This document shows, in pieces, positions 1 through 64,000 of a stretch of DNA of 64,000 nt. The stretch's first letter is position 1, and each line of letters begins with the position of its first letter. The notes beneath the pieces were generated by a model. It did no database searches and was not told the origin of the DNA. It saw only the letters and a program-made list of their open reading frames with translations. This DNA comes from Candidatus Kaiserbacteria bacterium. Its GTDB lineage: Bacteria > Patescibacteriota > Minisyncoccia > Phycocordibacterales > UBA2100. The position numbers were made by a program, and so were the translations under genes. The stretch spans positions 439,072 to 503,071 of the forward strand of contig CP066682.1 of NCBI GenBank assembly GCA_016432285.1, given 5' to 3'.

Positions 1-228
1 AAATATCGGACGTATCCCCATTTACCAGGATGCGGTTTAGTATGCGGCTTTCTTGGATGGTTCAAAGGCGAAGGAGAGTTCGGACCGGCGGGGAGAACAT
101 ACGAAGGCGCGGAAAATATAAACGAGACATGGCTTGCTGGAAATAATCCCTTGAGAGCGCATGGCAACTTGTGGCAGACACCTGGCATTTGGGATGATGT
201 GAATGCATCTGTTCTGTTGAATGAATGA
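1..228 (+). CDS. 3' end of a CDS that starts upstream of the window (product unknown)
   Basis: Frame 1 is open from base 1 to the TGA at 226-228. Partial gene in a low-GC stretch. Confidence 0.25.
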   Translation, partial: KYRTYPHLPGCGLVCGFLGWFKGEGEFGPAGRTYEGAENINETWLAGNNPLRAHGNLWQTPGIWDDVNASVLLNE

Positions 229-535
229 TAAAATGTTGTGTATGTCCATGAGTGCAATTCGTCTCGCGATAATCCTGGCTTTAATCCCGATAGGCCTTTT
301 CGATATATGGGGCCACGTTGATTATTGGAGTACCTCCGTGAAAGTTCTGTACGAATATCTCGTCGTATTTTTTGTACTCACTGTTCCCAGCACCATCATT
401 CTTTTAACGACAGCGTTTATATCGGTCAAATCAGAGAAGGGGTGGCAGAAAATTTTTGGGGTAATTGGGCTGGTTGTGGGAGGAATCCAGGCGATAATCT
501 CCGTCACCCAACTCATACTCCTTTCATCATATTGA
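221..535 (+). CDS. small hydrophobic membrane protein (about 3 TM)
   Basis: 104-aa ORF with three hydrophobic helices. ATGAATGA overlap with the upstream ORF stop. Local AT-rich composition. Confidence 0.35.
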   Translation: MNDKMLCMSMSAIRLAIILALIPIGLFDIWGHVDYWSTSVKVLYEYLVVFFVLTVPSTIILLTTAFISVKSEKGWQKIFGVIGLVVGGIQAIISVTQLILLSSY

Positions 536-913
536 ATGGAATAAGATGTGGGAATAAGGGAATAACAGAATAAGGTGTCAGGAACCTTTTAATGCTGGGA
601 TTGCCGTATGGGCAGGGCGCTGCGTACCGATGTCGGGGGGTCATGTATACCACGTGTTAAATCGTGCCAACGCGCGATCCAGGATCCTCTTCTCATGCGC
701 GCTCGATGTCGACAAAATGAAGGAAGGCTTAAGCCGCATTGCCTCGTACCTCAAAGGAAAAGAAAGGTGGTTGAAATAATGAAAGCCGCGCCGCGTCTGC
801 ATACTCCCGCGAACGGGTTTTCGATCTTCATGTGGTCTTAACGGGACATTCGTGAAGCTCTCCGTATTGCCCGGCTTGCCGGGGAAATTATCAACGGAAT
901 TAATTATAAAAGT

Positions 914-1969
914 ATGACTACTGTACAAAAGACAGCAGCAGGCGCAGCGCTCGCATTCGCCCTCACGGCAGGTGTGGCACTCGCGCAGACGGTACCGACG
1001 GTAACCGTCACTCCGATCCAGCCGTCGACGGCGATCGCTCCCGGGACGCAGGGCGCGACTGTTTCGACGATCAGCTTCTCGGCCAGCCAGCCGGGCACCT
1101 ACCGCGTCGCGTCGATCCAGCTTGGACTGACGCCGACCGGAGGCGGACTCGTAACGAACCTCACCGGCTGCCAGGCCTTCAACACCTCGGGCCAGGCGAT
1201 CTCGGGCACGTTCGATGCGGCCACCGGCAACATGATCAGCTTCAACGCTCCGCTTGAGGTAACCGGCGGCACCAACATGCCGATCACCTTGCGCTGCAAC
1301 GTCGCCACGTCGACCCCGGTCGGCTCGATGTTCCAGTTTACGGGCGGCGCGGTCACCTTCGCGCCGACCTTGCGCGTCAACCTCGCGGTCTCGCCGAGCC
1401 TCGTGCCCGGCCAGCAGAACGCGGCGGTTGCGCTCCTCACGCTCGACGCCACCCGCTCTGGGCAGCCGATCCGGCTCTCCTCGATCCCGGTGAGCGCGAG
1501 CTTCACGGGCGCGTCGAACCTCACGAGCTGCCAGGTGCGCAGCATCAACAACCTCGCGGGCGCGCTCAATACGGGCGCGAACGTTGTGAGCACGATCGGC
1601 AGCGGCACGAACACCTTCAATCTCGACGCTCCGCTTGTGGTGAGCGCGGGCACATCGATGACGCTCGTCCTCACCTGCAACGTTGCGTCGGCGGCTCCCC
1701 TGGGTAGCACGGTGTCGTTTGCGGTGAGTCCGTCGGTCTTCCCGGCGCTCTCCGACACGACCGGCACCGCGGCCACCACGCTTGCGGGCGGCCCGAACGG
1801 CGCCACGGGCATCACCGCCGGCACGGCGACCTTCGGCACCTCAGCCACGCCGGGCGTACCGAGCACTGGTGAGGGAGGCAACGCGGCAGCGACCGCGATC
1901 TTCCTCGCGGCGCTCCTCGCGGTAGCGGCAGGCGGTACGGGACTCCTCGTAAAGAGGGCTCTCCGATAA
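914..1969 (+). CDS. secreted cell-surface protein with sortase-type C-terminal sorting signal (VPSTG + hydrophobic segment + KRALR)
   Basis: N-terminal signal peptide (AALAFALTAGVALAQT). Two internal ~120-aa repeats, each with a conserved Cys pair (LTGCQ...LRCNVA / LTSCQ...LTCNVA). C-terminus VPSTGEGG...AIFLAALLAVAAG...KRALR resembles an LPXTG sorting signal. Confidence 0.6.
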   Translation: MTTVQKTAAGAALAFALTAGVALAQTVPTVTVTPIQPSTAIAPGTQGATVSTISFSASQPGTYRVASIQLGLTPTGGGLVTNLTGCQAFNTSGQAISGTFDAATGNMISFNAPLEVTGGTNMPITLRCNVATSTPVGSMFQFTGGAVTFAPTLRVNLAVSPSLVPGQQNAAVALLTLDATRSGQPIRLSSIPVSASFTGASNLTSCQVRSINNLAGALNTGANVVSTIGSGTNTFNLDAPLVVSAGTSMTLVLTCNVASAAPLGSTVSFAVSPSVFPALSDTTGTAATTLAGGPNGATGITAGTATFGTSATPGVPSTGEGGNAAATAIFLAALLAVAAGGTGLLVKRALR

Positions 1970-1986
1970 CGTCTCATTGCTCTTTC

Positions 1987-2016
1987 GCAAAACCCCGCCT
2001 TTTGGCGGGGTTTTTG
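1987..2016 (+). terminator. rho-independent terminator (AAAACCCCGCC-TTTT-GGCGGGGTTTTT)
   Basis: Perfect GC-rich hairpin followed by a T-run, directly after the stop at 1969. Confidence 0.7.
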
Positions 2017-2117
2017 CGCGCAGGCGGACTATCTACACCCCTTGTGGATATTCAGGGGGTAGGGGGTATACTGTGGGGCATAGCAACTCATTAGAAGACT
2101 AGTATTTTTTCATCGAT

Positions 2118-2375
2118 ATGGTTAGAAAAGCGAATCCTGCATTGCTGAAGCCGATGAATCTTTCGGCCGATCTCGAAGCTGTCGTGGGCAAGGGGCCGAT
2201 GTCTCGCGGAGAAGTGGTCAAGAAGATCTGGGAGTACATCAAGAAGAACAACCTCCAGAACCCCCAGAACAAGCGCAACATCATGGCCGACGCCAAGCTG
2301 AAGCCTCTTTTCGGAGGCAAGGGCGAAGTCTCGATGTTCGAGATGACGAAGCTCGTTTCCGGGCACCTCAGCTAA
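2118..2375 (+). CDS. SWIB/MDM2 domain protein
   Basis: 85 aa. Motifs KKIWEYIKKNNLQNPQNKRNI and SMFEMTKLVSGHL match bacterial SWIB-domain proteins. Terminator downstream. Confidence 0.7.
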   Translation: MVRKANPALLKPMNLSADLEAVVGKGPMSRGEVVKKIWEYIKKNNLQNPQNKRNIMADAKLKPLFGGKGEVSMFEMTKLVSGHLS

Positions 2376-2392
2376 GCACTCAATCTGTTTTT

Positions 2393-2430
2393 GAAGCCAA
2401 AAGCCGCCCCAGAGGGCGGCTTTTGGCTTC
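2393..2430 (+). terminator. terminator hairpin GAAGCCAAAAGCCGCCC-cagag-GGGCGGCTTTTGGCTTC
   Basis: 17-bp perfect inverted repeat right after the SWIB gene stop. Confidence 0.6.
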
Positions 2431-2467
2431 ACTCTCTCTTCAAGAGCGATTGTGCTAGAGTTGCCGA

Positions 2468-2977
2468 ATGAAAAAAATAGCTCTGTTCGCCCTTTTGGGG
2501 ATCTTCCTCGTGCCCCTCACCGCATCCGCGCAGTACTGGGGGTACAACGGATACAACGCCAACACCAATTCGAATTACAACTACAACGCCAACTACAACT
2601 ACAACGGCAACAACGGCTACAGCAACCCGATGTACCAGCAGATGTACTGGTGCGGCAGCTACTATTCCTACAGCCCGTGCTATTCCTACAGCTCCTACAA
2701 TTACTCTCCCTACTCGTACGGCTACGGCAGTGGGTATGGAAATATGTACGCCGGGGCGACGTACGCATACCCGAGCTACTCGTACTCGTATCCGCAAAGC
2801 TATTCATATCCGCAGAGTTATTCGTATCCGTACAGCTCTGGCTATCCGAGCTACGGCTACCAAAACTACTCGTACCAGAACGATCAATATTGCTACTCGG
2901 GATACGGATGCTATCCATTTGCCGTCGACGATCCGCATCAGTGGGTGTACGACCAGTGGACAGGCACCTGGTATTAA
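2468..2977 (+). CDS. secreted low-complexity Tyr/Ser/Asn/Gly-rich protein
   Basis: Signal peptide (MKKIALFALLGIFLVPLTASA). The mature part is ~30% Tyr with SYSYPQ / NYNYN repeats. Coding-strand GC3 bias is consistent with a real gene. Confidence 0.55.
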   Translation: MKKIALFALLGIFLVPLTASAQYWGYNGYNANTNSNYNYNANYNYNGNNGYSNPMYQQMYWCGSYYSYSPCYSYSSYNYSPYSYGYGSGYGNMYAGATYAYPSYSYSYPQSYSYPQSYSYPYSSGYPSYGYQNYSYQNDQYCYSGYGCYPFAVDDPHQWVYDQWTGTWY

Positions 2978-3135
2978 CGGCTGCCGATAACCCCCAATCT
3001 GCTGCGTAGCGGAGCCTGCGCGTCTTGCATCTCGGGGATTCTCGGCAGCCTTGATGTGTTGACGGCGCAGGATTCTCAATGTCGCACTTCTTCTCCACAT
3101 GCTCTCAATAAGCGCTTTGCTATACTGCGGGCATC

Positions 3136-5610
3136 ATGGCGGCGCGAAAGAGCCGGATTGCAAAAAGCAACCGCACCCGCACGCCCTCCCGCTACGTGAT
3201 CCCCATGGAAGAGGCGGGGATGGATGATGTCGCGCTCGTCGGCGGCAAGAATGCATCCCTCGGCGAGATGCTCCAGGCGCTCACCTCCAAAGGCATCCGC
3301 GTGCCGAGCGGATTCGTGGTAACGGCGGAAGCGTACCGATTTTTCATCGAGGAAGCGGGGCTCGCGAATTTTATCCGCGAGGCGCTCGAAGCCTTGGAGC
3401 ACGGCGATTTGCGACAGCTCGAGAGCGTAAGCGCCGAGGTGCGCGCCCGCATCAAGAGCGCCGCGATGCCAAAAGCGCTCGAGCAGGAAATACGCGCTGC
3501 CTACAGTTCGATGGAAAAAAAATACGGCAGAAATATCGACGTGGCCATTCGCTCGAGCGCGACCGCCGAAGATCTTCCCGACGCGAGCTTCGCGGGAGAG
3601 CACGACACGTACCTCGGCGTTCGGGGCGACAAGGATGTGCTCCGGTCGGTGAAGTCGTGCTTCGCCTCGCTCTTTACCGCCCGCGCGATCAACTACCGCA
3701 TCGACAAGCACTTCGACCACTTTTCGGTTGCGCTCTCGGTGGCGATCCAGCGTATGGTGGCGACCGAAAGCGGCGCCTCGGGCGTCATGTTTACGATCGA
3801 CACCGAGACGGGCTTTCGCGATCTTGTCCTAATCAACGGCTCATGGGGTCTCGGCGAGATGGTCGTCCAGGGGAAGGTGGTTCCCGACGAATTCTTAGTG
3901 GCGAAGCGAATGATCGGCGCAGCTCCCAACCCCTTGATCAGCAAACGGCTCGGAAGCAAGCACGAAAAAATGATTTACACGCAAAAGGGAAGCGTGGGTC
4001 CGACGGAAATCGTGAAAACGTCGCCTGCGGATCGCGCGAGGTTTGTGCTCACCGACAAACAAGCGCTTCAGCTCGCGGCGTGGGGCAAAACGATCGAGGA
4101 GCACTACACCAAAAAGCGTAAGACCTACTCGCCCATGGACATCGAGTGGGGACTCGACGGCAAAACAGGTCAGCTTTTCATTCTCCAGGCGCGGCCCGAG
4201 ACGGTGCAGGTCGGGAAAGACAGAAGCAAGATCAAAGAGTACATCCGCAAGGAAGACGGCGAGGTGCTCGCGAAGGGGCTTTCGGTCGGCAACAAGATCG
4301 TGAGCGGCGTGGCGCGCGTGATCAAGAGCGTCGAAGACATGGAGGATTTGCAGCCCGGAGAGATCCTCATCACCGAAATGACCGACCCCGACTGGGAGCC
4401 GATCATGAAAAAGGCCGGCGCGATCGTTACCGACAAAGGCGGCCGCACCTCGCACGCTGCGATCGTCAGCCGCGAGCTCGGTCTTACCGCCATCGTGGGC
4501 GCCGAGACAGTTACGAAGCACATCAAGACGGGCCAGATGATTACCGTCGATACGACCTCCGCCGAGGGGCAGATCTTCAAGGGTGCGCTGCGATTCGAGG
4601 TGCGCGAGCACAGCGTCGCCGAGATTCCGGCCACCAAGACGAAAATGACCATGAACCTCGCCACCCCGGACACCGCGTTCGAAAAATCGTTTCTCCCGAA
4701 TAGCGGCGTCGGGCTCGCTCGGGAGGAATTTATCATCGCGGCGTCCGTCGGCGTACACCCCCTCGCACTCTTGCACTACAAAGAGCTCGATCCGCACCTC
4801 CAGCGTAAGATCGACGAGCGCACGCGCGGCTGGACCAATCGCAAGGAGTACTACATCGACAACCTCGCGTACGGCATCGCGAAGATCGCGACCGCATTTT
4901 ATCCGAAGCAGGTGATCGTGCGCTTCTCCGACTTTAAGAGCAACGAGTACCGCTCGCTTCTCGGAGGAGATCGCTTCGAGCCGCACGAAGAAAATCCAAT
5001 GCTCGGCTGGCGCGGCGCTGCCCGCTACTACGATCCGAAATTTAAGGAGGCCTTCGCCCTGGAGTGCGCGGCGATGCGGAAGGTGAGGGAGGAGATGGGG
5101 CTTACGAACGTGGTGCCCATGGTGCCCTTCTGCCGCACGCTTGAGGAGGGGGAGAAGGTGCTCGCGGCCATGAGCGAAGCCGGGCTCTATCCGCGGCTCC
5201 TCGCGAAGAGCGCCGCGCAGAAAAAGACGGCAACGCCTGTGATCGTGATGTGCGAGATACCCTCCAACGCGATTCTCGCCGATCAGTTTCTCGATATTTT
5301 CGATGGCATGTCGATCGGCTCCAACGATCTTACGCAGCTCACACTCGGACTCGACCGCGACTCGGGCATCGTCAATCGCGTGGCCGACGAGAACGACCCG
5401 GCGGTGAAAAAGCTGATCGCCGACGTAATCAAGATCTGCACGCGCCGCAAAAAATACGTCGGCATTTGCGGGCAGGCGCCCTCCGACCATCCCGAGTTTG
5501 CGAAGTTCCTCGTGGAGGAGGGGATCGAGAGCATGTCGCTCAATCCGGATTCGATCATCAAGACCACGGTCGCGGTCGCCGCGGTGGAAAAGCGCCTGCG
5601 GCGCAAATAG
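3136..5610 (+). CDS. ppsA: phosphoenolpyruvate synthase (pyruvate, water dikinase)
   Basis: GGKNASLGEM PEP-utilizer N-terminal motif. Phosphohistidine region GGRTSHAAIVSRELG. C-terminal PEP-binding TIM barrel. Alternative start at 3205 (MEEAGMDD) is possible, but TATACT sits 9 nt before the 3136 ATG. Confidence 0.85.
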   Translation: MAARKSRIAKSNRTRTPSRYVIPMEEAGMDDVALVGGKNASLGEMLQALTSKGIRVPSGFVVTAEAYRFFIEEAGLANFIREALEALEHGDLRQLESVSAEVRARIKSAAMPKALEQEIRAAYSSMEKKYGRNIDVAIRSSATAEDLPDASFAGEHDTYLGVRGDKDVLRSVKSCFASLFTARAINYRIDKHFDHFSVALSVAIQRMVATESGASGVMFTIDTETGFRDLVLINGSWGLGEMVVQGKVVPDEFLVAKRMIGAAPNPLISKRLGSKHEKMIYTQKGSVGPTEIVKTSPADRARFVLTDKQALQLAAWGKTIEEHYTKKRKTYSPMDIEWGLDGKTGQLFILQARPETVQVGKDRSKIKEYIRKEDGEVLAKGLSVGNKIVSGVARVIKSVEDMEDLQPGEILITEMTDPDWEPIMKKAGAIVTDKGGRTSHAAIVSRELGLTAIVGAETVTKHIKTGQMITVDTTSAEGQIFKGALRFEVREHSVAEIPATKTKMTMNLATPDTAFEKSFLPNSGVGLAREEFIIAASVGVHPLALLHYKELDPHLQRKIDERTRGWTNRKEYYIDNLAYGIAKIATAFYPKQVIVRFSDFKSNEYRSLLGGDRFEPHEENPMLGWRGAARYYDPKFKEAFALECAAMRKVREEMGLTNVVPMVPFCRTLEEGEKVLAAMSEAGLYPRLLAKSAAQKKTATPVIVMCEIPSNAILADQFLDIFDGMSIGSNDLTQLTLGLDRDSGIVNRVADENDPAVKKLIADVIKICTRRKKYVGICGQAPSDHPEFAKFLVEEGIESMSLNPDSIIKTTVAVAAVEKRLRRK

Positions 5611-6795
5611 CTAGATCGAAGTGCGGCTCACTCGGTACACCGCGCCCGCACGATCGTCCGTGATATAGACGGTGCCGCCCGGTTCGGCGAGCACATCGAC
5701 CGGGCGGCCGATCACGCTGCCTCCCGCCGTAAAACCAGTGAGGAAATCCTGCGGATCGCCCTCCGGTTTCCCCTGCGCGTCGAGCGGGAAGCGCACGACC
5801 TTGTAGCCCGTCGGGACGCTTCTGTTCCATGAGCCGTGATAGGCGACGAGCGCGTCGTACCAGTATTCTTCGGGCCAGCCCTCTTCAGGCACGAATGCAA
5901 TCCCCAGTGGCGCTGAGTGTGCGGGGACGTCGATCATGCTCGGCGAAGGATCCGCAGCAGGCGCACCCGATCCAAAGCTCTCGTCGACTGTATTTTTCCC
6001 GTAGAACCACGGCCAGCCGTACCAGCCGCCTTCGCGAAGGACGTTGATCTCGTCGGGCGGCGTGTCGTCGCCAAGAAGGTCGCGTCCCATGTCGGTGCCC
6101 CAGATCTCGCCGGAAACCGGATGGATTTGCATGAAAACGGTATTACGCAGCCCGGTGGCAAAGGGGCTCATCGCTCCGGTCGCGAGGTCGATCGCCTGCA
6201 CGCTCGCGCGGCGTGAGTCGCTCTCTTCGCACACATTGCAGGAGGAGCCGATCGACACCAGAAGGCGCTTCCCGTCGGGGTGCGGCAAGAGCGTGCGCGT
6301 GAAGTGGCCGCCTCCCGCAGGAAGCGTGGCGAGAGTACGCTGCTCCGACGCCGTGCGGGTGGCAGGGTCGAAACGGTACGCGTTCACCGCATTTTCTTCC
6401 GCAACGTACATGGTGCAGTTGGCGTCGTTTTCATCGCAGTCGACGAAGAGTCCGTGCGGCCGCTGGAGACCCTCGAGCACCGTCTCGCTTTTTTCTGCCA
6501 CCCAATCGCCATCCTCGTCGAGGAGAGCGACGATCTTTCCCTCGCTCGTGAGGCTCGCATAAAACGCCGCGCCGGGCGCGCGCGTGAGGACACGGATACC
6601 GGGCAGATTGTCGGCATAGCGGTAGGCGGCAAATCCCTCCGGCACAGAAAAAGGAAGCGGCTCTCCCGCGGGCGGCAGTGGTGGCGCGGGCCGCACAAGC
6701 GGCAAGAGGCCGCTCAAGAATCCGCGAAGCGGCGAGGCGTACGCGATGAGCCCCAGAATGAGGACGCCGATAAGTATGATGGCGGCTTTTTTCAT
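5611..6795 (-). CDS. PQQ-dependent sugar (glucose/sorbosone) dehydrogenase-like beta-propeller, secreted
   Basis: Signal peptide MKKAAIILIGVLILGLIAYA. Motifs GWYGWPWFYG, GDPQDFLTGF, TDDRAGAVYRV are typical of the YliI/sGDH family. Confidence 0.6.
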   Translation of the reverse strand: MKKAAIILIGVLILGLIAYASPLRGFLSGLLPLVRPAPPLPPAGEPLPFSVPEGFAAYRYADNLPGIRVLTRAPGAAFYASLTSEGKIVALLDEDGDWVAEKSETVLEGLQRPHGLFVDCDENDANCTMYVAEENAVNAYRFDPATRTASEQRTLATLPAGGGHFTRTLLPHPDGKRLLVSIGSSCNVCEESDSRRASVQAIDLATGAMSPFATGLRNTVFMQIHPVSGEIWGTDMGRDLLGDDTPPDEINVLREGGWYGWPWFYGKNTVDESFGSGAPAADPSPSMIDVPAHSAPLGIAFVPEEGWPEEYWYDALVAYHGSWNRSVPTGYKVVRFPLDAQGKPEGDPQDFLTGFTAGGSVIGRPVDVLAEPGGTVYITDDRAGAVYRVSRTSI

Positions 6796-6824
6796 ACGAT
6801 TTTCTCGAAGCTTGCACCAGTATA

Positions 6825-6960
6825 CCCCGTGAGATAAATCCGCTCTTCCTTTGCGGGCGTTCTGTGCCACCCGATCTCACGGGGCTTACCCCGTGAGATA
6901 AATCCGTTTCTCCTTTGCGGGTGTTCTGTGCCGCCTGATCTCACGGGGCCTACCCCCGTG
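6825..6960. repeat. tandem direct repeat, ~65-bp unit x 2.1, each unit containing palindrome CCCCGTGAGAT...ATCTCACGGGG
   Basis: Units at 6825-6889 and 6890-6953 are ~90% identical. A third unit begins at 6953. Located between divergent starts at 6795 (minus strand) and 6994 (plus strand). Confidence 0.8.
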
Positions 6961-6993
6961 GCGCTTCCCAAAGGGTGCGATACAATCATCTGT

Positions 6994-8133
6994 ATGATTC
7001 ATAGCAAGAGTGTGAAGGCCGGTCTCGTTCTCGCAGCGCTTCTCCTCCCGCTCCTCGCGACGGCTGCCGAGTGGAAGACGGGTGAGCAGTTCTCTCTGGG
7101 GAGCAGCGAACGGTACACCGACGACCTCTACATCGCGGGCGGCAACGTAACGACGGCGGCCACGATCAACGGCGACCTTGCGGCGATGGGCGGCAACGTG
7201 CTCGTCAATGGCCCCGTCTCGGGCGATATTTTCGCGGCAGGCGGCAGCGTTACGATCCTCGGATCGGTGGGCGATGACCTCCGGGTCGCGGGTGGCAACA
7301 TCACGATCTCGAGTGCCGTTCGCGGCGATCTCGTCGTCGGCGGCGGCCAGGTCAATATCTCCGGTGAAGGAATCGGTGGCGATGTGCTCGCCGGTACTGG
7401 TGTTCTTCGAATCGACGCGCCCGTGGGGGGAGATGTGGTAATCGGCGGTGGCGAAGTCGTCATCAACGCACCGGTCGGCGGCAACGTGCGATTCGCTGGA
7501 GAAAATCTCACGCTCGGCTCCGGGGCGGTCATTGAGGGCAATCTCTCGTACGCGAGCCCGAAGGAAGCGAAGCTCGAAGAGGGCGCTGTCGTCCGCGGAG
7601 AAACGAGCTACGAACAAACGCAAGACGTGCGCGGCATCGCCGAGAAGGGCTTTCTCGCCTTCATCACGCTCGCCACCATCGGCAAGTTTCTCTCGATCCT
7701 CGCGAGCGCGCTCATCATCGGGCTCGCTTTCAGCAAATACTCCGTGGCACTCGTGGAGGGCGCGATCGCGCGCCCGTGGTTTGAGATGGGTCGCGGGCTC
7801 GTCACGCTGATCCTGCTGCCGGTCTTTTCGATCATTCTCCTCGTGACGGTGCTCGGCATACCGCTCGGGCTCTTGGGCCTCACCGCATTCGTGGCCGCGA
7901 TCATCTTTTCCTCGCTCGTCGCTCCAATCATTCTCGGAAGCCTCTCGTACAAGTGGATCACGCGCACCGGCTACCTCGAAGTGTCGTGGAAGACGATCCT
8001 GCTCGGCGTCGTGCTCTACACGCTGATCGGCCTCGTGCCCTTCATCGGCCCGCTTGTGAAATTCGCGCTCGTGCTGCTGGCGCTTGGCGTAACAGCCAAG
8101 ATCAAATGGGACATCGCCAAATCCTGGCAATAA
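6994..8133 (+). CDS. bactofilin-like (polymer-forming beta-helix repeat) protein with C-terminal multi-TM domain
   Basis: Signal/TM at N-terminus. ~12 degenerate repeats of xGGNVxIxGxVxGDL type. Four hydrophobic helices at C-terminus. TACAAT 7 nt upstream of the ATG. Confidence 0.5.
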   Translation: MIHSKSVKAGLVLAALLLPLLATAAEWKTGEQFSLGSSERYTDDLYIAGGNVTTAATINGDLAAMGGNVLVNGPVSGDIFAAGGSVTILGSVGDDLRVAGGNITISSAVRGDLVVGGGQVNISGEGIGGDVLAGTGVLRIDAPVGGDVVIGGGEVVINAPVGGNVRFAGENLTLGSGAVIEGNLSYASPKEAKLEEGAVVRGETSYEQTQDVRGIAEKGFLAFITLATIGKFLSILASALIIGLAFSKYSVALVEGAIARPWFEMGRGLVTLILLPVFSIILLVTVLGIPLGLLGLTAFVAAIIFSSLVAPIILGSLSYKWITRTGYLEVSWKTILLGVVLYTLIGLVPFIGPLVKFALVLLALGVTAKIKWDIAKSWQ

Positions 8134-8254
8134 TTCGGAGAATTTTCGCGCGCCGCTTCGTTGCGCTTCGAGAAACGCACTTACCGTACGCTCTGTACGG
8201 CTCGCGCGTTTCTGTCGCGCGCCTCGCAGCGCATCGAAAATTCTCCGAATTCGG
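8134..8254. repeat. long nested inverted repeat (outer arms TTCGGAGAATTTTCG / CGAAAATTCTCCGAA) forming a ~120-nt hairpin between convergent genes
   Basis: 15-bp perfect outer arms. Inner palindromes GAAACGC/GCGTTTC and CCGTAC-gctct-GTACGG. Confidence 0.6.
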
Positions 8255-8971
8255 TCAGCGCATCTTTTTGATCTCCACGGCAACGTCGCTCGCCAGAAAG
8301 TAATACCCCCTTTTTCGTTTTGTGAGCACATCGGCGGCCGCGTTGCTCACCGCGCAGGCCTTCTTGGCAGCCGCAAGCGGCGCGAGACCCGCTGCCAGAA
8401 ACCCGGCGCAGAGTCCTGCGAGCACGTCGCCAGTACCGGCTTTCGCGAGTCCCTTATTGACCTTCAGCGAAATATGGACATTCGATGTCCATATTTTTGT
8501 GGAGGGGCCTTTTTGCAGGATCACGTTGCCGCGCGCGACGATTTTTTTGATGTCGGCATTCTTTTGCAGCAGCTTCCACTCTCCCGCATTTGGCGTGAGA
8601 ATCGCGTTGCGAAGGTCGGATCCGCGCAGGGCCTTGACGCCGTCGGCGTCGATCACCTTGGGGAGGGGGAGCCGCGCAAGCTCGCGCATCAGTCGCTGTG
8701 TCGCAGGGCGAACTCCCGCACCGTTGCCAAGAAGGAGAATGTCAGCCGTCTTCGCCTGTTTTTTGATTATCGAAAGGTGAGTGGTGGAGAGAAATTTCCC
8801 CTTTAATTTTTTCGTCATCAAATCCGGCGAGAGCGCGTTCAGAGCCCATGCCACGCGCTCGGGTGTCATAACGACTACGGATTCGGCCCCGGCGCGGAGC
8901 GCCGAGATCGCGGCGAGGTAGACCGCACCCACATACTCTTCAGAGCCGCCGACGACCAGCACTCGTTGCAT
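8255..8971 (-). CDS. nnrD: ADP-dependent NAD(P)H-hydrate dehydratase (YjeF C-terminal domain)
   Basis: GNGAG...GTGDVLAG motifs of the carbohydrate-kinase-like Nnr family. Start at MQRVLVVGG, with TATAAT 6 nt upstream on the minus strand. Confidence 0.7.
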   Translation of the reverse strand: MQRVLVVGGSEEYVGAVYLAAISALRAGAESVVVMTPERVAWALNALSPDLMTKKLKGKFLSTTHLSIIKKQAKTADILLLGNGAGVRPATQRLMRELARLPLPKVIDADGVKALRGSDLRNAILTPNAGEWKLLQKNADIKKIVARGNVILQKGPSTKIWTSNVHISLKVNKGLAKAGTGDVLAGLCAGFLAAGLAPLAAAKKACAVSNAAADVLTKRKRGYYFLASDVAVEIKKMR

Positions 8972-8987
8972 CTGCGCATTATAGCCG

Positions 8988-9023
8988 CAAAAGAAAAGCG
9001 CCCCGCAAGGGGCGCTTTTCTTT
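8988..9023. terminator. bidirectional terminator hairpin AAAAGCGCCCC-GCAA-GGGGCGCTTTT
   Basis: Perfect stem flanked by A-run and T-run, between cspA and the nnr start. Confidence 0.7.
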
Positions 9024-9029
9024 AGAGAC

Positions 9030-9230
9030 TTAGGCTTTCGAGACCTGAGTCGCGTTCGGTCCTTTCGGACTTTCTGCGACCTCAAAGGTCACCGTGTCGC
9101 CTTCGCGAAGCTCGTTGAACGAAACTCCGGCAAGCTCGTTGGCGTGGAAAAAGAGATCTTTCTCCTGGCCCTCTCGCTTGATGAACCCGAATCCCTTGTC
9201 GGTGAGACGGGCGATTGTTCCTGTTTGCAT
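9030..9230 (-). CDS. cspA: cold-shock protein (CspA family)
   Basis: GFGFI and FFHANEL RNA-binding motifs. 66 aa. Confidence 0.85.
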   Translation of the reverse strand: MQTGTIARLTDKGFGFIKREGQEKDLFFHANELAGVSFNELREGDTVTFEVAESPKGPNATQVSKA

Positions 9231-9358
9231 AACAGTTGGACGTTTTTGCTAAATCAAGACAGTTATGCTGAGAGTGGAGAGTCGATCCTTCAATCCCGGA
9301 TCAGCGCTGGTTGATGCAGGAAAGGTAGCACCTTTCCACCTCGCTGTCAATGCGCTCC

Positions 9359-10771
9359 TCAATGCATCGCCTGCGGCGCATGCTTCGGCTCGCGGAGCGC
9401 GAATGCGCCGAGGAGCGCCGCGAGCGCGGCGAAGATCGCACCAGCGAAGAAGGCTGCCTGGTAGCCGCTGTTGAGCGCAAGCGTGCCTGCACCCGCGCCG
9501 CCGGCCCCTATCGTGACGGCCGCGGCGATCGCGGCGAGGATCGCGAGGCCGAGGCTTCCGCCCATCATGAATGCGGTGTTGACGACGCCCGATGCGAGGC
9601 CTGTTTCTTGCTGCGGCACATCGCCCATCGCGGCGAGCAAGACGGGGTTAAAAGCCATGCCTGCGCCGAGCCCCAAAAGGAGCATGCTCGGGAAAACGTC
9701 GACCCAAAAGCTGCCGTCGATCGGCGCGCGCGCAAAAAGAAGAAGGCCTGCTGCGGCGAGCACGAGCCCCACGCCGATCGGCGCACGGATGCCGAATTTC
9801 ATTACGACCCACGCTGAAAGTCCGATCGAGAAGGCCGCCATGATGAGGTTGGCCGGGAGGAAGGCGAGGCCCACTTCCTGCGGGCCGTATTGCAGGATGA
9901 GCTGAAGGTAGAGTGCGGCAAGGAAGAACCACGCGAACATGGCGGCCGCCCAGAAGACGCCCACCACGCTCGAAATGGCGAGGTTGCGATTCTTGAAGAT
10001 GTCGAGCGGGACCAGCGGGTGCGAGACGCGCGATTCGATCCAGAGGAAGATGCCGAAGAGCACGATCGCGCCAAGGAGAAGGCCGAGAGTTTGGAAAGAT
10101 CCCCAGCCGACTTCGTTGCCGCCGATGATCGCGTAGATCGCGAGGAGCAGCGAGGCCGTCACGGTGACCGCACCCGAAAAGTCTAGCCGCTCTCCGTGCG
10201 AGACTCCCGGCATTTTCGGGAGGAGGTAAAGGCAGGCGATGAAGACGCCGATACCGATGGGGATGTTGATGAGGAAGTTGAGGTGCCAGTTGATCACCGT
10301 GAGGAGCCCGCCGAGAAGGACGCCAACCGATCCACCGCCCGCCATGATGAAGCCGAAGACGCCCATGGCCCGCGCGCGCTCGCGCGGGTCGGGAAAGATA
10401 TTGATAACGAGCGAGAAGGCGATCGCGCTCGCCATCGCGCCTCCGATCCCTTGGATTGTGCGCGCGATGATCAGCATCTCCTGCGTGGAGGCAAGTCCGC
10501 ACGCGAGGGAAGCGAGCGTAAAGACCGAAAGGCCGGTGAGGAAGAGCCGCCGCTGACCGTACAAGTCGCCGAGCCGGCCGCCAAGAAGGAGGAAGCCGCC
10601 GAAGGTGAGGAGGTAGGCGTTGACCACCCACACGAGCGAGGCGTCGCTAAAAAGAAGATCCGATTTGATCGAGGGGAGCGCGACATTCACGACCGACATG
10701 TCGAGCACGATCATCAGGTTTCCGATGCAGAGTGTAGCAAAAGCCCACCAGCGTGTGCTCGCGTCGATCAT
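9359..10771 (-). CDS. MFS transporter, DHA2 (EmrB/QacA-like, 14 TMS) drug:H+ antiporter family
   Basis: 470 aa, ~14 hydrophobic segments. MFS motif GGRLGDLYGQRRLF. Confidence 0.75.
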   Translation of the reverse strand: MIDASTRWWAFATLCIGNLMIVLDMSVVNVALPSIKSDLLFSDASLVWVVNAYLLTFGGFLLLGGRLGDLYGQRRLFLTGLSVFTLASLACGLASTQEMLIIARTIQGIGGAMASAIAFSLVINIFPDPRERARAMGVFGFIMAGGGSVGVLLGGLLTVINWHLNFLINIPIGIGVFIACLYLLPKMPGVSHGERLDFSGAVTVTASLLLAIYAIIGGNEVGWGSFQTLGLLLGAIVLFGIFLWIESRVSHPLVPLDIFKNRNLAISSVVGVFWAAAMFAWFFLAALYLQLILQYGPQEVGLAFLPANLIMAAFSIGLSAWVVMKFGIRAPIGVGLVLAAAGLLLFARAPIDGSFWVDVFPSMLLLGLGAGMAFNPVLLAAMGDVPQQETGLASGVVNTAFMMGGSLGLAILAAIAAAVTIGAGGAGAGTLALNSGYQAAFFAGAIFAALAALLGAFALREPKHAPQAMH

Positions 10772-10776
10772 ACAAT

Positions 10777-11178
10777 TTATGCGCGCGCGGGTTGCAAGAG
10801 GCTCACTCTGTTGCCCTCGCTGTCTTCGATCGAGATGTAGAGACCCACGCCCGGAATCTCGTCGGGCTCACCAGCAGTTCGCGCGCCGATCACCTTGCCG
10901 CCGGATTCCTCCACGCGCTTCATTGCCGCGCGGATGTCGTCGACGCTGATGACGACCGAAGGGTATTGATTTTCCTTCGTGCGTTCGAAAAAGCCGCCGT
11001 TGATCGCGCCCGGCGTCTTCACCATGTTGTTGGCGTCAGTCTCTGTGGTGTGGACGACCACATAACTTCCCATTTCGGGCCCGAGCTTGTCGGCGCTCCA
11101 TCCGAATGCTTTGGAGTAAAAATCTGCCATGCGGTCGCGATTCTCGTACGGCATCTCAAAGTGAACGACTGGATTCAT
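10777..11178 (-). CDS. VOC/glyoxalase-bleomycin resistance family protein
   Basis: 133 aa. HFEMPYENRDRMADFYSKAFGW and the paired betaalphabetabetabeta module pattern of the glyoxalase I fold. Confidence 0.6.
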   Translation of the reverse strand: MNPVVHFEMPYENRDRMADFYSKAFGWSADKLGPEMGSYVVVHTTETDANNMVKTPGAINGGFFERTKENQYPSVVISVDDIRAAMKRVEESGGKVIGARTAGEPDEIPGVGLYISIEDSEGNRVSLLQPARA

Positions 11179-11381
11179 AGAATAGATGAGTAGTGATTAA
11201 CGAACGTGCGGTACACACAAGCTAGTAACAGCTCACAATGTGGCCTATCATACCAAGAAATAATGAAGACGCGTACGGGATCGACATGAGTCAGCGGGAA
11301 CTGCGTGAACAGTATGTATTTTTGCTCGCGTTCGGCTATACTGCCGCGAGTCGTCAACGCAGAGCGCTGGCGATTCATATT

Positions 11382-11657
11382 CCGGGGTAACTCAATGGTA
11401 GAGTGGCTCCCTGTCGAGTAGGCAGCTTTTGATCGGAAGGTCAATCGAAAATTTCGGGATAACGGTGAACCCCTCGCCTCGGCAGGGCAACACCGTGGGA
11501 ACCCTAAGAGATAGGCCGTTATGCGGCAATCTCGCGGGGGCGCCGTAGAGACTAGATACCGAAGCACCGAGATCCGGTGATGATATAGTCCACGCCTTTA
11601 AGAAATTAGAGGATTCGTGTAAGGAGTAAGTTGTGGGTTCGAGTCCCACCCCCGGAG
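11382..11657 (+). tRNA. tRNA interrupted in the anticodon loop by a group I intron; most likely tRNA-Asn(GUU), alternatively tRNA-Thr(UGU)
   Basis: 5' exon 11382-11415: TCCGGGG acceptor, D-arm ACTC/AATGGTA/GAGT, anticodon stem GCTCC, loop CUGU. 3' exon 11620-11657: UAA + GGAGT stem + T-arm GTGGG-TTCGAGT-CCCAC + acceptor CCCCGGA + G73. U1-A72 and G73 match Asn. Exons total 72 nt. Confidence 0.7.
11416..11619 (+). ncRNA. group I self-splicing intron (~204 nt) inside the tRNA anticodon loop
   Basis: Conserved group I core elements R-like GTAGAGACTAGA and S-like GATGATATAGTCC. The 5' exon ends in U, which can pair as G-U with GCAG (the proposed internal guide sequence). The intron ends in G. Size is like Azoarcus-type tRNA introns. 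Confidence 0.65.
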
Positions 11658-11670
11658 CCTGAAGCAGTTG

Positions 11671-11696
11671 GACCCCGACGCGCGAGCGTTGGGGTC
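11671..11696 (+). terminator. hairpin GACCCCGACG-cgcgag-CGTTGGGGTC downstream of the tRNA (weak, no clear T-run)
   Basis: 10-bp stem with one mismatch. Confidence 0.3.
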
Positions 11697-11885
11697 TTAC
11701 TGATTCACCCCGGGGCGGGACTCGAAAGGCGGAGCGCCGAGCATCGGCGCGAGCCGGGGTCGAGAAACATTTTTTGAAAAAAATGTATTCGTGACCGAGT
11801 CCCACCCCGAGAGTGATTTTGCTCGAGCGGGTGGGGCAGATCATCCAACATTGACGGGCATAATACAGAGGTTCATACTTTCCTC

Positions 11886-12860
11886 ATGAACGACTTGGCG
11901 AAACTGAAGGAGGTACTTCCAGTTTTTGAACAGATAACTGTCGCCGACCTAAAAAGAACGGAGCTAGGCGTATTTAGTTTCGACGAAATTTTCGACACGA
12001 TTGGGAGCACATATGAGTTGCTCAAGAATCTTGCAAATCAAGAAGATGTTTTAAAGGAAGATTCGTACATTCCCTCACAATTAGTAAATAGCCTGAGAGA
12101 TAACGTCAACACATTCAACAATCTGGCCAACAAGGTGCGAGAGTTCGACGTAAAGGCCGGAGACCCAACACCGCGTCGTCAAAATCTCATCGACGAAATA
12201 AAGAGTTTCAAGGCGTCTGCGATAAGTCAGCTTCACCCTCTAGTCGCGTTAGTTCAGTTGCGTCAGCTGGACCCCGCAAAATACAGCGTAGGGTTGCAAA
12301 CTATGCAGGGCGAAGTGCAGAGCATACTGAAAAAGCTAAAGGAGAAGGATGAGGAGGCCTCCAAAACACTGCAAAAAATTAAAGACGTTTCTGCCTCGTC
12401 CGGTGCAGAAGCATACGCGCACGTCTTTTCGTCACAAGCAACTATTCACAAAAATACCGCAAAATGGTGGCTCTGGGCTGGCGTAGCATTTTTTGCTATT
12501 TTGGTTCTGTATCTTATCTACCTGCTGGCTAACGGTGTTCCAACATCGGAGGATTTAGTACATGCGATTCGAGATATCTCGCTCCGTGTCCTGTTCCTCA
12601 TTGCGATCTACTTCGCCCTTACGCAGAGCATTAAGAACTACAATGTGAACAAGCATCTACAAGTCGTGAATGAGCATCGACAAAACTCACTGAAAACATT
12701 TGAGGCGTTTCTAAATGCCGCTGCAACGGACGATGTGAAGTCCGCAGTACTCTTGCAAGCGACCAAATCAATATTTGATCCAGGCAAAACGGGATATCTG
12801 CAAAAAGAAGGCCAGGTTAGTTATTCGTTCAGTGTTGCTGATATCTTCAAAAAGAGTTAG
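11886..12860 (+). CDS. hypothetical 2-TM membrane protein in an AT-rich islet
   Basis: 324 aa. N-terminal ~190-aa helical soluble region. Two hydrophobic helices (WWLWAGVAFFAILVLYLIYLLA; LRVLFLIAIYFALTQSI). ~90-aa C-terminal tail. GC markedly lower than flanking DNA. Confidence 0.6.
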   Translation: MNDLAKLKEVLPVFEQITVADLKRTELGVFSFDEIFDTIGSTYELLKNLANQEDVLKEDSYIPSQLVNSLRDNVNTFNNLANKVREFDVKAGDPTPRRQNLIDEIKSFKASAISQLHPLVALVQLRQLDPAKYSVGLQTMQGEVQSILKKLKEKDEEASKTLQKIKDVSASSGAEAYAHVFSSQATIHKNTAKWWLWAGVAFFAILVLYLIYLLANGVPTSEDLVHAIRDISLRVLFLIAIYFALTQSIKNYNVNKHLQVVNEHRQNSLKTFEAFLNAAATDDVKSAVLLQATKSIFDPGKTGYLQKEGQVSYSFSVADIFKKS

Positions 12861-13065
12861 AGAGTTTCGCTGATTATCTGTTTTCAACGAAAGGGATTTG
12901 CGGACGCGGATGGGAGGGTGGACCAAGTACGCATGGATTCGGGGCCCCTCTCTTCCCGCCAAAAAATCCTCAATTCAAAAAATCTTTGGCTCGAACGCGG
13001 CCGCTGCGAAGGCGGCGGCGTGGTCTTCACGTTGCGCACACCGGGAGCGGATGTAGAGTGAGTGT

Positions 13066-13215
13066 ATGCAGGATCGAGAGCACGAAGAGTGGCTAGCCGA
13101 TGAGGCCCGAAAGAACGGCAAGAAACGCACACCGCCCGCGCGGCCTCCCACCGACGATGAGGGCGAAAAGGGCGGCCCGGAGCCGCTTGGATGGGATCCG
13201 GTGCTCGGCGTATGA
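13066..13215 (+). CDS. small basic/acidic hypothetical protein (49 aa)
   Basis: ATG...TGA ORF with its stop overlapping the ATG of the downstream gene (GTATGA). Confidence 0.25.
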   Translation: MQDREHEEWLADEARKNGKKRTPPARPPTDDEGEKGGPEPLGWDPVLGV

Positions 13216-13817
13216 AAAACGCACTCGTATTCGTAGGGATCGGCGGGCTCGTGATCGTTGTCGGACTTCTGCTGATTAATGGTACGTTCACGCCCTCTCT
13301 CAATACTGGTACAGTTACGGGCACCACAGATGTCGCTCTCACCATGACAAACAATCTCACACTCTCAAGCGCCGCGTTCGCCCACGAAGCCAGCATTCCG
13401 TCGGAGTATACATGCGACGGAAAGGGCACGAGCCCGCCGCTTTCGATCTCGGGCGTGCCGGAGGGCACGAAGTCGCTCGCGCTCATCGCGGACGATCCGG
13501 ACGTGCCAAAGCAGTTGAAGCCCGATGGAGTTTTCGATCACTGGGTGTTGTTCAACATTCCACCGACGACCGTCGAAATCCCCGCTGGCGGCAGCGCCGG
13601 CACCGCGGGCGCGAATGGGGCAGGGAATTACGCATACACAGGGCCATGTCCTCCGCCGCAATACGAGCCGAGCGAGCACCGCTACTTTTTCACGCTCTAC
13701 GCGCTCGACGCCGAGCTCCCACTTGCGGAAGGCGCCTCAAAGCAGGAGGTGCTCGCTGCCATGGCGGGACACATGATCCAGGAAACGCAGTTGATGGGGA
13801 AGTACAAGCGGCAGTAG
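13212..13817 (+). CDS. YbhB/YbcL (PEBP/Raf-kinase-inhibitor-like) family protein, secreted
   Basis: N-terminal TM/signal. Motifs DPDVP, HW, YxGPxPP, HRYxFxLYALD are characteristic of bacterial PEBP. Confidence 0.7.
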   Translation: MKNALVFVGIGGLVIVVGLLLINGTFTPSLNTGTVTGTTDVALTMTNNLTLSSAAFAHEASIPSEYTCDGKGTSPPLSISGVPEGTKSLALIADDPDVPKQLKPDGVFDHWVLFNIPPTTVEIPAGGSAGTAGANGAGNYAYTGPCPPPQYEPSEHRYFFTLYALDAELPLAEGASKQEVLAAMAGHMIQETQLMGKYKRQ

Positions 13818-13835
13818 GCGATTCACCATCTACTC

Positions 13836-14057
13836 ATGGATGTACGGGTACATGTGAAAGCGGGCGCCCGGAGAGAGATCTTCCGCAAAGTCCGAGAAGA
13901 TCTTTTTGAAATATCGGTTCGCGAAGAGGCGGAGCGCAACGAAGCCAACGCGAGGGTCATCGAGCTTCTGGCCGCGTATGCGGGAGTCCCGCAGAAATCG
14001 GTGCGCATTATCACGGGGGCTCGCTCACCGAAGAAGCGGCTGCGCATAGTACAATAG
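13836..14057 (+). CDS. DUF167 (YggU-like) protein
   Basis: 73 aa. VHVKAGARRE...GRANxxxIELLA pattern of the UPF0235/DUF167 family. Confidence 0.6.
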   Translation: MDVRVHVKAGARREIFRKVREDLFEISVREEAERNEANARVIELLAAYAGVPQKSVRIITGARSPKKRLRIVQ

Positions 14058-14061
14058 AGAT

Positions 14062-14430
14062 ATGGACGTTCGCATCAAAACCACCGACTACACTCTGACC
14101 CCGCTCACCAAGGACTATCTCGACGGCCGCATCATGGCGCTGGAGAAATTTTTGGGGGACGATTCTCCGGTCTCGCGCTGCGAGGTGGAAGTGGGACGCG
14201 ACGCGGGGCGCCCGCGGCACGGGGCCAATATCTGGTTTGCCGAGGTCCGCCTCGTGATTCCGGGCAATAATTCTATCTACGCGCGCAACAATTCCGAAAG
14301 CGTCAACGGCGCCATCGACGACGTGAAAGAGGAGATCGAGCGGCAGCTTCGGCGTGAGCGCAAGATCCACATCCGCCTCTACCGCAAAGGCGGCGCGCTC
14401 GCGAAACGCCTCATCCGATTCGGTCGGTGA
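14062..14430 (+). CDS. hpf: ribosome hibernation promoting factor / RaiA family (short form)
   Basis: 122 aa. MDVRIKTTDYTLTPLTKDYLDGRI and the VEVGRD... pattern of the sigma-54 modulation/YfiA family. TACAAT 6 nt upstream. Confidence 0.75.
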   Translation: MDVRIKTTDYTLTPLTKDYLDGRIMALEKFLGDDSPVSRCEVEVGRDAGRPRHGANIWFAEVRLVIPGNNSIYARNNSESVNGAIDDVKEEIERQLRRERKIHIRLYRKGGALAKRLIRFGR

Positions 14431-15315
14431 TCACGCAGGCTTTGCGCCCGAGCGGAGGAATTCGTCGTACCGCATCTCGTTTTTTCCCTCCGGCTTCACC
14501 GTGTCGATCACGAGCCGGCCACCTTCGGTGTGCGCCTGAAGGATTTGCACTCGGATTTTCTTGCTTCCGCGCGTGAAAAAAGCGTGCGTGCCGGGCCAGC
14601 CTTCGTAGGCCCTGATTTTCAAGATGTTGGTGCGCGGGTCGTCGTTTACATCGAGCAGCCCGTCGTTCTTCTCAATCTTCTCGCTGTAGGTCGCGATGTC
14701 GTGATTCTGCGGCCGCGCCTCGATGGTGTCTGCGCACCACAGAGGGAGCACCTGCGCGAGCAATTTGCCCCCGGCGCTCATGAGCTGCCGCTCAAGCTGG
14801 AGGGCTCCCGGCGGCCACTCGATCGGGCTGATTGCTTTTTGCGCGATGATCGGTCCGTGATCCATCTCCTCGTCGAGGAGCATCACCGTTACGCCTGTTT
14901 TCTTTTCGTCATTGAGAATCGCGCTCCGGATGGGGGAGGCGCCGCGGAGGCGCGGCAAGAGCGAGGGGTGCACGTTGAGCACGCCGCGGCGCGGCATTTC
15001 GAGAACGCTCGAGGGCAGGATCTTGCCGAAGGCGACAACTACGAAGACGTCCCACTTGGTTGCTCCAAGCTCCGAGAGAAAGTTTGCATCAATCTTGTGT
15101 GGCTGAAGCACCGGAATCTTGTGTGCGACGGCCCATCGCTTCACTGGAGGCGGCGTAAGCTGGAGTCCGCGACCTGTTTTCTCGTCGGGCGCCGTAACGA
15201 CGAGCGCGGGCAGCAGGTGCGCGGCGGATAGCTCCTCAAGCACGCGCACCGAAAGGTCGGGCACGCCAAAAAAGACGTATCGAATTTCACTTTTGCTCTT
15301 CGGGTTCTTCGTCAT
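14431..15315 (-). CDS. fmt: methionyl-tRNA formyltransferase
   Basis: IRYVFFGVPDLSVRVLEEL N-terminus, formyltransferase core (HPSLLPRLRGASPI) and C-terminal domain. ORF extends to 15432, but start MTKNP at 15315 fits homologs. Overlaps the def stop. Confidence 0.8.
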   Translation of the reverse strand: MTKNPKSKSEIRYVFFGVPDLSVRVLEELSAAHLLPALVVTAPDEKTGRGLQLTPPPVKRWAVAHKIPVLQPHKIDANFLSELGATKWDVFVVVAFGKILPSSVLEMPRRGVLNVHPSLLPRLRGASPIRSAILNDEKKTGVTVMLLDEEMDHGPIIAQKAISPIEWPPGALQLERQLMSAGGKLLAQVLPLWCADTIEARPQNHDIATYSEKIEKNDGLLDVNDDPRTNILKIRAYEGWPGTHAFFTRGSKKIRVQILQAHTEGGRLVIDTVKPEGKNEMRYDEFLRSGAKPA

Positions 15316-15841
15316 AGATTTTGGCTGCTTTGTCGATGTAGAGGATTCCCTCGAGGTGATCCATCTCGTGCTGGAAGATGTGCGCAAGAAAGTCAGACGC
15401 CCCGCGCGTGAAAGCGCGATTGTGCTCATCATACGCCCGAATCGTCGCCTTTTCGGCCCGCATCACTTCGCCCCACTTCCCGCGCACCGAGAGGCACCCC
15501 TCGTGCTTCAGACGCTTCGTGCGCGAGATCTTGAGGATCTCCGGGTTGATGTACACCTGGTCTGGAAGGGGAGGCGTTTCTGGTTTTTCGACATCGCCGC
15601 CGATTTCGTCTGGCGCGTTGCGCGATCCTCGGGCGAGCGCCCTGCCGGAGACGATAAACAGGCGGATCGCTTCTCCCACCTGCGGAGCGGCGAGCGCGAC
15701 ACCGTACTCTTCTTTGGCGAGGAGCTTTTTCATCTCCTCAATGAGCTTTTTGATCGTGGGGCTTTCAATCTCGGCCCGTGCGATAGCCGCCGCCTTTTTG
15801 CGGAGCGCGGAGTTTTTTTCGTGAGGGATGATAGATCGCAT
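15287..15841 (-). CDS. def: peptide deformylase
   Basis: GVALAAPQVG, EGCLSV and HEMDHLEG metal-binding motifs. TATAGT 6 nt upstream. Classic def-fmt operon. Confidence 0.85.
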   Translation of the reverse strand: MRSIIPHEKNSALRKKAAAIARAEIESPTIKKLIEEMKKLLAKEEYGVALAAPQVGEAIRLFIVSGRALARGSRNAPDEIGGDVEKPETPPLPDQVYINPEILKISRTKRLKHEGCLSVRGKWGEVMRAEKATIRAYDEHNRAFTRGASDFLAHIFQHEMDHLEGILYIDKAAKIYDEEPEEQK

Positions 15842-16157
15842 AAAATCACTATACCGTTACTTTTCGCTACCGCATAAAAAAGTAGGGATCGCGGCCGGGG
15901 TGACGAGACCGCGATCCCCCTTCCGACGCTCTGCCTTGACTCAGTGCGCCGAATTGCGAGGAGAGGGAGGTAACTTCACCTCCTCCCGAGCTCGGGCGAT
16001 CGGGCGGAAATCCAATCTGCCGTCGTCGCTCCAAGTGTTCGTGGTCGCACACCTGCTCCTCCCACTGCTCCCTCCTCGCTGACGCGCTGCGCGAGGGTGG
16101 GGAGCAATCAAACCCGCGCAACTATATATTCATTTTGCGCCGTGTACAATTGCCTCG

Positions 16158-16427
16158 ATGCGGCACATCAGCACCAACATCAAGAAGACCTTCTCCAAAA
16201 CGCGCGCCACCGAGCGGGGGGAGCTCATGGAATTCTTCTGCCATCGGCTCAATATCGACCGGATCCGCGATGGCCTGCCGAAAATCACGATGGGGCGTAT
16301 GGGCAAGCTGCTCGAAGGCGTCCCGACGAAGGATCTCTACTATCTCAAGACCGTGTGCGAGGAGGCGAAGCATTTCTCCAAACGATTCTGGTTTGAGCTC
16401 AATCCCGAGAAGTACACAAAAAAATAG
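16158..16427 (+). CDS. hypothetical protein (89 aa)
   Basis: ORF with correct GC3 bias. TACAAT 7 nt upstream of the ATG. No recognisable family. Confidence 0.4.
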   Translation: MRHISTNIKKTFSKTRATERGELMEFFCHRLNIDRIRDGLPKITMGRMGKLLEGVPTKDLYYLKTVCEEAKHFSKRFWFELNPEKYTKK

Positions 16428-16574
16428 CCCCATCGGGACGAGCGTCGGTCAGGGCCGAGCTCGTCCCGCGGGGCTGGCGGACGCCGTGTCGGGCGATTAC
16501 GTCCGCGACCGCTAGAGAGACTACTTCGAGCACGCGTTTTGTCAAACACGCCCGGGCGGCTACAATACGCGGGC

Positions 16575-17591
16575 ATGGCATTTTCTTTCGCGCCCAAATT
16601 GGGGATCGATCTCGGCACGACAACGGTTCTCGTTTTTGTGCCGGGCCGCGGCATCGTCCTCAATGAGCCATCGGTCGTCGCTGTCTCGCAGACCGACAAC
16701 AAGATCCTTGCAGTGGGCAACGAAGCCAAGGAGATGGTCGGCCGCACGCCCGACGAAATCATCGCGTACCGGCCCATGAAAGACGGCGTGATCGCCGATT
16801 ACCGCGTGACGGAGGCGATGCTTCGCTACTACATCCGCAAATCGCTCGGCAAGTGGAATCTTTTCAAGCCGGAAGTCATGGTCTCGGTGCCGGCGGGCGT
16901 TACCTCGACCGAACGGCGCGCCGTGGTGGAAGCGGCCACAAAAGCCGGAGCGCGCGAAGCGTACGTGGTGAAGGAGCCGATTCTCGCCGCGATCGGCGCC
17001 GGGATTCCAATCCACGAGGCGCGCGGACACATGATTGTCGACATCGGGGGCGGCACCAGCGACGTGGCCGTGATCTCTCTCGGCGGCATCGTCGCCTCGA
17101 CCTCGGTGAAGTGCGCGGGCAACGCCATGGACCATGCGATCGCCGACTATTTGAAAAAGAATTTCAATCTCGCGGTCGGCGACAAGATGGCCGAACAAAT
17201 CAAGATCCACATCGGCTCCGCCGTCCCCATGGATGAGGAGCTCACGATGACGGTGAAGGGGCGCGATTACCTCACTGGGCTGCCGCGCTCAATCGAGCTT
17301 TCGACTAATGAGGTGGTCCGCGCGATAGGCAGGGAGCTGCGGACGATGGTGAATGCGATGAAAGACGTCTTGCAAGACACACCGCCCGAGCTCGCGGCCG
17401 ACATCATCGACAACGGCATCATTATGACGGGCGGTTCCTCGCTCCTGCGAAATCTCGCCGAGCTCGTCTTTCGGCGCACCGGCGTGAAAGCGCGGGTGGC
17501 CAAAGACGCGCCTTTTTGCGTGGCCAAAGGCACGGGCGAGGCTCTGAAGCACCTCGAAGCATACAAAAAAGCGATCATCACGAAGCGCTGA
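16575..17591 (+). CDS. mreB: rod shape-determining protein MreB (paralog 1)
   Basis: Actin-fold phosphate-1 motif GIDLGTTT. DIGGGTSD. IIMTGGSSLL. TACAAT 8 nt upstream of the ATG at 16575. Confidence 0.85.
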   Translation: MAFSFAPKLGIDLGTTTVLVFVPGRGIVLNEPSVVAVSQTDNKILAVGNEAKEMVGRTPDEIIAYRPMKDGVIADYRVTEAMLRYYIRKSLGKWNLFKPEVMVSVPAGVTSTERRAVVEAATKAGAREAYVVKEPILAAIGAGIPIHEARGHMIVDIGGGTSDVAVISLGGIVASTSVKCAGNAMDHAIADYLKKNFNLAVGDKMAEQIKIHIGSAVPMDEELTMTVKGRDYLTGLPRSIELSTNEVVRAIGRELRTMVNAMKDVLQDTPPELAADIIDNGIIMTGGSSLLRNLAELVFRRTGVKARVAKDAPFCVAKGTGEALKHLEAYKKAIITKR

Positions 17592-17632
17592 TTTTGAGCC
17601 ATCCCCCGGTACAAGGTTGCACCTTGTAAAAA

Positions 17633-17664
17633 ACCACCCTCCGCGGACGAGCCGGGGAGGGGGT
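17633..17664. terminator. bidirectional terminator CCACCCTCC-N12-GGGAGGGGGTTT between convergent genes
   Basis: GC stem with A-run 5' and T-run 3'. Confidence 0.5.
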
Positions 17665-17690
17665 TTGCCACAATGGGCGGAAGAACATCA

Positions 17691-18497
17691 TCAGCGTGCC
17701 GCAGTTGGCACGCTGAAGCCCTCGATGTAACGGCCGCGGGTCTCCTTCACCAGTCGCTGCAGATTCTCGCGGCACGTTGCCGTGCCGTAATCAGGCAGGC
17801 AGTGTGCAACGACCCGTGGAAGCACGTTGACGCGGCCCCAATTCCAGTCGTCACCCGGCTCGTCAGTGACGAGGATTATGGCGTCGGGTTTTTCTTTCGC
17901 GGCTTCCTCGAGTGCACCGAATGTGTTCTCGTAGTTGCCGCGTGTCGAAAATTTGACGCCACCTGCCTCGTACTTGCGGACCTTGCCATTGGCATAGAGC
18001 CAGACACCGACGATCTTCTTCTCGAATTTCTTGATCGCGGCGAGGTAGAAGTTGGCAGTCTCTTCACGCTTGTTCGACATCGATCCCGTGTCGTCGATGA
18101 CAAGCGCAATGCGATCGCCCTTGATCTCGGAGACCGTCTTCTCGACCGTGGCCGGCGCGATTGCCGCAGGGATCTCGAGCGTCCACCCGGGCTGCAGCGT
18201 GTTGCCATAGGCCCGCATGTAGTTGTCGTTGCAGAAGTATTTGCCGCCTTTGAGGCGACCTTTGTTTTCGGTGCGGTTGCGAAACTCATCGCTGAGGTTG
18301 CCGCAGATCCGCTCGTACTTCTGCTTGAGATCTTCTTCGTTCGCCAGCAGCATGGCTTGCCAGCTCACGCCGACCTGTTTGGCGATCCAGATCAGGTTGT
18401 TGCCCGGCTTGACCGTATAGGTCTCGTTGGCCGAGGCGACAGATGCGAAGACGAAAAGCGTCGCGAGCGCGGCGAGGATACGTGAGATTGCGAACAT
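17691..18497 (-). CDS. secreted LysM + von Willebrand factor A (vWA) domain protein
   Basis: Signal peptide. LysM (YTVKPGNNLIWIAKQVGVSWQAMLLAN). vWA MIDAS-like DxTxS (VIDDTGSMS). Has an SD-like GGAGAA 8 nt upstream. Confidence 0.65.
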   Translation of the reverse strand: MFAISRILAALATLFVFASVASANETYTVKPGNNLIWIAKQVGVSWQAMLLANEEDLKQKYERICGNLSDEFRNRTENKGRLKGGKYFCNDNYMRAYGNTLQPGWTLEIPAAIAPATVEKTVSEIKGDRIALVIDDTGSMSNKREETANFYLAAIKKFEKKIVGVWLYANGKVRKYEAGGVKFSTRGNYENTFGALEEAAKEKPDAIILVTDEPGDDWNWGRVNVLPRVVAHCLPDYGTATCRENLQRLVKETRGRYIEGFSVPTAAR

Positions 18498-18596
18498 TTG
18501 GGTTCTCCGTTCGCTGGTTTCGTGGACCGGATTATCCGGTAGTTTCTAAGACTATTGTCCATCTGCAATTATAGCAGAATATACGTAAAAGTCAAG

Positions 18597-19100
18597 TTAC
18601 TGGCGCGGCTGCTGAAGCTTAGAGATGTCGTCCATGAGCTTGCGGAGATCTCCCTGAATGTCGGTGAGCGTTTTGCGCTGCTCTGCCTTTCGCGCTTCTT
18701 CTGCCGCTTCTTCGGTGGCCTCCTCTTCGGTCATTTCCTCCACGTCTTCGCTGATCTCCTCTACGTCTTCTTGCAGCTCTCCCACGTCTTCCTGAATCTC
18801 ACCCATATCTTCCTGGATCTCACCGATGTCTTCCTGCAGCTCCTCGATATCTTCGCCGACTTCTTGGAGACTCTGCGTCGTGTAGTTGATCGTCATTTGT
18901 ATGAAAATTGCGAGATAGATCGCTTCGAGCGAGACGATCGTGGTGAGGATCAAGAGCATGTCCTCGAACTCTGCGTAACCCGCTTCCACCGAGAGGAACG
19001 CGGCGATGAAAATGACCGTGTGCGCGGCGAGCGAGCCGGGGGAGCCGACCCAGCGCGTCACGCGGAGCGCCGTTTTCTGGATGTGATACGGATCCTTCAT
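18597..19100 (-). CDS. DUF1003-like membrane protein with C-terminal acidic heptad repeat
   Basis: N-terminal RVTRWVGSPGSLAAHTVIFIAAF plus a second helix, like DUF1003. C-terminus has six 7-aa repeats EDxxExQ. TATACT 7 nt upstream. Confidence 0.5.
   Translation of the reverse strand: MKDPYHIQKTALRVTRWVGSPGSLAAHTVIFIAAFLSVEAGYAEFEDMLLILTTIVSLEAIYLAIFIQMTINYTTQSLQEVGEDIEELQEDIGEIQEDMGEIQEDVGELQEDVEEISEDVEEMTEEEATEEAAEEARKAEQRKTLTDIQGDLRKLMDDISKLQQPRQ
18735..18860. repeat. 21-bp tandem repeat x ~6 encoding the acidic heptads
   Basis: cacgtcttcctgaatctcacc / catatcttcctggatctcacc / gatgtcttcctgcagctcctc, and further copies. Confidence 0.7.
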
Positions 19101-19137
19101 GCGGCGCAGTATACTCCGGCGTTGCTATAATCAAGCC

Positions 19138-19782
19138 ATGAAAACGACGCTTGTGGGGAATACGCACCTGCTTGCGGGAAGCGAAGCGGATCTGCCGCTG
19201 CTTCTCAAGTATCTTGCGGGTGAGGGGATCAAGCCCGGCGATCCAGATCTGTATGTGCGCACCTACGGGCATTTCGGGATTGATGAAGCGCGCGAGCTGC
19301 GCGAGCGCGCCAGCCTTCGGCCGATGGGGAAGCGGCGAGTCTTCGTGCTCGTGGCGCCGGATCTCAATCGCGAAGCGCAGAACGCGCTTCTCAAAACGCT
19401 TGAAGAGCCGCCCGCCGACGCTTTTTTCTTCTTCGTGCTCCGCTCTCCCGAGACCCTTTTGCCGACTTTCCGCTCGCGTGCGCAGACGTTCTCAATCGGC
19501 TCGCGGAAAAGAGACGGGTCCGTGGATGCCAAGACGTTCCTTGCCGCGACGACGCAAAAACGGCTCGATCTTCTCAAGCCGCTTTTAGAAAAGGGCGAGG
19601 AGGGAAGAGATATCGGCGCGATTCTCACGTTTCTTTCATCGCTCGAAGCAATCATAGAATCTCGGGCCGGAATCGAGGCGGTCTACCGCGCACGAAAGTA
19701 CATCACCGATAAGGGCGCGCTCGTGAAGCCCCTGCTGGAGCAAGTGGCGCTCCTGGTGCCCGCCTCAAAGTCCTCGCGCTAG
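19138..19782 (+). CDS. holB: DNA polymerase III delta-prime subunit-like (short form)
   Basis: NALLKTLEEPP clamp-loader box and SRxQ sensor (FRSRAQ). Only 214 aa, so the P-loop N-terminal part is missing. TATAAT 6 nt upstream. Confidence 0.65.
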   Translation: MKTTLVGNTHLLAGSEADLPLLLKYLAGEGIKPGDPDLYVRTYGHFGIDEARELRERASLRPMGKRRVFVLVAPDLNREAQNALLKTLEEPPADAFFFFVLRSPETLLPTFRSRAQTFSIGSRKRDGSVDAKTFLAATTQKRLDLLKPLLEKGEEGRDIGAILTFLSSLEAIIESRAGIEAVYRARKYITDKGALVKPLLEQVALLVPASKSSR

Positions 19783-19799
19783 GATATAATGAAGCCCCT

Positions 19800-20354
19800 A
19801 TGGCGAATTACGATTTCAAAACATTCGATACAAAGGTCGCAGCGGCCAAGGAATGGTTGCAAAAGGAATACCGGGGGCTGCGGACCGGCCGCGCCGCACC
19901 CGCCATTCTCGATAGCATCTCCGTCTCGGCATACGGATCGATGATGCCCCTCAAGCAGGTGGCCTCAATCGGCATCGAAGATGCACGCAGCCTCAGAGTA
20001 ACGCCCTTCGACGCATCGCTTTCGAAAGACATCGAGCGCGCCATTGCGAATGCAAGCCTCGGCGTGGGCACCGCCGCGGATTCTTCGGGCGTGCGTGTGA
20101 CCTTTCCCGAACTCACCGCGGAGCGCCGTGAGCAGCTCATAAAGGTGGCGAAGGGCAAGCTCGAGGAGGCGCGTACGACCGTGCGCCAGGTGCGCGAGGA
20201 GACATGGAAAGACATCCAAGCCAAAGAAAAGGAAGGCACGCTCACCGAAGACGACCGATTCCGCCTTAAGGACGAACTCCAGAAGCGCGTCGACAAGACC
20301 AACGAGGATTTGGAGAAAACATTTGAAGGCAAGGAAGCCGAGATGAGCGCATGA
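19800..20354 (+). CDS. frr: ribosome recycling factor
   Basis: Full-length RRF: ...LRTGRA..P.ILD.I.V..YGS..PL.Q.A.I... Confidence 0.9.
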   Translation: MANYDFKTFDTKVAAAKEWLQKEYRGLRTGRAAPAILDSISVSAYGSMMPLKQVASIGIEDARSLRVTPFDASLSKDIERAIANASLGVGTAADSSGVRVTFPELTAERREQLIKVAKGKLEEARTTVRQVREETWKDIQAKEKEGTLTEDDRFRLKDELQKRVDKTNEDLEKTFEGKEAEMSA

Positions 20355-21442
20355 TCACGGCGCTCATTGTAGTCGGGATCCTCGTAGTCCTTATTGTGGC
20401 GCACGAGCTCGGACACTTCGTCGCCGCCAAGCTGTTTGGCGTGCGGGTGGAGGAATTCGGCGTGGGGTATCCGCCGCGCGCGTTTTCTTTCGGCAGATGG
20501 GGAGGCACCGAATACACGCTCAACTGGATTCCTTTCGGCGGATTCGTGCGCCTCTATGGCGACGAAGGAGAAGAGCAGCACGGGAAGGGAAGCCTCATTG
20601 ATGCCAACCGCGGCGTGCAGGCGGTCATTCTCGTGGCCGGGGTAACCATGAACGCGCTTATGGGGTGGGCGCTTTTTACGGGTGCTCTGCATGCGGGCAT
20701 TCCGCGCGTCGTAAACGACCCGGCTCCTGGTGAGCCCGTTCGGCTCGTGGTGGCCGACGTGGTGCCCGGCTCACCGGCAGATGCGGCGGGCGTGCGACCC
20801 GGGGACCAACTGCTCGCGCTCGAAGATGAAAACGGCGCTTCACCCGAGGAGCTCGCTCCCGCACCGATCTCGGAGTTTATCGCGGAGCACGCGGGAGAGC
20901 CGGTATCGCTCACATACGTACATGCGGGAGCCACGAGCACCGCGACGCTCGTCCCGGCGCACGCGGTCATTCCCGATTCCGCCGGACGAGCCGCACTCGG
21001 CGTCGCGCTCGTCTTGGTGAGCAGCGAGCCGCTTTCGTGGCCCGAGTCGGCAGTCGCTGCCTTCAGCAGCACGAAGAACGCATTCGTTTCAATCGGCAGC
21101 GGGCTCGGGACGATGGCACGGCAAGCGCTCCAGGGATCGCCCAATCTTTCAGACATCGTGGGCCCCATCGGCCTTGTGCAGGTGGTGGACGATGCGGCCG
21201 ACAACGGAATCGGCAACATCCTCGCGCTCGCCGGATTCATCTCGATCAACCTCGCGATCATCAACCTCATTCCGATTCCCGCGCTCGACGGCGGCCGACT
21301 TGTCTTGCTTGGCTTTGAAGCGCTCGCACGTCGCTCCGCACCACGCCTCGCGGTGCAGATGCTAAACGCGCTCGGCGTCGCACTGATCGTCCTTCTCATG
21401 ATCACCGTGACCTACAACGACGTCGCGCGCCTGCTCGCCTGA
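20351..21442 (+). CDS. rseP: RIP metalloprotease RseP / site-2 protease
   Basis: HELGHF zinc motif in TM1. PDZ domain. LDGG motif (IPALDGGRLV). Start overlaps the frr stop. Confidence 0.8.
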   Translation: MITALIVVGILVVLIVAHELGHFVAAKLFGVRVEEFGVGYPPRAFSFGRWGGTEYTLNWIPFGGFVRLYGDEGEEQHGKGSLIDANRGVQAVILVAGVTMNALMGWALFTGALHAGIPRVVNDPAPGEPVRLVVADVVPGSPADAAGVRPGDQLLALEDENGASPEELAPAPISEFIAEHAGEPVSLTYVHAGATSTATLVPAHAVIPDSAGRAALGVALVLVSSEPLSWPESAVAAFSSTKNAFVSIGSGLGTMARQALQGSPNLSDIVGPIGLVQVVDDAADNGIGNILALAGFISINLAIINLIPIPALDGGRLVLLGFEALARRSAPRLAVQMLNALGVALIVLLMITVTYNDVARLLA

Positions 21443-21450
21443 AAAAAGGA

Positions 21451-21484
21451 AGCGCTTCGCCGACGGTCGGCGAAGCGCGTTTTG
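21451..21484 (+). terminator. rho-independent terminator GCGCTTCGCCGAC-ggt-CGGCGAAGCGCG + TTTT
   Basis: 12-bp stem and T-run immediately after the rseP stop. Confidence 0.75.
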
Positions 21485-21815
21485 ATTGCGGGATTTTCCC
21501 GCGGCCGATTATTTCGGCGATTGTCCTCCCTGAGACTTGGGCTGCTGTTGGGAAGCGTGTTGCGGCATGTTCGATATCAGTGTGAACGTTTGAGACGGTT
21601 GGGGCCGCTGCCGTTCCATTTCACGATATGCTGCCGGAACGCGTCTTCCTGAAGAAGGCGAGTCCATGTCGATCGGTTCCTAGTTGTGCGTGCCAATGCC
21701 AAACGAGAGAAGGACGCCTTGAGGCGCGATCCTACGCACGAGAGGGCACAGGTCGGCAAAACCTACCAAAAAGTGCCCATCGGCGCAAGCGGCTCCTTAA
21801 AAAAGCGCGATTTTG

Positions 21816-21848
21816 CAAGTACCGCGCCTGCCGGTACAATGCTCGCAC
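21816..21848 (+). promoter_or_regulatory. sigma-70-like promoter TTGCAA-N16-TACAAT placed 9 nt before the proS ATG (leaderless transcript predicted)
   Basis: -35/-10 hexamers with 16-nt spacing. No SD between the -10 box and the ATG. Confidence 0.5.
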
Positions 21849-21849
21849 C

Positions 21850-23130
21850 ATGCGCCAATCGCAGCTCTTCACCAAGACACGCCGCGAGGCACCGAAAGAC
21901 GAAGTGGCGAAAAATGCCCAGCTCCTGATTCGCGGAGGGTTCATCAGTAAAGAGATGGCAGGAGTATACAATTTTCTACCACTCGGTCTTCGAGTGTTCG
22001 AAAAGATCGTGAACGTCATACGAGAGGAGATGAATGCTATCGGTGGTCAAGAGATTTTAATGAGCAGTTTGCAAAGGCGCGAGCTCTGGGAAAAGACCAA
22101 TCGCTGGAACGACGAGGTTGTTGATAATTGGTTTAAGACAGAACTGAAAGATGGCAGCATCGTAGGATTGGGCTTCACTCACGAAGAACCGATTACGAAT
22201 ATGATGGAGCAATTCATTCCGTCATATCAAAACCTCCCCACTTACGTTTACCAGTTTCAAACTAAATTCCGAAATGAGGAGCGGGCAAAAAACGGCCTTC
22301 TGAGAACACGGGAATTCGTGATGAAGGATCTCTATTCTTTTTCTAAAAATGAAACGGAACACGTTGATTTTTACGAAAAGGCCAAAGATGCATACAAGCG
22401 CATTTTTAATCGTCTTGGAATCGGGAATAACACGTATCTTACGTTCGCTTCCGGTGGGTCATTTAGTAAATTCAGTCACGAATTCCAAACGATTTGTGAT
22501 GCAGGAGAAGACGTTATTTATATTCACAAAGATGATTACGGTAAGGGCTTAGAAATGCACCCACACCATGCCGCAATCAATAAGGAAATCTATACGGAAG
22601 ATCTGAAAAAGGATCTTGGACTCGAAGGAAGTTTTATTGAAAAGAAGGTAGTCGAGGTTGGGAATATCTTTACGCTAGGAACTCGCTTCCCAGAAGCGCT
22701 CCTCTGCCGATTTAAGGACGAGCAAGGTAAAGAGAATTACCCGTTCATGGGCTCCTACGGCATCGGCCCGGCGCGGCTGATGGGGACGATCGCCGAAGTG
22801 CTCTCGGACGACCGCGGGCTCGTGTGGCCCGCGGAGATCGCGCCCTTTGCGGTGCATCTCATCGCGATCACGGGCGGCAACGCCGACGTGGCGGCCGAAG
22901 CCGAGCGCTACTTCGAGATGCTGAAGGAGAATCACATCGAAGTGCTCTTCGACGACCGCGACGTGCGGGCGGGCGAGAAATTTGCCGATTCGGATCTTTT
23001 GGGAATCCCGACGAGGCTCGTCGTTTCGGAAAAGACGATGGCCGAGGGCGGTGTGGAAATGGTGAACCGCAAGGACAAGGCGGCGACGATCGTGGCCGAG
23101 AGCGACGTAATCGGACGCCTTTTGAAATAA
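21850..23130 (+). CDS. proS: proline--tRNA ligase (short, archaeal/eukaryote-like class II form)
   Basis: Class II motifs (FRNEER..GLLRTREF; GSYGIG). Anticodon-binding C-terminal domain. ORF extends upstream to 21628, but MRQSQLFTKT at 21850 matches homolog N-termini and the promoter position. Confidence 0.85.
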   Translation: MRQSQLFTKTRREAPKDEVAKNAQLLIRGGFISKEMAGVYNFLPLGLRVFEKIVNVIREEMNAIGGQEILMSSLQRRELWEKTNRWNDEVVDNWFKTELKDGSIVGLGFTHEEPITNMMEQFIPSYQNLPTYVYQFQTKFRNEERAKNGLLRTREFVMKDLYSFSKNETEHVDFYEKAKDAYKRIFNRLGIGNNTYLTFASGGSFSKFSHEFQTICDAGEDVIYIHKDDYGKGLEMHPHHAAINKEIYTEDLKKDLGLEGSFIEKKVVEVGNIFTLGTRFPEALLCRFKDEQGKENYPFMGSYGIGPARLMGTIAEVLSDDRGLVWPAEIAPFAVHLIAITGGNADVAAEAERYFEMLKENHIEVLFDDRDVRAGEKFADSDLLGIPTRLVVSEKTMAEGGVEMVNRKDKAATIVAESDVIGRLLK

Positions 23131-23132
23131 GT

Positions 23133-24203
23133 ATGCGGCGCTTTCGGGAATGGAAAGAAAGAATCCTGGGGTGGTTCTCCAACGACATCGGTATCGATCT
23201 CGGCACCGCCAACACGCTCGTGTACGTCAAAGGTCGCGGCATTGTCATCAATGAGCCGTCGATCGTGGCGATGAATCAAAAGACTGGGCAGGTAGTGGCG
23301 GTGGGGCAGCAAGCCAAGGACATGCTTGGCCGCACGCCGGCGCACATCGTGGCCGTGCAGCCGGTGATCGACGGCGTAATTTCGGACTTTGAAGTTACCT
23401 CCGAGATGCTCTCGTATCTCATCAACAAGGCGCAGGAAGGACACACCAAACTCCTGGGGCCGCGCGTAGCGATCGGCGTGCCTTCGGGCATCACTTCTGT
23501 GGAAGTGCGGGCGGTGCGTGACGCCGCGCGCGCCGCAGGCGCGCGCGAGGTGCACATCATCGAAGAGCCGCTCGCAGCGGCGATCGGCATCGAGCTCCCG
23601 GTGCACGAGCCGCGCGGACACATGATAATCGACATCGGCGGCGGCACCACCGACGTGGGCGTGGTCTCGCTCGGCGGCCTCGTCAACTCGCGCAACATCC
23701 GCATCGCGGGCGATCGGTTCAACGCCGACATCGTCGCTCACACGCGCAACGAATTTAAAATCCTCATCGGCGAAAAAACCTCGGAAGAGATCAAAATGCA
23801 GCTCGCCAACGTGGCTCCCGGCCGCGACCGACTCGAGACCTTGGCGCGTGGCCGCGATTTGGTGACTGGTCTCCCACGCGAGATCGTCGTATCGGATCAG
23901 GACGTCCGCAACGCGATCGGACACTCGGTGGAGGAGCTCGTGGAATCAATCAAGGAAGTGCTCGAAACCACGCCGCCCGAGCTTTTGGCCGACATCATGC
24001 AGCGCGGCATCTATCTCGCGGGCGGCGGGGCGCTGATCCGCGGTCTTCCGGAATTTCTGACCGCGGCGCTCGGCGTGCCGGTCGTGGTGGCGCCGGATCC
24101 GCTCACAGCCGTCGTACGCGGCACGAGCGTTATCCTCGAGGATCTCAATCTGTATCGCGAAGCGCTCCTGAAAAATGATGACGAATTTGTGCCGACAGAG
24201 TAA
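23133..24203 (+). CDS. mreB: rod shape-determining protein MreB (paralog 2)
   Basis: GIDLGTANT, DIGGGTTD, IYLAGGGALI. Start at MRRFREW immediately after the proS stop. Confidence 0.8.
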   Translation: MRRFREWKERILGWFSNDIGIDLGTANTLVYVKGRGIVINEPSIVAMNQKTGQVVAVGQQAKDMLGRTPAHIVAVQPVIDGVISDFEVTSEMLSYLINKAQEGHTKLLGPRVAIGVPSGITSVEVRAVRDAARAAGAREVHIIEEPLAAAIGIELPVHEPRGHMIIDIGGGTTDVGVVSLGGLVNSRNIRIAGDRFNADIVAHTRNEFKILIGEKTSEEIKMQLANVAPGRDRLETLARGRDLVTGLPREIVVSDQDVRNAIGHSVEELVESIKEVLETTPPELLADIMQRGIYLAGGGALIRGLPEFLTAALGVPVVVAPDPLTAVVRGTSVILEDLNLYREALLKNDDEFVPTE

Positions 24204-24239
24204 TTTCTCGCGCGTCGGTACTTTTTACGGCGCACTCGT

Positions 24240-25049
24240 ATGAAGAAGTCCAACTTTTCTTTCTCGCACGCGAGTAAAACGCGGGGCACTCGCAAGCGCC
24301 TCTTTGCCGCCACAGTGCTTGTGCTCCTCATTCTCTTCGCGGACCTTCTTTCCGGCGGCGCCATCCGGGCGATGGTGCGCGGCGCGTACGTGCGCGTGTG
24401 GAGCGCCGGCTCTGGCGTTGTGAGCGGGATCTTTGAGAGCGGCTTCTTTTCGACAAGGCGGGCCCTGGAGCGTGAGAACGGGAGTCTCCGCGAACGGCTC
24501 TCGGAGCTTGAGACGAAGAGCGCCAGCTTTTCGGTGCTCCGGCAGGAAAACGATTCGCTCCGCTCACTCCTCAAGGTAGCCGAGCGCGCGCCCGGGATTA
24601 CCGCTTCGATCGTTTCGTCGGTGCGCAGCTCTCCGTACGGCACCTTCCTCATCGGTGCGGGATCCGAAGATGGTGTGGCTCCTGGAAGCTTGGTGCTCGC
24701 CGCGGATTCCGCGGGCGACGGATTCGTGCTTGGTGTTGTGCAAGAGGCAGACGCGCGCACTGCGCTCGTGAAGGAGCTCTTTGGGCCCGGTATCAGCACC
24801 GAGGCGAGCGTGCGCGGCGCGAGCGTGGTGGTGGAAGGGCAAGGAGGCGGCAACGCGAGGGCTGAGGCGCCTCGCAATCTCCCGGTCGTCGCAGGAGACC
24901 CGGTCACGGCGCCTTCGCTCGGCGGCTATCCAATCGGGGTTGTCGGAGCCGTCAAGACGGAAGCTTCGAGCGCAGAGAGCGATGTGTACATCGGCCTTCC
25001 CGTATCGCTCGCGGGGCTCTCGTTCGTGTATGTCGTTGCTCAATACTAA
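24240..25049 (+). CDS. mreC: rod shape-determining protein MreC
   Basis: N-terminal TM. Coiled-coil LRERLSELE...LRQENDSLRSLL. C-terminal beta domain. Position after mreB. Confidence 0.75.
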   Translation: MKKSNFSFSHASKTRGTRKRLFAATVLVLLILFADLLSGGAIRAMVRGAYVRVWSAGSGVVSGIFESGFFSTRRALERENGSLRERLSELETKSASFSVLRQENDSLRSLLKVAERAPGITASIVSSVRSSPYGTFLIGAGSEDGVAPGSLVLAADSAGDGFVLGVVQEADARTALVKELFGPGISTEASVRGASVVVEGQGGGNARAEAPRNLPVVAGDPVTAPSLGGYPIGVVGAVKTEASSAESDVYIGLPVSLAGLSFVYVVAQY

Positions 25050-25302
25050 AACACGCGTCGTACTCGCGACGCTCGCAGTCCTGAGCGCGGTCTTTCTTTC
25101 GCCGTGGCTCACGCTGATTCTCATGGGGCTCTTGGCCTTTGGATTCCGCGCATGGGAAGTACTGCTCATCGGGCTTTCGGTGGACCTCTTGTGGCTGCCC
25201 GCCGGCGATCTCTTAGATCCGCTTCCGATCGGCACTCTGATCGCGCTCGCGCTCGTGTGGGGCCTCGAGCCGCTTCGTTCTCAATACTTGATGTCGCAGT
25301 GA
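25030..25302 (+). CDS. mreD: MreD-like small membrane protein
   Basis: 90 aa, three hydrophobic helices. Overlaps the mreC end. Precedes PBP2. Confidence 0.5.
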   Translation: MSLLNTKTRVVLATLAVLSAVFLSPWLTLILMGLLAFGFRAWEVLLIGLSVDLLWLPAGDLLDPLPIGTLIALALVWGLEPLRSQYLMSQ

Positions 25303-25306
25303 TATA

Positions 25307-27010
25307 GTGGCTGGCATGTGGGGAAAGCGGAGAAGCGTGCGAGAAATTCAGCCGGACGAAATTTTTCTCGATTCCACCAATCTTCCCGGTCGCAACGATC
25401 CGCAGTTTGAGGGCAGGGTCGTGCGTCCCGTATCGAGCCGCGCGATGTTTGGCGTGGGTGCGGTCTTCGCGATTGCTATCCTCTTTTTTGCGGCGCGAGC
25501 CTTTGAGCTCTCGGTGGTGCACGGCGAAGATTACGCCGAGGTCTCGCAAGAAAATCGGCTCGATCGATCGATCGTCTTTTCCACGCGCGGCGTGATCTAC
25601 GACCGCACCGGCAAAGAGCTCGCCTGGAACGAATCCGCCGCGCTCTCAGAGGCCTCGACGACCCCATACGCGTTGCGGCGCTACGCCGATCTTCCGGGTC
25701 TCTCGCACGTGCTTGGATTCGTACGCTATCCGAAGGCCGACGCGAGCGGCAACTGGTGGCGCACCGAGTACAGCGGCGTGGCAGGCTCCGAGCAGGCGTT
25801 TAACGATGCTCTTGCTGGGCTAAACGGCAGCAGAATGGTGGAGATCGACGCGCTCGGCAACGTGGAGATGCAAAACATCATCGAGCCGCCCGTGCCTGGT
25901 CGCGACATCACGCTTTCGATCGATGCGGAGATACAAAGCAAACTTTTTTCGGCACTCTCGACTCAGGCGCGGGCCCAAGGGTTCGAGGGAGGTGCGGCGG
26001 TGATTATGGACGTGCGCACGGGCGAGCTTTTGGCGCTCACGAGCTTTCCGGAATACGACAACGCCGGCTTTACCGAGGGCGACGCCGCAGCGATCGATGC
26101 GGCGCACGGGAGCGACAACTCGCCGCTCTTGGACCGAGCCACGAGCGGTCTCTACGCGCCGGGATCGATCGTGAAGCCGATCTTTGCCGCCGCCGCGCTA
26201 AACGAAGGCATCATCAGCCCCGAAAAGAAGATACAGTCGACCGGCGCGATTACGATTCCAAATCCGTATAATCCCGACAATCCCTCGATCTTCCGCGACT
26301 GGACCGTGCACGGATGGATCGACATGCGCGAGGCGATCGCCGTATCGTCCGACGAATACTTCTACACCATCGGCGGCGGCTTCGGCTCGCAGGTGGGGCT
26401 CGGGATCGCGCGCCTCGACGAGTATGCTCGCGACTTCGGTCTCGGCACCTCCACCGGCTTTACGATCTTCGGCGAAGAAGTCGGCGTCATACCGACGCCG
26501 GAGTGGAAGGAGAAGGTCTTCGGCGAGGACGATCCGTGGCGCATCGGCAACACGTATCACACGGCCATCGGGCAGTTCGGCTTTCAGATCACGCCCCTCC
26601 AAGCCGTGCGCTTCGTGGCTGCTATCGGCAACGGCGGCAAGCTCCTCACGCCGCAGATACTCGCTGGCGCAAAACCGGAGTACACGAGCGTCGGGGTCCC
26701 TGACGAATACCTCCAGATCGTGCGCGAAGGCATGCGCCTCGCCGTCACCTCTACCCGATCCGACGCGACCGTCAAATCACTGAGCATTCCGGGGATACAA
26801 ATCGCTGCCAAAACGGGAACGGCGCAGATCGGCACGCAGAATCAGTACATGAATTCCTGGTCGATCGGATTCTGGCCCGCTGATAATCCGCACTACGCGT
26901 ATGCAGTGGTGCTCGAAAAAGCACGCGCGGGCACGCTCTCCGGCGCCGCGCCCGGCTTCCGGCCGTTTGTGGAGTGGCTGATTGCCAATCGTCCGGAATA
27001 CATCGAATGA
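25307..27010 (+). CDS. mrdA: penicillin-binding protein 2 (elongasome transpeptidase)
   Basis: N-terminal TM. Dimerisation domain. Transpeptidase motifs SxxK (GSIVK), SxN (SSD), KTG (KTGTAQ). TATAGT 7 nt upstream. Confidence 0.8.
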   Translation: MAGMWGKRRSVREIQPDEIFLDSTNLPGRNDPQFEGRVVRPVSSRAMFGVGAVFAIAILFFAARAFELSVVHGEDYAEVSQENRLDRSIVFSTRGVIYDRTGKELAWNESAALSEASTTPYALRRYADLPGLSHVLGFVRYPKADASGNWWRTEYSGVAGSEQAFNDALAGLNGSRMVEIDALGNVEMQNIIEPPVPGRDITLSIDAEIQSKLFSALSTQARAQGFEGGAAVIMDVRTGELLALTSFPEYDNAGFTEGDAAAIDAAHGSDNSPLLDRATSGLYAPGSIVKPIFAAAALNEGIISPEKKIQSTGAITIPNPYNPDNPSIFRDWTVHGWIDMREAIAVSSDEYFYTIGGGFGSQVGLGIARLDEYARDFGLGTSTGFTIFGEEVGVIPTPEWKEKVFGEDDPWRIGNTYHTAIGQFGFQITPLQAVRFVAAIGNGGKLLTPQILAGAKPEYTSVGVPDEYLQIVREGMRLAVTSTRSDATVKSLSIPGIQIAAKTGTAQIGTQNQYMNSWSIGFWPADNPHYAYAVVLEKARAGTLSGAAPGFRPFVEWLIANRPEYIE

Positions 27011-27134
27011 GAGGCGTTGTTGCCAAAAAATTATCCTGTATAATCCACAAGCTCGTACAATCTGTGTGGGATCGAAAGCGAGGATCTGTCCTCGCTTTGC
27101 TCGATTCGCTCGGATATAATGCGGCGCGACCACT

Positions 27135-35507: not shown

Positions 35508-37109
35508 TCAACCCCACTCTATCGTCGCCGGTGGTTTATCGGAAATGCGGTAGACGACGGCACCCACCTCGCGCACCTCGTTGGTGATCCTGCGCGCCAC
35601 TTTTTCGAGAAAATCATGCGGCAACTCCGCGGCCCGCGCGGTGAAGCCGTTGACGCTCCACACTGCCCAGAGCGCGAGCACGCGCCCGAGGCCCGCTCCG
35701 TCGCCCTTCGATTCGGTATGCATGGAGTGCGTGAGGGTAGCGCCCGCCTGCCAGACGGTGTTGTACAGATTCGCAGCACGCAGCTCCTCAATATAGATGC
35801 CGTCAGCCGCGCGTGCGACACGTAAGGTTTCCTCGTTGACCTCACCCTCGATACGCACGACGAGTCCGGGGCCGGGGAAGGGGTGGCGGATTAAAAGATC
35901 TTCGGGTACGCCGATCTCGCGGCCGAGGGCGCGTCCCGTGTCTTTCACTTGATCGGCAAGCGGTGCGATCTCCGGCACCGAAAAGGTGATGCCGGTGTTG
36001 TGGTGCACCTTGATCTCAGCGACGCGCGCGCCGGTCGCATGCCCCAAGCCGCTTTCGCGAAGGTCGGTGTAGAGCGTGCCCTGCGCCACAAAGTCCGCAC
36101 CCCATGCTTTGATCCTCTCTTCGAGCACTTCCGTATACACGCCGCGCATTGCGAGGCGCTTATCGCGCATCGCGCTTTTGCCGGCAAGCGCTTTCAAAAA
36201 TCGATCAGTGGCGTCGGCAATTTCCAGCTCAATCCAGTCTTCGGAGCCAAAATACTTTTTCACATACGCCTCGTCGTCGGGGCGATCGATGCCGCGAATG
36301 TACACGCCTTTTATTTTGCCTTCGGTGCCTCGGTGCGCCTCTTTCAGCAGATACGCGACGACCGACGAATCGGATCCGCCCGAAAGTGCGATGAGCACCT
36401 TCTTGCCTGCGATCTCTTTTTTCAGCTCAGCGATCTTCTGCGCTGAGACGCTCTCGGAAGGGAAGCGCTCCTCGATGCCGCAGATATGAACGACGAAATT
36501 CTCGTACATTCTCGTGCCCTCCTCCGTGTCGCTCACTTCCGGGTGGAACTGCACACCCCAGAGATGTTTGTGACGCCCGGCCGCCACCGGCGCGTTGTCG
36601 GTGGAGCCGAGATTCGTGAGTGCCGCGCTCTCCTCGATCGCATCACCGTGCGTTTCGAGCACTTGTGATTTCTCCGGAATGCCCGCAAAGAGCGGATCAT
36701 TTCCTCTTTGGGTAAATGTGTGCACGCCGAACTCGCGCTTTTCGTGCGGCGTGACGGGCGCGCCGACGTGCTTCGCCCACATCTGGAATCCGAGACACAC
36801 GCCGAGCGTCGGAATGCCGAGATCGAAGATTGCGTTGTCGAAAGGGGGCGGCTCGTTGTAGACCGACGCTGGTCCGCCGGAGAGGATGATGCCGGAGGGA
36901 GCGGCTTTCTTTACATCATCTGCCGTTATGGTCGACGGGTCGGCGACGACGGCGAAGACGCCGAGGCGCGCGAGCTTTTGCACGATGAGGTGATCGAACT
37001 GCGACCCCATGCTAAACAAGAGGAGAAAATGGCGCGTCTTTCGGAGGCGCATCTCTTCAGCAATCTCTTCGAGGGCTTCAGGTGAGGCTGTTTTGAATAT
37101 CCTCAGCAT
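35508..37109 (-). CDS. guaA: GMP synthase (glutamine-hydrolysing)
   Basis: GATase domain (GVCLGFQ..H..E). ATP-PPase SGGxDS (ALSGGSDSSV). C-terminal dimerisation domain. Confidence 0.85.
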   Translation of the reverse strand: MLRIFKTASPEALEEIAEEMRLRKTRHFLLLFSMGSQFDHLIVQKLARLGVFAVVADPSTITADDVKKAAPSGIILSGGPASVYNEPPPFDNAIFDLGIPTLGVCLGFQMWAKHVGAPVTPHEKREFGVHTFTQRGNDPLFAGIPEKSQVLETHGDAIEESAALTNLGSTDNAPVAAGRHKHLWGVQFHPEVSDTEEGTRMYENFVVHICGIEERFPSESVSAQKIAELKKEIAGKKVLIALSGGSDSSVVAYLLKEAHRGTEGKIKGVYIRGIDRPDDEAYVKKYFGSEDWIELEIADATDRFLKALAGKSAMRDKRLAMRGVYTEVLEERIKAWGADFVAQGTLYTDLRESGLGHATGARVAEIKVHHNTGITFSVPEIAPLADQVKDTGRALGREIGVPEDLLIRHPFPGPGLVVRIEGEVNEETLRVARAADGIYIEELRAANLYNTVWQAGATLTHSMHTESKGDGAGLGRVLALWAVWSVNGFTARAAELPHDFLEKVARRITNEVREVGAVVYRISDKPPATIEWG

Positions 37110-37247
37110 TTACGAGCATCGTACCAGAAATCCATCAATCGGGCCACGTTTCAGCCTCGGGCGAGCTTCCTGTTGCCGTGTGGATAACTGTCTTGCGGTG
37201 GGGTATAGTGCTATATACTCTATCCCAGTGGGAAAAAGTGGTAAAAC

Positions 37248-37691
37248 ATGACCAGCCTTCTTATCGGCGAATACGAGCACACGCTCGACGACAAGAAACG
37301 GGTCTCGCTCCCGAAGCAGTTTCGCGGCGCCTTCGGCAAGAAGGTCGTGATCACGCGGGGGCTCGACAACTGTCTCTACGCATATGCGCCGGGCGGCTGG
37401 CAGCGGATCGCCGAGAAGCTGCAATCGCTTTCGATCGCCGATGCAGATACTCGCGGATTCGCGCGCTTCATGCTCTCGGGTGCGGCAGAAGTAGAGATCG
37501 ACGGCATCGGTCGCATCCTAATCCCGGATCACCAAAAGACGTACGCGTCCCTCAAGAAGCGGGTCGTCTTCGCGGGGGTGTCGGATCGGGTCGAGATATG
37601 GGATGCCGAGCGCTGGAGTGCCTACAAGGCGAAGATCGACAAGCAGGCTGAGCGAATGGCCAAAAAGCTTGGAGAGATCGGCGCCCTCTAA
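37248..37691 (+). CDS. mraZ: transcriptional regulator MraZ
   Basis: Two DxxxR-containing SpoVT/AbrB-like repeats (LDDKKRVSLP; IDGIGRILIP). Confidence 0.85.
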   Translation: MTSLLIGEYEHTLDDKKRVSLPKQFRGAFGKKVVITRGLDNCLYAYAPGGWQRIAEKLQSLSIADADTRGFARFMLSGAAEVEIDGIGRILIPDHQKTYASLKKRVVFAGVSDRVEIWDAERWSAYKAKIDKQAERMAKKLGEIGAL

Positions 37692-37739
37692 TTCCCGAAT
37701 CAATCATCCGTGGTTGCACGAGATTGCTGGAAGATTTAC

Positions 37740-38738
37740 ATGTTCGTCATGCGCACGCGACGCTCACAATCTTCCAGCGATCCGGTGTCATCACGGCACC
37801 AGCCTGTTCTTTTACACGAGAGTTTAGAACAACTCGCGCTCCATGACGGCGATATCGTCGTTGATGCGACGCTCGGCGGCAGTGGAGCTGCCCGCGTCAT
37901 TGTTGATTCCATTGGATCCGGAACCCTGATCGGTTTCGATCTCGACGATGCGGCGATCGGGCGTGCACGGGAAGCGCTGCGCGATACAAAGGCGAAGATC
38001 GTGCTCCTTGAGGCCAATTTCAGGAATATCAAAACAGAGTTACAGGCACTCGGGACCACGCGCATAACGAAAGCTCTCTTCGATTTAGGGTGGAGCTCAT
38101 ACCAGCTCGACTCCGGAAGAGGATTTTCGTTCCTGAAGGACGAACCGCTCGCCATGACGTACAGCACGCGGCGGGGCGCGCTCACCGCAAGCACGATCGT
38201 CAACGAGTGGAAGGAGGAATCGCTTGCCGACATTTTCTTCGGCTGGGGTGAGGAGCGCTACGCGCGCCGCATCGCCAAGGCGATCGTGACGGCGCGCCAC
38301 AAGGCACCGATCCGCAGCTCGCTCGAATTGGCCGAGATCGTAAAGTCGGCAGTGCCATCGCACTACCGACACGGCCGTATCCATCCGGCCACGCGGACCT
38401 TCCAGGCGCTCCGCATCGCGGTCAACGACGAACTCGGTGCCCTCGAAGAGGGTCTCCGAGGCGCCTGGCAGCTTCTTGCGGAAGGTGGGCGGATCGCGGT
38501 GATCACTTTCCACAGCCTTGAGGATCGGATCGTGAAGCAGTTGTTCTTGGGACTGGAAAAGAGCGGAGAGGGCACACGCCTTACCCGCAAACCCATTGTT
38601 CCGAGTGAGAGCGAGGTGCGGGCAAACCCGCGCGCCCGAAGTGCAAAACTCCGTGTGATCGAAAAGCGACACAACAATGAAAAAGAAGATTCAAAAGATC
38701 AGCAAATACGCGCCCTCGATCTTTCAGGGGAGGATTGA
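37740..38738 (+). CDS. rsmH: 16S rRNA (cytosine1402-N4)-methyltransferase
   Basis: HQPVLL, DATLGGSG, FHSLEDR motifs. Start codon uncertain (37710, 37740 or 37749). Confidence 0.8.
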   Translation: MFVMRTRRSQSSSDPVSSRHQPVLLHESLEQLALHDGDIVVDATLGGSGAARVIVDSIGSGTLIGFDLDDAAIGRAREALRDTKAKIVLLEANFRNIKTELQALGTTRITKALFDLGWSSYQLDSGRGFSFLKDEPLAMTYSTRRGALTASTIVNEWKEESLADIFFGWGEERYARRIAKAIVTARHKAPIRSSLELAEIVKSAVPSHYRHGRIHPATRTFQALRIAVNDELGALEEGLRGAWQLLAEGGRIAVITFHSLEDRIVKQLFLGLEKSGEGTRLTRKPIVPSESEVRANPRARSAKLRVIEKRHNNEKEDSKDQQIRALDLSGED

Positions 38739-39081
38739 TTTTAAAGAAGCAGCGCGCGGCGCGGCTCTCGCGGCCGAATACCCTATCGAGCGCGGAGCCT
38801 TTCGGTCGCTTTGGATAGCGCTTCTCCTTTGTGTGGCCCTCTACATGTACTTCGTCGGCGCCACGATTTTGAATGTGATCGCCCGCAAGGAGGCCTTGCA
38901 GCAGACTGCAAATCTCGCGAGCGCTGTCTCGCAGCTCGAGCGCGAGTATTTCTCAGCCGCTGCCGCGATCGGTCCCTCTGAGGGCGGCCGTCTCGGGCTG
39001 GCACCCGTTGCCGACACCGCCTTCGTGCAGCGGCCGGGTAATGCCGCAAGCGCTGCTACAATAGGCGGAAATGAAATCTAG
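38677..39081 (+). CDS. FtsL-like cell-division membrane protein
   Basis: Single TM + coiled-coil, between rsmH and ftsI. 5' end overlaps rsmH by ~60 nt, so the true start may be internal. Confidence 0.4.
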   Translation: MKKKIQKISKYAPSIFQGRIDFKEAARGAALAAEYPIERGAFRSLWIALLLCVALYMYFVGATILNVIARKEALQQTANLASAVSQLEREYFSAAAAIGPSEGGRLGLAPVADTAFVQRPGNAASAATIGGNEI

Positions 39082-40780
39082 ACTCATCCTGCGCGCCCGC
39101 ATCCTCTCTGTCATTTTTATACTCGTCGCCGTGCTGCTCATAGCGCGGCTCTATTTCGTGCAGGTGGTCCATGGTGGCGAATACGCAGAACGTGCCACCG
39201 GCCAGTACGTGGAAAGCGCGCCCGATACGGAGGATCGCGGCGACATCGTGTTTACGACAAAGGGAGGAGCGCCGCTGGCGGCAGCGGTGATGCAAACCGG
39301 TGCGCGCGTGGCCATCGAACCGGATGCGATCGGAGAGCCCGAGGCGCTCTACGATGCGTTGAACGAAATCACGCCGGTGGATCGAGCGCGTTTCTTTGCG
39401 AGCGCGGCCAAGAAGGGAGATCCGTACGAGGAAGTGGCCTTTCGCGTGGAGAGCGAGGCAGCAAAAGCCATACGCGCCAAAAAATTGCCGGGCGTCATGG
39501 TGGTGCAGGATCAATGGCGTTTTTATCCGGCCGGCACGCTCGCCGCGCAGACCGTGGGCTTCGTTGGATACAAGGGGGATAAAAAAATCGGCGTGTACGG
39601 CCTCGAGCGATTCTGGCAGTCGACGCTCGCGAGGACAAGTTCGGGTCTCTACGTCAATCCGTTTGCGGAGATCTTCACGAGTATCGAGTCGGCGCTTTCG
39701 GATCCGGCGCAGCAGTCGGGAAACGTGATCACTTCAATCGAGCCCGATGTCCAGCTCGAGCTGGAGAAGACGCTCGCGGATGTCTTGGAGGATTACTCTT
39801 CGAAACTGGCGGGCGGGATCGTGATGGACCCGCAGACGGGCGAGATTGTGGCGATGGCCGTGCGGCCCACCTTTGATCCGAATACGTACAACACGGTAGA
39901 GGACGCGAGTGTTTTCAGCAATCCGCTCGTCGAGAGCGTGTACGAGATGGGCTCGATCATGAAGCCACTCACCATGGCCGCCGGAATCGACAGCGGAGCC
40001 GTCACGCCGCAGACGACGTACGAAGATCGAGGCTGCATCGAACGCAGCGGGAAACGAATCTGCAACTACGACGGCAAGGCCCGCGGCGTGGTGAGCATGC
40101 AGGAAGTACTCAACCAATCGCTCAACACCGGCGTTACTTTTGTGGCGGAGCGCATGGGGCGCAACGTCTTTCGCGAGTACGTCCACTCATTCGGCCTCGG
40201 CGAGAAGACCGGCATCGATCTCCCGAATGAAGCTGCTGGAATCATCGATTCGATCGACGATGGGTACGACGTGGACATCGCGAGCGCGTCCTTCGGGCAG
40301 GGAATCGCCGTAAGCGCCGTCGAGATGACGCGCGCGCTCTCCGCGCTCGGCAACGGCGGCGTGCCGCCGCCGCCGCACGTCGCGACCGCGATCAAACTCG
40401 AAAGCGGCATCGTGCGCGAGCTGCCGGTAGAGCAAGGCGCACGCGTCTTAAAGGAGGAGAGCGCGCGGCAGGTAACAGAAATGCTCGTGAAGGTGTTCGA
40501 CAACGCGCTTCTCGGCGGCGTGCTGAAACAGGAGCGCTATTCGATCGCCGCCAAGACGGGCACCGCGCAAATTGCGATTCCCGGCGGCGGTGGCTACTAC
40601 AAGGATCGCTACCTGCATTCCTTTTTCGGCTACTTTCCGGCGTACGAGCCACGCTTCATCGTCTTTCTCTTCACGCTTGAGCCTCGTGGAGCCGAATTCG
40701 CCTCGGCCACGCTCGCGCGGCCGTTCCTCGATATCGCAAAATACTTGATAAACTACTACGACATTCCGCCGGATCGGTAG
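39071..40780 (+). CDS. ftsI: peptidoglycan D,D-transpeptidase FtsI (PBP3-like)
   Basis: N-terminal TM. SxxK (GSIMK). SxN (SLN). KTG (KTGTAQ). Confidence 0.8.
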   Translation: MKSRLILRARILSVIFILVAVLLIARLYFVQVVHGGEYAERATGQYVESAPDTEDRGDIVFTTKGGAPLAAAVMQTGARVAIEPDAIGEPEALYDALNEITPVDRARFFASAAKKGDPYEEVAFRVESEAAKAIRAKKLPGVMVVQDQWRFYPAGTLAAQTVGFVGYKGDKKIGVYGLERFWQSTLARTSSGLYVNPFAEIFTSIESALSDPAQQSGNVITSIEPDVQLELEKTLADVLEDYSSKLAGGIVMDPQTGEIVAMAVRPTFDPNTYNTVEDASVFSNPLVESVYEMGSIMKPLTMAAGIDSGAVTPQTTYEDRGCIERSGKRICNYDGKARGVVSMQEVLNQSLNTGVTFVAERMGRNVFREYVHSFGLGEKTGIDLPNEAAGIIDSIDDGYDVDIASASFGQGIAVSAVEMTRALSALGNGGVPPPPHVATAIKLESGIVRELPVEQGARVLKEESARQVTEMLVKVFDNALLGGVLKQERYSIAAKTGTAQIAIPGGGGYYKDRYLHSFFGYFPAYEPRFIVFLFTLEPRGAEFASATLARPFLDIAKYLINYYDIPPDR

Positions 40781-40782
40781 CT

Positions 40783-42093
40783 ATGGATTATTTTCGATCA
40801 ATGCTCGTGCAGCTGCTCACGTGGGAAGCGCGAATCGTGCTCTCGCGGCGCAAGCCGAAAATTATCGCGATTACGGGAAGCGTCGGGAAGACAAGCGGCA
40901 AAGACGCGATCTACGCGGCGCTCTCCGACGCATATTCAGTGCGTCGGAGCGAAAAGAGCTACAACAGCGAGTTTGGTGTGCCGCTCACGGTGCTCGGGCT
41001 CGAAAATGCATGGCGCGATCCGTGGCGGTGGATCCTCAACGTAGTTCGCGGACTCGTGCTGATCTTCTCTCGATCTCCTTATCCCGAGTGGCTCATTCTC
41101 GAAGTGGGCGCTGATCGGCCGGGCGACATCTCGCGAATTGCGCGCTGGCTGCGGCCCGACATCGCCGTTATCACCGGTGTGCCGGAGATTCCCGCTCATG
41201 TAGAGTATTTCGATTCTCCGGATCAACTCGCGCGCGAAAAGCGGGAGCTCGCGCGCTACGTAAAGCACGGCGGCAAACTGGTCTTGAACGGCGACGACTC
41301 CCGCATGGTACAGCTCTGCGCCGACTTTCGCGGCATGACGCTGAAGTACGGACTCGAAGCGAGCAATGACTTCCGTGCCGACGATATCGAGATCGCATAC
41401 GAAGAGAAGAAGCCGACCGGCATGCGATTCAGGCTTGAGCGCCGCGCCGATCTCCCCACGCTGGCAGCCGCCGTGCTCCCAATCGCCATCCGGGGAGCGC
41501 TCGGGAGACCCCGTGTGTACGCGGCACTCGCAGCGCTCGCGGTGGGAGAGGCGGCGGGCGTTGATCAGATCTCGGTGGGGCGCGCGTTGGAGAGTTGGGA
41601 GCCGCCGCCGGGAAGAATGCGAATACTGCCGGGCGTGAATGGTTCGGTGATCATCGACGACACCTACAATTCTTCGCCGGTGGCCGCGCTTGCGGCTCTC
41701 GACACACTGAAAGCACTGAAGTGCAAACGCCGCATCGCGCTCCTTGGAGACATGTTGGAGCTCGGTCGCTATGCCTCGGAGGCGCATCGCAATGTCGGCC
41801 GCAGGGCCGCGAAGGTCGTCGACCTTTTGTGGACCGTCGGCTTTCGCTCGCGGGCCAGTGGCGAAGCAGCACTCGACGAAAAGATGTCGGAGAGCGACAT
41901 TCGTGAATATGAACAGACGGAATCGAGACGGGCAGGGGAGGAGTTGCGAGCACTCCTCAAGCCGGGCGACGTGGTGCTCGTGAAAGGCTCGCAGTCGATG
42001 CGCATGGAAAAGGCTGTGCAGGAGCTGCTTGCTGAGCCGAGCCGCGCAGGGGAACTCCTCGTCCGCCAGGATTCGGAATGGAAAAAGAGGTAG
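40783..42093 (+). CDS. murF: UDP-N-acetylmuramoyl-tripeptide--D-alanyl-D-alanine ligase
   Basis: Mur ligase P-loop ITGSVGKTS. Central and C-terminal Mur domains. Follows ftsI. Confidence 0.8.
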   Translation: MDYFRSMLVQLLTWEARIVLSRRKPKIIAITGSVGKTSGKDAIYAALSDAYSVRRSEKSYNSEFGVPLTVLGLENAWRDPWRWILNVVRGLVLIFSRSPYPEWLILEVGADRPGDISRIARWLRPDIAVITGVPEIPAHVEYFDSPDQLAREKRELARYVKHGGKLVLNGDDSRMVQLCADFRGMTLKYGLEASNDFRADDIEIAYEEKKPTGMRFRLERRADLPTLAAAVLPIAIRGALGRPRVYAALAALAVGEAAGVDQISVGRALESWEPPPGRMRILPGVNGSVIIDDTYNSSPVAALAALDTLKALKCKRRIALLGDMLELGRYASEAHRNVGRRAAKVVDLLWTVGFRSRASGEAALDEKMSESDIREYEQTESRRAGEELRALLKPGDVVLVKGSQSMRMEKAVQELLAEPSRAGELLVRQDSEWKKR

Positions 42094-42127
42094 GTTTTTG
42101 TTATCATCTGCACGTTTGGTCCTGTCC

Positions 42128-42180
42128 TCTATCGGCTCGAACGTGACCTTCTCAAGGCTAAAGCCGGGGTGAGAAGCGAG
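42128..42180 (+). pseudogene. degenerate 5' two-thirds of a tRNA-Glu-like gene (no matching 3' acceptor strand)
   Basis: GGTCCTGTCCTCTATCGGCTCGAACGTGACCTTCTCAAGGCTAAAGCCGGGGT aligns with tRNA-Glu 42306-42357, then diverges into repeat sequence. Confidence 0.45.
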
Positions 42181-42205
42181 CTCGCGAGCTTCGCAAGGCC
42201 GCAGG

Positions 42206-42275
42206 CGCGACGGCGCCGAGGCGGGGTCGCGGAATTCGCGAGCACGCGAATATCCGTGACCGATTCCTTGGAATC
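42206..42275 (+). repeat. repeat family copy 1: CGAGGCGGGGTCGCGG - palindromic insert - ATCCGTGACCGATTCC - tRNA-T-arm-like tail
   Basis: Shares both core blocks with 42468-42549 and (reverse complement) with 32896-32935. Confidence 0.6.
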
Positions 42276-42305
42276 GAACCCAACATATTTTATACTCGCA
42301 GCGAT

Positions 42306-42377
42306 GGCCCTATCGTCTATCGGCTAGGACGTGACCTTCTCAAGGTCAAGAGCGGGGTTCGATTCCCCGTAGGGTCA
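42306..42377 (+). tRNA. tRNA-Glu(CUC)
   Basis: Acceptor GGCCCTA/TAGGGTC. Anticodon stem TGACC/GGTCA. Loop UUCUCAA. T-arm CGGGG-TTCGATT-CCCCG. Confidence 0.75.
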
Positions 42378-42459
42378 TGAATACCAAAAGTTCGCAGCGC
42401 CGCTGCGGCTTTTTTGGTATTCGCGGGTTCCATGCGGGGAATCGAAAGACGGAGGCGGG

Positions 42460-42549
42460 GTCCCCGCTCGCGGGGAGCCGAGTCGGGGTCGCGGAAATTT
42501 TGCGTAGTAAAATTATCCGTGACCGATTCCCCGTAGGGTCACAAAGAGA
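42460..42549 (+). repeat. repeat family copy 2, ending in a duplicate of the tRNA-Glu 3' end (GATTCCCCGTAGGGTCA)
   Basis: GGAGGCGGGGTCC...GAGTCGGGGTCGCGG - AAATTTTgcgtagtAAAATT - ATCCGTGACCGATTCC - CCGTAGGGTCA. Confidence 0.6.
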
Positions 42550-42791
42550 TGAAAAAGCAAACTGCTTTGCTTTTCCATACACTTTGTGAGGCCGGAGCGA
42601 TGTCGCATCAGCAGATGTGAACGTGAGGCGGGGTCGGCGACCGAGGCGAGCGACGGCGAGCCGAGAGTTGTGGACCACGTGGACATTCAGGCGAGCACTG
42701 CGGACGCTCGCTTGCGGGGAGCCGAGGCGGGCGTATCATTCCACCGCCGCGGGCATTCGCTCGTGAGCATGCATCAACACGGAGTTGTGAG

Positions 42792-42986
42792 ATGAAAAAG
42801 ACGCTCTGGAATGCAGTCGGCTTCGCAATCGGCCTCAAGGGCGATCCGGTTCTCGCGCGGCGCTTCCGCAACCAAACCAACGCGACCGCCATCGAATACG
42901 GCCTCATCGCGGCGGGTATTTCGGTCGCCATCATTGCTGTCGTGCAGGGGCTCGGCGGCAAAGTGGCCAGCTTGTTCGGCAACTAA
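42792..42986 (+). CDS. flp: Flp/Fap family type IVb (Tad) pilin
   Basis: Conserved TAIEYGLIAAGISVAIIAVV motif after a Gly-containing leader. 64 aa. Confidence 0.6.
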   Translation: MKKTLWNAVGFAIGLKGDPVLARRFRNQTNATAIEYGLIAAGISVAIIAVVQGLGGKVASLFGN

Positions 42987-43106
42987 ATCGCCGCGGCGCC
43001 CCCACATGTTATCGCCGCCACTCAACAGGAAAGTCGTTGGGGGGCGGCTTTTCTTTTCGGCACTCGACCGATGACGGGTTCACGACGAACGGTATAGAAT
43101 GAGCAG

Positions 43107-43517
43107 ATGGACCGCGATGAGCGAGGCGGGATTTCTGCGGAACACGCGGCATTCATGACACATATGCGCTGGTACATGCGCTACATCGCGGTCGCTCTCT
43201 CGATCTCGATGCTCGCCGCCCTTTTGGCCGCAGTTCTCACGTGGCGCATCTATCAGGATCGCCTGGAGCCCGCAGTGCAGGATATGCAGACAGCCTTGCA
43301 GGACGTAAAGGCGCTCACGGCGCAAACATCCGCGCTTCTTGAGGAAGCAAAACAGACGATGGTCGAGGTTCGCAAAGCCGCAAGCGCGGCCGCTCCGGTA
43401 CTTCAGGAGGCGCAGGAGACGATGCAGGCAGTTGAGCAAACGACGGGCCGGGTGGAGCGTGCGGCCGCGCCGTTCGAACTGCTCCAACTCATCCCCGTGG
43501 TCAATTGGTTCTTCTGA
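43107..43517 (+). CDS. hypothetical membrane-anchored coiled-coil protein
   Basis: One TM (YIAVALSISMLAALLAAVL) then a Q/A/E-rich helical region. Confidence 0.4.
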   Translation: MDRDERGGISAEHAAFMTHMRWYMRYIAVALSISMLAALLAAVLTWRIYQDRLEPAVQDMQTALQDVKALTAQTSALLEEAKQTMVEVRKAASAAAPVLQEAQETMQAVEQTTGRVERAAAPFELLQLIPVVNWFF

Positions 43518-43736
43518 AGCCGCCCGCTCGAGCCCGTGGCGCACTCGGTCGGAATCCGTTCACGGATTGACTGGGTGGCTAAAAGATTGCACAATCGGCG
43601 CCAGAGCATAGCCCGTCCGCCACAGCAGAAAGCGACTCCACAGGGGGCAATTTTCTGCTGTGGCGAAGCGCATTCGGCGCAAGCTTCCAGCTTGACCCGC
43701 TACCCGCAAGGAGTAGCCGCTCGGTAGGAGAAACCT

Positions 43737-44471
43737 ATGAGCAAACCAACGCTGACGCAGGCACTCAGCCTGCTTCACCGCGTCGACGACAAGAAGTTGT
43801 CGTTGAAGCGTCTCGAAGAGCATTTCGATGCAGGTCTGATTTCCGACCTGCTCGACGTCGATCCCCGCACGGTGGTTCGCGAAGAGTTCCGGCGAGTGAT
43901 TGGGCACCCGGCCGCGCTCCCAGCATCGTCTGGAGGGCCGTTGCCCGAACCGACTATCGTCGAGCTCGGTGAGTTCGAAGTAAATTACGACGAGACCATC
44001 GCCTCCAAGCTCGCGGGCAACGCCGATCCGGGGCGAATCAATCCGCACAACGAGATGTGGGCGCCCGTCGAGAAGTTTGCCGACCCACGGGAAGGCAAGA
44101 AGCGTTTCAAGGCCTCCGCCATCAACTTCGGCGAACCTATGCTCGATCAAGACGTCGAGCGGTGGTGTGAGATCAATAAAAAAGTCCAGGCCGCGCCGAA
44201 GGAGGGCATCGACATTGCACTTGCGTCGCCGCGCCCGAAGCTCGACAACGTGATGCCGCTCGTTCTCAGTGGTAAGCCCTCTGTGAGCGGGAGCGGATGT
44301 CGCTCCGTGCTGTTCTTCTGTCTTGAGGGCGAGGCGCGCGATCTTGGCGTCATCTTGCTGGCCCCAACCCAGCCGTGGATCGGGCACCAATGGCTGCTCG
44401 TCCTCGAGGAGATACCCGAGGGTCCCGTCCATGAAGAAGTGCCCGAAGGTCTCGTCTTCCGCGCGTTCTGA
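43737..44471 (+). CDS. hypothetical protein (244 aa)
   Basis: ORF with correct codon bias. Acidic C-terminus. No family recognised. Confidence 0.45.
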   Translation: MSKPTLTQALSLLHRVDDKKLSLKRLEEHFDAGLISDLLDVDPRTVVREEFRRVIGHPAALPASSGGPLPEPTIVELGEFEVNYDETIASKLAGNADPGRINPHNEMWAPVEKFADPREGKKRFKASAINFGEPMLDQDVERWCEINKKVQAAPKEGIDIALASPRPKLDNVMPLVLSGKPSVSGSGCRSVLFFCLEGEARDLGVILLAPTQPWIGHQWLLVLEEIPEGPVHEEVPEGLVFRAF

Positions 44472-44552
44472 TCTCAATCATTGCCCCCGGCGCTTTGCGC
44501 GCCGGGGTCTTTCTTTTGCACCGCATTCGTCGCGTCGGGCTATAATCCGGAG

Positions 44553-45491
44553 ATGGCACGCGTACTCGTCTCGGGCTCTCTTGCGTACGACCGGATCATG
44601 GATTTCCCCGGTCTTTTCAAAGATCACTTTCTTGCAGACAAGCTGCACGCGATCAGCGTGAGCTTCCAGGTGGAGACAGTGGGCGACAACTTCGGCGGCT
44701 GCGCGGGCAACATCGCGTACAATCTCTCCCTCTTGGGGCACGAGCCGCATATCATCGCCACAGCCGGCTCCGACATCGAGCGATACAAAGCGCACCTCAA
44801 GGCGCATGGCATCGATACGAATACGATCCGCATCAATCCGCAAGGCTTCACCTCGTCGGCGTACGTGATGACCGATAAAGCCGACAACCAAATTGCCGCC
44901 TTCTCGCTCGGGGCGGGCGGCACGCCCTACCAGCCGTTGCCGAGCACGGAGGGTGCGGCGCTCGCGATCATCGGCCCCGGGTGTGTGCGAGACATGCAGG
45001 TGCTGCCACAGCACTACCGCGCAGCGGGCGTGCCGTACATGTATGATCCGGGCCAGGCGATTCCGGCGCTTTCGGCAGACGATTTGAAAGACGGCATCGC
45101 GGGCGCGGCGGCCGTCTTCGCCAACGACTACGAATTCGATCTCATTTCAAAAAAGACGGGCTGGGCGGAAAAGGATGTCGTACAGAAAGCCGAGACGCTC
45201 GTCGTAACGTACGGTGACAAGGGATCCCGGATCATCACGAAAGCGGGGGAGAGCAGCGTGGGGAGCGTGCCGGTGGAGGATCCAATCGATCCCACGGGCG
45301 CGGGCGACGCGTATCGCGCAGGCTACATCGCCGGCTACCTGAAAGGATTCGACCGGGAAAAGTGCGCGAAGATCGCGAGCGCGCTCGCTTCGTTTACCGT
45401 GGAAAAATACGGCACGCAAACGCACGCGCTCCAGCCGGGGGAGCTTGCCACGCGGTACAAAGAGCGGTACGACCAAGATCTTCCGCTTTAG
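44553..45491 (+). CDS. PfkB-family carbohydrate/nucleoside kinase (possibly adenosine kinase)
   Basis: PfkB signatures GGxxxN (GGCAGNIAYN) and DPTGAGDA. TATAAT 7 nt upstream of the ATG at 44553. Adjacent to ahcY. Confidence 0.7.
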   Translation: MARVLVSGSLAYDRIMDFPGLFKDHFLADKLHAISVSFQVETVGDNFGGCAGNIAYNLSLLGHEPHIIATAGSDIERYKAHLKAHGIDTNTIRINPQGFTSSAYVMTDKADNQIAAFSLGAGGTPYQPLPSTEGAALAIIGPGCVRDMQVLPQHYRAAGVPYMYDPGQAIPALSADDLKDGIAGAAAVFANDYEFDLISKKTGWAEKDVVQKAETLVVTYGDKGSRIITKAGESSVGSVPVEDPIDPTGAGDAYRAGYIAGYLKGFDREKCAKIASALASFTVEKYGTQTHALQPGELATRYKERYDQDLPL

Positions 45492-46772
<1,281 letters not shown>

Positions 46773-46782
46773 CGCTCGAATT

Positions 46783-46861
46783 ACCCAGAGGACAGGTCTC
46801 TGGGTATGGAAGGGGGCCAAAAACCCAGAGACCTGTCCTCTGGGTATGGCGGGGGCCATTG
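46783..46861. repeat. two tandem hairpins in inverted orientation (ACCCAGAG-GACAGGTC-TCTGGGT-ATGGAAGGGGGCCA / ACCCAGAG-ACCTGTCC-TCTGGGT-ATGGCGGGGGCCA)
   Basis: Second unit is the reverse complement of the first plus a conserved ATGGnGGGGGCCA tail. Directly after the ahcY stop. Confidence 0.7.
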
Positions 46862-46916
46862 ACAGGGGGCGGAGTTTGTGCTAGCATTGCAAATGTGGGA
46901 GTGATCCCGCATTCCA

Positions 46917-47483
46917 ATGGCTTCTTTGCTCACAACGGCCTTTATGGGCCTTTTTGCTTTCTCGGGGGTGACACTGACACAAGCAACTTCGACTCCGGCC
47001 ATGGCGCCGGAGCCTCTGGCGCGACACACGGTGGCACTGACCGCATACAACGCGCTTCCGGAGCAGACGGATGAGGACCCCTTCACAACCGCGAGCGGCG
47101 CCTACTCAAACCCGGAGGTAATCGCTGCGCGCTCGGTGGATCTCGCGAGTGAGCTTCCGTTCGGTACCGTCATTGAGATCAGCACGGAGGGGAGCGAGAA
47201 CGGCAGCGCATGCGGCCTCTCGCTCATCGAAGATCAGGTCGGCTATCGCGTCGTCGCCGACTCCATGAATCCGCGGATCAAAGGTACTGTCGATCTTCTT
47301 TTGGATCATGACAACAGCGTACAGGTAGGAAAGAAGAAGGTGAACCCGGCGCGGGCCCTTGGCCGCTGCAAAAACATCGAGATCAAAGTGCTCGGCCGCA
47401 TCGACGTAAAAGAGATCCCGGCGACACAGGCGGAGCTGAAGCGAGTCGTCTCTGAAGGTACACTCGCTTTGAAGAAGTGGTAA
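46917..47483 (+). CDS. 3D-domain (MltA/RlpA-like) secreted protein
   Basis: Signal peptide. 3D-domain Asp triad region (TAYNALPEQTDEDPFTTASG...VAAR). Confidence 0.6.
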   Translation: MASLLTTAFMGLFAFSGVTLTQATSTPAMAPEPLARHTVALTAYNALPEQTDEDPFTTASGAYSNPEVIAARSVDLASELPFGTVIEISTEGSENGSACGLSLIEDQVGYRVVADSMNPRIKGTVDLLLDHDNSVQVGKKKVNPARALGRCKNIEIKVLGRIDVKEIPATQAELKRVVSEGTLALKKW

Positions 47484-47502
47484 CGGCACGTACAGTGGGG
47501 GA

Positions 47503-48378
47503 ATGACACCCGCCCACGTAGTTGAGTTTCCAACCCCCAAGGGATTTCTCTTGCGGGGTCTTTGGTATGGACCGAAGCGCGCGCGAAACGCAATCGTATT
47601 CGTGCACGGCCTTGGAGGCAGCGCGTTTTCGATTCGCCACGTGATCGAGAAGCTCGTCGATCGACGAACGGCCATCCTCGCGTTCAATAATAGAGGCCAC
47701 GATATGATCGCGCGAGTCTCCCGCATACGCGGAAAAAGCATCAAGGCGGGACTGGTCCATGAAGTGTTTGCCGATTGCGTCGACGATATTCAGGGCGCGA
47801 TCGATTTCGCACGCGGGAATCGCGCGAAGAATATTTTTCTCGCCGGACACTCGACCGGATGTCAAAAGTCGATCTACTGGGCCAGTAAGAAAAAGAGTCG
47901 CGGGGTGCGCGCGATTCTCTTGCTCGCTCCCGTCAGCGATTATGCCGACATGGTGCGGCGAGTGAAGAGGCCGCAGCTTCATGAAATGACTCGTACCGCA
48001 CGCTCACTTGTGCGAAGAGGAAAAAAGCGCGAGCTGCTTACGGAAGGAATCGTCAAACTGCCGTGGGGATCTTTCATGACGGACGCGCAGCGCTTTTTGA
48101 GTTTGTATACGCCGGACAGCAAAGAAACGATCTTTCCGTACGAACAACCTCGCAAGATCCCTCGCACGCTACGATCGGTGAAGATACCGATTCTCGCCGT
48201 GTGGGCTGAAAAGGATGAATATGCCGACCGCCCAGCTCGCAAGATCAAAGATTGGTTCCAAAAGAATATGCGGAAGGGCGCAACCGTCGTGATACCAGGC
48301 GTAAAGCACAACTTTAAGGGAGGGGAGCGGGCCGTATCGAAGGCCATCAGAAAACAGATGAAAGAAACGGCTCGGTAG
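47503..48378 (+). CDS. alpha/beta-hydrolase fold protein
   Basis: FVHGLGG oxyanion region. GHSTG nucleophile elbow. C-terminal His. Confidence 0.6.
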   Translation: MTPAHVVEFPTPKGFLLRGLWYGPKRARNAIVFVHGLGGSAFSIRHVIEKLVDRRTAILAFNNRGHDMIARVSRIRGKSIKAGLVHEVFADCVDDIQGAIDFARGNRAKNIFLAGHSTGCQKSIYWASKKKSRGVRAILLLAPVSDYADMVRRVKRPQLHEMTRTARSLVRRGKKRELLTEGIVKLPWGSFMTDAQRFLSLYTPDSKETIFPYEQPRKIPRTLRSVKIPILAVWAEKDEYADRPARKIKDWFQKNMRKGATVVIPGVKHNFKGGERAVSKAIRKQMKETAR

Positions 48379-48463
48379 GGCGTCTTAATGATGCCTGCCG
48401 AGCGCTGCTTGCGGCTTTTGGGCGCGGGTGTAGCGTGAAGGCATTATCTAACTGACATTTTCT

Positions 48464-49060
48464 ATGCAGCAAAATAACCAGGTATGGGTGGGCGGAATCG
48501 CGCTTGCGATCGTCGCCGTCTTGGGCTTGTGGTGGCTCGCCGCGAGCCAGGGCGTCAATCTCGCAGGTCTCAATCTTCCTCCGCGCATCGACACTGCAAC
48601 GACGCCGGGGAACGGCACCGGGAGCGGTGATAGCACCGTCAGCACGAGCAATAGGGCCGGAAGCGACGTGCTTTCGATCGTGCGCAGCATCGAAGGGGGC
48701 TCGGAGTTTTCGGCCCTCCTTTCATCGACAGGAGTTTCCTCGCAAATCCGCCGCACGGGGCAGTACACGATTTTCGTACCGACCAACAGTGCCCTCAACA
48801 CTTCCGGCATGACGGCCGCCGAAAAGAAGCGCCTCGCGCAGTATCACGTGGTCTCCGGGAGAGCGATCGATCCGGACGCTGTCTCGAGCGGAACGATCGA
48901 GACGCTTTCGCGCGACAGCGTCAACTTTACCGTCAATGACACCGACGGCACCGCGCGGATCAACAGCTCCTACATCATCCGTGCGTATCGGGGCACCAAT
49001 GGCGTGGTTTTCCTCGTGAGCGGGTACCTGATTCCGCCCGAGCCGAATCCTGCGTTTTAA
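48464..49060 (+). CDS. fasciclin (FAS1) domain secreted protein
   Basis: TM/signal. FAS1 motifs TIFVPTNSAL and VVFLVSGYLIP. Confidence 0.65.
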   Translation: MQQNNQVWVGGIALAIVAVLGLWWLAASQGVNLAGLNLPPRIDTATTPGNGTGSGDSTVSTSNRAGSDVLSIVRSIEGGSEFSALLSSTGVSSQIRRTGQYTIFVPTNSALNTSGMTAAEKKRLAQYHVVSGRAIDPDAVSSGTIETLSRDSVNFTVNDTDGTARINSSYIIRAYRGTNGVVFLVSGYLIPPEPNPAF

Positions 49061-49126
49061 ACTGACTCTCCGCGGCACACATGTGTGCTTCCGAGCGGAT
49101 GTGTTTGTTGGTATGATGCCGCCATC

Positions 49127-49912
49127 ATGCCAGAAGGAGCTGCGTATACAGAGGGGGCCGCAGAAGCGGCGCAGGAAGGCGGGATTCACGTGGCGATCGC
49201 CGCCGAAAAACTCGGTGATTTTTTCGGTATTCCCATCACTAACACGCTCGTGACGAGCTGGCTCGTCATCGGCATACTGGTCGCCCTCGCGTTCGTTCTC
49301 GGACCCCGGCTCAAGATGATTCCGGGTAGGCTCCAGACCCTCCTTGAGGAGCTCTTCGCGTACGTATACGACTACGTCGCCGAGACGCTTGAGAGCAGAG
49401 AGATGGCGCGCCGCTTCTTTCCGCTCCTCATGACGATCTTCCTCTTCGTCTTCGTCGGCAACATGATCCACTTCCTGCCCGGCATCGGCTCCATCACGTA
49501 CCTCCACGAACCGCTTTTGCGCGCGCCCTCGACCGATCTCACGGTGCCGCTCGTGCTCGCGCTCATCTCTTTCTTCGTGATCGAGATCAGCGGCATCGCG
49601 GCGATCGGCGTGTGGAAATACGGGAGTAAATTCGTGCAGAATCCCTTTCGCAATCCGCTCGGTTTTGCGATTGGCCTCATCGAACTGATCGGAGAGCTGG
49701 TGCGCGTGGTCTCGCTCTCGTTCCGGCTCTTTGGCAACATCCTCGCGGGCGAGGTGGTGATCGGCGTCGCGATCTTTTTCGCGCCCTACCTCGGGCCCGT
49801 GCCGCTGATGCTCTTTGAGATCTTCATCGGCACCTTGCAGGCCGCGATCTTCGCGCTGCTCACGCTCTTTTTCATCAAGCTCGCCATCGCCGAGCCGCAC
49901 GGCGAGCACTAG
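49127..49912 (+). CDS. atpB: F0F1 ATP synthase subunit a
   Basis: Conserved Arg region LSLSFRLFGNILAGE. 5 TM. TATGAT 9 nt upstream of the ATG at 49127. Confidence 0.85.
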   Translation: MPEGAAYTEGAAEAAQEGGIHVAIAAEKLGDFFGIPITNTLVTSWLVIGILVALAFVLGPRLKMIPGRLQTLLEELFAYVYDYVAETLESREMARRFFPLLMTIFLFVFVGNMIHFLPGIGSITYLHEPLLRAPSTDLTVPLVLALISFFVIEISGIAAIGVWKYGSKFVQNPFRNPLGFAIGLIELIGELVRVVSLSFRLFGNILAGEVVIGVAIFFAPYLGPVPLMLFEIFIGTLQAAIFALLTLFFIKLAIAEPHGEH

Positions 49913-49990
49913 TTATCCAGTTTGCCCTCGGGGGGAGAACGTATATAATTCGGCCATCATTTATCAAGTTTTGCGCAATACATCATTTAA

Positions 49991-50220
<230 letters not shown>

Positions 50221-50221
<1 letters not shown>

Positions 50222-50340
50222 TTCGCGCAATTCCGGCGTACTGCATCGTTGCGGTTCGCTCGACGCTGCTCATCGTATGTGGAATACGACTCGCAACCTC
50301 TCGCTCCCGCGCCTCGCATTACATCCGGAATTGCGCGAAC
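50221..50340 (+). repeat. 16-bp perfect inverted repeat (GTTCGCGCAATTCCGG / CCGGAATTGCGCGAAC) enclosing an 88-nt spacer with inner complementarity, between atpE and atpF
   Basis: Left arm starts at the last base of the atpE stop codon. Right arm ends 15 nt before atpF. Confidence 0.7.
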
Positions 50341-50355
50341 TTGTAGGATAGGGAT

Positions 50356-50802
50356 ATGTCAGAACTCTTCGCAGCATTTGGTATCAATTGGAAACTCCTG
50401 CTCACGCAGGCGCTCAATTTCGGCGTGCTGCTTGCCGCGCTCTGGTACTTCCTCTACCGGCCGGTGTTGAAGATGATCGACGATCGGCGCGCCAAAATCG
50501 CGGAGGGCGTGCAGAAGGCCGAAGCAGCGGAGCGCCAGCTTGCCGACGCGAAAGCCGAGGGCGATTCGCTCATCGGCTCCGCCTCGCGCGAAGCGGAGGG
50601 TCTCGTGGCGGCCGCCAGGACGCGAGCGGAAGGCAGGGCGGACGAGATAGTAAAGGGCGCGGAAGGGCAGGCGGCGAGCATCCTGAAGGACGCGGCTGCC
50701 CGCGCTGAAGAAGCGAAGCGCGCGGCGCTTCAAGAGAGCCAAAAGGAGATCGCGCGCGCTGCGATGCTCGCCGCCGAAAAGATTTTGCGCGAAAAAGCAT
50801 AA
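50356..50802 (+). CDS. atpF: F0F1 ATP synthase subunit b
   Basis: N-terminal TM, then a long A/E/K/R-rich helix. Confidence 0.8.
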   Translation: MSELFAAFGINWKLLLTQALNFGVLLAALWYFLYRPVLKMIDDRRAKIAEGVQKAEAAERQLADAKAEGDSLIGSASREAEGLVAAARTRAEGRADEIVKGAEGQAASILKDAAARAEEAKRAALQESQKEIARAAMLAAEKILREKA

Positions 50803-50804
50803 GT

Positions 50805-51197
50805 ATGGAAAACGAATACGCGCACGCACTTGCCGAGATGATCGAAAAGGGGATGAGTCCCGCGAAGGCCGTGGGTGAGCTTCACAAAACGCTCCTTGCG
50901 CACGGGCGCGAGGCGCTCTTGCCGCGCATTGGTCGCGCCTTTGCTCGCATCGCTGCCCGCAAGAGGCTAAAAAGCGAGCTGCGCCTTACGGTCGCCACAG
51001 AGGGCGATGCGCGGCAAGCCGAACGCGAAGCAAAGGCCACGCTCACGGATCTCGACGTCGATTCCGCTGATCTGGAGACTGTCGTCGATGGGAGCCTCAT
51101 CGGCGGGTGGCGCCTCGAAGGCCGGGAACGCCTCGTGGATGCGAGCTACAAAAAATATCTTCTCGACATTTATCACCGCGCCACGGGTGCTGTATAA
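50805..51197 (+). CDS. atpH: F0F1 ATP synthase subunit delta (short)
   Basis: Position between b and alpha. OSCP-like C-terminal LIGG...LVDASYK. Confidence 0.65.
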
Positions 51198-51211
51198 TCG
51201 CTTTTTCACGT

Positions 51212-52780
51212 ATGGACGCCGCAACAGTGCAAAAAATCGTTCGCGAAATCGAAAAGTTCGTGCCCGCAACGGAGAGTGAACATGTGGGCCGCGTGGTCTC
51301 GGTGGGCGATGGCGTCGTCGCGATCGACGGCCTCTCCAAAGCGGTGATGGGCGAAATCGTCCACTTCGAAGAAAATAAGGGGAAGAAACTCGCCGATGCG
51401 ATGAAAGACGGGGGCGCGATCCAGGGGCTCATTCTCAATCTTGAGGAAGACGGCGTTATGGCGGCAGTCCTCGGGGACACGGCGCGCGTGCAGGAAGGTA
51501 TGACCGTGAAATCGACCGGCAAGATTCTCGAAGTCGCTTCCGGCGATGAGCTCTTGGGGCGCGTGGTGAATGCGCTTGGTGAACCAATCGACGGCAAAGG
51601 CCCTTTCAAGAAGCCGACCATGATGCCCGTGGAGCGACAGGCTTCGGGTGTGATCGATCGACAATCTGTGAGCGTGCCGCTTCAGACTGGCATCAAGGCG
51701 ATCGACGCCATGATCCCGATTGGTCGCGGCCAACGCGAGCTGATCATTGGAGACCGAGGCACCGGCAAGACGACGGTCGCGATCGACACGATTTTGAACC
51801 AGAAGAACGAACCGAAAGAGCGGCGCCCGATCTGCATCTACGTGGCGATCGGCCAGAAGGAATCGAAGACCGCGCGCATCACGCAGCAGCTTCGCGAGGC
51901 CGGGGCCCTCGAGTATTCGATCATCGTCGATGCTCCCGCCTCTGCCCCGGCCGCTCTGCAATTTCTCGCGCCGTTCGCGGGCGTTGCCATCGGAGAATAT
52001 TTCATGGACGCGGGGCGCGACGTGCTGATCGTTTACGACGATCTCTCGAAGCAGGCCGTAGCCTACCGCCAGCTCTCGCTCCTTTTGCGCCGTCCGCCGG
52101 GCCGCGAAGCATACCCAGGCGACATTTTCTATCTCCACTCGCGCCTTCTTGAGCGATCGGCGCGCCTTTCTGAAGAAAAGGGTGGCGGCTCCATCACCGC
52201 GCTTCCCATCATCGAAACGCAGGAAGGCGACGTCTCCGGTTACATCCCGACCAACGTCATTTCGATCACCGACGGACAGATGTTTCTCATCACGGATCTT
52301 TTCAACAAAGGCATCCGGCCGGCGATCGACGTGGGTATCTCCGTCTCACGCGTGGGCTCTGCCGCGCAAACGAAAGCGATGAAAGCGGTTGCGGGCGGCA
52401 TCAAGCTGGAGCTCGCGCAGTTTCGAGAGCTGGAGGCCTTTATGCAGTTCGCGTCTGATCTCGATAAAGAAACGGCCGACCGCATCGAATCGGGCCGCCG
52501 CATGGTAGAGGTGCTGAAGCAGAAGAACGGCGCGCCGATTCCGCTCGAAAAGCAGGTGGCCGCCATCTACGCCGCCAACCAGAAGTTTTTTCTCGCGGTG
52601 CCCGTGGGGAAGGTAACGGCTGTGGAGCAGCTCTTCGTCGATTTTCTCGACGCGCAGCACAAGAAGACGCTCGACGAGATCAAGAAGAGCGCACAGCTTT
52701 CTGACGAATCGAAGAAGGATCTCAATAAGGCAATGGAAGAATTCCGTCTCGCGCACCCGGAGCACTTCGCCTCGAAATAG
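51212..52780 (+). CDS. atpA: F0F1 ATP synthase subunit alpha
   Basis: P-loop GDRGTGKT. 523 aa. TATAAT 15 nt upstream. ORF 51107 is an upstream extension. Confidence 0.9.
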
Positions 52781-52781
52781 A

Positions 52782-52810
52782 AATATGGACATTCGATGTC
52801 CATATTTTCT
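52782..52810. repeat. 29-bp perfect palindrome GAAATATGGACATTCGATGTCCATATTTT (copy 2; copy 1 at 8468-8496)
   Basis: Exact match to 8468-8496. Here it is intergenic between atpA and atpG. Confidence 0.85.
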
Positions 52811-52822
52811 TCATACGTAGCT

Positions 52823-53740
52823 ATGGCCTCGCTCAAAGACATCAAGCTCAAGATCCTCTCGTACAAAAAGACGGGCACCGTTACGCACGCCATGGAGGCG
52901 GTGTCGGCCGTGAAGATGCGGAAGAGTCAGGAGCGTGCGCTCTCGGGCCGATCCTACGCCGCAGCAGCGCTCTCGGTTTTGGAGCGCATGAGCGGCACCG
53001 CAGATGTGGAGCGGCACGCTCTCGTGCAGGAGCAGGAGGGGAAGACCTGCTTCATCGTCGTAACGAGCGACAAAGGACTCGCGGGCTCTCTCAATAGCGC
53101 GGTCATCAAGCGCGTGGAGCAGGAAATTGGGAGGCTTAGCCTCCCAAAAAACGACGTCGCGATCATCGCGATGGGCCGGAAGGGCGGGGATTATTTTCTC
53201 GCGCGCGGGTACGAAGTGCGCCTGAAGCAGGAGAACGTCAGCGACGGTGTGTCCGAATCTGACGTACGGCGCATTACCGACACGCTGCGGGGTTGGCGCG
53301 ACGCGGGCGAGATCGGCCCCGTCTTTATCGCGTACACCAACTTTCTCTCCACCTTCGAGCAGGAGGCGGTCGCCCGCAGGATCGTGCCGATCACGAGCGA
53401 GACCATGCACGAGATGGTCGCCGGCATCAGGCCCGCGCGCGGCAAGTACGCGCCCGAGGTGGCCGAGCGGCACGAGAATCCGGCGGCGTACACGATCGAG
53501 CCGGACACCGACGTGGTGCTCGAAGCGCTTTTGCCGAAGCTGCTCAACATCGCCGTCTTTCACGGCGTCCTCGAATCGAAGGCGTCGGAACACTCCGCCC
53601 GCATGGTGGCCATGAAGAGCGCGACCGACAAGGCGAAGGAAATGGCACAGGATCTCACGCGCACCTTCAACAGAGTGCGCCAGGCCGCGATCACGCGCGA
53701 GGTCTCCGAAATCACCTCCGGTATCGAGGCGATGAAATAG
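52823..53740 (+). CDS. atpG: F0F1 ATP synthase subunit gamma
   Basis: MASLKDIKLKI N-terminus and conserved C-terminal helix ...ITREVSEI..G. Confidence 0.85.
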   Translation: MASLKDIKLKILSYKKTGTVTHAMEAVSAVKMRKSQERALSGRSYAAAALSVLERMSGTADVERHALVQEQEGKTCFIVVTSDKGLAGSLNSAVIKRVEQEIGRLSLPKNDVAIIAMGRKGGDYFLARGYEVRLKQENVSDGVSESDVRRITDTLRGWRDAGEIGPVFIAYTNFLSTFEQEAVARRIVPITSETMHEMVAGIRPARGKYAPEVAERHENPAAYTIEPDTDVVLEALLPKLLNIAVFHGVLESKASEHSARMVAMKSATDKAKEMAQDLTRTFNRVRQAAITREVSEITSGIEAMK

Positions 53741-53741
53741 C

Positions 53742-54086
53742 ATGAAAGAGGGGATCGACAAGAATTTCGACAAGCGGGCCGACCGCATCACGAAGATGGA
53801 TGACGACGCTAACATGAAAGGCGCGATCCTGAACGCCGTCCACCGTATCCCACCGGATTTCTATACCAAGCACAAATTCAAGGACAAGCACATCGATGAG
53901 TTCCACGAAAATCTCGAGGCGCGATTCCTTAAGGCCAGCCTCACGGTTCGTCCGCAAGAGCTTCGCGAGCTCTCGGTGGAGATCCTGCGCGACACCATGA
54001 AAGCGGCGGGCATCGAAGCCCCTGGCTTTCGAGACGAGTTCAGGGAGGCGCTCGAAGAAATGATGCGCGTCGAGCGGCATGCGTGA
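53742..54086 (+). CDS. hypothetical protein (114 aa) inside the atp operon
   Basis: Tightly coupled (1-nt gap after atpG, 8-nt overlap with the next gene). Confidence 0.5.
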   Translation: MKEGIDKNFDKRADRITKMDDDANMKGAILNAVHRIPPDFYTKHKFKDKHIDEFHENLEARFLKASLTVRPQELRELSVEILRDTMKAAGIEAPGFRDEFREALEEMMRVERHA

Positions 54087-54659
54087 GCTTTTGATCGCGA
54101 CGCGCAATCCCGGCAAGGTAGCCGAGATCAAGGCAGCGCTCCAGGGACTCCCGCTCACGTTTGTTTCACTTGAAGACACCGATGCGGGCGATGTGGAGGA
54201 AACGGGTGCCACGCTCGTTGAGAATGCAGTCCTGAAGGCGCGCGTCTACGGGGATTGGACCGGAAAGCTCGCGATTGCGGATGATTCCGGGCTGGAAGTC
54301 GATGCTTTGAACGGCGCGCCGGGTGTGGCGAGTGCGCGCTATGCAAAGAGCGATTCGGCGCGGATCGATAAGCTGCTCCGAGAGCTCGCAAGCGTCCCGG
54401 AGGCGCGACGCACGGCGAAGTTTCGCTCCGTGATCGCCATCCACGATCCGGCGATCGGAAAGACCGCGGTGGCGGAGGGAAGCGCCGAGGGGCATATTCT
54501 TTCGGCGCGAAGGGGGGAGCAGGGATTCGGGTACGATCCGATTTTTTTGTATGACGAGGCCCGGAAAAGCGGCGGGGAGATGAGCCGCGAGGAGAAAAAT
54601 GCGGTAAGCCATCGCGGCAAAGCGCTCGCGAAGGCACGTGAGCTGTTGAAACAATATAT

Positions 54660-54663
<4 letters not shown>
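54079..54663 (+). CDS. rdgB: non-canonical purine NTP pyrophosphatase (RdgB/HAM1 family)
   Basis: ATRNPGK, E..GATLVENA..KA, FGYDPIF motifs. Confidence 0.8.
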
Positions 54664-56452
<1,789 letters not shown>

Positions 56453-56463
56453 ACCGTGCACAT

Positions 56464-56715
56464 ATGGCCGAGAAAGAAACGTTGCATCTCGTGATCGCAA
56501 GCGTGGGTGAGACGCGCTTCGACGGGCGCGCCGCATCTGCCACGATTCCCACCACAGCAGGTGAGATCACGGTGCTGCCTCATCACGAGGCGATCGTCTC
56601 CACACTGAAGCCTGGCACGATCACTGTGCGGGAAACCTCAGGCGAACAAAAGACCTTCCCGATCGACGGCGGCGTCTTGGAGGTGTCCGGCAACCGCGCG
56701 GTTGTCCTCCTCTAA
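56464..56715 (+). CDS. atpC: F0F1 ATP synthase subunit epsilon (N-terminal beta-sandwich only, 83 aa)
   Basis: Position after beta. Beta-strand-rich. Lacks the C-terminal helical hairpin. Confidence 0.65.
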   Translation: MAEKETLHLVIASVGETRFDGRAASATIPTTAGEITVLPHHEAIVSTLKPGTITVRETSGEQKTFPIDGGVLEVSGNRAVVLL

Positions 56716-56856
56716 CTTTTTCGGACCCGTCCTTTTGCTACCTACACCCATCTCGCGCGGCCGCGCACGATAGGTGTATTCGGCCATCGTAGAACACGCC
56801 CGAAGTTTTCAACACTGGGCGGCGGGAGAGCGTCATAAGAGGCTACAATGGAGCCA

Positions 56857-58752
56857 ATGCCGAGCAAAGGCGCGTGGCTCTTGTTGTTCGCACTACTTGT
56901 GGGGTCGCTCCCCCAGGTTGTTGCTGCAAAAGTCGAGCCCATTTGCGCGGGCGGAAAAACGCAGCTTCCGCAGCAGGAAGCTCGCTCCATCCCCATGACG
57001 CCTCAGACACCGGCGCAGGTGAAGCAGTATCTGAAAGGTATTTCGTGCGCGAACGCCTGTTACGACGTGCAGGTAGTCTTTAGCGTGAGCGGGATGCGGC
57101 TCGGCGTGCAGTTGCAGACCATCAACAGGTGCGCCCCTGCTTCCATGAGCAATCCCACCGGGCTCGACCCCGCCTTGAGCGCGCCGCCGCGAGGTTGTGG
57201 AGCGGGGCAGCGCAAACCCGAAGGCACGGTCATCAAGCCCGACCGCACGAAAGAGGGACCAAAGAGCCGTTGCGACGGCAAACTGACGGACGGTCTTGAT
57301 GAGGCGGTCGACAAACTCTCCCAAAAGATGCTGAGCGGGCAGAGACTCACCGCCGATGATCTGAAAGACGCGTTTGCCACCGTCGCCGCGGCAGAGACGG
57401 TAACCTCGCCCATTTCCGGTGGTTTTAGTCAGGCGCTCTCGAGTGCGCTGCAAGACAAACTCAACATCTCGGCGTCGGAAGCCGATCGGATCGCCAATAC
57501 CAACGCCGATAAGGCAAGAGCGATGCTGAGCGCCTACGCCAACGGCGATGCCACTAAGCTGAAGGAGCTTTCCGAAAGCGAGGGTATCGCGCTCAACAAC
57601 GACGTGCTCACAAATTCCGAACGGTTGACCGCCGATCAGAAATCGGAAGCGCTGCAACAGTTGCGGGATATTGATGCAATCCAGCGCGATCAGACGACGG
57701 GATTTGGGGATGTACCCTCGAAGCCGACAGACATGGATCTGTGGAAATATGGCATCTGCAAAAAGGAAAGCAGTTGTGATAACCCGCGATCAAACCCTTA
57801 TCAGAAGATCGGGCCACGCATCACCGACCCGAGATCGAGATATTTCGGCGACCATGCTTATGGAAAGTACCAAATGATGGGTAAGAATCTTCCGGAATGG
57901 TCTCAGCAAGTGCTCGGGCGCAACGTGTCCATTTCTGAATTTATGGCGAACCCGGATTTACAGGAAAAGATATTTGAGGGAAAGTTTGGGCCCCTCGTGG
58001 AGAAATACGGCTCGGCTGTCAAAGCCGCCGTTGTGTGGTTCTCGGGCGAGGGCGGTCTCAGGAACCTCGGTCGTGCAGATCAGCTCGGTACGACGGCCGC
58101 GAGATATGCCGCAGACTTTGCGGCAGCAATTGGTGGTGGTGGCATTCCGGGCGGCTATCTCGCCAACCTGACGAAGCCCGGGCTCTCTGGTCTATTGGGC
58201 GGTGGATTTGGTGCAGGGCTTGGTGGCGGGCTCGGCGGGGAATCGGGATCGCCGTTCAATCTCGGGTCCCTTCTTTCCGGGCTCACCAAAGGATTCGGGG
58301 GCTCCGGTGGTTCGCGGCCACCAAGCGGCGGTGGAGGCTACGTGGGTGGAGGTGCTCCGGCACAAAGTGGGGGCGGCTACGTGGCGCCGAGCGGCGGGGC
58401 ACCCGTCTCGGGGCAGACCTATCCGGTAACGCCAGTTTCGCAACAAATCCAACCGGTCGTAACGACCCCGCAAATCAAACCGGTCGCCACCATCCTCGTG
58501 CAGCCGAAAGAGGTGCAACGAGGATCATCGATCACTGTCTCGTGGTCGAGCGTCGGCATGAATTCCAGCATTCCGTGTCAGGTGTTCCAGAAGACTCCGG
58601 ATGTAACGACCGTCATCGGCGTTGGCAACGAGGGCACGAAGCGAGTTACCACAAATACCGCAGACCCGCTCGGCACGTGGGAGTTTCGCGTGGAGTGCTC
58701 CGCGCTCGTCGGCGGCTCAATACAGCAAACTTCGAGCGTGACGGTCAAATAA
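56857..58752 (+). CDS. large secreted protein: Cys-rich N-region, lytic-transglycosylase/lysozyme-like central domain, Gly-rich linker, C-terminal beta (Ig-like) domain
   Basis: Signal peptide. ES...YGKYQMMG...SEFMANPDLQEKIF...AAVVWFSGEGG resembles the GH23 SLT motif order. ~120-aa G-rich low-complexity stretch. TACAAT overlaps the first in-frame ATG, so the start was set at the second ATG. Confidence 0.55.
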   Translation: MPSKGAWLLLFALLVGSLPQVVAAKVEPICAGGKTQLPQQEARSIPMTPQTPAQVKQYLKGISCANACYDVQVVFSVSGMRLGVQLQTINRCAPASMSNPTGLDPALSAPPRGCGAGQRKPEGTVIKPDRTKEGPKSRCDGKLTDGLDEAVDKLSQKMLSGQRLTADDLKDAFATVAAAETVTSPISGGFSQALSSALQDKLNISASEADRIANTNADKARAMLSAYANGDATKLKELSESEGIALNNDVLTNSERLTADQKSEALQQLRDIDAIQRDQTTGFGDVPSKPTDMDLWKYGICKKESSCDNPRSNPYQKIGPRITDPRSRYFGDHAYGKYQMMGKNLPEWSQQVLGRNVSISEFMANPDLQEKIFEGKFGPLVEKYGSAVKAAVVWFSGEGGLRNLGRADQLGTTAARYAADFAAAIGGGGIPGGYLANLTKPGLSGLLGGGFGAGLGGGLGGESGSPFNLGSLLSGLTKGFGGSGGSRPPSGGGGYVGGGAPAQSGGGYVAPSGGAPVSGQTYPVTPVSQQIQPVVTTPQIKPVATILVQPKEVQRGSSITVSWSSVGMNSSIPCQVFQKTPDVTTVIGVGNEGTKRVTTNTADPLGTWEFRVECSALVGGSIQQTSSVTVK

Positions 58753-58753
58753 A

Positions 58754-58852
58754 TGAGCCGCAAGTTTCAGCGCACCGTCGAAGATTTCGTTTGCGAGCAC
58801 CCCATTGGAAAGTGCTCCGCGTTTCCAACGGGGCAGGCTGCGTCCGTATGAG
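58754..58852 (+). pseudogene. degenerate N-terminal fragment duplicating the start of the downstream RNHCP gene
   Basis: MSRKFQRTVEDFVCEH... vs downstream MSFTRKIEDFICEHCGQ. Loses the zinc-ribbon Cys and terminates after 32 codons. Confidence 0.4.
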
Positions 58853-59141
58853 CTTTACCCGAAAGATTGAAGACTTCATTTGTGAACACTGTGGGCAGAC
58901 CGTGAAAGGGACCGGCTACACCAATCACTGCCCGCAGTGTTTGTGGTCGAAGCATGTCGACCAGAATCCCGGCGACCGTGCGGAGGCCTGCGGCGGTACG
59001 ATGGCCCCGATTCGCGTTGAGGGCGGCACCGACGCCTACGTGCTCATACATCGCTGCGAAAAATGCGGGGTGGAGAAGCGCAACAAAGTAGACGCGCGCG
59101 ACAGCTCGGCCGCACTCCTTACGATTGCCAAAGGGCGATGA
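58849..59141 (+). CDS. RNHCP-domain zinc-ribbon protein
   Basis: CEHCG...YTNHCPQCLWSKH...CGG...HRCEKCG: four CxxC pairs plus the RNHCP signature. Hidden inside spurious ORF 58035-59141. Confidence 0.65.
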
Positions 59142-59159
59142 GCCTTACATAATGGTGCG

Positions 59160-59615
59160 ATGGCGGAGCAAGAAGACTACGCGCGGCAGCATCTTTTAGG
59201 CAGCACCGGAGTGCCGCACTACCATGGCGATCTCGTCCGGCAGGTATTCATGATTGCTTCGGCCGCAATGCTTCTCGGCCTCCCATTTTACGGAGATTCT
59301 TTGCGACTCGAGCTTCCTTTCGTGCTGGTGGGTGGACTTGTCTTAATTGCTCTTGCGGCTCTCACGAATCCACACGCGGGTACGGTGATGTACGCGAGTG
59401 CGATCGCTTCCGGAGTGGGATTGGCCATCTATCAGACCTGGGCACTTTTTTCATACGATGAAAGCACCTGGACGCAGTTTTTACTTCGCGAAGTGGTCGC
59501 TCTTCTTTTTTTGGTGGCCTTCTATTTCAGCATGAAAACAGTTCGCGCGCTCATTTTTCACCAGATCGGCAAGCACGAGGAGGCGGGGGAGTTTGACGAA
59601 CCTCAGGCTCGCTAG
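59160..59615 (+). CDS. hypothetical 4-TM membrane protein
   Basis: 151 aa, four hydrophobic helices. CATAAT 6 nt upstream. Confidence 0.5.
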   Translation: MAEQEDYARQHLLGSTGVPHYHGDLVRQVFMIASAAMLLGLPFYGDSLRLELPFVLVGGLVLIALAALTNPHAGTVMYASAIASGVGLAIYQTWALFSYDESTWTQFLLREVVALLFLVAFYFSMKTVRALIFHQIGKHEEAGEFDEPQAR

Positions 59616-59627
59616 CGGATTCTCCAT

Positions 59628-60221
59628 ATGGCTGCCAAGAAAATTTTTCTGCTACTCGGACATCCGGATAAGAGCGGCATGTGCGGCGCGCTCGCCGACA
59701 CGTACGAGAGCGCGGCGAAAGCGGCGGGGCACATGGTGCAGCGCCTCAATATCGGGGAGATGCAATTCGATCCGATCCTCCGGAGGGGGTACCGGGCGCG
59801 ACAAGATTTGGAGCCGGATCTCGCGAAGTTTCAGGAGCTCGTGTACTGGGCCGACCATGTGGTGATCGTGTACCCCGTGTGGTGGGTCGGGATGCCCGCC
59901 ATCCTCAAAGGGCTCTTTGATCGCGCGTGGCTTCCCGGCTCCGCTTTTCGCTACATCAAAACCCATGCCGGCACGCGTACGATCTTTTGGCACCGGCTCT
60001 TTCGTGGCAAATCGGCGCGTATCATCATGACGAGCGGCACGCATCCGATCCTCGTGCGCTTTCTGCCGGGCAACGTCAACGCGCAGCTGAAGTGGGGGAT
60101 TCTGTGGTTCGCGGGTTTTCGCGTATCCACCGTGTGGTTTGGGCCGGCCGAAAACGTGCCGGAGCATCGCAAAGCGCGTTGGCTTCAGAAGGTGGCGATG
60201 CTCGGCAAACGCGGGAAGTAG
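59628..60221 (+). CDS. NAD(P)H dehydrogenase (quinone)/flavodoxin-like FMN reductase family
   Basis: LLLGHPDKSGMCGALADTYESAA N-terminus and ADHVVIVYPVWWVGMPAILKG are typical of the Flavodoxin_2/NQO-like fold. Confidence 0.65.
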   Translation: MAAKKIFLLLGHPDKSGMCGALADTYESAAKAAGHMVQRLNIGEMQFDPILRRGYRARQDLEPDLAKFQELVYWADHVVIVYPVWWVGMPAILKGLFDRAWLPGSAFRYIKTHAGTRTIFWHRLFRGKSARIIMTSGTHPILVRFLPGNVNAQLKWGILWFAGFRVSTVWFGPAENVPEHRKARWLQKVAMLGKRGK

Positions 60222-60269
60222 CGTTCTGCGCTTCTTGACAGGGAAGCCGGATCGCTGCAAAATCGCGGC

Positions 60270-60995
60270 ATGAACAGACTCACTACAAGATTCGCCCCGG
60301 TCCTCATCATCTTGGCGTTCGCCATTGCGGCTGTTTTGACCTTCGCCACGCCCGCCTTCGCGGACGGCCACTGGTGCGGATCCACATGGTCTTCCTTCCC
60401 GTGCACTTCCTCCGATTGGGGCAACCAGGGGTATCAGGGCTACCAGTGGGGTGCCGGAACGTATCCTGGATATTACGGCTCCACCTACCCGACCTATCCG
60501 AACAATTATTACGGCTACAACCAGTATCCATACAGCTATCAATACCCGTACGGCTACCAGTATCAGTATGGCAACTCGTACTACCAGTACGGCTACAACC
60601 GCCCGACCTGTACGATTTCGTACTCTGCGCAGAACACGTACGGCAATTACTACGGCAACGGCTACTATGGCAACAGCTACTCCGGCAACTCCGGCAACTA
60701 CGGCAATTACGGTTACTACAATCCGGCGCAGCCGATCACGCTCACGTGGACTTCGCAGAACGCCTCCTCGGCGAGCATCACGGGCGTCGGGTCGGTGCAA
60801 ACGAGCGGCTCAATGACGGTCTACCCGGCGGGCAACACGACCTACACGATGACCGTGCAGGGCGCAGGCGGCAGCAACTCCTGCCAGACGGCGTACTATC
60901 CGACACTCCAGTACCAGAGCTATCCGTATGGTTACGGTTACGGGCAGAACTACGGCTATCCGTACTACGGCAACAATTACAACTACGGGTACTAA
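60270..60995 (+). CDS. secreted Tyr/Gly/Asn/Gln-rich low-complexity protein with central Thr/Ser-rich beta segment
   Basis: Signal peptide (AFAIAAVLTFATPAFA). >25% Tyr in YGY/YQY/NYY repeats. Cys near both ends. Paralogous in composition to 2468-2977. Confidence 0.55.
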   Translation: MNRLTTRFAPVLIILAFAIAAVLTFATPAFADGHWCGSTWSSFPCTSSDWGNQGYQGYQWGAGTYPGYYGSTYPTYPNNYYGYNQYPYSYQYPYGYQYQYGNSYYQYGYNRPTCTISYSAQNTYGNYYGNGYYGNSYSGNSGNYGNYGYYNPAQPITLTWTSQNASSASITGVGSVQTSGSMTVYPAGNTTYTMTVQGAGGSNSCQTAYYPTLQYQSYPYGYGYGQNYGYPYYGNNYNYGY

Positions 60996-61033
60996 ATAGA
61001 TAAAGAGCGCGCTCTCTGCTATGATTCGCGCTC

Positions 61034-62134
61034 ATGTCGCTCAGCATCGGTATTGTAGGGCTCCCCAATGTGGGAAAGTCGACGCTTTTTAACGCGCTCA
61101 CGCGAAAGGGCGTGCTCATTGCCAACTACCCATTTGCCACGATCGACCCGTCGGTCGGAGTGGTCGCTGTGCCCGATCACCGACTCGACAAGCTCTCTGC
61201 CATGTCGAAATCAGAGAAAACGATTCCGGCGGCTGTGGAGTTCGTCGACATCGCCGGCCTCGTGAAAGGTGCCTCGGAGGGGGAGGGCCTGGGCAACCAG
61301 TTTCTTTCGCACATCCGCGAAGTGGACGCGATCGCAGAGGTGGTGCGTGTCTTCGACGACGAAGATATTCACCACGTGGCTGGCGACGTCGATCCTCGAT
61401 ACGACATTGAGGTGATCGATCTGGAGCTCGTGCAAGCCGATTTGCAGGGCGCTGAAAAGCGGCTCGAACGGGCCGAGCGCGACTCGAAGGGCGGAGAAAA
61501 AGAGATCGTTGCGGAGCGAGATATTTTGCGAAAAATCGTGCCCGTTTTGAAAGCCGGTAAGGCGGCGCGGTCCGCGCCGCTCTCGGCAGACGAATCAGCA
61601 CGCGCCAAAAAACTCAACCTTCTCACCATGAAGCCAATTCTCTATGTCCTCAACAGAAAGAGCGGCGCGGTCAATATAGACGCCGAAGGGGGAGAGAGGT
61701 GGCGGGAGTTGAAAAGTTTTCTCGAACAGAGCAACTCACAGTACGTCTTCGTGGATGCGGGAGTGGAGAACGATCTTTCAGACGTGCACACCGACGAGAA
61801 AGCGGACTTCCGGCGCGAGCTCGGTGTGTCAGATGACGGGCTCGATGGCTTGATTCGCGCGGGCTACACGCTTTTGGATTTGATTTCATTCTTTACGACT
61901 GGCGAAGACGAGAGCCGCGCGTGGACGATCAAACGCGGCTCCACTGCGCCCGAAGCCGGCGCTGCTATTCACAGCGACTTTCGCGACAAGTTCATCCGCG
62001 CGGAGACGATTCGCTGGGACGTGCTGCTTGCAGCCAGCTCGTGGGTGGGCGCGCGCGAAAAGGGACTGGTGCGAAGCGAGGGCAGGGAATACGTAGTGCA
62101 GGACGGCGACGTAATGGAGTTCAAACACTCCTAA
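61034..62134 (+). CDS. ychF: ribosome-binding ATPase YchF
   Basis: G1 [10 protein letters not shown]3 DIAGLV. NKxD-like region. C-terminal TGS domain. TATGAT 8 nt upstream. Confidence 0.9.
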
Positions 62135-62231
62135 CAAAATACGGCAGTCAGACTGCCGTATTTCGCGCGCGCGATACGCGGCGAAATGCACTCTTTGTCA
62201 AATCCGCGCAGAGACGCTACGATGCAGGCAT

Positions 62232-63146
62232 ATGGATACATCCAGGGTTACCCCAAAGGATTTCTTCCTCTGGGCAGGTGCGATGTTCGCTCTCTATGGG
62301 AGCGTCATCTCTCTTATCACGCTTCTCTTTCAGTACATTAATTATCTCTACCCCGACGCGCTCGATTACTACGTCGATCCCTTTTCGGGGGGCATTCGCT
62401 TCGCCATGGCGACGCTGATCGTGCTCGTGCCGGTCGCGCTCGTTTTGATGCGACTCATCCGCAACGATATCGTAAAGATTCCGCAGAAAGCAGAGCTCTG
62501 GGTGCGGCGCTGGGCGCTGGTGCTCACGGTATTCGTAGCCGGAGCTGCCGTCGTTGGAGACCTCATTACACTCGTCAACTACTTCCTCGGCGGAGAGATC
62601 ACTGTTCGTTTCATCCTGAAAGTGCTCGCGCTCCTTCTGGTAGCGGGCGGTGTGTTCCTGCACTTCCTTGCGGATTTGCGTGGCTACTGGGTGGCGAACC
62701 CGGGTCGTGCAAAAACGGTCGGAGTGGCTGCGGGCGTTGCCGTCCTGCTCACGATTCTCGCTGGCTTCCTGATCCTCGGCACGCCCGGCGAGGTGCGCCT
62801 CAAGCGGCTCGACGTGCAGAAGACGGAGGACCTCTCCAACATCCAGTGGCAGATCATCAACTACTGGCAACAGAAAGAAGCGCTCCCCGCGAGTCTCGTG
62901 GATCTTGAGGATCCGCTCGGCGGCCAAATGATTCCGACCGACCCGCAGACGGGAGAGGCATACGTCTACCGCAAGACAGCCGATCTCCAATTTTCGCTCT
63001 GCGCCACTTTCAACAGCGAGAGCACCGACCGAGGCACCGTGCGGCCGTACGATTCGCTTGAGGGCAACTGGAAACACGGAGTGGGGGAGGTGTGTTTCGA
63101 CCGAACCATCGATCCCGAGCGTTATCCGCCGTATCCGAAAAATTAG
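62232..63146 (+). CDS. DUF5671-like membrane protein (N-terminal 6-TM domain + C-terminal soluble domain)
   Basis: Multiple TM helices, then a PxDPxTGExY C-terminal motif that resembles type-II-secretion pseudopilin-like domains. Confidence 0.45.
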   Translation: MDTSRVTPKDFFLWAGAMFALYGSVISLITLLFQYINYLYPDALDYYVDPFSGGIRFAMATLIVLVPVALVLMRLIRNDIVKIPQKAELWVRRWALVLTVFVAGAAVVGDLITLVNYFLGGEITVRFILKVLALLLVAGGVFLHFLADLRGYWVANPGRAKTVGVAAGVAVLLTILAGFLILGTPGEVRLKRLDVQKTEDLSNIQWQIINYWQQKEALPASLVDLEDPLGGQMIPTDPQTGEAYVYRKTADLQFSLCATFNSESTDRGTVRPYDSLEGNWKHGVGEVCFDRTIDPERYPPYPKN

Positions 63147-63154
63147 TTGCATGC

Positions 63155-63186
63155 GGCAGCGCGGGCGCTTAAGCGCCCGCGCTGCC
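63155..63186. repeat. 32-bp perfect palindrome GGCAGCGCGGGCGC-TTAA-GCGCCCGCGCTGCC
   Basis: Lies between the upstream gene's stop and the leuS start. No T-run. Confidence 0.7.
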
Positions 63187-63203
63187 TATGCTACGCTGTT
63201 GCG

Positions 63204-64000
63204 ATGAAGGCCTACGACCACACGCGAATCGAGAAGAAATGGCAGAAAGAGTGGGAAAACAAGGGGCTGTACAAGACCTCCGACACCGCGAAGGGCAAGG
63301 ATAATTTTTATCTCCTTACCGAGTTCCCGTACCCATCGGGCAATCTCCACGTAGGCCACTGGTACGCCTTTGCGGTGCCCGATATCCTCGCGCGGAAGCT
63401 TCGCATGGAAGGGAAGAATGTGCTCTACCCGATAGGCTTCGACGCCTTCGGCTTGCCGGCGGAGAACGCCGCCATCAAACACAAGCTCGATCCCGCGAAA
63501 TGGACGCGCGGCAACATTGAGTACATGAAAAAACAGATCCGCTCCATGGGCGCTTCCTTCGACTGGAGCAGGGAAGTGATTACCTGCGACCCCTCGTACT
63601 ACCGGTGGACGCAATGGCTCTTCCTCCAGTTTTTCAAAAAAGGGCTCGCGTATCGCAAAGAAACCGCGGTCAACTGGTGCCCCAAAGACAAAACCGTGCT
63701 CGCCAACGAGCAGGTCGTGGACGGCCGCTGCGAGCGCTGCGATAGCGAGGTGGTGCAGAAAATGATGCTCCAGTGGAATCTCAAGATCACCGATTATGCG
63801 GACCGGTTGATCGAGGACCTCACCGGTCTCGACTGGCCGCAACAGATCAAGGATTCGCAGCGCAACTGGATCGGCCGCTCCGAGGGGGCGGAGATCGATT
63901 TTCCACTCCGGCTTTCGCCAGAAAAAAAGTACACATACGTTTTGCTTCACGGCTTTACCGGGACACCGGACGCGCCACGCTTTTTGTACTGGAAGACAGA
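63204..64000 (+). CDS. leuS: leucine--tRNA ligase (5' part; continues beyond the window)
   Basis: HVGH (HIGH-type) motif. N-terminus MKAYDHTRIEKKWQKEWE. CP1 zinc-knuckle Cys. The frame is open to the window end. Confidence 0.85.
   Translation, partial: MKAYDHTRIEKKWQKEWENKGLYKTSDTAKGKDNFYLLTEFPYPSGNLHVGHWYAFAVPDILARKLRMEGKNVLYPIGFDAFGLPAENAAIKHKLDPAKWTRGNIEYMKKQIRSMGASFDWSREVITCDPSYYRWTQWLFLQFFKKGLAYRKETAVNWCPKDKTVLANEQVVDGRCERCDSEVVQKMMLQWNLKITDYADRLIEDLTGLDWPQQIKDSQRNWIGRSEGAEIDFPLRLSPEKKYTYVLLHGFTGTPDAPRFLYWKT

Follow-up and report, generated by a model that had tools for sequence, protein, structure and literature searches.

A repeat field beside a tRNA-Glu gene of a Kaiserbacteria genome is a pile-up of small structured cassettes, probably of a mobile family

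Patescibacteria (CPR) are tiny-celled bacteria with genomes of roughly 1 Mb, which are regarded as poor in mobile DNA. Several described systems invite comparison with the short repeats that we report here behind their tRNA genes. Williams is said to have sorted integrases in 2002 into sublocation classes, among them those of tRNA-gene elements with a crossover in the T loop. MITEs of the IS200/IS605 group (PATEs) and the REP/REPIN sequences are moved in trans, as single strands, by HUH Y1 transposases. Integron attC and the attP(+) of the CTX phage, used by XerCD, are folded single-strand recombination sites. Rickettsia palindromic elements (RPEs), likewise short and mobile, can occupy protein genes without breaking the reading frame.

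The repeats described here were studied in a 64-kb window (the whole stretch of DNA analysed) and at further loci, designated by L numbers. They are copies of a modular cassette with the canonical order tRNA(1-55) / S - hp1 - S' - AAAG - P2 - GGG - P3..CGTGAC / S, where slashes mark the unit boundaries. S is the 3' part of the tRNA from C56 of the T loop, S' is the reverse complement of S, and hp1 is a hairpin between the two, often a terminator. The conserved core comprises AAAG-N-CGGAG, hairpin P2, GAG-N'-CGGGG, and hairpin P3 ending in CGTGAC, with N paired to N'; a second exact copy of S closes the cassette. Units measure about 100-165 nt and keep a uniform internal order across more than 70 copies. 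Because S lies inside the unit, the unit supplies a replacement tRNA 3' end and often also a terminator; the displaced original S stays behind as a direct repeat. At other loci these repeats are typically 18-27 nt long (range 10-58 nt) and always start at C56, and the left boundary is fixed after T55 in the context GGTT/CGA. Among 150 CPR tRNAs, 72 have neither S' nor the direct repeat and the remainder carry both together with a core, which indicates that S' and the repeat are not native to tRNA genes. At sites where the proximal and distal S differ, S' forms 9 Watson-Crick pairs with the proximal copy versus 2 Watson-Crick and 5 G:U pairs with the distal one. The idea that S' is a primer-binding site was rejected: S' has no complement of CCA and usually none of the outer acceptor strand.

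Each described system shares part of this design. As in T-loop tRNA-integrating elements, the direct repeat reproduces the tRNA from the T loop to its 3' end, the tRNA is made whole by sequence on the element side, and repeated use of one tRNA yields stacked arrays; a tRNA-3' direct repeat flanking an insert, the mark of integrase islands, is found here too (18 nt, exact, at tRNA-Glu; 42 nt with 1 mismatch at tRNA-Arg). Unlike those elements, the cassette is only 100-165 nt long, has no integrase in or near it, carries the inverted target copy S' and a covarying two-hairpin core, and occupies a large share of a genome's tRNAs. With PATEs and REP/REPIN it has in common that it is small, protein-less, hairpin-rich, strand-specific, and inserted beside a short target; the AAAG purine stretch 5' of the hairpin foot presumably parallels the left guide of IS608. 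Hairpins that may correspond to the subterminal ones of such MITEs lie at both ends, with S-hp1-S' or a left hairpin on one side and P3 on the other, and with a plus-strand G:U bias. IS200/IS605 elements insert 3' of a fixed tetra- or pentanucleotide and are not known to duplicate their target, whereas the cassette has a long target-derived stem (S:S') and a direct repeat of 10-58 nt, retained in most copies despite the fixed left boundary. Like attC and the CTX attP(+), the cassette forms imperfect hairpins of a specific strand that would imitate or partner a double-stranded target, keeps structure over sequence, and conserves unpaired or bulged bases; its target, however, is the tRNA T loop and not attI or dif, and its core, judged by eye, is without R and L boxes. 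We know of no IntI linked to it. The likeness to RPEs lies in one in-frame protein-gene insertion (the DUF1801 copy of L185); there is no sequence relation, and RPEs have neither tRNA targeting nor a target-derived stem. Finally, the predicted closing helix P1, in which S' pairs with the distal S, copies the acceptor and T stem of the neighbouring tRNA and leaves a free discriminator end, recalling the tRNA-like domain of tmRNA, YrlA, and mascRNA. The cassette differs in lacking a T loop, since S' zips the loop up and P2 and P3 take its place, and it has no Rfam match.

The repeat field at tRNA-Glu is a pile-up of at least 4 copies (A-D) of this one cassette. Its approximately 700 bp hold a decayed 5' part of tRNA-Glu, an intact tRNA-Glu(CUC), and copies A-D; three further copies lie in the window, each 3' of another tRNA. 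Scores refer to covariance models of the unit (R1) and of the core (R2).

42079-42107, plus strand: promoter-like site TGGAAA-17-TATCAT, 5' of the decayed tRNA-Glu copy; overlaps the murF stop
42117-42170, plus: pseudo-tRNA-Glu, 81% identical over 54 nt to 42305-42358
42171-42194, plus: left hairpin of unit A, GAGAAGC..GCTTCGC, replacing S-hp1-S'; same layout in L113
42195-42260, plus: core of unit A, AAGG-C-CGCAG, P2, GAG-G-CGGGG, P3, ..CGTGAC (R2 72.4 bits, E 6e-17; R1 58.3 bits)
42261-42267, plus: right junction of unit A, CGATTCC, a T-loop-derived, truncated S
42268-42296, plus: promoter-like site of tRNA-Glu, TTGGAA-17-TATACT, a module kept in L113 and L185
42305-42378, plus: intact tRNA-Glu(CUC) (ARAGORN; Rfam 55 bits)
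42379-42422, plus: hp1 of unit B, a long palindrome with an intrinsic-terminator core stem (42392-42408) and T run
42430-42446, plus: block I (S') of unit B, CCATGCGGGGAATCGAA, from inverted-repeat comparison
42445-42523, plus: core of unit B, AAAG-A-CGGAG, P2 (42454-42479), GAG-T-CGGGG, P3 (42488-42523) ending in CGTGAC (R2 59.3 bits)
42524-42541, plus: distal S of unit B, 18 nt identical to the 3' part of tRNA-Glu, C56 through discriminator
42539-42589, plus: proximal hairpin of unit C, TCACAAAG, hairpin 42549-42578 (AAGCAAACTGCTTTGCTT type), CTTTGTGA; homologous in L138
42588-42680, plus: core of unit C, subtype 1b, GGCCGGAG, P2, GAGGCGGGGTCGGCGACC, ..CGAGCCGAGAGTTGTGGAC (R2 17.4 bits, E 0.011, weak)
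42690-42745, plus: putative remnant of unit D, a P2-like hairpin GGCGAGC..GCTCGC, then GCCGAGGCGGG-CG-TATC-ATTCC, with P3 deleted and a diverged, tRNA-3'-like tail
42792-42986, plus: flp, Flp/Fap pilin (PF04964, 49 bits), a neighbour outside the element
11659-11815, plus: unit behind an intron-containing tRNA (11384-11658) (R1 78.8 bits)
32870-33015, minus: unit behind tRNA-Arg(CCG) (R1 62.6 bits)
33539-33693, plus: diverged unit behind tRNA-Ala(GGC) (R1 28.4 bits, E 4e-5)

The initial annotation had recognized a repeat field around tRNA-Glu, and all the items that it listed are there, some shifted by about 10 nt. Its degenerate 5' tRNA copy exists, at 42117-42170 instead of 42128-42180; it consists of positions 1-54 only, with D and anticodon stems broken and its last bases (..CCGGGGT) in the T loop. 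The first repeat copy (42171-42267), the intact tRNA, the terminator-like hairpin, and the second copy (42430-42523) with its exact duplicate of the tRNA 3' end (the proximal S, 42360-42377) stand as described, as does the pilin gene at 42792. Of two additional motifs, one is exact (GAGGCGGGGTCG, 42625-42636) and the other only degenerate (GAGGCGGGCG, 42724-42733). The palindromic inserts that were seen to differ between constant blocks correspond to the variable top of P3. CGGGG does not change where the neighbouring tRNA has a different T stem. The resemblance to a T arm with a variable hairpin is therefore accidental for tRNA-Glu, and pairing of CGGGG with the T stem (a "T arm with an intron") was rejected. 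Two segments are reverse complements of tRNA parts: GGAATCGAACCC (42270-42281), inside the tRNA-Glu promoter-like site, matches the T arm exactly, and S' of unit B matches the T loop, the 3' strand of the T stem, and part of the acceptor strand. Both motifs are far commoner than chance predicts: GAGGCGGGGTC with up to 1 mismatch occurs 11 times against 1.9 expected, and TATCCGTGACCGATTCC with up to 3 mismatches 4 times against 0.17 expected, counts that were never attained in shuffles. Similar matches to GAGGCGGGGTC at 34286, 49302, 52895, and 57166 are chance occurrences inside genes. In a tRNA covariance search of the field only 42305-42378 scores, the pseudo-tRNA 5' part and units A-D giving no match even at E<=10.

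The field lies directly upstream of flp, and short-read contigs break at its repeats; a long regulatory leader for the pilin or an assembly artefact could therefore be imagined, and both had been raised before. We consider this pair of explanations highly improbable. Behind many other tRNAs the units are followed by unrelated genes, and the L138 homologue of unit C is without flp, so that a leader is not supported and flp is probably a bystander. Misassembly, envisaged as a collapse of tRNA copies, is unlikely: more than 70 loci, each assembled independently, show this architecture again, and the related Kaiserbacteria-type loci L113 and L138 share parts of the arrangement at tRNA-Glu. Two short-read contigs from Logan match the window with 100% identity (for L209, by blastn) but break at the repeated 20-mer, one stopping at 42218 and the other starting at 42474; 42218-42474 thus rests on a single assembly. 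No strain variants were found via exact-protein contigs.

Altogether, 5 of the 8 tRNA genes in the window have a unit. Core model R2 scores the other window units at 60.1 bits (Asn), 49.3 bits (Arg), and 28.2 bits (Ala). The direct repeat of the tRNA-Arg unit (42 nt, 1 mismatch) extends 20 nt beyond the tRNA end, and the junction of the tRNA-Ala(GGC) unit is at the acceptor end (CCACA) instead of the T loop. The tops of P2 and P3 are very different among five window copies, and no window copy is therefore demonstrably recent.

Base pairing in the cassette is strand-specific and strongly covarying. For unit B with its flanks (42424-42544; R1 78.8 bits), the predicted minimum-free-energy structure is a three-way junction, with an RNA fold of -61.3 kcal/mol and z -5.8. 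The covariance modelling suggested earlier gave 73 matches, and double changes occur in 34 of 38 pairs; paired cells amount to 86.5%, compared with 65.5% in shuffles and 35-43% in slid controls. At the middle pair of P2a, for instance, CG is found 35 times, AU 17, GC 14, and an unpaired state once. On the plus strand, the ratio of G:U to A:C is 8:2 in P2b and 11:2 in P3. Junction purines are conserved, P3 has a bulged A and a conserved G:U (carried by 68 of 73 copies), about half of the copies have a tandem G.A variant (GGAYGAGAAAG), and some have an extra hairpin exactly between the anti-acceptor and anti-T-stem segments, a tRNA-like layout. The folded molecule may be RNA or single-stranded DNA.

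All these features suit a structured noncoding RNA that benefits the host, read through from the tRNA promoter, whose P1 would mimic the acceptor/T-stem minihelix of the same tRNA. It might serve as substrate or decoy for RNase P, the CCA-adding enzyme, a synthetase, or a T-loop nuclease, or as a cis-acting processing signal. The conserved purines, tandem G.A variants, and G:U fit a functional RNA as well as a mobile cassette, and two further observations point the same way: the tRNA-Arg unit lies upstream of the host terminator, which predicts co-transcription with tRNA-Arg, and unit C is 85% identical to its L138 homologue over 98 nt although MurF is only 56% identical, which looks like constraint and not selfish decay. 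(Subtype 1b is also present in L013, L196, and L201.) Nevertheless, we hold a host RNA to be unlikely. A canonical terminator, hp1 of unit B, stands ahead of the core; units are patchy at orthologous tRNAs; copies are decayed, truncated, arrayed in tandem, or placed within a coding gene; A-type copies and L160 keep only the proximal hairpin, with no distal P1; and several unrelated core types follow a common S / S' logic. The earlier proposal of tRNA-like structured RNAs was thus half right: it anticipated the covarying, strand-specific fold and the tRNA-copying helix.

Distribution points to a non-autonomous mobile DNA element. Comparison with relatives, as had been proposed, covered 38 loci with the orthologous tRNA-Glu(CUC) beside murF: most are empty and about 15 (about 40%) are filled, with type-1 or other cores. 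L113 has the upstream A-type unit and pseudo-tRNA; L138 has the second unit after the tRNA 3' copy, and the gene beyond its unit C homologue is a different one, encoded on the opposite strand; of the arrangement, L185 shows just a B-type unit and the tRNA-Glu promoter module. Tandem arrays occur at L007, L061, and L113. Cores take no account of isotype, with mean identities of 0.659 within and 0.653 between isotypes, and near-identical ones sit on different tRNAs: Val(TAC)/Ser(CGA) 94%, Arg(GCG)/Glu(CTC) 90%, and Arg(GCG)/Leu(GAG) 88% over 98 nt. Decayed and truncated copies occur alongside complete units. In L185, a 90-nt core (R2 53 bits) is inserted in frame in a DUF1801 ORF at a T-arm-like target, TGGGGT/CCGACGATT; without it, the Pfam score is 50.4 instead of 41.3 bits and the domain is contiguous again. 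The field is thus best explained, at a probability of roughly 60%, by a family of mobile, non-autonomous DNA cassettes that is specific to Patescibacteria (CPR) and sited at the T loop and 3' end of tRNA genes, and of which at least four copies have accumulated here. Mobility is read from distribution, since the loci compared showed no linked enzyme, no excised form, no circle junction, and no empty and filled sites that were otherwise nearly identical. It counts against the mobile cassette that the model gives no account of how S and S' are jointly re-specified at a new tRNA.

Scars of a tRNA-targeting mobile element had been the closest of the earlier readings, and targeting of tRNAs survives from it; scars of large elements do not, given complete 100-165-nt units and decayed copies. 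On such an account, the repeats would be attL/attR, left behind after the loss of prophages or islands that an integrase had inserted by crossover in the T loop, and the core would be a leftover attP arm. Direct repeats from T loop to 3' end are typical of T-loop-integrating elements, and L033 has a 2.4-kb insert between its direct repeats. We judge this origin very unlikely: more than 70 copies have a consistent length and identical internal order, covarying hairpins are not known as a feature of attP arms, no integrase was found in any locus, the L033 insert included, and no copy was found on viral contigs, where all 8 scan matches were chance matches in coding DNA.

A pattern scan gave 120 matches, of which 55 are real copies, almost all in Patescibacteria MAGs; in 39 of these 55 a tRNA of unrestricted isotype lies directly upstream on the same strand. 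Together with the covariance matches, more than 70 copies are known behind tRNAs of nearly all isotypes. Searches against Rfam 15 gave no family match at E<=10 in 41000-44000, none besides tRNA at gathering score in the whole window, and nothing but tRNAs at E<=1 in 8 other loci, whose units are of type 1, 2, or 3; weak mascRNA matches, below threshold, all fall on true tRNA genes (the window tRNA-Glu and tRNAs of three other loci). We found no description of the cassette in the literature, and the family is apparently undescribed. The units are too small for an ORF. Pfam searches of 40 window ORFs and clustering of ORFs over 59 unit-bearing loci gave housekeeping genes only: neither the window ORFs, nor the recurrent ORF families, nor the L033 insert include a recombinase or integrase, and the sequences examined (64 kb of this genome and the loci) hold no Y1 HUH transposase, TnpA, or RAYT.

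How might such a cassette move? We propose a folded single strand as the active form, which might be lagging-strand DNA or else a transcript. S' could pair with either S copy, such that the junction 5' of C56 would be presented at both unit ends. A trans-acting enzyme, possibly of the tyrosine-recombinase or HUH type, would break and join at this junction, excising one unit and restoring the tRNA; the reverse reaction into a T-loop-like site (GGGKT/CGA) would insert a unit and duplicate S. Where the left hairpin does not match the target, the gene would be disrupted, as may have happened with unit A in the pseudo-tRNA-Glu and with the DUF1801 copy. Repeated insertion, unequal crossing-over, and decay would then produce the A-B-C-D stack beside flp.

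The same boundaries could be drawn at the RNA level: a transcript, cut by itself or by an enzyme 5' of CGAnUCC at both S, would release a unit-length, possibly circular RNA that returns to DNA or is reverse-spliced. Identical sequence context at both boundaries, head-to-tail tandem arrays, and a three-way junction that sets the boundary exactly at the P3/P1 junction would all agree with this. Yet we rate such a unit as slightly less credible even than prophage scars: hammerhead, twister, twister-sister, pistol, hatchet, HDV-like, and hairpin ribozymes have no Rfam match in the window region or the 8 loci, no reverse transcriptase was seen, many units contain a terminator, and group II introns are reported to be absent from Patescibacteria (PMC13011429).

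An improbable extension of the mobile cassette is a self-targeting element, in which S' would be a programmable guide defining both its own ends and the T-loop site, and the core would be either catalytic (a small ribozyme of a new class, which would cut and join 5' of C56) or the handle of a guide-dependent recombinase. If true, it would represent a new kind of nucleic-acid-guided DNA/RNA insertion system confined to the CPR, and a catalytic or guide-dependent core would be of interest as a tool.

Whatever its mechanism, the family adds a large body of unannotated repeats, which break short-read assemblies and yield spurious ORFs and pseudo-tRNA signals. Its copies can disrupt a tRNA gene or rebuild it, protein genes are not exempt, and for the cassette we found no described counterpart of its combination of a replacement tRNA 3' end, a terminator, an inverted target copy, and a covarying core. 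It offers a tractable case of small structured elements choosing conserved RNA genes as safe havens.

The tRNA in front of the unit at 11659-11815 merits a separate remark. It spans 11384-11658 and contains a candidate group I intron in the anticodon loop, at tRNA position 35/36 (RF00028, 34.6 bits, E 3.8e-7, below the gathering score of 50), and the flanking exon halves read as a tRNA; group I introns of this class in tRNA have been described (PMC13011429).

The field around tRNA-Glu(CUC) at 42100-42790 is best explained as a group of at least four units (A to D) of a family of non-autonomous mobile DNA cassettes, which reside at the T loop or 3' end of tRNA genes in Patescibacteria. A unit is ~100-165 nt long and encodes no protein. 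The items that the initial annotation had listed for this field are all present, with small shifts in coordinates:

42117-42170: degenerate 5' copy of tRNA-Glu, a 54-nt match to the intact gene at 81% identity, ending in the T loop
42171-42260: unit A (repeat copy 1, 42171-42267), breaking a former tRNA-Glu gene exactly within the T loop
42305-42378: intact tRNA-Glu(CUC)
42379-42422: palindrome of the terminator-like hairpin; its core (42392-42408) with a T run is a canonical intrinsic terminator
42360/42379-42541: unit B, canonical, with repeat copy 2 (42430-42523) and then an exact 18-nt duplicate (42524-42541) of the tRNA-Glu 3' end (42360-42377)
42539-42680: unit C, subtype 1b, ending ..GAGAGTTGTRG in place of ..CGTGAC
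42625 and 42724: extra motif copies, exact and degenerate, respectively
about 42690-42745: unit D, a remnant with hairpin P3 deleted
42792-42986: flp, a genuine Flp/Fap pilin gene (PF04964, 49 bits)

Motifs common to the copies far exceed chance expectation (11 observed against 1.9 expected; 4 against 0.17). The same element lies behind two further tRNAs of the window, one split by an intron (11384-11658) and a minus-strand tRNA-Arg(CCG), and comparison of the three copies yields a modular plan. Read 3' from tRNA position 55, a unit consists of S, the 3' part of the tRNA itself from T-loop position C56 onward; a hairpin that varies between copies, hp1; S' (block I), which is complementary to the T loop and T-stem 3' strand, often also to the acceptor 3' strand; the type-1 core, AAAG-N-CGGAG, hairpin P2, GAG-N'-CGGGG and hairpin P3; and a second S, which abuts P3 with no spacer. 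Block I varies exactly with its tRNA (GGGGAATCGAA, CAGGAATCGAA, GGGACTCGAA), and in unit C it is CTTTGTGA, complementary to TCACAAAG, with which the preceding S copy ends. P3 has GUCG/CGUGAC at its base, varies at the top, and bulges out one A. The direct repeat always starts at C56; its far end is mostly the tRNA 3' end and sometimes lies beyond, giving a length of 42 nt at tRNA-Arg and of up to 58 nt elsewhere. A small conserved hairpin, GCAAG..AACTGCTT..CTTGC with loop CUGC, occurs within or next to block I, often precisely where the anti-acceptor segment meets the anti-T-stem segment (window 42549-42578, and many loci: L011, L022, L026, L057, L061, L062, L074, L075, L097, L100, L108, and L112).

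Eleven copies of 106 nt that align without gaps served to build a covariance model of the type-1 unit (R1). It detects five copies in the window (42424-42544, 11704-11816, 32876-32984 on the minus strand, 42172-42281, and, with a lower score, 33572-33693 behind tRNA-Ala(GGC)) and 73 copies from 60 sources overall; E-values of R1 and of the core model R2 are rough. In the 73-copy alignment, 86.5% of cells are paired, against 65.5% in column shuffles and 35-43% with partners slid; the alignment was fitted to R1 and so favors pairing, a bias that the slid controls also carry. Both sides change in 34 of 38 pairs, and the N:N' pair is CG in 35 copies, AU in 17, GC in 14, and unpaired in 1. Folding is strand-specific: G:U pairs are more frequent than A:C on the tRNA-sense strand (8:2 in P2b, 11:2 in P3), one conserved G:U is kept in 68/73 copies, and the minus strand folds more poorly. 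Unit B is predicted to form a three-way junction as RNA (-61.3 kcal/mol, z -5.8) and, as single-stranded DNA including the proximal S, a long S-hp1-S' hairpin plus P3 (z -6.7). By sequence, the folded molecule may be either RNA or single-stranded DNA. An RNA replicon or ribozyme is less likely than a DNA cassette. Among viral contigs, none of 8 pattern matches was real.

The pattern scan covered 185,579 species genomes and gave at least 120 loci. Among the matches listed, 55 are real copies and the remainder are chance matches in GC-rich coding DNA. These copies come almost entirely from Patescibacteria-type MAGs (labeled Saccharibacteria, Paceibacterota, Moranii-, Taylor-, Kaiser-, Wolfe-, Lloyd-, and Peribacteria, WWE3, and 'Patescibacteria group'). 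For 39 of these 55 copies, ARAGORN places the end of a same-strand tRNA 48-130 nt before the core (227 nt at one locus); among the isotypes are Leu, Arg, Ser, Val, Asp, Lys, Gly, Met, Ala, Tyr, Pro, and Glu. No Rfam 15 family matches, even at permissive thresholds, and we found no description of the element in the open-access full-text literature.

Several observations argue for mobility. S' and the repeat are not native to tRNA genes: of the 150 tRNAs at the CPR (Patescibacteria) loci analyzed, 72 lack both, 61 lie within 300 nt of a type-1 core, and 17 show S' and/or an S repeat with no type-1 core, those read carrying other cores. The tRNA-Glu(CUC) beside murF is syntenic in 38/80 relatives, where most sites are empty, five hold type-1 units, and about ten hold diverged type-1 units, other types, or remnants. 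Head-to-tail arrays occur at L007, L061, and L113, with some copies internally deleted. Core similarity is independent of the tRNA, with mean identities of 0.659 within and 0.653 between isotypes, and near-identical cores are found across tRNAs: Val(TAC)/Ser(CGA) at 94%, Arg(GCG)/Glu(CTC) at 90%, and Arg(GCG)/Leu(GAG) at 88% over 98 nt, a pair that also shares an unusual extension of P2. The cross-isotype similarity could alternatively stem from patchy gene conversion between conserved blocks of the core. In metagenome contig Ga0207952_1000219 (L185, 5966-6055), a 90-nt type-1 core (R2 53.1 bits) sits in frame within a DUF1801 gene at the T-arm-like target TGGGGT|CCGACGATT; without its 30 codons, the Pfam score is 50.4 bits (profile 1-84) instead of 41.3 (20-84), and the domain is contiguous again. 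Near units, in the window and in unit-bearing loci, there is no recombinase, transposase, or reverse transcriptase gene, which indicates that the units are non-autonomous; scars of a conventional integrase are a less likely origin.

Both unit ends share the context N|CGAnUCC, and S' is complementary to either S. We propose that the unit would act as a folded single strand, with S' presenting the junction 5' of C56. Cleavage and rejoining at the two S copies would free a unit and regenerate the tRNA; run backwards at a T-loop-like site, the reaction would add a unit and leave S duplicated. The enzyme would act in trans. A need for a left-side hairpin, with selection for a live tRNA, would explain why that hairpin is composed of the tRNA 3' part, terminator, and complement. 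The scheme does not account for S and S' changing jointly when a core reaches a new tRNA. Patescibacteria are reported to be without group II introns (PMC13011429), making a retro-mechanism less likely.

In unit A, a short hairpin followed by TTCGCAAGG replaces S-hp1-S'. The in-gene copy of L185 has the same left end, and L113, a Kaiserbacteria MAG locus, repeats the arrangement, pseudo-tRNA included. We read unit A and its pseudo-tRNA as the result of an insertion with a left hairpin that fails to reconstitute the tRNA; alternatively, unit A may be an older canonical unit with decayed S-hp1-S'. The functional tRNA-Glu that follows has a separate promoter-like site, TTGGAA-17-TATACT. Within this site lies GGAATCGAACCC, which matches the T arm exactly in reverse complement, and the site is conserved in L113 and L185.

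Unit C is 85% identical over 98 nt (42580-42677) to its counterpart in L138, although the MurF proteins of the two genomes are only 56% identical and the neighboring unit B is unalignable. Such conservation is ill-explained by mere decay and could reflect constraint or recent transfer. It also favors a host function as tRNA-like RNA, as do the conservation of purines at the junction, the tandem G.A variant found in half of the copies, an additional hairpin where the D and anticodon arms would lie, and co-transcription at tRNA-Arg; this function is less probable than a mobile element, though likelier than the other rivals. Unit occupancy is not universal even in this genome, since the Val, Pro, Pro, Ala tRNA cluster at 28222-28642 has no unit. 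The suggestion of a regulatory leader for the pilin loses ground, as homologous units in L138 precede a different gene on the opposite strand; flp is a bystander.

Misassembly, raised in the initial annotation as a collapse of tRNA gene copies, is also less likely. Two independent Logan short-read contigs share window genes (L209, 100% identical by blastn; L210, encoding an identical MurF). One stops at 42218 and the other starts at 42474, both at repeated GCCGAG[G/T]CGGGGTCGCGGAA, indicating that the unit family fragments short-read assemblies; 42218-42474 is present in the window assembly only.

Other tRNAs of these genomes bear cassettes that follow the S-hairpin-S'-core-S logic but differ in their cores, forming with type 1 a wider superfamily. 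S is joined within T-loop positions 55-58 in all types, and types 2, 3, and 1b are absent from Rfam 15. Further core variants also occur.

Type 1b: L013, L138, L196, L201
Type 2: ..GAA-RCCYGATTG..CAATCRGGGTACTG, UGUAA-loop hairpin, then S; L169, L067, L093, L163, L196, L201
Type 3: ..GAA-AGACTTTTCC..GGAAAAGTACCTG, hairpin, then S; L062, L114, L199

At L033 (Paceibacterota JBAZUA010000005.1, 5080-7700), the unit's repeat partner lies 2.5 kb upstream at tRNA-Ala(UGC), with a repeat of at least 45 nt including the tRNA terminator. The small ORFs in the intervening 2.4 kb, for a membrane protein of 183 aa and a Cys-rich protein of 110 aa, include no integrase, suggesting that cargo may be captured between units. 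At L093 (6341-6720), a tRNA (6497-6569, probably Lys by eye) is flanked on both sides by oppositely oriented units, each adjoining GGGTGCA. On one strand this sequence is the 3' acceptor end; on the other it corresponds to the 5' acceptor end in reverse complement.

The tRNA at 11384-11658 (+) is split in the anticodon loop by a ~200-nt intron at position 35/36 (..GCTCC CTGT | intron | TAA GGAGT..) and, from its exons, is probably tRNA-Asn(GUU). ARAGORN and Rfam at gathering score both miss this tRNA; Intron_gpI, likewise missed at gathering score, matches 11403-11612 (34.6 bits, E 3.8e-7). The intron would fit the described class of group I introns in Patescibacteria tRNA-Asn/Asp (PMC13011429). 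The window also encodes two full-length MreB/Mbl paralogues (16539-17591 and 22824-24203; 442 and 435 bits), adjoining mreC and a PBP2-type transpeptidase.

Follow-up and report, generated by a model that had tools for sequence, protein, structure and literature searches.

Positions 60270 to 60995 of a 64-kb stretch of Candidatus Kaiserbacteria DNA, the whole of which is referred to here as the window, hold an open reading frame whose translation is dominated by tyrosine, glycine, asparagine and glutamine. It raises the question of whether such a frame is a gene at all and, if so, what kind of protein it encodes and what this protein might do at the cell surface. Patescibacteria account for a large share of bacterial diversity, and their cultivated members are found attached to other microbes; to our knowledge, their outer-surface proteins are almost entirely uncharacterised.

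ORF 60270..60995 is a genuine protein-coding gene. Its GC3 is 0.80 in frame, while the two alternative frames give 0.40 and 0.52; the window's reference genes serve as a yardstick at 0.77. The tandem-repeat periods detected by TRF in its DNA (9, 12, 15, and 18) are all multiples of 3, and dozens of homologues were found at the protein level, which keep the same architecture. The peptide blocks listed in the original prediction (YQGYQWG, YPYGYQYQYGNSYYQYGYN, GNYGNYGYYN, and PITLTWTSQNASSASITGVGSVQTSGSMTVYPAGNTTYTMTVQGAGG) were all located in the translation. That prediction had named two observations that would speak against it, namely a lack of Tyr-rich secreted relatives and a repeat structure independent of frame; neither was made. 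The short tandem repeats in this region and an open frame of 382 aa on the opposite strand might suggest a simple repeat in high-GC DNA that stays open by chance. This extremely improbable reading is, however, ruled out by homologues whose arm sequences differ, by the GC3 contrast and the repeat periods, and by a non-repetitive Ig-like core predicted with high confidence. The frame opens at its first possible start codon. A promoter-like site stops 6 nt upstream of the ATG, and the transcript may therefore be leaderless; no Shine-Dalgarno sequence occurs ahead of the start. Given this upstream site and the absence of neighbours conserved across lineages, the gene probably forms a transcription unit of its own. 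The features of the locus are listed in Table 1.

Table 1. Features of the Tyr-rich gene and of its sister gene; nucleotide positions are those of the window, amino acid positions those of the encoded protein.
Feature	Position	Strand	Basis
Promoter-like site, TTGACA-17 nt-CAAAAT	60235..60263	+	10/12 consensus positions; consensus match only
Complete CDS, 241 aa and stop	60270..60995	+	GC3, homologues
Predicted Sec/SPI-type signal peptide, aa 1-31, MNRLTTR, hydrophobic core, TPAFA↓D	60270..60362	+	Sequence reading; AlphaFold2 helix 9-25
Cys-loop module WCGSTWSSFPC, aa 35-45	60372..60404	+	Alignment A3, 35 database proteins, ORF 2468-2977
Arm 1, aa 51-111, 36% Tyr with Gly/Gln/Asn/Pro, alternating Y-x-Y, a single charged residue	60420..60602	+	Composition; pLDDT <50 at residues 49-105
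Strand A, aa 112-120, PTCTISYSA, invariant Cys114	60603..60629	+	AlphaFold2 strand 113-120; mean pLDDT 94, residues 111-120
Tyr/Asn/Gly-rich A-B loop insertion, aa 121-152 (32 aa)	60630..60725	+	pLDDT <50 at residues 125-145
Ig-like beta-sandwich core, strands B-G, aa 153-207, ending at invariant Cys205	60726..60890	+	AlphaFold2 pLDDT 85-97
Arm 2, aa 208-241, 41% Tyr, uncharged, C-terminal ...NYGY	60891..60992	+	Composition; pLDDT <50 at residues 220-241
Second Tyr-rich secreted gene, 169 aa	2468..2977	+	Cys loop WCGSYYSYSPC, aa 61-71, nt 2648-2680; different C-terminal module

The protein is probably secreted. Its N-terminus has a basic n-region followed by a hydrophobic helix of 19 residues and the cleavage motif AFA↓D, in line with the signal peptide that had been claimed for it. 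Equivalent AxA↓Q..TTPYWC junctions are present in the homologues, where the conserved module always starts 2-7 residues past the AxA-type site. A bacterial lipoprotein was considered and dismissed, as the lipobox [LVI][ASTVI][GAS]C is missing from the cleavage site; the sequence there is TPAFA↓DGHWC, with G-H-W preceding the first cysteine. The module that follows the signal peptide has the family consensus TTPYWCGSYWSSxPC, and alignment A3 shows no variation at W35, C36, S41, S42, P44, and C45. C36 and C45 presumably form a disulfide closing an 11-residue loop, and AlphaFold2 places a low-confidence hairpin at residues 34-41.

The mature protein of 210 residues contains four cysteines in two invariant pairs and only three charged residues. 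Tyrosine makes up 49 of the 210 residues (23%), which is far above chance (binomial P about 2e-33, with 38 other window genes giving a background of 2.39%). In the two arms, 94-95% of the residues are Y, G, N, Q, S, T, or P (95% of the 61 residues of arm 1). Each arm comprises about 21-23% Asn+Gln and 0-1 charged residues, and proline accounts for 5 of 61 residues in arm 1 and 3 of 34 in arm 2. The second arm runs directly into the stop codon, giving the C-terminus ...GNNYNYGY with no anchor downstream. A C-terminal Tyr or Trp was found in 10 of the 11 homologues of alignment A1, the exception being the membrane-anchored P0005. Across the family, the tyrosines are spaced with a period of 2 (i+2 enriched, z = +4.3; i+1 depleted, z = -6.6), Asn+Gln content is 14-23%, and charged residues are very few. 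The composition of the arms is conserved among homologues while their sequence and length vary, which suggests that selection acts on composition, a pattern known from other low-complexity interaction domains. The arms are predicted to be disordered; low AlphaFold2 confidence is no proof of disorder, however, and given the period-2 tyrosine pattern they could instead adopt or build beta structure.

Structure prediction with AlphaFold2 bore out the small Ig-like or beta-sandwich fold expected from the sequence: seven strands were modelled with pLDDT 85-97, versus values below 50 in the arms. The predicted domain belongs to the Ig-like beta-sandwich superfold (PKD, FN3 or Big). The Ig domains structurally nearest to it are of the S-layer, PKD, FN3, and adhesin types, and carbohydrate-binding modules are also among its neighbours; these matches are generic (Z at most 6.1). 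The segment of normal complexity does exist but its core is shorter than the roughly 70 aa originally assumed, namely about 55 aa (residues 153-207). Similarly, the arms do flank the domain, but the block GNYGNYGYYN is not part of a flank. Since the fold begins earlier, at strand A, this block is an insertion within the domain, located in the A-B loop. Here, the sequence has expanded in this lineage by about 18 aa, made up of tandem repeats of 9, 15, and 18 nt (TRF arrays 60639-60719) and visible as an 18-residue gap in the alignment to P0199; the homologues carry shorter aromatic inserts at the same loop position. P112 and C114 are invariant among homologues, as are W160, A165, S167, I170, G174, G180, V184, P186, Y192, V196, G198, G201, and C205 of the core. 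A disulfide between C114 and C205 presumably staples the domain. The cysteine pair is present in the Patescibacteria copies seen but absent from the copies in the Acidobacteriota-type proteins L016-L018, which fits an extracytoplasmic staple. A profile of the domain matched 7,513 representative proteins, many of them with 5-47 copies. No further copy was found in the 64-kb window with a local HMM, and a profile search of PDB sequences returned no relative. Pfam Big_2 (PF02368) aligned to residues 154-203 with 14.2 bits (E 0.043), below its gathering cut-off of 22.8 bits.

Closest to this domain are certain Ig units in multi-domain anchored proteins, which likewise have an aromatic insert in the A-B loop. 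Pairwise identities to units of anchored proteins are 46-59%, and the best match is in L006 (54% identity, E 6e-28). The arm-Ig-arm cassette recurs in P0005, L014:3505-4461, and L015:6855-7748, where it leads into an IPYTG-type motif (consensus SLxQIPYTG) ahead of a transmembrane helix and a basic tail. The window protein carries the signature of the uncurated Patescibacteria TLSWSSSNATSA Ig-like repeat, as judged by the strand-B W, NA[ST]SA, G[ST]xxVxP, YT[LM]TVxGxGG, and two bracketing cysteines; these positions are invariant or nearly so in alignment A1. The common pattern reads C-x-I ... TLSW-S-x-NA-[ST]-SA ... G-[ST]-x-x-V-x-P ... Y-T-[ML]-T-V-x-G-x-GG-x-x-x-C. Surface proteins built from TLSWSSSNATSA repeats frequently have an IPYTG-type motif, a transmembrane helix and a basic tail at their C-terminus. 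The window protein shares the arm-Ig-arm cassette with anchored members of this group but, unlike them, has a single domain and neither anchor motif nor transmembrane segment; a search for the motif (L/I/V)PxTG with hydrophobic helix and basic tail revealed no PYTG or LPxTG. Conversely, its N-terminal PYWCG-type Cys loop is missing from the large anchored proteins examined. Neither an anchored paralogue nor a sortase was detected in the 64-kb window. ORF 914-1969 of the window has a C-terminus composed of VPSTGEG, a transmembrane segment and KRALR. Pfam Gram_pos_anchor matched P0137 below threshold (E 0.005).

The first set of homologues (n=11, alignment A1) displays the same order of parts, and a profile of the N-terminal half retrieved 35 small Tyr-rich database proteins with the common Cys-loop module. 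P0199 aligned at residues 11-230 with 39% identity (E 3e-24). The homologues with names come from Candidatus Paceibacterota and Parcubacteria, and all database relatives are annotated as 'hypothetical protein'. If the family is defined by a signal peptide, W-C-G-x-x-W/Y-S-x-x-P-C within a few residues, and a Tyr-rich low-complexity segment, the window protein is a member. The PYWCG-type module occurs with five or more different heads at the C-terminus, including that of ORF 2468-2977, and one contig carries two such genes 300 bp apart. ORFs 60270-60995 and 2468-2977 are the only Tyr-rich frames of the window and the only ones with the motif W-C-G-S-x-[WY]-S-x-x-P-C, which never arose when either protein was shuffled 200,000 times. 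The proposal that they form one small family holds for the Cys-loop module and for composition but fails for the folded parts: an Ig-like domain in the former versus a CYSGYGCYP...DPHQW..WTGTWY C-terminus in the latter. AlphaFold2 predicted the 2468-2977 protein to be disordered except for aa 132-169, and the two models have no fold in common. These are thus two families with a common module and composition. Scans of the 60270..60995 protein against Pfam, NCBIfam, and PHROGs gave only sub-threshold Ig-like matches, and no description of the family was found in the literature searched on Tyr-rich or prion-like Patescibacteria proteins, CPR surface proteins, and IPYTG. Accordingly, this modular family is undescribed, and no curated family covers its signature. 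A phage origin was also considered and discarded, as viral contigs share just the generic Ig-like domain and lack the complete arrangement of parts.

None of the neighbouring genes is conserved across lineages: the contexts of P0010, P0004, P0008, and P0192 all differ from that in the window, and an envelope role receives no support from any conserved partner gene. The pair DUF4342+DUF8173 lies downstream only among contigs closely related to one another and was not accepted as a functional link. Nor was a multicopper oxidase gene, which is confirmed solely in L001, where it lies upstream of the homologue at a distance of about 3 kb; L051 contains an ORF that matches it in size and position (putative oxidase). 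A flavodoxin-like gene of the quinone-reductase type is located directly upstream in the window and about 3 kb away in L051. The window also has a DUF5671 neighbour gene, and a neighbouring enzyme displays 84-86% identity to metagenome contigs, one of which bears a scaffold name from a groundwater study. Together with the named homologues, these features point indirectly to a Patescibacteria source, probably of the Paceibacterota/Parcubacteria type.

We infer, with a probability of about 0.5, that the gene product is a small Sec-secreted, non-anchored protein of the envelope or extracellular matrix, whose sticky arms serve self-association or adhesion. A role in attachment or envelope structure, as originally proposed, is plausible because membrane-anchored versions of the arm-Ig-arm cassette exist. 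Cleavage of the signal peptide would yield a 210-residue product with two small folded elements, the Cys36-Cys45 loop and an Ig-like beta-sandwich of the type repeated in Patescibacteria surface proteins, the latter stapled by Cys114-Cys205. These elements would be linked and flanked by three almost uncharged Tyr/Gly/Asn/Gln segments, that is, two arms and one intradomain loop. The arms would be the working parts: flexible, multivalent, and with tyrosine at alternate positions, they could bind by aromatic stacking and hydrogen bonding to each other, to Tyr-rich segments of anchored paralogues, or to polysaccharide or peptidoglycan surfaces. The product would thereby be retained in a surface coat or adhesive matrix and help to build that layer, with the Ig-like domain acting as a stable spacer or interaction knob. 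As the protein has no anchor, release into the medium is equally possible.

Several other functions have to be weighed against this matrix protein. The arms could polymerise outside the cell into functional amyloid or prion-like fibres, with cross-beta spines decorated by Ig-like domains; curli and the yeast Sup35-type prion domains are the cases for comparison. The high Tyr (36-41%) and Asn+Gln content of the nearly uncharged arms agrees with such fibres, as do the similar family-wide composition, a period-2 spacing typical of beta strands, and an apparent resemblance to the Sup35 N-domain, which contains PQGGYQQYN repeats. Long beta spines are, however, disfavoured by the frequent arm proline, and AlphaFold2 sees no structure there. 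Neither Curlin repeats nor other amyloid families were matched in Pfam or NCBIfam, and no nucleator or secretion partners of the csgB/E/F/G type were present among the window genes scanned. We regard fibres as an unlikely outcome. Chemical rather than physical polymerisation, in which an oxidase converts tyrosine to dityrosine or DOPA/quinone and so creates an insoluble protective or adhesive layer after the manner of spore-coat CotC/CotU, resilin or mussel foot proteins, is quite unlikely too. It would make use of the extreme Tyr content of a secreted, uncharged protein, and the oxidase gene in L001, its putative counterpart in L051 and the flavodoxin-like gene speak in its favour. The oxidase was, however, seen only on closely related contigs and is absent from the further contexts examined, L002, L037, and L134. 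None was found among about 40 window ORFs scanned against Pfam, the flavodoxin-like association is weak (32% identity, variable position), and no spore-coat or mussel protein family was matched in the Pfam scan.

The protein might instead be an adhesin that bridges an episymbiont and its host bacterium, with the Ig-like domain or the Tyr-rich loop, or the two together, binding a carbohydrate or cell-wall ligand of the host by CH-pi stacking. The aromatic insert is conserved in this domain subtype, including anchored surface proteins, and carbohydrate-binding modules and adhesins occur among the structural neighbours. Host attachment is also the habit of cultivated Patescibacteria (PMC11623550). 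Bridging would nevertheless need a second interaction, as the protein lacks an anchor, and the varying sequence and length of the loop, including its recent 18-aa expansion by slippage, argue against a precise binding site. The fold matches are generic as well, and we regard an adhesin of this kind as unlikely. Far less probable is a secreted antimicrobial peptide or bacteriocin precursor comparable to Gly/Tyr-rich uncharged class II peptides. The protein is indeed small, secreted, Gly/Tyr/Asn-rich, and presumably disulfide-bonded, and YYGNG at aa 128-132 recalls the pediocin box. This motif lies, however, within the window-specific slippage expansion, is missing from the homologues and occurs as YYGNGYY without the cysteine of the class IIa box YGNGVxC. 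The leader is of the Sec type, and no double-glycine leader, immunity gene, or transporter was found among the window genes scanned. The conserved parts, an Ig-like fold and a Cys loop, are unlike any bacteriocin family, and Pfam and NCBIfam gave no match. This candidate was dropped on motif grounds.

A broader version of the matrix reading is tentative and, in our judgement, improbable. It regards the PYWCG-module proteins as a Paceibacterota-specific toolkit of self-assembling glue or coat, in which the Cys loop would dock the proteins to the cell surface and the alternating-Tyr arms would condense, by prion-like beta structure or oxidative coupling, into a matrix that would fasten ultrasmall cells to hosts or surfaces. 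Independent of this, the compact signature, which consists of a signal peptide, the TTPYWCGSYWSSxPC loop, and arms of alternating Tyr that surround exchangeable folded heads, ties short soluble proteins to membrane-anchored surface proteins with the same cassette. If the arms self-assemble or adhere, the family would offer a tractable entry to coat building or host sticking, as its members are small and expressible, and would extend the low-complexity aromatic 'stickers' to an extracellular case in bacteria. If they do neither, this is one more lineage-specific family of hypothetical proteins.

Among known systems, Big_2, the PKD domains of archaeal S-layers and the HPI S-layer of Deinococcus represent the nearest Ig-like types of surface-layer and adhesin domains. 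The window domain differs from Big/PKD-type domains in being single, stapled by a Cys pair and below every Pfam cut-off, and in having its first strand split off by a 32-residue Tyr-rich loop. Relatives of the window protein resemble sortase-anchored LPXTG proteins at the C-terminus, where a PYTG motif precedes a hydrophobic helix and basic residues, whereas the window protein stops right past arm 2 without such a signal. The mussel foot proteins Mfp-3/5, the Bacillus spore-coat proteins CotC/CotU, and resilin are functional analogues: likewise small and exported, they contain 20-30% Tyr besides Gly/Asn, and their tyrosine side chains provide adhesion or cross-links. In contrast to these proteins, which are rich in Lys/Arg or Asp, the window protein is practically uncharged; it also has no sequence similarity to them (Pfam, NCBIfam) and no consistently linked modifying enzyme. 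The Sup35 N-domain and the FUS LC domain resemble the window arms in being dominated by Tyr/Gly/Asn/Gln/Ser and almost uncharged, and the Tyr content of the arms appears to exceed that of such domains. Prion-like and LC domains are also alike in conserving composition rather than sequence and in their predicted disorder, but they are intracellular and eukaryotic, whereas the window protein is bacterial and predicted to be exported.

The sequence at 60270..60995 (+) is a single ORF of 241 aa that opens at the earliest possible start codon of its frame, and its translation contains all peptide blocks quoted in the original prediction. G+C at third codon positions reaches 0.80 in this frame versus 0.40 and 0.52 in the other frames; for comparison, two genes of the window with clear housekeeping roles show 0.77. 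The short DNA tandem repeats of this region all have periods of 9, 12, 15 or 18 nt. The GC3 contrast and the repeat periods speak for a coding frame; a non-coding reading was rejected and the gene is real. On the opposite strand, the high-GC DNA gives rise to a shadow open frame, 59652..60800, which also spans the neighbouring flavodoxin-like gene. A promoter-like TTGACA-17-CAAAAT site, recognized by consensus match alone, ends 6 nt before the ATG, and no Shine-Dalgarno sequence precedes this ATG, so that the transcript may be leaderless. Another promoter-like site, TAGATA-17-TATGAT with extended TG (60997-61025), ends 8 nt before the start codon of YchF (61034). The two sites hint that very short or absent 5' leaders may be the norm in this genome.

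The encoded protein combines a signal peptide, a short Cys-loop module and a folded domain between two Tyr-rich arms. Its Tyr enrichment is extreme and conserved, as is the architecture. Tyr accounts for 23% of the mature protein but only for 2.39% of the residues encoded by 38 other window genes (binomial P about 2e-33). The mature form is charged only at D32, D49 and R111, and its four Cys occupy positions 36, 45, 114 and 205. The protein is predicted to be exported via Sec and cleaved after Ala31, and the arms are probably disordered. Within the arms, Tyr residues prefer i/i+2 spacing and avoid i+1 and i+3 (z-scores in homologues: +4.3, -6.6 and -4.4, respectively); an extended arm chain would thus have one Tyr-lined face. 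Disulfides C36-C45 and C114-C205 are likely, since the Cys pairs are invariant and missing from the non-Patescibacteria domain copies on contigs L016-L018.

Layout of the 60270..60995 protein, C-terminal units found behind the N-terminal Cys-loop module, and genes of the window
Feature	Location	Details
Signal peptide, Sec-type	aa 1-31	MNRLTTR, 19-residue hydrophobic stretch (AlphaFold2 helix), TPAFA/D cleavage site
Short module with WCGSTWSSFPC	aa 32-50	
Arm 1	aa 51-111	Tyr 22/61; Y, G, N, Q, S, T and P = 95%; one charged residue
Strand A of folded domain	aa 112-120	PTCTISYSA
Tyr/Asn/Gly loop	aa 121-152	No charged residues
Strands B to G	aa 153-207	
Arm 2	aa 208-241	Tyr 14/34; no charged residues; C-terminus NYGY
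C-terminal unit: Ig-like domain		As in the 60270 protein
C-terminal unit: IPT/TIG domain	P0189	Pfam E 2e-9
C-terminal unit: PCxPVSYDSRGxVVQTSCG	P0193, P0195, P0201, P0203, P0206, P0207	Small, Cys-bracketed; then His/Asp/Arg-rich tail
C-terminal unit: other Cys-rich ends	P0194, P0198, P0205	
C-terminal unit: CYSGYGCYPxxVxDPHQWxYDxWTGTWY		Hallmark of the 2468-2977 family
Flavodoxin-like reductase	Upstream of 60270 gene	
YchF, DUF5671 membrane protein, class I tRNA synthetase	Downstream of 60270 gene	
F-type ATP synthase, PBPs, Mur ligase, two MreB, MreC, GMP synthase, seven tRNA genes	Elsewhere in window	

AlphaFold2, supplied with a 12-sequence family alignment, predicted seven strands at pLDDT 85-97, with values below 50 at residues 49-105, 125-145 and 220-241. 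According to this model, the core is Ig-like. The structure prediction bore out the proposal that the central segment is a small beta-sandwich; the extent had to be revised, as the fold begins about 40 residues earlier, and the GNYGNYGYYN block, taken for a flank, sits as an insertion within the A-B loop of the model. Pfam yielded only a sub-threshold Big_2 match (14.2 bits versus a cut-off of 22.8 bits), NCBIfam none, and a family-profile search of PDB sequences retrieved no relative.

A single-sequence search of 5.8 billion proteins revealed 11 homologues of 172-305 aa, all unannotated. Most of them keep the order of signal peptide, YWCGSxWSSxPC, Tyr/Asn/Gln arm and PAPTCTITY, followed by an aromatic loop, ITLSWSSSNATSAYIxxVGTVxxxGSxxVYPxxxTTYTMTVxGPGGSNTCQT, and a Tyr/Gln arm ending in Tyr or Trp. 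P0005 and P0008 lack the YWCGSxWSSxPC motif, and a few other homologues have a variant of it; Cys114 and Cys205 are the same in all. What the arms preserve is composition (15-24% Tyr overall, no more than 13 charged residues), with sequence and length free to differ. P0199, the closest relative, can be aligned over residues 11-230 (39% identity, E 3e-24) with a sole large gap of 18 residues in the A-B loop. This gap coincides exactly with 9/15/18-nt tandem repeats at 60648-60719; the loop is thus partly a recent slippage expansion.

The N-terminal half has a wider distribution of its own. A profile of this half without the Ig-like domain collected 35 proteins of 92-207 aa, three of which carry the source name Candidatus Paceibacterota or Candidatus Parcubacteria bacterium. 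In these, the Cys-loop module (PYWCG module) adjoins the predicted cleavage site and precedes varied C-terminal units. The His/Asp/Arg-rich tail of one subgroup (for example, DRDHDHRDRNWDHH) has a composition that suggests metal binding. One metagenome contig holds two PYWCG-module genes about 300 bp apart. Exactly two Tyr-rich open frames occur in the window, 60270-60995 and 2468-2977, and precisely these two carry W-C-G-S-x-[WY]-S-x-x-P-C, a pattern expected from composition about 1e-8 to 1e-7 times and absent from 200,000 shuffles of either protein. No alignable sequence was found between the two proteins beyond this motif. AlphaFold2 predicts the 2468-2977 protein to be disordered save for its small C-terminal unit (aa 132-169, pLDDT 76-87). 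The two genes had been regarded as one small family; the common leader-proximal Cys loop and Tyr-rich composition stand, and the genes represent two families within a modular group.

Many proteins contain the Ig-like domain; few have the short architecture. With the full-length profile, an exhaustive HMMER search of 1.84 billion representatives returned 7,513 proteins at E <=1e-3. The top of this list consists nearly entirely of giant proteins with 4-47 domain copies, and only one short full-length relative was among the best 150. In scans of species-representative genomes and metagenomes, the domain was Cys-bracketed in Paceibacterota, Saccharibacteria-labelled, Kaiserbacteria and Moraniibacteria MAGs. 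Some Acidobacteriota, Ignavibacteriota and Bacteroidota proteins contained the domain as well; the Acidobacteriota-type copies seen (L016-L018) are not Cys-bracketed.

A plan common to many Patescibacteria proteins starts with a signal peptide, which is followed by short acidic/aromatic repeats (GYYDSYGSNL, GYTDYG, YSQGNY) and one to several Ig-like domains; then come the conserved motif VSLTQIPYTG(L/F)D(L/F)GPxGN, a TM helix and a cytoplasmic tail that is basic or longer and in many cases terminates in PRIVIxR. None of these parts has a model in Pfam or NCBIfam. The form VSLTQ-IPYTG-(L/F)D(L/F)GPxGNxxYW with TM helix and basic tail was seen on contigs L005, L006, L007, L011, L012, L014, L015, L025, L026 and L032 and in P0103, P0114 and P0137; in many of these proteins the tail is long and terminates in PRIVIxR(G/N/A). 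The sequence of the IPYTG-type motif suggests a lineage-specific sorting signal of LPXTG-like type; a literature search for the string IPYTG returned no relevant paper. Three proteins (P0005, L014:3505-4461 and L015:6855-7748) combine the arm-Ig-arm cassette with this anchor. The window domain is nearest to those anchored-protein units that also have an aromatic A-B insert (best match in L006, 54% over 101 columns, E 6e-28). These anchored arm-Ig-arm proteins and this domain similarity are the strongest evidence for placing the 60270 protein, itself devoid of an anchor, in the cell-surface repertoire.

Two further secreted proteins of the window, both without Pfam matches, were recorded. The 351-aa Thr/Ala/Gly-rich protein at 914-1969 (+) has an internal duplication and ends in GVPSTGEG, a hydrophobic helix and KRALR; given this LPXTG-like signal, the organism probably anchors proteins in sortase style. 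No sortase motif was found across the 64-kb window. The 634-aa protein at 56848-58752 (+), 1.5 kb upstream of the 60270 gene, contains a Gly-rich linker (GGGLGGESGS...GGGGYVGGG); its C-terminal segment (ITVSWSSVGMNSSIPC...) bears a weak likeness to the 60270-type domain (local HMM E 5.4).

The window is a chromosomal segment (58% G+C) with housekeeping genes around the 60270 gene. No neighbours of 60270-type (family-1) genes were conserved across lineages in the contexts examined. In L001 (9425-10808) and L134 (10597-11977; here directly), the family-1 gene is followed by DUF4342 and DUF8173 genes, and in L051 (7602-8744) by a DUF8173 homologue; the close relationship of these contigs makes shared descent a sufficient explanation. 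The DUF8173 product is a membrane protein whose GGD(V/L) repeats resemble those of bactofilins; the window homologue (6928-8133, 43-44% identical) is about 4 kb from the 2468-2977 gene, not from 60270. The neighbourhood of the former (2118-5610: SWIB, PPDK-like enzyme, GSDH, Carb_kinase) is conserved in L038-L040 and L130, with the 2468-type gene at a different position inside it; the PPDK-like enzyme shares 84-86% identity with its counterparts in L038-L040, one of which bears a scaffold name from a groundwater study. This similarity, together with the named homologues and the DUF5671 neighbour, points to a high-GC Patescibacteria member as the probable source of the window. Two MreB paralogues, of which the second is extended by about 115 aa at its N-terminus, are encoded together with MreC and a PBP2-type transpeptidase at 16539-17591, 22824-24203 and 24240-27010. 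A four-tRNA cluster (Val-CAC, Pro-CGG, Pro-GGG, Ala-CGC) at 28222-28642 includes two directly abutting tRNA-Pro genes.

We consider the 60270 product to be a non-anchored envelope or matrix protein with sticker arms, with a probability of about 0.5. The arms, uncharged and aromatic, would be multivalent stickers for each other, for Tyr-rich parts of anchored paralogues or for glycan surfaces, and the Ig-like domain and Cys loop could serve as stable knobs or docking pieces. Among more specific versions of this reading, amyloid-like assembly of the protein is unlikely, and adhesion to host glycans is similarly improbable. Oxidative cross-linking of its Tyr residues is rated slightly lower still. 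A multicopper oxidase gene (L001:3822-5057) about 3 kb upstream of a family-1 gene could be relevant to Tyr oxidation or be a coincidence; a 407-aa ORF at L051:2255-3478 is a putative counterpart by position alone, and no such oxidase gene was present in the other contexts examined. A bacteriocin reading was rejected; the protein does not belong to the class IIa bacteriocins.

Full-text literature searches turned up no paper that describes the family. By fold, the protein is Ig-like, below the Big_2 threshold and outside any curated family; it belongs to a very large uncurated Ig-like repeat family and to the small PYWCG-module group, and not to sortase-type anchored proteins, lipoproteins or curli subunits. 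The signature, clean and unusual as it is, may be relevant to surface construction in Patescibacteria. The protein, which is predicted to be exported, pairs an Ig-like domain with low-complexity segments. The arms resemble prion-like low-complexity domains, and the whole protein resembles Tyr-rich adhesive or coat proteins, by analogy rather than by membership.
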